Source of the DNA: Acholeplasma sp.
GTDB lineage: Bacteria > Bacillota_I > Bacilli_A > Acholeplasmatales > UBA5453
Assembly (NCBI GenBank): GCA_036677365.1
Contig: JAVBWN010000034.1
Location: 1 to 26,773, forward strand
Length of the DNA: 26,773 nt
Direction of reading: 5' to 3'
The first letter of the stretch is position 1. Every line of letters starts with the position of its first letter. The position numbers were made by a program, and so were the translations under genes. The notes under the pieces were generated by a model. The model was not told the origin of the DNA. It saw only the letters and a program-made list of their open reading frames with translations, and did not search any database. This document shows, in pieces, positions 1-26,773 of the stretch.

Positions 1-109
1 CAACTATATTATAACATTATTTATGGGTTTTGTGAAATAAATATGAAAGAATTTTACGAATCAATTCATCCCGCTACCTGAAGAGGCAGGGGACTTCTTG
101 ATTGTGTTG
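1..109 (-). mobile_element. IS200/IS605-family element left end (LE); element continues beyond the left window edge
   Basis: The minus strand reads TTTAA|CAACACAATCAAGAAGTCCCCTGCCTCTTCAGGTAGCGGGATGAATTG. This has an imperfect subterminal hairpin TCCC-CTGCCT-CTTC-AGGTAG-C-GGGA resembling IS605-type left ends, preceded by an AT-rich pentanucleotide target. A minus-strand TATAAT at 8-13 points out of the window towards the presumed transposase/tnpB. Confidence 0.72.
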
Positions 110-406
110 TTAAAACCTGTCATCTCCATCGATGATGAAGGCAATGGCATCATCTTTGACAAAGCATTTAGTCAAAAGATGAGTGACAAAAAGATCTTTA
201 GGCACATCACTGAAATGGTTCAACAACACGGAATTAAGTCCTATGCTTTGGTCCATGTCAATGCACAGTCACGCTGTGATTATTATGCATCCGTATTAAA
301 GGAAATTACCGGCATTGAGCCATTATACGTTTCTGATATATCCACGATCATCGCGATGAATTCTGGTATTGGTACTGTAGCGGTTGCTTATATAAGAAAG
401 GACTAG
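110..406 (+). pseudogene. DegV/FakB-family fatty-acid-binding protein, C-terminal fragment (5' part separated by IS insertion)
   Basis: LKPVISIDDEG...YALVHVNA...ISTIIAMNSGIGTVAVAY matches the DegV C-terminal pattern (KP.I / H / HxGxG-like). Only ~99 codons remain, and the upstream frame runs through the IS end to TGA at 44-46. Confidence 0.72.
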
Positions 407-409
407 CCT

Positions 410-1198
410 ATGTTATTCTTACACGTATTTCTCGCTTTATTTGTATTCTTTGTGATATTCTTCATCATTGCACAAATCAAAAACAACAATGGCCTAGCCG
501 ATGTTGCTTGGGGTTTGGGGTTTGTTGTGGTTGCTGTCACGGCTTTGATCAGCGGTGGTAGTTATACTATCCCACAACTTGCGGTTACGGGTCTTGTATT
601 GCTTTGGGGGTTTAGATTATTCTTCTACTTAGGCATCCGTAATTGGAATAAGCCTGAGGATTTCCGTTATGTCGATATGAAGCGAAAATGGAAAACCAAT
701 CTAAAACTTAAAGCCTTCTTCTTCGTCTTTATGTTACAAATGAGTTTCTTGTTTGTGATTGCGTTGCCAATCATGGTTGTTAATCTAGATGCTACTTATG
801 CAACATCCACACTCGGTTTAATTGTATTGATCGTTGGTATTGTCCTTTGGGTCATTGGGTTCTATTTTGAAGCCTTGGGTGACCATCAATTGAAAGTATT
901 CAAGTCCAACCCTGCCAACAAAGGCAAAATTCTAATGACGGGGGTTTGGAAGTATACGAGACATCCAAATTACTTTGGTGAAGCCTTGATGTGGTGGGCG
1001 GTTTGGGTCGTCGCCTTATCCGGTGGAAATCCCTGGGTATGGGCTGCCATCATCGGTCCAGCATTCATCAACTACTTACTCGTTTTTGTGTCTGGTGTCC
1101 CATTACTAGAAAAAAAATATAAGAACAACGAAGCGTATCAAGCCTACGCAAAGGTAACCTCAATATTTATTCCACTACCAAAGAAAAAAGCACGATGA
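410..1198 (+). CDS. DUF1295 family / steroid 5-alpha-reductase-like membrane protein
   Basis: Motifs [35 protein letters not shown] and SGVPLLE; multiple TM segments; RBS AAAGGA. Confidence 0.88.
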
Positions 1199-1208
1199 TG
1201 TCGTGCTT
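1181..1208 (-). terminator. Intrinsic terminator for the convergent EamA gene (may act bidirectionally)
   Basis: Inverted repeat AAGCACGA-TGATG-TCGTGCTT (1188-1208), followed on the minus strand by a T-rich tail. Confidence 0.65.
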
Positions 1209-1229
1209 CACTGGACTAAGCGATTTTGC

Positions 1230-2117
1230 TTAGTCTTTTTTATTTTCTAGAATCGCTAAATAGGTACCCAAAGCCATGCATATGAAGGCAATGACAAATA
1301 CCAAAGATAGAGATTCTCTTAACAAAACAAATGAGAACAGTGCCCCTGCAAATGGCGCGGTTGCGTAATACGCGCTCGTTCTAAGCGCACCCAAATGTCT
1401 TTGTGCACTGATGTAAAAATATAAACTTAGACCGTATGAGATAAAACCTAATAATAAGGCTAAACCCATGTATACCCATGACCCGCCAAAATCATTAAAT
1501 GATAGTGCGATGATCGCTGCTCCAATACCAGACCCTACCCCTTTGATAATCACGATGTACAACGGGTCGTGGTGGGACAACATACGTGTACAGTTATTTT
1601 CCAATCCCCAGGATAAACTGGCTAATAAAACCAAGATGGCACCTAAGGAGATTTGAAATGTAGTAAAATCTTCCAAGGATAACAAAAAACCGGATACTAA
1701 AATCACCGATATGGCAAGCCACATCTTTTTGCTGATATGTTCTTTGAAGAAAACCATCGCAATCAAGCCCGTAAATATGATTTCAAAATTATTGAGTAAA
1801 GCGGCCGTGGATGCGTTCGTTTTGAGTAAACCAAACATCAACAATATGGGAGCAATGATATCCAATATCACCATCATAACGATATAAGGGATATCTTTAG
1901 ATTTAAAACCACCGATGATTTCAGATGGTTTTGTTCTTCTTAAAAAAACAATCATGGCCATCCCAATACCAGCACCAAAATATAATAGGGATGACATCGT
2001 ATAGGGTGACAACTGATTTAATAATAGTTTGGATAATGGCGCACTTAAACCATAAAACAGTGCTGCAATAATCGCGTAAATGATTGAAACAAAAATGGGG
2101 TTTCGATTTTTAATCAT
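1230..2117 (-). CDS. DMT/EamA family transporter
   Basis: About 10 TM helices with two EamA repeats; motifs ASTAALLNNFE, WGLENNCTR and LGALRTSAYYATAPF; RBS GAGGT. Confidence 0.88.
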   Translation of the reverse strand: MIKNRNPIFVSIIYAIIAALFYGLSAPLSKLLLNQLSPYTMSSLLYFGAGIGMAMIVFLRRTKPSEIIGGFKSKDIPYIVMMVILDIIAPILLMFGLLKTNASTAALLNNFEIIFTGLIAMVFFKEHISKKMWLAISVILVSGFLLSLEDFTTFQISLGAILVLLASLSWGLENNCTRMLSHHDPLYIVIIKGVGSGIGAAIIALSFNDFGGSWVYMGLALLLGFISYGLSLYFYISAQRHLGALRTSAYYATAPFAGALFSFVLLRESLSLVFVIAFICMALGTYLAILENKKD

Positions 2118-2168
2118 GGTGACCTCTGCAAAATAATCCGATATTTATCTGTGTAACTGATTTGAATG

Positions 2169-3398
2169 TCACTTAAAATGAATGGTAACTTTTGATCCCT
2201 GATTGATTTCACTGACAATATCAATTGTAGCATGAATTCGGTTGATAATTTCCATAATGATACGATAACCAATGCCTGTACCTTGTTGGTGATACATGGA
2301 TGCTACCTCGGATCGATAATTGCCTTTCAATATGTCATGGACAGTTTCTTGACTCATACCAATGCCTTGATCTTGAATAATCAATGTGCGATTTTGATTT
2401 GATGTTGATACATGAATTCTTGTATTAGGATTTGAATAGTAAAACGCATTAAAGGTCAAATGTTCCATTAATCGGGATAAATCTTGATTAGAGATATTCA
2501 CTTGAAGCGGTTCCAAGGTTACATCAAACTCGATTTGCTTTATTTGAAAGATTTCTTTGTATTTTTGATGGTAATTAAAAATAAAACTGGCAATATTTTG
2601 TTGATAACTGAGTTCGTTTGCATCCGTTTCGATGAACTTAGGGACGATTTCAGCAATTTTCTTTGTTTCATCTTGAATGTCTGAAATGATGTTTTCTGTG
2701 ACTACCATTTGATGGTTCAGGATGGACTCAGTATATATATCAATCACCGTTAATGGGGTTTTTATATCGTGTGCTAACGATTGTATGTGCGCCTCATACA
2801 CGTGCTTTTGTTTTTGTTTTTCTTCTTGTTCAAGTGCAATCTTTTCATGCACATGATCAAACTCAGTGAAATAAAAATGAGCTTCATTTATGTTCAATTG
2901 TTCGATATCTTTCTTAATCAAAACGACCCATTTGTTTAGGTATTGCCTCAATGAAATCAAAACACCTAGAAACAATACGAACAAAACAACATTAATGATC
3001 ACAAAGCCATATCCGTAATCCGATGATAACTGAGACGATTCAAAATCAACACCCATTTTAGCTACAGGTTGGCCTTCATAACGAACGATTTGATAATTTC
3101 CTATGATATGAAAGTCATCATTCGTATAAATCAGCTCGTCATTTAAACCCAAAACCGTGATGGTTACTTGGTGAATGTGGGTGTAATGTTCTAAATAACC
3201 AATCAGCGCTTGATGACTATCCGTGGATAAGTGGCTGACCATGGTTGTTAATGCTTCATATTGTCGCTTAGATTCCTGCTGGTACTGTAAGTTGATAATC
3301 AGTATATAGGCTGTATTAAAAATGAGGATAAAAACAATGAACAATGACAAGACCATGATGAATATTTTGTGATTCAGCATTTGTTTTAAACTAATCAT
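2169..3398 (-). CDS. Membrane sensor histidine kinase (HisKA + HATPase)
   Basis: Two TM segments, H-box SLAHDIKTPLT, N-box HLTFNAFYYS, G1 IQDQGIGM and G2 GTGIG. The start is placed at ATG 3398, which overlaps the regulator stop; the ORF track starts at TTG 3413. Confidence 0.88.
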   Translation of the reverse strand: MISLKQMLNHKIFIMVLSLFIVFILIFNTAYILIINLQYQQESKRQYEALTTMVSHLSTDSHQALIGYLEHYTHIHQVTITVLGLNDELIYTNDDFHIIGNYQIVRYEGQPVAKMGVDFESSQLSSDYGYGFVIINVVLFVLFLGVLISLRQYLNKWVVLIKKDIEQLNINEAHFYFTEFDHVHEKIALEQEEKQKQKHVYEAHIQSLAHDIKTPLTVIDIYTESILNHQMVVTENIISDIQDETKKIAEIVPKFIETDANELSYQQNIASFIFNYHQKYKEIFQIKQIEFDVTLEPLQVNISNQDLSRLMEHLTFNAFYYSNPNTRIHVSTSNQNRTLIIQDQGIGMSQETVHDILKGNYRSEVASMYHQQGTGIGYRIIMEIINRIHATIDIVSEINQGSKVTIHFK

Positions 3399-4074
3399 CT
3401 TTTTGTCCCACAAATTGATAGCCTACGCCGTAATGCGTCTTGATGTAAGAAGGTACTAGGGTAGTCATATCAATTTTCCTTCGTATGTTTTTTATGAAAC
3501 TGTCGATGACACGATCATAAGCTTCACTGTGTTCAAAACAATATTCGATGATCATTTCACGAGTAAATATTTGGCTAGAGTGACTGGCTAGGTGAAATAA
3601 AATATCAAACTCATACTTGGTTAATGATACCGATTGTTGGTTCACAAGTACTTCTTTACTCAAAGGAAACAACACCAGTTGACCCCCATTAAATGAGTAT
3701 CGTGTTGGTGTTTTCACTTGTAGTCGTTTTTCGACATTTTTAAGTTTCGCTACCACTTCAGCCACTGAAAAAGGTTTGGTAATATAATCATCTGCACCTA
3801 ACGTGATGACATCGATTCGGTTCGCAACATCGACTTTTGCAGAAATAACCATGATGTATATATCGCTGATTTTTCGGATGTCTTGAATGACACGTTCACC
3901 AGGTAAGTCCGGCAGCATCAAATCCAAAACGACGACATCAATCGCTGTATTCGACAGAATATCTAGTGCTTCTTTTGCATCAAATGCTTGATAAATTGTA
4001 TACCCTGACTGTTTTAATATGCTGGCGAGCAAATCGTTAATTTTTTTATAATCATCGACAATCAATATACGCAT
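3391..4074 (-). CDS. OmpR/PhoB-family response regulator
   Basis: RILIVDD, VVLDLMLP, GADDYITKPF and winged-helix IKNIRRKI...IKTHYGVGY. The start is moved to ATG 4074 because the RBS AAAGGGGGTG lies just upstream. Confidence 0.92.
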   Translation of the reverse strand: MRILIVDDYKKINDLLASILKQSGYTIYQAFDAKEALDILSNTAIDVVVLDLMLPDLPGERVIQDIRKISDIYIMVISAKVDVANRIDVITLGADDYITKPFSVAEVVAKLKNVEKRLQVKTPTRYSFNGGQLVLFPLSKEVLVNQQSVSLTKYEFDILFHLASHSSQIFTREMIIEYCFEHSEAYDRVIDSFIKNIRRKIDMTTLVPSYIKTHYGVGYQFVGQKDD

Positions 4075-4106
4075 ACGAACACCCCCTTTTATACGATTTA
4101 TTATAC

Positions 4107-4139
4107 AACAAAAAGAGACCACAGCTGGCTATGGTCCCT
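4107..4139 (-). terminator. Intrinsic terminator after the 178-aa gene, directly upstream of a TATAAT (4100-4105) for the two-component genes
   Basis: Minus strand AGGGACCATAGC-CA-GCTGTGGTCTCT-TTTTG forms a long stem with G-U pairs plus a U tract. Confidence 0.65.
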
Positions 4140-4147
4140 TATTTCAA

Positions 4148-4684
4148 TTATGCATTACCTAAGTGATCAATTATTTGGGTCTTTATTTGTCTAAATTGAG
4201 TTACCGAGTCATCGACTGACATGGTATTGAAATCTAGTAATTGCATTTCTGTTACCAATAATGTCATCATTTCTTCTTGTGTGGTCTTATTACTATGGAC
4301 ATATACCCACTCAAACGTCACGTTACGATAAGATACATTATGACAATTAGGATTCGAATTGTTCCCCATCATGGGCCCATAATTACCAATGTTTAAATGA
4401 TAGTTATCAGCGATATCTTGTTTCAAATCATTGATAAGAGCTATAGCATCGTCGATTGCTAGTGTGTTAAACCCATCGGTGTCCTTGATCGCTGTAACTA
4501 ATAAATAATCCAATTCTCTTTGTTGTTCCGTGCTTGATTTCATATATAGAAACTCATAGGTAAGGCTTGGATTGTAGAACCCAAATCGTCCTCCGAATGT
4601 CGCTGATCTGGCACTGATCCTAACAGCAATTGCACCTAAAGCAATGGCTGTAACCACCATTATAGCAATTATTACTTTTTTCAT
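4148..4684 (-). CDS. Secreted/membrane-anchored hypothetical protein with an internal duplicated ~55-aa domain
   Basis: N-terminal MKK plus hydrophobic stretch; two similar segments (TYEFLYMKS..LLVT..FNTLAIDDAI..K..I and TFEWVYVHS..LLVT..FNTMSVDDSV..K..I); RBS AAAGGAG. Confidence 0.7.
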   Translation of the reverse strand: MKKVIIAIMVVTAIALGAIAVRISARSATFGGRFGFYNPSLTYEFLYMKSSTEQQRELDYLLVTAIKDTDGFNTLAIDDAIALINDLKQDIADNYHLNIGNYGPMMGNNSNPNCHNVSYRNVTFEWVYVHSNKTTQEEMMTLLVTEMQLLDFNTMSVDDSVTQFRQIKTQIIDHLGNA

Positions 4685-4686
4685 GT

Positions 4687-5001
4687 TTACTCTCCTTTGA
4701 TTTTTTTATAAAGCATTTCGTACTCTTCGATGCTGATCTCACCTTTAGCTAATCTAGACTTGAGGAGTTCAACGGCGGTTTTGTTATCGCTATTTTGTCC
4801 TTTAAAGCTTCTAACTATAACATAGATGATCAGAAGCCAAAAAGTGCCCATTCCAATCATCCCTAATGGCATCATCCAATTTCCAAACATGTGTCCATAC
4901 ACGGGATAATCATCCGTACTATAACGAATATATAAAATCCACCCCAGAAGGGTCATAATTAAAACAAACAGACCAAATATCCAAACACTCTTCTTATCCA
5001 T
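4687..5001 (-). CDS. Small two-TM membrane protein with C-terminal SHOCT domain
   Basis: AVELLKSRLAKGEISIEEYE is the SHOCT pattern; external loop GHMFGNWMMPLGM is Met/His-rich. The start at ATG 5001 follows the RBS GAGGTG. Confidence 0.82.
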   Translation of the reverse strand: MDKKSVWIFGLFVLIMTLLGWILYIRYSTDDYPVYGHMFGNWMMPLGMIGMGTFWLLIIYVIVRSFKGQNSDNKTAVELLKSRLAKGEISIEEYEMLYKKIKGE

Positions 5002-5019
5002 TTTTTTCACCTCACTCAT

Positions 5020-5051
5020 ACTTTAACACATAATTATGGATGAAACATGAA
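5020..5051 (-). promoter_or_regulatory. Candidate OmpR-type tandem repeat box upstream of a -10-like TAAAGT (5020-5025)
   Basis: Minus strand TTCATG-TTTCA-TCCATA (11-bp period) lies where a -35 would be expected. Confidence 0.35.
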
Positions 5052-5062
5052 TGGCCAAAATA

Positions 5063-5091
5063 TTGTCTATGTTTCCTCGCTATGTTAATAT
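5063..5091 (+). promoter_or_regulatory. Sigma70-type promoter for the HMA/CueP genes
   Basis: TTGTCT-N17-TAATAT with extended -10 TG (TGtTAATAT). Confidence 0.45.
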
Positions 5092-5128
5092 GATTACGAA
5101 ATACTTCAAGTAAAGATGGTGAAAGCGC

Positions 5129-5356
5129 ATGGAAATTATAGTGAAAATCGAGGGTATTCATTGTGGTGGATGTATAAACCGTATTGATATAAAACTTTCT
5201 GAGTTGGGGGTTGATCGATTTGATCTAGACTTATCTACACGTACTGCCCATATCAGTTTTGATACTGAGAACGTTTCTACCACCGATATTCTCGGCGAAT
5301 TACGTCATTTGGGTTATCGACCGTTTCTTCAACCATCTCTTGAGTCACATAAATGA
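5129..5356 (+). CDS. Heavy-metal-associated (HMA) domain protein, CopZ-like chaperone
   Basis: 75 aa; IEGIHCGGC metal-binding motif and C-terminal LGY, typical of the HMA fold. Confidence 0.85.
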   Translation: MEIIVKIEGIHCGGCINRIDIKLSELGVDRFDLDLSTRTAHISFDTENVSTTDILGELRHLGYRPFLQPSLESHK

Positions 5357-5406
5357 AAGGAATACAACACTAAATTAGATAGACTACTGTGTTGGTGTGG
5401 TATAAA

Positions 5407-5964
5407 ATGAAGCGTTTTATTGTATTGATGGGAGTTATCCTTGGTTTTATTATGATCGGTGTATTGGTATGGCAATCCGATAATTCAAAACAAAATACAT
5501 TTTTAAAGAGTCACAATTTAGAAGGGTTATCTATTCAAGAAATCGTGGATTATCTAGAACGAAAAACAGATGAGCCTGCTGGTTTCAAAGCAAGCATCAC
5601 GGGAACTAAGCTTATATTGGGTGACGAATTTTCTTCTTTTGATTTAGCGGTTCCAAAAGGGCTATTTTACTTATCGTTCGCGCCATACGTAGATCAAACC
5701 CACCCATGTGGAAATCACAATCTAGTCACCTGCACAGGCGAACTTAAAAGTACAGTTTTTCAAGTTACCATTACAGATTTAAACACCGGTACAAATATTT
5801 ATGATGGTTCTTTAAGATCCTCAGCCAAAGGTTTCGTCGGTATTTGGCTGCCACGTGGTAAGACACTTAGGATTACAGTCCGTTATGGGGATTTATCCGC
5901 GACTTCTATAGTAACCACGAATTACGACAGTGATACCTGTTTGACCACCTTAAGATTGAACTAA
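5407..5964 (+). CDS. CueP-family extracytoplasmic copper-binding protein
   Basis: N-terminal anchor helix; FYLSFAPYVDQTHPCGNHNLVTCTGEL, GFVGIWLPR and TCLTTLRL match CueP-family His/Cys motifs. The start is placed at ATG 5407 (ORF track 5389). Confidence 0.8.
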   Translation: MKRFIVLMGVILGFIMIGVLVWQSDNSKQNTFLKSHNLEGLSIQEIVDYLERKTDEPAGFKASITGTKLILGDEFSSFDLAVPKGLFYLSFAPYVDQTHPCGNHNLVTCTGELKSTVFQVTITDLNTGTNIYDGSLRSSAKGFVGIWLPRGKTLRITVRYGDLSATSIVTTNYDSDTCLTTLRLN

Positions 5965-5995
5965 TAAACCATCCTATATACAAACATATAAATAG

Positions 5996-6044
5996 TAAAA
6001 CCTCCTAATAAAGCCATATAACAGCGGCTGATTAGGAGGTTTTA
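5996..6044. terminator. Bidirectional intrinsic terminator between convergent units
   Basis: Perfect 14-bp inverted repeat TAAAACCTCCTAAT...ATTAGGAGGTTTTA with an inner AGCC/GGCT pair. Confidence 0.8.
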
Positions 6045-6047
6045 ATT

Positions 6048-6875
6048 TCATTTTAGACCCAATCTTTCGATGTCTTTTTCGACACCGATGGTAGCTTTTT
6101 TACGGCCCAATGTTTTCTTTTTATACGTGAATATAAAGGCTGTTAACGCCCCAATTACGAGTAGATAAATCGCCAAAGCCAAAATAACCCAACGGGTTGA
6201 GTCAATCTCAACTCGCGTTGAAATCGATACATTACCAAATGGTTCTTCCGGCAATTCCCCGTTTGTTTCATAAAAATCGATCACTTGATTCATCACGCCA
6301 AATCGTTCATTTGTAAAGTTGACTGGGATGGTGATGTAAGGGTCTTGCATCCCTTCTAAATACATCTCAATATTGGTTATCGGCATAATATTATCACCAG
6401 TTTTAAATTGAGAACGGTCGATAAATTGAACAGCTGTGTCAGGATTCATGGTAGAAAATATCGGGAAATCTAACAATTGAAATCCAAGGTATTCTTGTTG
6501 TTGATTGTTAGATGCTACGACATTGATGGAATAGTATTCACCCCATGAAGGACCTTCTATCTTTTCCATCAAAAAGAATATGCCATCCCTAAAGACGAAT
6601 TCATTCGATGTCACAGAACGGGATACCAATACCACTTCATAGACCATGATGTGTAATGTGTGATCTTCTGCTTCAATGATTTCATCCAGTAATCTGACAT
6701 TGTTGTAATATTTAAATGGTACAAAGAAATCTAAATCTTCATTTTCAAGCGCAATGGTAGCCGCTTTACGGATACCCTCTTTTCTAACTGCAGAATCGGT
6801 GAAATTGTATGTCATAAGCAGCCCTAAAGCAGCAATCATCGCAAACAAAATTCGATTGATGTATTTAATTAGCAT
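6048..6875 (-). CDS. Hypothetical membrane protein (N- and C-terminal TM helices, ~200-aa external domain)
   Basis: Hydrophobic segments near residues 9-25 and ~230-251 and a basic cytoplasmic tail; begins 3 nt after the nuclease stop codon. Confidence 0.7.
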   Translation of the reverse strand: MLIKYINRILFAMIAALGLLMTYNFTDSAVRKEGIRKAATIALENEDLDFFVPFKYYNNVRLLDEIIEAEDHTLHIMVYEVVLVSRSVTSNEFVFRDGIFFLMEKIEGPSWGEYYSINVVASNNQQQEYLGFQLLDFPIFSTMNPDTAVQFIDRSQFKTGDNIMPITNIEMYLEGMQDPYITIPVNFTNERFGVMNQVIDFYETNGELPEEPFGNVSISTRVEIDSTRWVILALAIYLLVIGALTAFIFTYKKKTLGRKKATIGVEKDIERLGLK

Positions 6876-6878
6876 GTC

Positions 6879-8309
6879 TTACCCCCATACGCCTAAGCGG
6901 TTTTGTTTCGCATACGCTTCTGCATTCGCCATCCATACGGCGAGTGGGATGCCATTAAAAATAAGGGATTGCGTATCGTCTGAATAATTGTTTTGGCTGT
7001 AACCATATAAAACGAGTTCGTAATTGAGAAGTTTACCATCGTACCACACCAAACCAAGTTGGCGTTCATAAGAGTCTATTCTACCTGATCTTGGGTCGTG
7101 TTGGATATAGATAACTGAAGCAAATCTGAGTTTGTTATACACATAACTCTTCGCTTGGGTTGCAACCAAACCAGAACCCATTTCAGGAGTATCAATACCA
7201 ATAAAACGGAGGCGTTGTTCCCCTAAGAATCCTGGGATAAAATAGGCTGTATCACCATCGTAATTGCTTTCAAAAGAGACTTGAACCATACCGCCAGGGG
7301 TATTAAATGGGATTTCTGCATAGCTTAAATCCCAAGTAAATGTGGTTGGGTATGCAACAGGGTGAGTACCGAGTGGTTCGATATAGTCTTTCGCATACGT
7401 ATCCCAGTCATTTCTTATGAATGTGGTATTCGGTTGTGTTACTTTTGTGTTTCTGATTAAGGTGATGTTATTAAAGATATCCAGAGCCCAACCCACAATA
7501 CCCAAAGTATCGATGATTTCATTGTTATAAAACATGAGGGTAACGATATCATTACCGTTAAAAACCAGTTTATCGGTGATTAAATTGGCTTTAGCAAGGA
7601 TTTCAGCGTTTGAACCAGTATGACTAATGACGAAGGTGCTCGAAGGGTTTAAAACGCCTTCTAATGTGATGATTTCATTCACTGTTTCTGAACCATCTAA
7701 AAATAATCCAATTCGATACTTAGAAAGATCCACAGGTTCATTAGAAATGTTATAGAGTTCAATTGCTCTGTTGGTGGTTGCACCTTCGATGTATTTGGAA
7801 ATGATTAAATCCCTTTCCACCACAACAAAGTTTTTCGCAACAAATATCACCACTGTTGTATTATCCGGTAGAATTTGTCCTACAAATCTTGGCTCTAAAT
7901 ATTTAACGAATTGACCCTCAGGGACACTGTTGGTTTCGTATTCACGATACTCGATATAAAGTTTCATGTTGGTGAAGTATCCAGCGATATCATCTTTATG
8001 CACACCAGCAAGATTTGGTAAAACATTGGCGTGAATAGCGAATGTGATGATCACACTGGTGCCTTTTTCCACTTCATCACCAATTTCAAAGTCGCCTTTA
8101 TATTCGATGAAGCGATTTCTGGTTTTGGTATTGTCGATGACATCTTCAAATGTGTACTCAATATCCAGTGGTTCTAATAGATCAATGACCTGTTCTTTAT
8201 TGAGTCCTGTGAGATCTGGTAGAATCACTTTTGTAGATTCGGTTGGGGTACATCCAATGATGATTAAAGATAAGAAAAGGATGGATAGGATTGATATGAT
8301 TTTCTTCAT
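6879..8309 (-). CDS. Lipoprotein nuclease: 2x PASTA-like + lamin-tail domain (LTD) + thermonuclease (SNase)
   Basis: Lipobox IIGC; LPDLTG and LPNLAG repeats; LTD LIISKYIEG..NRAIELYN..VDLSKY..FNGND; SNase YDGDTA, RFIGIDTPE, DSYERQLG, LLNYELV and AKQNRLGVW. Confidence 0.85.
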   Translation of the reverse strand: MKKIISILSILFLSLIIIGCTPTESTKVILPDLTGLNKEQVIDLLEPLDIEYTFEDVIDNTKTRNRFIEYKGDFEIGDEVEKGTSVIITFAIHANVLPNLAGVHKDDIAGYFTNMKLYIEYREYETNSVPEGQFVKYLEPRFVGQILPDNTTVVIFVAKNFVVVERDLIISKYIEGATTNRAIELYNISNEPVDLSKYRIGLFLDGSETVNEIITLEGVLNPSSTFVISHTGSNAEILAKANLITDKLVFNGNDIVTLMFYNNEIIDTLGIVGWALDIFNNITLIRNTKVTQPNTTFIRNDWDTYAKDYIEPLGTHPVAYPTTFTWDLSYAEIPFNTPGGMVQVSFESNYDGDTAYFIPGFLGEQRLRFIGIDTPEMGSGLVATQAKSYVYNKLRFASVIYIQHDPRSGRIDSYERQLGLVWYDGKLLNYELVLYGYSQNNYSDDTQSLIFNGIPLAVWMANAEAYAKQNRLGVWG

Positions 8310-8338
8310 AGAGATTTCTCCTCTTTTTTAGCATAATC

Positions 8339-8366
8339 ATTATATCATAGAATGGATTTTTATCTA
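8339..8366 (-). promoter_or_regulatory. Internal promoter for the LTD-SNase gene pair
   Basis: Perfect extended -10 TGaTATAAT (8347-8339) and TAGATA 16 nt upstream; RBS GAGGAG before ATG 8309. Confidence 0.6.
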
Positions 8367-8385
8367 CTTGTGTGTGAATAATACG

Positions 8386-8418
8386 AAAAAAGGACGAGCC
8401 GTGAGGTTCGTCCTTCTT
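8386..8418 (-). terminator. Intrinsic terminator after the 1200-aa gene
   Basis: Minus strand AAGGACGAACC-TCAC-GGCTCGTCCTT-TTTT. Confidence 0.8.
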
Positions 8419-8434
8419 GTATAGATTGATAAGA

Positions 8435-11400
8435 TTACTTCCAAGTCAACATTCTCACATCATAGACGTTCGATGCGAGAACTTCCCACTCTGTCCATTC
8501 TGTTGTTAAGACTGGATTTAAAACAGTAGATTTACGAACAAGTGTATGATCTTTTGTATAATCGGTTTCCCATTGTGCTGAAGTACCTGATGGTACTGCA
8601 GTTGTCCAAACACCGAGAACATCCACAAATGTCCAAACACTATCTACATTCTTAGCAATAGCAATAATGTCACCTTGTGTTCCATTAAATGCGTAACTAA
8701 ATGCGATTGCTCTATTTCCGTTGCCGATAGCTGCAATATCTGTTGCAAAGTTAGCAATATACGCAGAGTTAGAAGCATTAATCATATCTCCATGATAAAT
8801 TACTAAAACTTTACCGTGTTCTAGAACACCAGTTAATGCCGGACCAGCAATGTTTGCTGCAACTGGAGCTGCAGTTAAGTTGTTTAATGACCCTATCTTG
8901 TATTGAGTTAAGTCGACGGTTGCGCCTGTGTTGTTGTAAACTGCGATAACTTTTCTGTTACCAACGCTACCTTCCATATAATAAGAGATGAAAAGGTCTG
9001 ATGAATAAACAACAGGTTGTGTGTCTGTGCCTAAAGTGACTTCAAATGTTTGAACTTTAGTTGCTGCGTTAAGGGATAATGTTGCAGTTAATGTAACGAC
9101 AACTTGTCCACTTTGTGGCATCACGACTGCGCCAGTTGCTGGGTCGATTAATGCATTGTTTGAAGATGTCCAAACAATTGCAGAACCGTTAGAACCAGTT
9201 GTAGGTAATGTGATGGTTGTAGGTGCAGTGTGTGCTGCTGCAACAACTAATGCTGCTGCATCTGCGTCTACTAAATCTTGGTCAGATAATCCAACAACGA
9301 TGTTGAATTCTCTTGTTTCAGTAACTGAACCTAAAGTAATGGTTGCGGTTAATTTAACTGTAACTTGACCAGAAACTGGTAATGTAACGACACCTGCTGC
9401 TGTGATGACTGCTGCATTGTCGGTTGCCCAAGTAATTGCTGCGCCGTTAGCACCTGTTGCAGGTAATGTTAATGTTTGGTTAGATTTAACTTCAGCTGGT
9501 AATGTTAAGGCTACTTTATCACCAGCAACCTTAGTTGCATCTGTTAGAGCGACTTCAGTCACGATAGATGAATCTGTGAAATATAGGTAAGGGTTATTTA
9601 ACCAAGCCAATACATTAGTAACAGAAACTTCTTTACCAACAGTTAAGGTACCCAATAAGGTAGCTGCTGCAGAAGATAATACAACGCGAGAGTCCCACTT
9701 CATAAGAATGGTTCTACCTGTTGCAACTTGAGTTAATGTTAATGTAACGTTATTGAATGAATCAGATGCGCGGTTTGTAACCTTTAATTGAGTTAATGTG
9801 ACTAGTCTGCCTTGATAAGGTAACATATCTGTTGCATTTAATGCGACAGCGTCAACATTCACTGCAGTAACAGTACCTGTTGTACCTAATGCTTTGATAT
9901 CGGACGGTGCCATTTGTCTTAAGCCATTGAATGCACCTCTAGTACCGATGACTTCAACATCTTTACCTACGTTTGCTTTTAATAATGCCAACATGGTAGC
10001 GTTTGATGTATAGATTGCGATACCAGCTTCACCTTGTTGGATGAAGTATGTTCTGTAGTATTCAGATGCTGTAACCGTACCTTGAACACGGTAAACTGTA
10101 GAGTTTACTGGAGCATCCACCACTTGTTGAACGGTGGATAGAGGGATTTGTCCGACTTTAACAACGAATGTTTGAACGCCGGAAGCAGCACCCTTAGTAA
10201 TGGTTGCTGTTAATGTAACGGCTGTTTGTGATCCAGCCACTGGTGTTACAACACCTGTAGTAGGGTTGATTAAGTCATTATTTGAGGAGGTCCAAACGAT
10301 GGTTGTACCGAGTAGATCTGTAGGTAATGTCAATGTAGCGGCAGTTTCTTGAATTGCAGGTAGACCCGCGATTGCTTGAATCTTAGCTGCGTCAACAGAT
10401 TCTTGATCGGTCATAGGTAAGACTTCGATATCTGCAGCAACACCGGTGAAGATGAATGTGAAGATGGTTCTGTCTGTTCTATATGAATATAGGAAAACAT
10501 TAAGTTTAACCTTGAGACCGTCAAATTCACGTAATGCTGCCATGTTTGATTTGTAATAAATCATTAATGCATTCGGTGTGAATGGTGAGTTTGCAGACGA
10601 ATTGATATCCGGACCAGCAAAATCAAAGTCAACTAGGAATGTATTATAGTTAGCATCACTTGTAGGTTGTACTCTTACTTTACCTTCAATTTGTAGGTAT
10701 GCATAAGGGAATGGTGCTGTTTGTGTAAATGTTTGTGGTAAGGTTGCGATGTATTGAGTGATTGTACCTGGTAATGCAGCTGGTTCTAGTACTTTCGCAG
10801 GTTCTGTAGAAGCCTTAAGGATGGTAGGCATTTCAGCACTCTTAGTACCATTGAATTGCCATGAACCAAAGTAGTAATCTACGAAACCGGTGATATCATA
10901 AACGTCACCAACTTTAATTGATGCTGCTGGTGTACCGCTTGTGAATACGAATAATAAGCTTGCGCCATCATAAATCATGTAACCATCGCCAGAGATACCA
11001 ACGACTGTTACGGCTTCAATCTTAGCGTATGTGTCAGGTGCTGGTGATAATTGTCTATTTGCGACAGATAGAGCGATTGCGGCTTGGATGGATGCTACTT
11101 CTGTGTATGGTGCGAACGATAATACGACAACATCAAATGTCTTAGTATCTGAAGAGGTACCTTTGGTTAAGGTAGCTGTTAAGGTAACAGTGACATTTTC
11201 AGATTGACGGTTAACTTTACCATCGTTGCCAATGACATCTGGATTGCTTGAAGACCAAGTAACGGTGACACCGTCAGAACCTACAGTGGTAGGTAATACT
11301 AAGTCAGCAGCAACACCATTGCCGATACCAGCAAGGAGTAATGCGTCTTTCGCTTCTGCGACTGCAACGCTGTTAGGTTTAACATTGATTGCAGGGACAG

Positions 11401-12037
11401 TGATGATGAATTCTCTGGTTGCATCACCAACGGAAGCAACTAGAATGACTGTTTGGTCGGATTGACCCCACGCTGGACGTACAACTTTACCAGCAGTATT
11501 GATGACTGCAGTGTTTGGTGACGACCAAGTGATGTCTAACTTCATTGATCTTGTAGGTAAGAACAAATCAGTTGTGGTGGTATATCTGCCAGTAGATTCA
11601 TTGTAAACCAATGTGCTACTGAAAATTTGAAGTGCTGCAAGCGCTTCTTCAGGTGTTGCGGCTGCTTCTGCAGCTTTAACTGTGAGTGAGAACACTTTTG
11701 TATCACTGACTTCACGTAATGTTAACGTTGCTGTGAGCGTTACGACTGTGTCTGCGTTTGGTCTAGTAACCACGCCGGCATTGGAAATGACAGCTGTATT
11801 GCTAGATACCCAAGTAATGGTAATTTCACCAAGTGCGCTTGGTAATGTTACATTTCTTGTTACGCTGGATGCGGAATCGCCTTGTCCATAGACTAAAGCC
11901 ACTTGATCTAATGCTGCTTCAACAGCCTCTTTGTCTGGGTTTGCAGGTGTTTCACATGCAACCAAGCCAAGAATTGCTACTAGCGTTAGAACTAGTGCGA
12001 CGATACCTTTTGTGAAACTGAATCTTTTGGTACTCAT
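8435..12037 (-). CDS. 1200-aa surface lipoprotein: six bacterial Ig-like repeats, ~four OB-fold-like domains, C-terminal lamin-tail domain; no recognisable catalytic domain
   Basis: Lipobox LVAC; six repeats of LP..(I/V)xWxSxN..VI...G.V..P...VTLTAT....F; OB-like segments (GYMIYDG..VGDVYDITG..YFGSWQ; YFIQQGEAGIAIY..VGKDVEVIG..FNGLRQ; YQGRLVTL); LTD DLFISYYMEG..NRKVIAVYNNTGATVDL..DHTLVRK. Confidence 0.8.
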   Translation of the reverse strand: MSTKRFSFTKGIVALVLTLVAILGLVACETPANPDKEAVEAALDQVALVYGQGDSASSVTRNVTLPSALGEITITWVSSNTAVISNAGVVTRPNADTVVTLTATLTLREVSDTKVFSLTVKAAEAAATPEEALAALQIFSSTLVYNESTGRYTTTTDLFLPTRSMKLDITWSSPNTAVINTAGKVVRPAWGQSDQTVILVASVGDATREFIITVPAINVKPNSVAVAEAKDALLLAGIGNGVAADLVLPTTVGSDGVTVTWSSSNPDVIGNDGKVNRQSENVTVTLTATLTKGTSSDTKTFDVVVLSFAPYTEVASIQAAIALSVANRQLSPAPDTYAKIEAVTVVGISGDGYMIYDGASLLFVFTSGTPAASIKVGDVYDITGFVDYYFGSWQFNGTKSAEMPTILKASTEPAKVLEPAALPGTITQYIATLPQTFTQTAPFPYAYLQIEGKVRVQPTSDANYNTFLVDFDFAGPDINSSANSPFTPNALMIYYKSNMAALREFDGLKVKLNVFLYSYRTDRTIFTFIFTGVAADIEVLPMTDQESVDAAKIQAIAGLPAIQETAATLTLPTDLLGTTIVWTSSNNDLINPTTGVVTPVAGSQTAVTLTATITKGAASGVQTFVVKVGQIPLSTVQQVVDAPVNSTVYRVQGTVTASEYYRTYFIQQGEAGIAIYTSNATMLALLKANVGKDVEVIGTRGAFNGLRQMAPSDIKALGTTGTVTAVNVDAVALNATDMLPYQGRLVTLTQLKVTNRASDSFNNVTLTLTQVATGRTILMKWDSRVVLSSAAATLLGTLTVGKEVSVTNVLAWLNNPYLYFTDSSIVTEVALTDATKVAGDKVALTLPAEVKSNQTLTLPATGANGAAITWATDNAAVITAAGVVTLPVSGQVTVKLTATITLGSVTETREFNIVVGLSDQDLVDADAAALVVAAAHTAPTTITLPTTGSNGSAIVWTSSNNALIDPATGAVVMPQSGQVVVTLTATLSLNAATKVQTFEVTLGTDTQPVVYSSDLFISYYMEGSVGNRKVIAVYNNTGATVDLTQYKIGSLNNLTAAPVAANIAGPALTGVLEHGKVLVIYHGDMINASNSAYIANFATDIAAIGNGNRAIAFSYAFNGTQGDIIAIAKNVDSVWTFVDVLGVWTTAVPSGTSAQWETDYTKDHTLVRKSTVLNPVLTTEWTEWEVLASNVYDVRMLTWK

Positions 12038-12059
12038 TTTCGACTTTCTTCCTCCATTT

Positions 12060-13736
12060 TTAATTATTAAATTCTATACTGCCCATCCCTGGTAACATCA
12101 ATTGATAACCGGAGTTAAATTGTGTGACTGGGGCTGTAACCGAGAATTGTGCGCCTACACTAAATGTGTAGCTTGGAACGACTTTCGCCGTATAATCATC
12201 GACGCGAATATTGATGGTGTTGTTGTTTGAATCTCTTGCTACCACAGTGTATGCGTCGGTGGTTAAACCGGATTGAGACAATTGAATCTGTGTCACGGTC
12301 AAACCATCGATTCTAATCACTCTTCCTACATATTGGGAGACCTGATTGGCTGCGATGGTATTGATCACTACTGGGTTACCTGTCGATAACAAAATCATGT
12401 TGTCAATCGAATAGTTAGATAACTGTTTTGATTGGAAATAAACGGCAGGTACTAAACCTTGAATAGTTACTTCATATCCAATTTGTAATTCATTGGTCAT
12501 GACATAACCTGCATACATGTAAATACCGCGATTGTCATCTTCGATATATACACTGTTACCTACTTTCGAAGTGATGACCCCCGAAATCGTAACTTTCTTA
12601 CCTACATAATCATTAAAATTATCCAGTAAAGTCCCGATATCGATTGGTGTACCACTCGTCGAGTAGTCAAAATCTGGGTCAACTTCGCCATAGATGCGTC
12701 TGCCTGTAAGTTGGGTTTCTGCTTGTGCGGTGATAAATACGGTTCCGTATTGAGTCGATGCAACAGCACTGGTCCAAGCGTAGGCTTCTTCGACTAGTTC
12801 GAGGTTGAGTAATCTTGTCTTACCATCTTTGATGTACCAAACCCAAGCTAAATAACGACCGTTACCATCGGTTCTTGTGCCTTCGGCTTGAAGAATGATG
12901 GTTTCTGCGTTGTCGAGTTTTTCTCTAACAAAGTTGGCAGCTTTGATGCCCCATGGTTCATATTTAGATGTCGCTTCAGGTGCATCAATACCTAAGTATC
13001 GAACAGTGAATCTTTCACCTGTTACGGAATCTCTGAAATTGGTGGTGTCTGCGTCCGTATGGGTCGTGATGGTAACCACGCCAATACCATCATTGATGAA
13101 CGATTTTCCAATGTAGGATACAGCGAGCTGTAATCCATCGGTATGGTTCGTATCGAATGGTGGGACAACGACATTGATTTTGCGAATAACTGTGGTAGAT
13201 AATCCACTATTCATCGCTTGGTAAGTCACATAATAAACACCTATTTGATAGAAGTTTACTTCAGATAGTGTGTTATTATTACTATCCTTGATTTCTAATA
13301 CATAGAAGAAATTGCCAAACGGTATATTATTACCTTTAAAGTCTGTGGCCGTTACACCTTCATAAATATCGAATGTTGGTGGGTTCCCTTGTACTGAGAC
13401 ATAAACCGAAGCCTCATCTGCACCGTTGATGACTGGTGCAGATGGGACTGGAATTGCGATTTCAATACGAATGGTGATGGTTTTGTCGACTTTATCGGCT
13501 ACATTATATCCGACGTATCTAATAAAGGTTCCCGCTGCAATGGTGCTACTTTGAACCTCTCTAAATTGTACTGTAATGCCAACTTCTTCAAATATTGCTT
13601 CAATTTCAGCTTGTGTCTTGCCCGACAACTCAGGGAGTGTGTATCTTGTATCTTCAATAACTGGTGGGTTTTCAACACAACCAGTCAATGTGAATACGAA
13701 TACGGCAAGTAGCAATAAGAAGAATGCCTTTTTCAA
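12060..13736 (-). CDS. Lipoprotein nuclease: PASTA-like + Ig-like + thermonuclease (SNase) + 2x OB-fold
   Basis: TTG start 1 nt after the upstream TAA; lipobox LTGC; LPELSG PASTA-like; APVING..GVTATD Ig-like; SNase TDADT, RYLGIDAPE, DGNGRYLAW and LLNLELV; OB-like YVGKKVTISGVIT..VYIEDDNRGIY and YVGRVIRIDG..TQFNSGYQL. Confidence 0.85.
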   Translation of the reverse strand: MKKAFFLLLLAVFVFTLTGCVENPPVIEDTRYTLPELSGKTQAEIEAIFEEVGITVQFREVQSSTIAAGTFIRYVGYNVADKVDKTITIRIEIAIPVPSAPVINGADEASVYVSVQGNPPTFDIYEGVTATDFKGNNIPFGNFFYVLEIKDSNNNTLSEVNFYQIGVYYVTYQAMNSGLSTTVIRKINVVVPPFDTNHTDGLQLAVSYIGKSFINDGIGVVTITTHTDADTTNFRDSVTGERFTVRYLGIDAPEATSKYEPWGIKAANFVREKLDNAETIILQAEGTRTDGNGRYLAWVWYIKDGKTRLLNLELVEEAYAWTSAVASTQYGTVFITAQAETQLTGRRIYGEVDPDFDYSTSGTPIDIGTLLDNFNDYVGKKVTISGVITSKVGNSVYIEDDNRGIYMYAGYVMTNELQIGYEVTIQGLVPAVYFQSKQLSNYSIDNMILLSTGNPVVINTIAANQVSQYVGRVIRIDGLTVTQIQLSQSGLTTDAYTVVARDSNNNTINIRVDDYTAKVVPSYTFSVGAQFSVTAPVTQFNSGYQLMLPGMGSIEFNN

Positions 13737-13737
13737 A

Positions 13738-15672
13738 TTAAGATCCGCCTAGGTTTGCCTCAGTGAAGGCATCTTGTAATGCAGCGGCGATGTTTCCGTC
13801 CCCAAGCATGATTCTTTCAAGTGCAAGACCTACTTGTGTTCTCGCTCTAGAAGAACCGATGAATGCTGGGTCATAGTACATGTTATTTCTTTGTAGATAT
13901 GCCGCATTCGCTGCCATAGAAATATATAATTGGTTGGCAGTTGGGTTGGTTAAGAAGTTTTGATATGTTGTGGATTCATAAGCACTGGTTCTAACAGGTA
14001 GATAACCGGTTTGCATAGCCCAGTCAGTGGTGTTTTCTAAGCTAATTAAGTGCTTTAAGAATAACCATGAAGCGAGTTGTTGTTGTGCAGTACCTGTCTT
14101 CATCAAGGAAATATTTGTACCTTGTTGGATGACTGCTTTCGCATTAGGCTTCGCTGCATTGTAAGGCACTGGTGCTACACCAATTTGGAACACTGGTTGA
14201 CCTGTTGTTGGGTCTGAAGAAGGTACGTTGTAACGAACACCTGCAGATGAACCAATAGTAACGAATGTTTGTTGGTTAACGAATGGGGTAGATGCATATT
14301 GTTGATCCCAGAATTCTGGTAATGTGATGACTGACTTGTTGTCTTTCAAGAATTGCATCGCTGCGGTTGTGTTCGCATTATTAACCCATAGGTATTCACC
14401 TTTAAATGTTTGGTAGTTAAGTGCGGTATATCCACCTTCAAATTGTCTGGTGAATGTGATGAACGCGTTACCTGTTGAGTCATAAGACGCAGGCACGATC
14501 AAGGCTTTAGCAGCGGCGATGAGCGGTGCCAATGCCATTTCAGTCATACCTGGGTTAGCCGCTCTGACCTTGGCTTCTGCAATCGCATCCCCATAAGTTT
14601 TCAATGCCGGTGCAGCAGCAATGATGTCTTGCCAGGTTTGTGGCACTGGTAATGACAATGCATCAAACGCTGTCTTGTTATAAATCATCACTTCAGTGGA
14701 TTTGTTGAATGGTAATGAATAATATGTTCCTGCTGCGTCATATTGGCTGTTTTCATCTAAGTAGGATTGGATGATATCCGTTAATGCATCTGGACCATTG
14801 AGACCCCATGTGGTGGAGTTGATGTATGGATTTAAGTTTAATACCGCTTTACCATTGAGGTATTCAGCGACATGGTCTGGATATGCTTGTACTAAGTTAG
14901 GCATAGCATTCGCTGTAATCGCGTTGATCATGTTGGTCTTTAAAGTATCATAGTTACCAACACCTGCAGGGATGACTACAGTGACATTTGGATATTTTTG
15001 TTTGAAGGATGCTGCATACTTTTCAAGCAATGCTTGGTTGGATGCACCCATCGCATGCCATAACGTAATTTCGATTGGGTCGGTTGTTAATTGGAACGGA
15101 ATATCGGAAACAGCAACCGTTACGGTGATGGTAGCAGATGCTCTCACGCCTGCTTGATTCGTAACTCTTACAGTTAACGTATATTGTCCTGGGGTATCCA
15201 ATAACAATGTGCCTGTGACTTGAATCGATGTTGTGATGTTGCCATCTACTGGGTCGATTGCAGTAACACCAGCGATTGGGTTGAAGTCACCAGAACCGAT
15301 GTAATAGGTTTGTTGAGCTTTAATCCCATTGAGTACTGGTGGCAACGCTGCAGTCGTACCTTCAACGGTTAAATTGATGGTAACGATGGTTTCATTGCCA
15401 GCAGAGTCGGTAACTTTTAAGGTAATGACATATGTACCAGCGAAATTTAAATCGTCTTGGTCAAAACCACTTACCACAATTTTATCTGTTAAATTGCCAT
15501 CTTCGCGGTCGTTAGCTGTAACACCGTCTAGAGGGTTGTACGAGCCACCTTGTTGCACGACTGGGTTGAGTTGTGCACCAGAGATGGTTGGCGCTTGGTC
15601 TCTTTGCTTAGCACATGCGGTTAACATGACAATCGCAAACAGAACGATTAAAAGCGAAGTAATTCTCTTCAT
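13738..15672 (-). CDS. ABC transporter substrate-binding lipoprotein (CUT1/UgpB-like) with two N-terminal Ig-like (DUF5011-like) domains
   Basis: Lipobox LTAC; two repeats APTISG..PLDGVTAND.EDG.LT..G.Y..T..VTD and PPVLNG..PIAGVTAID.VDG.IT..G.Y.LT..VTN; SBP motifs EITLWHAM, YSLPFNKSTEVMIYNK and TGYLPV; RBS AGGAGG. Confidence 0.88.
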   Translation of the reverse strand: MKRITSLLIVLFAIVMLTACAKQRDQAPTISGAQLNPVVQQGGSYNPLDGVTANDREDGNLTDKIVVSGFDQDDLNFAGTYVITLKVTDSAGNETIVTINLTVEGTTAALPPVLNGIKAQQTYYIGSGDFNPIAGVTAIDPVDGNITTSIQVTGTLLLDTPGQYTLTVRVTNQAGVRASATITVTVAVSDIPFQLTTDPIEITLWHAMGASNQALLEKYAASFKQKYPNVTVVIPAGVGNYDTLKTNMINAITANAMPNLVQAYPDHVAEYLNGKAVLNLNPYINSTTWGLNGPDALTDIIQSYLDENSQYDAAGTYYSLPFNKSTEVMIYNKTAFDALSLPVPQTWQDIIAAAPALKTYGDAIAEAKVRAANPGMTEMALAPLIAAAKALIVPASYDSTGNAFITFTRQFEGGYTALNYQTFKGEYLWVNNANTTAAMQFLKDNKSVITLPEFWDQQYASTPFVNQQTFVTIGSSAGVRYNVPSSDPTTGQPVFQIGVAPVPYNAAKPNAKAVIQQGTNISLMKTGTAQQQLASWLFLKHLISLENTTDWAMQTGYLPVRTSAYESTTYQNFLTNPTANQLYISMAANAAYLQRNNMYYDPAFIGSSRARTQVGLALERIMLGDGNIAAALQDAFTEANLGGS

Positions 15673-15737
15673 TTGTGTCCTCCTAATGAATTTTATGATT
15701 AGCAGCCTGGGGCTGTAAATCCCAAATCGGGTAAATC

Positions 15738-17225
15738 TTATCCTTTGGTTCCACTTCTACCCACACCACGGATGATGTATTTCTTGAGTGAGAAGAAAAT
15801 GATGAGTAGTGGTACGGTAACTAAAGCAGTCGCTGCCAACTGAATGTTGTAAACCGGTCTAGCGTCTGAGCCTGAACCGACAACGAAGCTGGTGCTACGT
15901 AAAGCGACGGAAATCAACCAGTTCTTTTGACTTGGTGCAACCAATTGTGGCCAAATGTAGGCGTCCCACGCACCGATGGCTGATAAAATCGTAATCGTTG
16001 TGATGGTTGGTCTTGCGATTGGAATCATGACTCTTGTCAAATATTTGAAATCGCCACAACCATCGACTTGAGCGGCTCTGTAAAGCGAATCTGGGATTTG
16101 CTTAAAGGATTGTCTCAAGAAGAAAATGTAGAATACAGAGGTCATGAATGGAAAGATCAGTGCTGCGAATGAGTCATACCATCCAAGGTTTCTAACGGTA
16201 ATGTAGTTGGTAATGGTGTAAAGTTCACCTGGAATCATCATGGTCATGAGCAGGATAGAGAAGATGAATTCTCTACCTTTGAAGTCTAATCGCGAGAACG
16301 CAAAGGCTGCCAAGATGGTGGTGGTAACTGTACCAACCATCGATATTAAACCAACGGTTACAGTATTACCAAGATAACGCCAGAAACTGAATCTTGTGAA
16401 TGCGACTTTGAAGTTGACCCATTGCATTTCATCCAAGCCAATGAAGAATCTTGGGTTGAGACGTGTGGTGAGTTCAACGTGCGTCTTTAAAGCGGTGAGG
16501 ATCATCCAGTAGAATGGGATGAAAATGAATATCGCGATGAAGGTTAGGAAGGTGTACATAGCTACCAATCCAAAGGTCTTCATGATCAAGTCATTACGAC
16601 CGACACGTTCTAGGTCCTGTTGTGATAACGACCCCTTGCGTTCGATTTCAGCGTCTATTTTCATTTGACGCGCTTTTTCTTTACCAAACTTTTGAATGTT
16701 GTTCTTATATTCTGCGCGGCGTGCGAAGAAAGCTTTTGTGCTGTTAACCAAACTCACAAAGAATTTGCCAATGGCTTTAAAGCCTTCGATGAACCCTTTG
16801 CCTAAGTTGTAGTTTTGGATGATGAGCATCATCTTGTTTGCTGTGATGAAACGGATGATGGCTGATGCTGGGTTACCTGTGAAAAATGCCATGAATGCAT
16901 ATAACACTTGTGAACGATAGTCCCATGGATCCAACTCAATGGTTTCTTTATCTGCAACACGCTTGATGTGTTTTACAGCGGTAGGTACGAATACGAGTAG
17001 GTAACCTACCAATAAGGAAATCATCACGTTCATTTGTGCTGAAGTCACCTTAATGAATCCAAAGAAAATGTATTCTGCGCTGACAACATCAGTAATGACC
17101 GCCGGTTCAACGAGAATGTAGAAGAAGTACCCGAGTACAACCATGTAAATCAATGCATATGCAATATCAATCAGTGTAGCGATCAGGTCTAGACGCTTAA
17201 TTTCTTTAGTAATTCTTTTCATCAT
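15738..17225 (-). CDS. ABC transporter permease (MalG/UgpE-like) with ~210-aa N-terminal extension
   Basis: PFYWM..ALK, AAFAFSRLDFKGRE, EAA-like IPDSLYRAAQVDG and WDAYIWP in the C-terminal ~280 aa; extra TM helices and a charged linker at the N-terminus. Confidence 0.88.
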   Translation of the reverse strand: MMKRITKEIKRLDLIATLIDIAYALIYMVVLGYFFYILVEPAVITDVVSAEYIFFGFIKVTSAQMNVMISLLVGYLLVFVPTAVKHIKRVADKETIELDPWDYRSQVLYAFMAFFTGNPASAIIRFITANKMMLIIQNYNLGKGFIEGFKAIGKFFVSLVNSTKAFFARRAEYKNNIQKFGKEKARQMKIDAEIERKGSLSQQDLERVGRNDLIMKTFGLVAMYTFLTFIAIFIFIPFYWMILTALKTHVELTTRLNPRFFIGLDEMQWVNFKVAFTRFSFWRYLGNTVTVGLISMVGTVTTTILAAFAFSRLDFKGREFIFSILLMTMMIPGELYTITNYITVRNLGWYDSFAALIFPFMTSVFYIFFLRQSFKQIPDSLYRAAQVDGCGDFKYLTRVMIPIARPTITTITILSAIGAWDAYIWPQLVAPSQKNWLISVALRSTSFVVGSGSDARPVYNIQLAATALVTVPLLIIFFSLKKYIIRGVGRSGTKG

Positions 17226-17233
17226 TAAGCCTC

Positions 17234-18283
17234 CTAGTAATGGACTCGACGTTTACCAACTTGAAGTTGGAGTACCGTGAATACCAAGATGATACCAAAT
17301 AGAATAATTGCAGCGGCAGATGCGTAGGACATGAGTCCATCTTGTGACGCCAAGCCGATGTAATCGTAAATATAGAATACGATGGTCTTTAAGTTGATAG
17401 TTCCGTTCGCACCAGTGGTGATTAAACCTTCACGGTTGATGATCGCGACGACGCTAGAATACGTTTTAAACGCACCAATAACTGATGTGATTAGGATATA
17501 GAATATCATCGGTGAAATCATCGGAACTGTGATGCGATAGAAGGATTTACTTCTCGATGCACCATCGATTTGAGCGGCTTGATAGTATTGCTTGTCAATG
17601 CCTTGGATACCCGCTAGGAAGACGATGATCTTAAATGCCAAACCGTTCCAAACGGAATAGATTAAGATGACGCTCATCGCAGACCAATAGGTTGCACCAA
17701 CACCAATCCAAACAATTGGCTTTAATCCAATCCACGTGAGTAGTTGGTTGGCTAAACCAAGGTTGGTTAAGTCGTTGACGTTCCCTTTGAACATGAAGGC
17801 GAATACTAACCCGATCGCAATCGAGTTGGTAACATAAGGTAAGAAGAAAATCGATTGATAGAATCCTCTTAATGGCTTGATGGCATTGAGTGCGACTGCA
17901 ATCATCAATCCGACGAAAATCGTGACTGGGACGGAAATCAATACAATCATGCTGGTATTAAAAATCGCTCTACCGAAGTTGGCATGGCTCAATACCGTTT
18001 GGTAGTTACCAAATAAAGTATACCCATCAAAGTCTCCTCTTTGGATGTTATATCCGGTATAGAAGGAAATCAAAAATGAGTTGAAAATCGGGTAAAACGT
18101 AAAAATCATTAGCAATGAAAGTGCTGGGATTAAGTAGAAAATCGCTTTTAACCAAGCTGGCCATCTCACAATGAATTGCAATCCTAACTTCGATAGGAAG
18201 TTGTCGATTACAACACCGGTATGGTGCAATTTGCTTCTAAAGACCCAGATCATTTGTTTTAATCTTGAGTCTTGCTTATTCAT
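17234..18283 (-). CDS. ABC transporter permease (MalF/UgpA-like)
   Basis: YLIPAL..FTFYP, FFLPYVT and EAA-like LAGIQGIDKQYYQAAQIDGAS; 4-bp overlap with the ATPase gene. Confidence 0.92.
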   Translation of the reverse strand: MNKQDSRLKQMIWVFRSKLHHTGVVIDNFLSKLGLQFIVRWPAWLKAIFYLIPALSLLMIFTFYPIFNSFLISFYTGYNIQRGDFDGYTLFGNYQTVLSHANFGRAIFNTSMIVLISVPVTIFVGLMIAVALNAIKPLRGFYQSIFFLPYVTNSIAIGLVFAFMFKGNVNDLTNLGLANQLLTWIGLKPIVWIGVGATYWSAMSVILIYSVWNGLAFKIIVFLAGIQGIDKQYYQAAQIDGASRSKSFYRITVPMISPMIFYILITSVIGAFKTYSSVVAIINREGLITTGANGTINLKTIVFYIYDYIGLASQDGLMSYASAAAIILFGIILVFTVLQLQVGKRRVHY

Positions 18284-19332
18284 AGAACCACACTACCACT
18301 TTCTAAATCGAATAGGTGTACTTTACCAGGTTTAACCATAAGATTGATGGTTTCTGAAGTGGTCACCGTATCGGATTCTAATAAAGCTCTCATAGCGACG
18401 CCACCTAAATTGAACTTAATCATGGTATCTCTACCGATGCGTTCGATATGGTCTGTAGACACGACAAATCCACTTGGGTCGACCTTGAAATCTTCAGGAC
18501 GAATGCCAATTGCATAAATGCCATCTTTCGCTTTGGTCTTACCAACCACAATGTCTTCACCGACGATGATGTGTCCAGATTCAACACGACCTTCGAATGT
18601 GTTGATTGGTGGGTTACCTAAGAATTTCGCAACGAATAAGTTGTCTGGATGATTGTACATATCTTGTGGCGCATCCATTTGTTGCATGACGCCATAGTTT
18701 AAGACAACCATTTGGTCTGAGATGGACATCGCTTCTTCTTGGTCATGGGTGACGAAGACGGTGGTGATGCCGGTTTCTCTTTGAATACGCTTGATTTCTT
18801 CTCTGGTTTGAAGACGTAATCTCGCGTCAAGGTTGGATAGTGGTTCGTCAAGTAACAATACTCTAGGTTTCTTGACCAAGGCTCTCGCAATCGCGACTCT
18901 TTGTTGTTGACCCCCAGATAATTGAGAAGGCTTTTTGTCTAATTGGTCTTTAATACCAACCAAATCCGCCATTTCTTCTACCAATACTTGCGCTTGTTTA
19001 AAACTCACGTTCAAGTTTTCAAGCGGGAACATGATGTTTTGTCTTACAGTCATATGCGGGTAAAGTGCATAGTTTTGGAAGACCAATCCGATCCCTCTTT
19101 TTTCTGGTGCGAGTCTTGTAACATCGTCATCACCAAAGAAAATCTTACCACCCGATGGCTTGTGTAACCCCGCGATCATAAATAATGTCGTGGATTTACC
19201 ACAGCCCGATGGACCTAACAACCCAACCAGTTTTCCTGATGGGATTGTAATGGTTAATTCGTCTACTGCTCTGGTTTCTTTACCGGTTTTGTCGGTAAAT
19301 ACCTTCGTTAAACCTTCTAATCTAATCTCCAT
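18280..19332 (-). CDS. ABC transporter ATP-binding protein (MalK/MsmK/UgpC-like, TOBE C-terminus)
   Basis: Walker A GPSGCGKST, Q-loop VFQNYALYPHM, signature LSGGQQQR, Walker B LLLDEPLSNLD, H-loop VTHDQEEA and GIRPED. Confidence 0.95.
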   Translation of the reverse strand: MEIRLEGLTKVFTDKTGKETRAVDELTITIPSGKLVGLLGPSGCGKSTTLFMIAGLHKPSGGKIFFGDDDVTRLAPEKRGIGLVFQNYALYPHMTVRQNIMFPLENLNVSFKQAQVLVEEMADLVGIKDQLDKKPSQLSGGQQQRVAIARALVKKPRVLLLDEPLSNLDARLRLQTREEIKRIQRETGITTVFVTHDQEEAMSISDQMVVLNYGVMQQMDAPQDMYNHPDNLFVAKFLGNPPINTFEGRVESGHIIVGEDIVVGKTKAKDGIYAIGIRPEDFKVDPSGFVVSTDHIERIGRDTMIKFNLGGVAMRALLESDTVTTSETINLMVKPGKVHLFDLESGSVVL

Positions 19333-19374
19333 ATTTTTCCTAACTCCTTATATCGATTGTTATGGTCGTCTTTT

Positions 19375-19416
19375 TCTAAAAATAAAAGCACTCGATGGTT
19401 TACCCAAAAAGTACTC
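19375..19416 (-). terminator. Possible attenuator/terminator-like hairpin in the operon leader
   Basis: Minus strand GAGTACTT-TTTGG-GTAAA-CCATC-GAGTGCTT-TTATTTTT; an imperfect G-U-rich stem followed by a U-rich run, starting within the uORF stop codon. Confidence 0.35.
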
Positions 19417-19489
19417 AATTTAAAATATGATAAAAAAATAGCGCAGTGATGTTATCTGTTGTATTAGTCGTCGTTGTCAATACTTGCAT
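19415..19489 (-). CDS. Putative 24-aa leader peptide MQVLTTTTNTTDNITALFFYHILN
   Basis: ATG at 19489 with a strong RBS GAGGTGA (19502-19496) 6 nt upstream, TGA at 19417-19415, and position just downstream of a promoter. It is too short for the ORF track. Confidence 0.5.
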   Translation of the reverse strand: MQVLTTTTNTTDNITALFFYHILN

Positions 19490-19512
19490 CTCTACTCACC
19501 TCGCCACTATGT

Positions 19513-19541
19513 ATTATATTATAATAATACACTCTTTTCAA
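19513..19541 (-). promoter_or_regulatory. Proximal sigma70 promoter (P2) of the ABC/nuclease operon
   Basis: TTGAAA (19541-19536)-N17-TATAAT (19518-19513). Confidence 0.65.
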
Positions 19542-19594
19542 TCCGTCGTCAAAAAACATTGATTTTATTTACAAAGATTTTGCACTACTGAATC

Positions 19595-19606
19595 GAAAGC
19601 GCTTTC
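19595..19606. promoter_or_regulatory. LacI-family/cre-like operator palindrome
   Basis: Perfect palindrome GAAAGCGCTTTC with central CG, the core of cre-type TGAAAGCGCTTTCA sites; it lies just downstream of the P1 -10. Confidence 0.6.
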
Positions 19607-19618
19607 TAGCGTGTTTAT

Positions 19619-19647
19619 ATTTTAATATAACAGAAATCAATTGTCAA
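19619..19647 (-). promoter_or_regulatory. Distal sigma70 promoter (P1) of the ABC/nuclease operon
   Basis: TTGACA (19647-19642)-N17-TAAAAT (19624-19619). Confidence 0.7.
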
Positions 19648-19695
19648 CGATATTATGTCGATACTTGGTGAAAACATATTTTTCTTCTATTTTAT

Positions 19696-19717
19696 AAAAA
19701 AACACCCCTAAGGGGTG
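19696..19717 (-). terminator. Intrinsic terminator of the dgs-asnS-MATE unit
   Basis: Minus strand CACCCC-TTA-GGGGTG-TTTTTTT right after the MATE stop. Confidence 0.8.
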
Positions 19718-19719
19718 CA

Positions 19720-21114
19720 TTAAATATGTGTGGTGATTTGAGATGGGTTGTTTCGCATCTTGGTATAGAAGATAATGGCGAGAATCAATGCGACAACGGC
19801 TGTCGTTGTGTTGGAGATGAACATCGTCATCCCAATCGACTCAAAACCAAGGCTCGTAAATGTTTGAAATGCCCATAAAACAGGGATTCTAAACACAAAC
19901 AAGCGTATGATATTCATGGCCATTGAAATCTTGGTATGGCGAAACCCATAAAACATCGATAGGGTAATCGCGATGATTGCACCGGTCAGTTTTGAAAACA
20001 CTTCCCACCTGAATAAGCGGAATACCATCGTGATGAACTCAGGTGTGGTCTCTTTATTGACAATCCACGGGACAATTTGATTGAACAAAACAAAGGCATA
20101 GAGCACTGTAATAACCCCTACAGTTATCCCGTAAGATAATGCAATCGGATAGACTTTTTTTGCCCGTTCAGATTGGTTATTACCAATATTTTGAGATACC
20201 ACCGTCGGTACCGCTTCTTCCCATACTGAAGCCAATGTAGCACCTCCGCCACCAATCTTTTGGGCGATGGAAAAAGCCGATAGTACCACAGTACCGTAGA
20301 CCGCTGCCATCGCGTTGATGATGACACGTCCGGTTGAAAATATAAACCGTCCTAAGAAGATGGGTGCAGACAAGATTAAGATCGGTTGAACGTATTGCCA
20401 CTTCAGCCTGGTTTCACTGAATGTGATTTTAAAAATATTGTTTTTATTGAATAAAATCATGAATGCGAATAACGTCAAAAATGCTTGTGCAATCATGGTG
20501 GCGATGCTAATCCATATAATACCCAAACCTAAACCATAAACAAAGATGATCGATAGGATCAATTTAATCGTCATGATGATGATATTCAATCGTAGTATCT
20601 TTTGCGTATTGCCTTTAGCTTTTTCTAAACCGATAAATACACTGTTGATGGTGATGAATCCCGTGGTGATGATTTGGACAATAAAATAACCCAAGCCCGT
20701 TTCAATGATGTCTTCGGGCGTACGTAACAATTGAAGAAAAGGTTTCGCGGTTGGTACCAACAACAAGATGATAAATAGACTCACATAAACAGCCAAAAAG
20801 AACACCGTAGAGGCATTCTTTTTGGCTTCTTCAAGTCGATTTGCGCCAATGTGTCTTGCAACGATGACGGCACCACCAGAGGCAATACCAGCACCAAATG
20901 CGGTAATCATGCTTTGAATTTCAGATAAGATGGCTACTGAAGCGATTTGGGTATTCCCAATGTAGGCGACAATGACCATATCGATAAATCCATAGAGATG
21001 ATTAAACAAACTATAAATCGCGAGTGGTGCGGTGATGTATAAAATCACTTTCCACAGTTTTTCTTCTAATATAAATTTTCTGATTTCAAGTTCTCTTGAA
21101 TTGGCTTTGTTCAC
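19720..21114 (-). CDS. MATE family efflux transporter
   Basis: About 12 TM segments with MATE-like motifs (LYGFIDMVIV, VARHIGA, VSQNIG, FRIP); GTG start. Confidence 0.88.
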   Translation of the reverse strand: MNKANSRELEIRKFILEEKLWKVILYITAPLAIYSLFNHLYGFIDMVIVAYIGNTQIASVAILSEIQSMITAFGAGIASGGAVIVARHIGANRLEEAKKNASTVFFLAVYVSLFIILLLVPTAKPFLQLLRTPEDIIETGLGYFIVQIITTGFITINSVFIGLEKAKGNTQKILRLNIIIMTIKLILSIIFVYGLGLGIIWISIATMIAQAFLTLFAFMILFNKNNIFKITFSETRLKWQYVQPILILSAPIFLGRFIFSTGRVIINAMAAVYGTVVLSAFSIAQKIGGGGATLASVWEEAVPTVVSQNIGNNQSERAKKVYPIALSYGITVGVITVLYAFVLFNQIVPWIVNKETTPEFITMVFRLFRWEVFSKLTGAIIAITLSMFYGFRHTKISMAMNIIRLFVFRIPVLWAFQTFTSLGFESIGMTMFISNTTTAVVALILAIIFYTKMRNNPSQITTHI

Positions 21115-21128
21115 AGCTTAACTACCCA

Positions 21129-22514
21129 TTAGAATTCTGCGTTTCTAGGGGTTCTAGGGAACGGGATGACATCGCGGATGTTTTCAACACCGGATAGATA
21201 CATGAGTAGTCTTTCAAAACCCATACCGAATCCAGCATGAACACAACCACCAAAACGTCTTAAATCGAGATACCATTGTAAATCCGCTTTAGGAATGTGT
21301 AGTTCTTCCATGCGCTTTTCTAGGTAATCCAGTCTTTCTTCTCTTTGAGAACCACCAATCAATTCTCCACTACCAGGGACAAGTAAATCCACGGCAGCGA
21401 CTGTCTTTTGGTCGTCATTGAGTCTCATGTAGAATGCTTTGATCTCTTTAGGCCAATTGGTAACGAATACCGGTGACTTGAAATGTTCTTCGGTTAAGAA
21501 TTTTTCGTGTTCAGTGGCTAAATCTTTACCAAATTCTGGTTTATTTTCGAATTTACGCTTAGAATCTTTTAAGATTTGAATTGCATCGTGGTGTGTCACA
21601 CGATTAAATTTAGAGTTTACAAGGGATTCAAGCTTATGGCGTAGTCCTTTTTCAACAAACTGATCGAAGAAATCAATCTCTTCTGGCATTTGTTTTAATA
21701 CATCGGCCACGATGTACTTGACCATGTCTTCAGCGATTTGCATATTGCCTTCTAAATCGGTAAATGCCATTTCTGGTTCAATCATCCAGAATTCAGAGGC
21801 ATGTTTTTGGGTATTGGAGTTTTCTGCTCTAAAGGTTGGTCCAAACGTATAAACATTTCTAAATGCCAGTGCATACGCTTCTGCTTCAAGTTGGCCAGTG
21901 ACCGTTAAATTGGTTCTCTTAGCGAAGAAATCTTTCTTATAATCGACATTGCCAAACTCATCTTTAGGTACGTTTTCAAGTGGTAAAGTGGTGACTGCGA
22001 ACATTTCGCCTGCCCCTTCACCGTCGTTGCCGGTGATGAGTGGTGCATGGAAATAAACGAAGCCTCTTTCTTGGAAGAATTTGTGGATGGAGAACGCAGC
22101 AACACTTCTTAATCTAAATACGGCATTGAATAAGTTGGTTCTTGGTCTCAAATGCGCGACTTCTCTTAAGAATTCTCTGGTATGACGCTTTGGTTGAATT
22201 GGATAGTTTTCAGGGGAATCACCCAATAAAACAACCTTCGTTGCTTTGATTTCAAATGGTTGTTTCATTTCAGGGGTTAAGACGAAAGTCCCTTCGATTT
22301 CCACTGAGCTACCAACTCTGATTTTTTGAATATCCTCGAAATTGCTCAAGGATGCTTCGTAAACCACTTGTAAAGTGGATAATGTGGTCCCATCGTTGAT
22401 GGATAAAAATCCAAATTCCTTTTGGGCTCTATTGGTTCTGACCCAAGCAGAGAGTTGGACAGGTTGATTTTGCAGTTGTTGTTGATCTAAGTAGAGAGAT
22501 TTAATTGTTCTCAT
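21129..22514 (-). CDS. asnS: Asparagine--tRNA ligase
   Basis: OB anticodon domain; HLRPRTN, LTVTGQLEAE, FGPTFRAENSNT, EFWMIEPE, ELIGGSQREER, GFGMGFER and IRDVIPFPRTP. Confidence 0.97.
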   Translation of the reverse strand: MRTIKSLYLDQQQLQNQPVQLSAWVRTNRAQKEFGFLSINDGTTLSTLQVVYEASLSNFEDIQKIRVGSSVEIEGTFVLTPEMKQPFEIKATKVVLLGDSPENYPIQPKRHTREFLREVAHLRPRTNLFNAVFRLRSVAAFSIHKFFQERGFVYFHAPLITGNDGEGAGEMFAVTTLPLENVPKDEFGNVDYKKDFFAKRTNLTVTGQLEAEAYALAFRNVYTFGPTFRAENSNTQKHASEFWMIEPEMAFTDLEGNMQIAEDMVKYIVADVLKQMPEEIDFFDQFVEKGLRHKLESLVNSKFNRVTHHDAIQILKDSKRKFENKPEFGKDLATEHEKFLTEEHFKSPVFVTNWPKEIKAFYMRLNDDQKTVAAVDLLVPGSGELIGGSQREERLDYLEKRMEELHIPKADLQWYLDLRRFGGCVHAGFGMGFERLLMYLSGVENIRDVIPFPRTPRNAEF

Positions 22515-23523
22515 GATTCTTCACTCTTTCTATGGTTTCCTCATAAATCGCTTTTAATTGTTGACCGATGAGTTTTAAGTCTTTTTGTGAAACACTTTGA
22601 TAGGCAGCTTCGGTCATCGCCGACATATCTTTTTTCAATATTTGTTGGATTTTGGTTGCGAATTCAAGATTACTTGACCCCTTTAATACCTCTTTGCCAT
22701 GGGTAAAATCAGCATAGACAGGGATATCTCTTACGATGATTGGGAGTCGCGAAGCCATAGCTTCTAGGACGACAATACCTTCGGTTTCTTCGTAACTTGG
22801 GAACAACAAGCAATTCGCACTTGAAAATGCCCCTTTGATGATGTCACCAGCGATGTAGCCTGGCATGATCATATTGTCTGGTTTATCTTCAATCGCATTC
22901 TTAATGACTTTGGTTTGCATCGCCTTATTCAATGTCCCGAACCAAATAAATTTGATGTCTGGCATCATTCGTGCCACTTCGATGAAGTCGTGGAGCCCTT
23001 TTCTTTCGAATAGTAAACCAACCCCAATGACCACTTTATCTTTTTCAGAGATATTGAAGTGTTTTCTAAAAGCATCGATTTTCTTTGGATCTCGTTCGTA
23101 TTCCTTCAGATCAATGCCATTACTCAACACTTTGATTGGGCATTTGATATATCCATAGCTTTCAAGTAATGATTTTGAGTAGTTGGATGGCGTTACAATC
23201 ACATCGGCATTTGAATACATGTTTTTAAGTTTCGCATAAAACCAATGTTTGATGTATTTAGAAAAGTTGAATGAGTTCAAAAAATCTTCTTTCGTAGAAT
23301 GGGCATGAACCACTACAGGAATACCTTTTCTTTTCGCATGTTTTAAGAAACTGAAGGACTCTTCAAATACAGTATTGAAGTGGACAATATCAAATGGATG
23401 TGCCTTATCTGAAGTGACATCGACACCGTTCATTTCTAACGCTTTAAATTGTTGACGAAATGCCCGGCCGATCCCAGAGACTTTGAGCATGTTTTGCATT
23501 TCTTTGTATAGTAATACTCTCAT
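22501..23523 (-). CDS. dgs: GT4 glycolipid glycosyltransferase, diglucosyl-diacylglycerol synthase (Acholeplasma Dgs / CpoA-like)
   Basis: SGIGRA, HAHST.EDF.NSF, SNGIDL, VGLLFERKG..DF, FIWFG and FPSYEETEGIVVLEA, characteristic of the Dgs/CpoA clade. The stop overlaps the asnS start by 14 bp. Confidence 0.82.
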   Translation of the reverse strand: MRVLLYKEMQNMLKVSGIGRAFRQQFKALEMNGVDVTSDKAHPFDIVHFNTVFEESFSFLKHAKRKGIPVVVHAHSTKEDFLNSFNFSKYIKHWFYAKLKNMYSNADVIVTPSNYSKSLLESYGYIKCPIKVLSNGIDLKEYERDPKKIDAFRKHFNISEKDKVVIGVGLLFERKGLHDFIEVARMMPDIKFIWFGTLNKAMQTKVIKNAIEDKPDNMIMPGYIAGDIIKGAFSSANCLLFPSYEETEGIVVLEAMASRLPIIVRDIPVYADFTHGKEVLKGSSNLEFATKIQQILKKDMSAMTEAAYQSVSQKDLKLIGQQLKAIYEETIERVKNHENN

Positions 23524-23543
23524 GTTTTCACATCCTAAATTAG

Positions 23544-23552
23544 ATTATATCA
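23544..23552 (-). promoter_or_regulatory. Extended -10 promoter for dgs
   Basis: TGaTATAAT about 20 nt upstream of the dgs ATG. Confidence 0.55.
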
Positions 23553-23576
23553 AAGGCGGTGAAAAAAAACGAGATG

Positions 23577-24749
23577 CTACTCGTTTTCTTCACTGGTTTC
23601 TATCATTTCTATCCATTCTTCGTCATCGAGTACTTCAACATTCGAAATTTTCTTGAATTGTTTCGAAATTTTGTCTGAAGATATGTTAACTTCTTTTGCT
23701 GTTTTAGAAACGGTATCGAGATTTTTCAAGAGTTTATCCCAACGTTCTTTATATCGATCAAAATCCATCGCGAGCTTGGTGAGTTCTTCTTGGATTTGTT
23801 TGGAGTATTTATTTCTTTCGATATCTCTAAGCACCACCTGAACAATGGTTAAGATCGACATCAAGGTGGTTGGCGAGGCCATCCACACATTTTTTTGTTG
23901 ACCGTATAACCACAACGCATCGTGTCTTGACGTAATTTCAGCAAATATCGCTTCTGCTGGAATAAACATCACGGCTTGGGTGGTGGTTACATTGGGAATA
24001 ATGTATTTAGTGGCGATGTCATCAATGTGTTTTTTAACATCTATGACAAATCCTTTTTCGGCTTCATTACGCTCTATATCGGATAGTTGTTTGTCCATCA
24101 TACGACGATAGTTTTCTAATGGAAACTTTGAATCGATGCATAAGTCTCCCATCGGTTCTGGGGCGTGAAGGACCGCGTCTACCATGTTATTATTTGATAA
24201 CTTTTTTTGTAGCTCGTAAATACTTGGTTTATGTTCACCAAAGGCCGCCACTAAGAGCTGTTTAAGCTGTACTTCACCAAATATACCACGTGTTTTTTTA
24301 TCATTTAAGATGTCATTTAACGAAACGACATCAGAGGATAGCCTTTCGATTTGTTTTTGAGCGGCGTCAATTTTCGTCAAACGTTCCACCACTTCATTAA
24401 ACGTCTTGTTGGTTTGTTCAAAGCCTGTCCCTAATTTTTCATCGACCCTTCGATTGATCTTCTCGATTTGTTCATCCAAAGACTTGGTTATCTTTTCAGT
24501 GAAATGGATAAAATCTTCCGTTGCTTTTTGTTGTTGAAGTGAAATTGTATTGGCTACATGGAGTTTTAGTTCGCCATTCTTCTCAGTAAATCTTTCTAAT
24601 AATAATCGGTTGTCTTGTGAAATTTGATCCAGTTTCGTTTCTGTGGTTGTTTTTGGTTGGGTGAGGTTAATGATGAGAAAAGCGGCTAACATCAATAAGG
24701 TTAGTCCGCTGATTCCAATCAAAATCCAAATCAATTGTTCAATGAGCAT
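23577..24749 (-). CDS. rmuC: DNA recombination protein RmuC
   Basis: N-terminal TM and coiled coil; KKTRGIFGEVQL, IDSKFPLENY, KKHIDDIATKYI, AVMFIPAEAIF and ASPTTL. Confidence 0.92.
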   Translation of the reverse strand: MLIEQLIWILIGISGLTLLMLAAFLIINLTQPKTTTETKLDQISQDNRLLLERFTEKNGELKLHVANTISLQQQKATEDFIHFTEKITKSLDEQIEKINRRVDEKLGTGFEQTNKTFNEVVERLTKIDAAQKQIERLSSDVVSLNDILNDKKTRGIFGEVQLKQLLVAAFGEHKPSIYELQKKLSNNNMVDAVLHAPEPMGDLCIDSKFPLENYRRMMDKQLSDIERNEAEKGFVIDVKKHIDDIATKYIIPNVTTTQAVMFIPAEAIFAEITSRHDALWLYGQQKNVWMASPTTLMSILTIVQVVLRDIERNKYSKQIQEELTKLAMDFDRYKERWDKLLKNLDTVSKTAKEVNISSDKISKQFKKISNVEVLDDEEWIEMIETSEENE

Positions 24750-25141
24750 TATTTGAAAATTTCAAATGTATACTTCGGTTGATACACATTCCCTTTGTCT
24801 GCTGCAAGTGTACCCATGATGTATACGTATAAGCTATAAATCGCAACCACACCGACAAATGCAAATAACAAAATGCCCACAATGATACCGAAAACTGGTA
24901 CAATCATGAAAATTGTTGCCCCAATACTCACAATGGTTACAAGAATGTACATCGTTAACGAGAAGTTCGCAATCTGTCTAAATCCTTCCGATAACCAAGG
25001 TTCTCTTTTCCCTTCTTCTCTAAAGTAGTAGGTAAAGATGATCGCAATTACCATACTAGCCATTGGAATGAATAGTTGTGATAGCCATCCAAGCATGAGT
25101 AAGGTTTTAAAATCCATGCCCCAAATCTTTTTTTCTTCCAT
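24749..25141 (-). CDS. Small membrane protein, DUF4870-like
   Basis: Three hydrophobic segments, RQIANF..T and C-terminal A.KGNVYQPK pattern; TAATG overlap with rmuC. Confidence 0.65.
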   Translation of the reverse strand: MEEKKIWGMDFKTLLMLGWLSQLFIPMASMVIAIIFTYYFREEGKREPWLSEGFRQIANFSLTMYILVTIVSIGATIFMIVPVFGIIVGILLFAFVGVVAIYSLYVYIMGTLAADKGNVYQPKYTFEIFK

Positions 25142-25151
25142 GTGTTTTCTC

Positions 25152-26006
25152 CTATCCTATATAATAAACGTGTTTCACGTTATTTTTTGTAGTTACATAG
25201 TAACTAATATATGTATTTTTTGACAATATTAAATCATTTACAGTCACAGCGATTAAATCTCTATTCAAATTATATTTTTGCTTTCCAGCCTCGGTTTGAA
25301 TGGATTCGTAAGCCCTAGAGACCATATCGGTGCAGTAGTATCTATTCTTTGTAAATAGAACAAACAAGAAATTGTATTGTGATTCTTTTACAGCTTTATC
25401 TTCCAAGAACAACAAAGCTTCATCAATATCTTGTTGTGTTACACCTTTAATTCTCAAACCAACCCACTCATTACGATACCAATTACCATAAGCTCGGTAG
25501 GAAGGATCGTTATGATCTGTATTTCTATAAGTAGAATCTAGCCAATAATTATATGTACCACCGGTGACATGGGTATTTCTTCCACCATTAATCATGACGT
25601 CAATTAAACTTTCATCTGCATCAGGAATACCAATCGTTTCATAAACACGATTATTCGAATCAATCACAGCTGCGTGTCCCCCGAAGAAGAATGTAACAAA
25701 CTCGTGTACACCGGGATATCCAACTAGCGGGGATTGTTGAGTGACAAATATATCGCCTGCTGAACCTGGGCGCGATAAATCATTGTTATAGAATGGATTA
25801 CGAATTAACTCATCTGGATAATATGTTTCACGTGAAACTTTGTAATACTTAATCGTGTCTGTACTGTTGATTTCATCCAGCACCCCTCTTTGTACAAATT
25901 GACGTATTTCACGTTGAATGGCGATATGTTCTCCGATGGTTTGACCAAACAGGAATATGAAGAATCCTGCGACTAAAACCAGTAAAGTTCTCACTATTTG
26001 TTTCAT
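25152..26006 (-). CDS. Membrane-anchored permuted papain-like NlpC/P60 protein (YiiX/YebB/YycO-like)
   Basis: GDIFVT..GGHAAV (catalytic His) precedes YNF..YYCTDMVSRAY (catalytic Cys), i.e. the circularly permuted order; N-terminal TM. Confidence 0.75.
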   Translation of the reverse strand: MKQIVRTLLVLVAGFFIFLFGQTIGEHIAIQREIRQFVQRGVLDEINSTDTIKYYKVSRETYYPDELIRNPFYNNDLSRPGSAGDIFVTQQSPLVGYPGVHEFVTFFFGGHAAVIDSNNRVYETIGIPDADESLIDVMINGGRNTHVTGGTYNYWLDSTYRNTDHNDPSYRAYGNWYRNEWVGLRIKGVTQQDIDEALLFLEDKAVKESQYNFLFVLFTKNRYYCTDMVSRAYESIQTEAGKQKYNLNRDLIAVTVNDLILSKNTYISYYVTTKNNVKHVYYIG

Positions 26007-26054
26007 ACTTCATATTATAGCATATCCCTAACAATTCAACCTTTATTTTTTAAT

Positions 26055-26195
26055 CATATGAAAAGAACAAAGAGGTGAATAAATCACCCTTTAAAGAATG
26101 ATTTATGATACATACCTCTTAACGATTTAACTCGTCTTATTTAAAGCGACTACACACCAAATAGGTATGTACGCTTAGGCGTGTTCACGCCCTTA
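26055..26195 (-). ncRNA. Predicted TnpB omegaRNA (reRNA): scaffold to TCAC at 26075 plus ~20-nt flank-derived guide
   Basis: Three consecutive hairpins on the minus strand (GGCGTG/CACGCC 26191-26178; TACATACCT...AGGTATGTA 26171-26109; ATAAATCATTCT-TTAA-AGGGTGATTTAT 26106-26079), immediately followed by TCAC. The 5' boundary is uncertain. Confidence 0.55.
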
Positions 26196-26773
26196 TCCCC
26201 TATCCATAAGGCATCGGGATTACCTTTTCGAATCATATTTAGTGAGGCATTTTGATCGGCATTGATCAAGATGCCTTTTTGACTCTTATATAAACCCCTT
26301 TTGATTCTAGCTCCAGAGAAATCTCCTTTTACATAATCATCTTGGTCTAGATAAGACGCTTTAGAGGTGTAAGCTTCATTGATCACTTTGGTTTCGATTC
26401 CTAATTGTTCTGCTAGATAGATAATTCGATCTCTTAGTCTAGCTATAGGTATACTTTTAGTCCACTGATTATACGTATCCGATAGTTTTTCATCTTTAAA
26501 GGTGTCATTATAACCTAGGATGATTTGTTTTACCTTATTCTTAACTGCGTGACTCATAATGAGTTTAGCTGCTTTATACATCCCATAATCCATTTGATGG
26601 TTTCTCTTGTCCATCAATCGTATCATTTGTTTGGTTAAGACATTTTGACTAGGTCTAATACTCGCTAGTTTCGCGATTCGTTTATGATAAAACTGATTCA
26701 TACTCTTTAATCTCTTACCATCAATCAATAAGTGCTCATTGTTCGTAGTTGAACAAAACGCTAAGTTGTTATA
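26075..26773 (-). mobile_element. IS200/IS605-superfamily tnpB element, right portion (left part outside window)
   Basis: tnpB CDS plus terminal hairpin ending in TCAC, the TCAN right-end pattern. Confidence 0.72.
26150..26773 (-). CDS. tnpB: RNA-guided endonuclease TnpB, 5'-truncated by window edge
   Basis: The frame is open to the window end (YNNLAFCSTTNNEHLLIDGKRLKSMNQFY...); motifs INEAYTSKAS, FSGARIKRGLY and INADQNASLNMIRK (RuvC-III Asp). Confidence 0.92.
   Translation of the reverse strand, partial: YNNLAFCSTTNNEHLLIDGKRLKSMNQFYHKRIAKLASIRPSQNVLTKQMIRLMDKRNHQMDYGMYKAAKLIMSHAVKNKVKQIILGYNDTFKDEKLSDTYNQWTKSIPIARLRDRIIYLAEQLGIETKVINEAYTSKASYLDQDDYVKGDFSGARIKRGLYKSQKGILINADQNASLNMIRKGNPDALWIGDKGVNTPKRTYLFGV

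Follow-up and report, generated by a model that had tools for sequence, protein, structure and literature searches.

Eight genes on the reverse strand of the window (the whole 26,773-nucleotide stretch of DNA that was analysed) probably form an operon through which the cell feeds on extracellular nucleic acid, a reading to which we assign a probability of about 0.6. Such an operon would provide capture of the polymer, cutting, import of phosphorylated pieces and finishing inside the cell. The host, a small, Izemoplasmatales-like bacterium of the wall-less type, appears to lack de novo nucleotide synthesis; in a genome 99.86% complete, purF scored under the cut-off and pyrB was not found. Among named relatives, the window is nearest to a Bacillota MAG, at 91% identity, and to an Izemoplasmatales MAG, at 62%.

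Gene order and conservation of the block

The original prediction described eight co-oriented, tightly packed genes with stated products, and open reading frames and Pfam matches agree with it. The eight co-oriented ORFs are closely spaced between 6048 and 19332 (-), with intergenic spacings, 5' to 3', of -4, 8, 65, 1, 22, 125 and 3 nt. They encode an ABC ATPase, two permeases, a binding lipoprotein, two SNase lipoproteins, a 1200-aa lipoprotein and a two-helix membrane protein, and four of the translations carry a lipobox (LTAC, LTGC, LVAC and IIGC):

19513..19647, - strand: two promoter-like sites 5' of the ATPase gene (consensus scan, 11 of 12 matches each)
18280..19332, - strand: ABC importer ATPase of the CUT1/MalK-UgpC type, 350 aa (Pfam ABC_tran, 7.9e-37)
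17234..18283, - strand: permease 1, UgpA/MalF-like, 349 aa (BPD_transp_1, 5e-15; top NCBIfam model UgpA)
15738..17225, - strand: permease 2, UgpE/MalG-like, 495 aa (BPD_transp_1, residues 304-488; UgpE, residues 269-489)
13738..15672, - strand: substrate-binding lipoprotein, 644 aa (SBP_bac_8, 2.5e-26, and two Bact_surface_Ig-like stretches)
12060..13736, - strand: nuclease lipoprotein 1, 558 aa (SNase, 9.5e-12, 45.8 bits, cut-off 21)
8435..12037, - strand: giant lipoprotein, 1200 aa (six aBig_2 stretches, 3.4e-97; LTD, 36.6 bits, cut-off 34.3)
6879..8309, - strand: nuclease lipoprotein 2, 476 aa (PASTA 32.8, LTD 45.8 and SNase 32.4 bits, all above cut-off)
6048..6875, - strand: membrane protein, 275 aa (topology from homologue alignment)

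The two sites before the ATPase gene are consensus matches only, TTGACA-17-TAAAAT at 19647-19619 (-) and, nearer the gene, TTGAAA-17-TATAAT at 19541-19513 (-). Position 19647, at which the original prediction ended, belongs to the -35 hexamer of the former. Both sites are preceded by a terminator-like hairpin of the upstream MatE gene (19718-19702), and the consensus scan placed a third promoter-like site, with an extended -10, before the nuclease 2 gene (8366-8339). Contigs from four RNA-labelled runs in four studies cover the block; they are contigs only, giving no strand, ends or level, and come from libraries that may contain DNA. One of them, of 11,028 nt, takes in everything from the ATPase gene to the giant gene. 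Near the ATPase promoter-like sites, RNA-library contigs end at 19493 (X5) and 19545 (X15).

The ABC-nuclease linkage was checked by synteny in relatives, as had been proposed, and was found to be conserved. Within the same order, an SNase ORF was present in 25/30 loci, all five misses being cut at an end, and 30/30 had either the giant protein or an SNase, counts that partly match by construction since the HMMs were built from order-level loci. The same-order linkage was also seen by independent tblastn. Across ten other families of the class, 39/40 loci contained an SNase ORF, and in 37/40 no more than 300 bp separated the SNase and binding-protein genes. Because 30 order-level and 40 class-level loci show the same block, chance is excluded. 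These data establish the importer-nuclease linkage as strongly conserved.

NrnA-like genes were found in 12/30 order-level and 15/40 class-level loci; this genome carries its NrnA pair on a different contig. Several relatives have the pair grouped with PP-loop, MgtC and MnmE genes, so part of the NrnA linkage may be inherited gene order. The linkage suggests that finishing would fall to NrnA-type DHH phosphoesterases, which would yield mononucleotides.

Predicted surface nucleases and the giant lipoprotein

For nuclease 1, a PASTA-Ig-SNase-OB-OB architecture had been predicted. The SNase domain (window 12717-13007) is confirmed, the N-terminal PASTA-like (17.7 bits, cut-off 23.2) and Ig-like (19.5 bits, cut-off 27) matches fall under the Pfam cut-offs, and OB folds are reached through profile homology only: the OB-containing module at the C-terminus (residues 381-557, window 12066-12596) shares homology with the OB-fold region of the giant lipoprotein (hhalign 98.6%, E 8e-16). 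Residues D230, R246, D251, E254 and R294 are the equivalents of D21, R35, D40, E43 and R87. The PASTA-LTD-SNase order predicted for nuclease 2 is borne out, all three domains exceeding the Pfam cut-offs, with PASTA repeats, a lamin-tail domain at window 7497-7814 and the SNase domain at 6885-7214. Residues 162-318 also match the N-terminal part of the NCBIfam ExeM model (1.2e-29, 103 bits, cut-off 1300). D353, R368, D373, T374, E376 and R416 align with the SNase catalytic set, and all except D373 are invariant across 17 homologues.

Judged from sequence, the Ca2+-ligand and catalytic residues of both SNase lipoproteins are intact. The 1.97-Mb genome contains two SNase matches and two LTD matches, all within the block. 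The two membrane-tethered lipoproteins, one with an OB module and the other with a lamin-tail domain, would cleave the polymer. Staphylococcal nuclease chemistry yields 3'-phosphorylated mono-, di- and short oligonucleotides.

The giant lipoprotein is proposed to be the nucleic-acid catcher. Of the Ig/OB/LTD composition originally predicted, aBig_2 and LTD are recovered by Pfam, and the OB folds appear only in structure prediction (AlphaFold, residues 315-845, window 9503-11095, pLDDT 91.2); Pfam found no OB fold in the 558-aa or 1200-aa protein even at E<=5, and no nuclease domain in the latter. The lamin-tail domain occupies window 8726-9004. Foldseek matched the OB-region model to tandem-OB DNA binders (p204 HINab-dsDNA, CST, Teb1, RPA70, SSB and POT1) at E 2e-7 to 1e-3. 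VIA-align scored an OB fold at model 316-412 (about 90 residues) with Z 11-12 and aBig_2 at model 226-316 with Z 12.8, and the giant protein of one relative matches the Pfam tRNA_anti-codon OB family at 6.4e-14. These folds suggest that the aBig_2 modules would space the protein off the membrane while its OB and lamin-tail domains hold DNA or RNA.

The 275-aa membrane protein matched no family in Pfam or NCBIfam and only 'hypothetical' clusters in Atlas (best score 0.85). N- and C-terminal hydrophobic helices flank an outside loop of about 200 aa, and a basic tail closes the protein. Its 18 homologous ORFs in the first 31 loci all lie beside the nuclease 2 gene, and it is a conserved companion of that nuclease. 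Two intact SNases, an OB/LTD giant lipoprotein and a CUT1 importer whose gene adjoins an SNase gene in nearly all relatives examined support the prediction that the block is dedicated to nucleic-acid utilisation and divides the labour among its parts.

The importer and its predicted cargo

The top NCBIfam models of the four transporter parts were UgpC, UgpA, UgpE and UgpB, all far under the equivalog cut-offs (ATPase to UgpC, 342.5 bits against 432; binding protein to UgpB, 85.9 bits against 411). Permease 2 has a core at about residues 220-495 and, ahead of it, an N-terminal extension of about 215 aa; residues 1-215 matched no Pfam family, and the extension is absent from more distant loci, where matches begin near residue 181. 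In the binding lipoprotein (AlphaFold pLDDT 94.9), the lipobox is followed by two Ig-like stalk domains (about residues 21-194, window 15091-15612) and a binding domain of the UgpB/dinucleotide-binder clade (residues 195-644, window 13741-15090). Its top Foldseek match was the 7c0* protein (E 1e-24, TM 0.84), titled in the PDB as a dinucleotide-binding protein bound to uridylyl-3'-5'-phospho-guanosine, with UgpB proteins next.

It is highly improbable that the cargo is a sugar, such as (deoxy)ribose or an oligosaccharide, and that the nuclease genes are functionally separate neighbours. SBP_bac_8 proteins and CUT1-type permeases do belong mostly to sugar systems, and many sugar binders trail in Foldseek by only 3 to 5 orders of magnitude (E 1e-21 to 1e-19), so the fold alone does not discriminate the ligand. 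However, as originally predicted, no glycosidase is present: Pfam gave zero matches to glycoside hydrolase families among the 8 block genes and 15 flanking ORFs, and no sugar-catabolic gene in the block or adjoining it. The nuclease linkage is moreover near-universal over the ten further families. The pocket also argues against sugar, since the available parts of PMC12718374 describe a phosphate held by two Tyr and two Ser in G3P-, GPC- and U3G-binding proteins and not in glucose binders.

Pocket residues were mapped to Y241, Y264, D266, S325, Y459, S475, Y481, Q517, G518, Y557 and R611. Among these, the equivalents of the phosphate tetrad, Y241, S325, S475 and Y557, are conserved in 27/27 and 49/49 homologues. 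The tetrad suits glycerophosphodiesters just as well, and an alternative is a genuine Ugp-type importer of glycerol-3-phosphate or glycerophosphodiesters, the nucleases being adjacent only via shared phosphorus scavenging. We regard this as improbable. It agrees with the four best NCBIfam models, with G518 and R611, the Gly and Arg that in UgpB hold glycerol hydroxyls, and with the PDB profile search, whose top three were E. coli UgpB, marine UgpB and the Thermus 7c0* protein. Against it stand the low Ugp scores, the replacement of UgpB Glu88 by a Pro invariant in the window protein and its homologues, and the lack of a conserved Trp at the UgpB glycerol-clamp segment among the aligned homologues. 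At eight positions mutated by the depositors of the dinucleotide binder, whose roles are read from PDB titles, the window protein has five identical and three conservative residues; one of them, Y481, varies (kept in 21/27 and 35/49 homologues). Three residues common to the two proteins (Y224, Y246 and Q274 of the dinucleotide binder) have no equivalents in E. coli UgpB. In addition, no GlpQ-type phosphodiesterase was found in the window or the 53 accessory ORFs scanned, and the closeness of SNase and binding-protein genes in the distant loci also speaks against a Ugp-type system.

The binding protein is no ordinary sugar binder and would most likely take a small ligand bearing a phosphodiester or a phosphate. 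That phosphorylated nuclease products rather than sugars are the cargo, as originally predicted, is supported by the nearest structures and the conserved tetrad, indirectly yet rather specifically. The conserved pocket residues suggest that the Ig-stalked protein would bind a product that carries phosphate, a dinucleotide or something similar being the likeliest, which would then pass to the two permeases and the ATPase for import. UpG has one internal phosphate and none terminal, whereas SNase products bear a 3'-phosphate, a mismatch that counts against this reading.

The same locus could instead import nucleosides or nucleobases after full dephosphorylation outside, a reading due to Wasmund et al. 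that we consider unlikely. The available parts of PMC8289736 refer to 'probable nucleoside or nucleobase transporters' and to membranes that do not pass nucleotides; the inference given there comes from gene neighbourhood alone, which suits nucleotides equally. The genome also encodes a surface lipoprotein of the 5'-nucleotidase family (Metallophos and 5_nucleotid_C domains) that has an aBig_2 module in common with the giant lipoprotein. However, the genome has a complete Bmp/PnrA ABC importer for nucleosides at another site, so that nucleoside uptake is already served. The phosphate tetrad would be needless in a nucleoside binder, and NrnA genes, which encode enzymes for short oligonucleotides and pAp, are found next to many of the related loci. 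As a separate observation, a nucleoside importer and a 5'-nucleotidase-family lipoprotein would suffice for a nucleoside route, which counts against the import of phosphorylated pieces.

Comparison with known systems

Bacillus subtilis YhcR fuses OB folds to an SNase, and Shewanella ExeM fuses a lamin-tail domain to a nuclease. The window nucleases resemble these OB-SNase and lamin-tail-nuclease fusions but carry lipid anchors rather than a sortase signal or secretion, and neither a 5'-nucleotidase nor an EEP domain is fused to them.

Mycoplasma SNase-ABC operons (M. agalactiae MAG_5030-5070; Mpn133, Mhp379, MHO_0730) place a surface SNase lipoprotein beside a CUT1-type transporter and a binding lipoprotein, as in the window. 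MG186-189, named in the original prediction, presumably have this SNase-ABC arrangement too. The Mycoplasma operons have one nuclease and no giant OB/LTD protein reported, whereas the window has two nucleases and the giant protein, and the binding proteins are only weakly related (36 bits to NCBIfam lipo_P68, whose cut-off is 200). In M. agalactiae the genes are polycistronic, and import of nucleic-acid precursors has been proposed as their role (PMC3585158; PMC9740415).

The best structural match of the binding protein is the Thermus thermophilus dinucleotide-binding protein (7C0F, 7C0K, 7C0L and mutants), with 22% identity and shared FNKS and QGTN motifs. Unlike it, the window protein has two Ig-like stalks, a lipid anchor and a helical insert (about domain residues 165-200). 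The Thermus ligand is an endogenous dinucleotide co-purified from the expression host, and the title of that paper ties dinucleotide binding to a 'moonlighting' function (Chandravanshi et al., FEBS J 2021, from the parts available). UgpB proteins (E. coli 4AQ4, marine 9LFF, M. tuberculosis 6R1B) belong to the same CUT1 binding-protein clade and share the two-Tyr/two-Ser tetrad, the Gly and the Arg; the window protein differs in the clamp Trp, in Pro for Glu88 and in scoring far under the UgpB equivalog cut-off.

A further parallel in kind is provided by the 'DNA-degradation loci' of Izemoplasmatales, which bring together nucleases, ABC transporters and a large protein with an LTD (Wasmund et al. 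2021, PMC8289736, in its available parts). The kind of locus and its comparison with PULs were already published there, so the novelty originally claimed was overstated. The PUL-like part of the earlier description matches that account; the cellulosome-like part is analogy only, with no cohesin or dockerin family among the Pfam matches of the block proteins. Available accounts of Xianfuyuplasma coldseepsis zrk13 (PMC8397711) and Hujiaoplasma nucleasis zrk29 (PMC10470597) state that these cultured strains degrade DNA or RNA and induce such loci on these substrates. As described in those sources, on which our comparison rests, the Izemoplasmatales loci, like the window, combine secreted nucleases, an ABC transporter with binding protein and a nucleic-acid-binding lamin-tail protein of about 1000 aa. 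The window block differs in having neither NrnA phosphohydrolase genes nor a phosphate transporter within it, and a published 1,049-aa Izemoplasmatales protein is said to carry a nuclease domain, which Pfam did not detect in the window's giant protein. The available parts of these papers describe a nucleoside or nucleobase importer, whereas our pocket analysis points to a phosphate-bearing ligand. The ligand of the importer is the testable point on which the two readings differ.

Domain composition of the gene block

The window takes in all of contig C34, part of a genome of 1.97 Mb in 37 contigs that is 99.86% complete. The original prediction described eight co-oriented, mostly tightly packed genes here, and ORF, Pfam and NCBIfam calls confirmed them, with spacings of -4, 8, 65, 1, 22, 125 and 3 nt between ORFs. 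The features of the block are as follows.

19718-19702: terminator-like hairpin of the MatE gene
19647-19619 and 19541-19513: two promoter-like sites, after the MatE hairpin
19332 to 6048, - strand: eight ORFs of 350, 349, 495, 644, 558, 1200, 476 and 275 aa, in that order
ATPase, 350 aa, - strand: ABC ATPase; best NCBIfam model UgpC, below cut-off
Permeases 1 and 2, - strand: BPD_transp_1 (Pfam); best NCBIfam models UgpA and UgpE
Binding protein, 644 aa, - strand: two Bact_surface_Ig-like stretches and SBP_bac_8 (Pfam)
12060-13736, - strand: nuclease 1, 558 aa; SNase, 45.8 bits (Pfam)
Giant protein, 1200 aa, - strand: six aBig_2 stretches and LTD (Pfam)
8366-8339: promoter-like site with an extended -10, before the nuclease 2 gene
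6879-8309, - strand: nuclease 2, 476 aa; PASTA, LTD and SNase, each above the Pfam cut-off
275-aa protein, - strand: matches no Pfam or NCBIfam family; hydrophobic helix at both ends and a basic tail

Four of the block proteins begin with a lipobox (LTAC, LTGC, LVAC and IIGC, read from the translations). The importer genes, encoding the ATPase, the two permeases and the binding lipoprotein, are co-oriented and nearly abutting, and this arrangement is kept in 30 + 40 related loci. The flanks are unrelated to the block, with MatE and asparaginyl-tRNA synthetase genes upstream and genes for CueP, a SHOCT protein and a two-component system downstream. No glycoside hydrolase family was found by Pfam among the 23 window ORFs scanned, which bears out the predicted absence of a glycosidase, and Rfam at its gathering thresholds placed no RNA family in the window. 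The CueP-family protein (E 1.8e-41; 5389-5964, + strand) has an N-terminal hydrophobic helix and adjoins the operon on the opposite strand; CueP is described as a periplasmic copper binder. At the end of the window, an IS605 OrfB/TnpB-like gene fragment with OrfB_IS605 and Cas12f1-like TNB domains (26150-26773, - strand) runs off the contig.

The SNase domains of nucleases 1 and 2 scored 45.8 and 32.4 bits against a Pfam cut-off of 21. Residues D230/R246/D251/E254/R294 of nuclease 1 and D353/R368/D373/E376/R416 of nuclease 2 align to D21/R35/D40/E43/R87 of staphylococcal nuclease, which we take, in that numbering, to be the Ca2+ ligands and the catalytic Arg/Glu/Arg. Among the homologues of nuclease 2 (n = 17), the DGDT motif, R368, T374, E376 and R416 are invariant. 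The only SNase and LTD matches in the genome are those in the block; elsewhere it has four Endonuclease_1 genes, and no Endonuclease_NS was found in it. In nuclease 2, the PASTA modules make up the part nearest the membrane; nuclease 1 has only a sub-threshold match to them. Such modules are usually tied to peptidoglycan sensing, and the named relatives of this lineage are described as wall-less.

The giant protein was modeled over residues 315-845 with an alignment of 22 homologues (pLDDT 91.2). In Foldseek, this model matched tandem-OB nucleic-acid binders, among them p204 HINab on double-stranded DNA (E 2e-7), with further matches to CST, Teb1 AB, the Oxytricha telomere protein, RPA70, Deinococcus SSB and POT1. 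VIA-align found a canonical OB fold at residues 316-412 of the giant model (Z 11-12, rmsd of about 2-2.5 A over 85-93 residues), with the N-domains of aspartyl-, asparaginyl- and lysyl-tRNA synthetases, Stn1/Ten1, RPA and HIN as partners, and an aBig_2 domain at 226-316 (Z 12.8, 34% identity to the arabinanase AbnA); its structure list barely probed the other beta-rich parts of the model. Pfam saw no OB fold in the block proteins, and one relative's giant protein matched the Pfam tRNA_anti-codon OB family directly. A PDB sequence search with the giant protein returned only the aBig_2-like domain of AbnA, and Pfam found no nuclease domain in it. Even at E<=5, Pfam gave nothing usable for the unassigned stretches (giant 315-565 and 630-845; nuclease 1 345-558), the loop of the 275-aa protein or the N-terminal extension of permease 2.

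Residues 381-557 of nuclease 1 resemble giant residues 648-826 in profile-profile comparison (98.6%, E 8e-16). Because its C-terminus is homologous to the OB region of the giant protein, an SNase-then-OB-module architecture of nuclease 1 is borne out by homology; a PDB profile search with this C-terminus gave nothing below E 0.049. The original prediction read nuclease 1 as PASTA-Ig-SNase-OB-OB. The SNase domain held, the PASTA and Ig calls were sub-threshold, and the OB module was recovered by profile homology and not by Pfam.

For the 275-aa membrane protein, an iterative search of the ORFs of the first 31 loci identified 18 homologues, including two duplicates of one record. Each homologue gene lies beside a nuclease 2 gene, downstream of it except in one locus (L017), where it is upstream. 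The family is very divergent and has no invariant column, and its topology is kept. ESM Atlas placed the protein in "hypothetical" clusters only (best score, 0.85), with no stored model. Complex prediction for nuclease 2 (residues 21-476) and residues 28-240 of the 275-aa protein, its outside loop, yielded no answer (score 0.00), which speaks neither for nor against binding.

Conservation and transcription of the block

Among named records, those nearest to the window come from a "Bacillota bacterium" MAG (91% identity) and from an "uncultured Candidatus Izemoplasmatales bacterium" (62%), and the eight-gene order is the same in both. At the order level, the region round the best binding-protein match was taken from 28 genomes of five families (29 regions), which with one further locus (L002) gave 30 loci. 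An SNase ORF was present in 25/30, a giant-protein homologue in 29/30 and either one in 30/30, and tblastn with the window's own proteins gave the same picture. Three of the five loci lacking an SNase ORF (L007, L012 and L026) stop at a contig end beside the block; in the other two (L024 and L025), part of nuclease 2 is visible where the fetched stretch ends.

Across the class, the binding-domain profile (E<=1e-45) had matches in 91 of 201 sampled genomes, representing 14 of 28 families. Ten other families supplied 40 genomes with a best E of at most 2e-75; one region was taken from each and scanned with HMMs built from the order-level proteins. This set leaves out family f18, whose matches (E about 1e-53) are mostly half-length. 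An SNase ORF was found in 39/40 of these regions (missing in L074), at <=300 bp from the binding-protein gene in 37/40. A giant-protein homologue was present in 29/40 and LTD in 12/40. The predicted ABC-nuclease linkage is thus kept in 25/30 order-level and 39/40 class-level loci.

The transporter genes vary among these loci. Permease 2 (gene at 15738-17225) carries at residues 1-215 an N-terminal extension that matches no family and contains a charged helix as well as several hydrophobic stretches; it occurs in most order-level loci and is absent in more distant ones, where matches begin at about residue 181 and ORFs are about 290-345 aa long. In several relatives, the ATPase gene has an insert or extension of about 200-390 aa compared with the 350-aa protein of the window: matches are split in L015, L017 and L030, with an insert between residues of about 107 and 118, and the ORFs are 571-739 aa long in L057, L064, L068 and L069. 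In one locus, L055 (contig G158:C50), the summed transporter scores were 2171 with TGA read as Trp versus 1791 otherwise, which could reflect either code 4 in that genome or errors in the locus.

In seven RNA-labeled runs, 53-93% of the sampled words of window positions 9400-19390 were present, and contigs of four such runs from four studies were placed on the block. Run X5 yielded a single 11,028-nt contig covering 8489-19493, reaching from some 160 nt ahead of the ATPase start to a point 54 nt short of the giant stop, with adapter letters at its 8489 end, near the promoter-like site at 8366-8339. Depth in X5 was 24 over this contig and 0-11 over the nuclease 2 and membrane-protein genes. In a second run, X15, it was about 20-40 over the genes for the giant protein, nuclease 1 and the binding protein, 10-19 over those for the permeases and ATPase, and 2-3 over those for nuclease 2 and the membrane protein. 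Parts of this last stretch had no contig cover in some RNA runs, gaps that prove nothing. Contigs show no strand, ends, true level or growth condition, and DNA can be present in RNA libraries; the data give no more than a hint of transcription of the block in nature. They fit two transcription units, which may run from the ATPase to the giant gene and over nuclease 2 and the membrane protein, with a boundary at about 8300-8500.

Ligand of the importer and its genome context

By sequence, the nearest solved relatives of the binding domain are UgpB proteins and the 7c0* protein of Thermus thermophilus. The AlphaFold model of the binding protein (pLDDT 94.9) had its best Foldseek match in the 7c0* entries (E 1e-24, TM 0.84), titled in the PDB as an ABC-transporter dinucleotide-binding protein with the endogenous ligand uridylyl-3'-5'-phospho-guanosine. 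UgpB proteins (E. coli, M. tuberculosis and marine) came next, and sugar binders began from 3 to 5 orders of magnitude lower. For the P80/P68 family, to which the binding lipoprotein of Mycoplasma SNase-ABC operons of the MAG_5030-5070 type belongs, the NCBIfam lipo_P68 model matched the N-lobe only (E 2.8e-9; 36 bits against a cut-off of 200).

According to a 2025 study (PMC12718374), two Tyr and two Ser hold the phosphate in binding proteins for G3P/G1P, glycerophosphocholine and U3G, but not in glucose binders, and a glycerol clamp of two Trp is confined to UgpB. Pocket residues were mapped through HMMER alignments, with offsets checked on Glu88, Ser143 and Tyr342 of the marine UgpB (9LFF) and on Y56, F79, N81 and S127 of the Thermus protein (7C0F). 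The phosphate tetrad corresponds to Y241, S325, S475 and Y557 of the binding protein and is invariant in 27/27 order-level and 49/49 class-level homologues. The position of UgpB Glu88 is an invariant Pro in this family, and binding-domain residues 160-235 contain no conserved Trp, a segment that does not align to the Trp-clamp region of UgpB. The 7C0F depositors made the mutants Y56F, F79A, N81A, S127A, Y224A, T240A, Y246A and Q274A (PDB titles). The equivalents here are Y241, Y264, D266, S325, Y459, S475, Y481 and Q517, five identical and three conservative; apart from Y481 (21/27 and 35/49), each is invariant or close to it. In E. coli UgpB, Ser stands in place of Y224 and Gly in place of Q274, and Y246 falls in a gap. 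On alignment evidence, this pocket pattern argues, short of proof, for a phosphate-bearing ligand that would be larger than G3P and dinucleotide-shaped; it fits 3'-mononucleotides, dinucleotides and slightly longer pieces alike. Two or three tandem binding-protein paralogues occur in 8/40 class-level loci (L062, L064, L065, L066, L068, L069, L071 and L072), where they precede the nuclease gene and all keep the pocket residues. They could serve several ligand lengths or base preferences.

In many relatives, the block is followed by NrnA-type DHH/DHHA1 genes, usually in tandem (12/30 order-level loci; 15/40 class-level loci within the 9-kb flanks fetched, 11 of the 15 in tandem). NrnA is an oligoribonuclease and pAp phosphatase (PMC6609329). 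In the present genome, the tandem NrnA genes are not beside the block; they lie on contig C36 at 7187-9032 and onward (L033). There, PP-loop and MgtC genes come after them, in the order that L017, L022 and L030 show behind the nuclease block; in this genus, the block seems to have moved out of that neighborhood.

A different account of the imported product is that it is dephosphorylated at the surface and enters as nucleosides. The genome encodes a complete Bmp/PnrA nucleoside importer elsewhere. Counting against a phosphorylated ligand, a nucleoside route could be fed by a 669-aa surface lipoprotein (C14:54497-56506; L075:1998-4007, - strand) that has aBig_2, Flg_new (Listeria-Bacteroides repeat), Metallophos and 5_nucleotid_C domains. 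This putative surface nucleotidase and the giant protein have the aBig_2 stalk module in common. For purF there was no match above cut-off in the genome and pyrB was not found, and the organism is therefore likely to rely on imported nucleotide units. The linkage to NrnA, the separate nucleoside importer and the missing purF and pyrB matches all agree with a phosphorylated ligand for the block's own importer, and the nucleoside and phosphorylated-product routes may well run in parallel. Competence-type DNA uptake was dropped, because ComEC, ComEA and pilus genes are missing from the block and ABC importers with a binding protein take small ligands.

We put at roughly one chance in two the reading that the binding protein and its ABC partners are a widespread family of di- or oligonucleotide importers, coupled to SNase lipoproteins outside the cell and to NrnA inside it.

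Significance and comparison with known systems

Extracellular DNA in sediments is a major pool of phosphorus, nitrogen and carbon, according to Wasmund et al. 2021 (PMC8289736). Izemoplasmatales-like bacteria are among its specialized consumers, and their polymer-cutting enzymes are recognized. If the importer takes phosphorylated di- or oligonucleotides, nucleic-acid fragments would enter with their phosphate, not stripped to nucleosides first, and the cell would save that phosphate together with the energy held in phosphodiester-linked units. For this large group, the usual assumption of dephosphorylation before nucleotide uptake would then fail. The block would also be a candidate for the missing gene set behind intact-nucleotide uptake, long ago reported in mollicutes; minimal-cell modelers assign no gene to the uptake of intact deoxymononucleotides by M. 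mycoides (PMC6609329). The pocket argument and the invariant residues narrow the ligand claim to a question answerable with one purified protein.

For the Mycoplasma SNase-ABC operons, import of "nucleic acid precursors" has been proposed since 2013 (PMC3585158, PMC9740415). Among the matches listed in the open-access literature, a nuclease-coupled oligonucleotide or dinucleotide ABC importer is not described, and the identity of the ligand is not in print. The binding protein shares the phosphate tetrad with the clade of UgpB, glycerophosphocholine- and dinucleotide-binding proteins. It differs from UgpB proper in the two-Trp clamp and Glu88, which are not matched, and like the 7C0F type it has an identical or conservative residue at all eight mutated positions.

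No TonB-dependent transporter or SusD family was among the window Pfam hits, unlike in Sus-like polysaccharide utilization loci (PULs), and no cohesin or dockerin of the cellulosome kind was detected in the eight block proteins (Pfam, E<=0.01). In operation the block resembles a PUL, without belonging to that class. Its closest counterparts are the "DNA-degradation loci" that Wasmund et al. describe in Izemoplasmataceae and family UBA5603, liken to PULs and credit with "probable" nucleoside/nucleobase transporters (PMC8289736). X. coldseepsis zrk13 (PMC8397711) and H. nucleasis zrk29 (PMC10470597) are reported to degrade DNA or RNA and to induce such loci. The present block shares with the Izemoplasmatales loci several secreted or surface nuclease genes (here two for SNase lipoproteins), an ABC transporter with a binding protein, and a large nucleic-acid-binding/lamin-tail protein (here the giant, with OB folds and LTD). 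It differs in that no nuclease domain was found in its large protein and in that the window has none of their 3'-5' nucleases/phosphohydrolases and no phosphate transporter; a Na/Pi-PhoU gene is present in the related locus L002. The original prediction of a nucleic-acid utilization locus was therefore right in outline, with its multi-component "machine" a proposal only, but overrated its novelty, since such loci and the PUL comparison were published in 2021 (PMC8289736). This locus adds an example to a kind already described.
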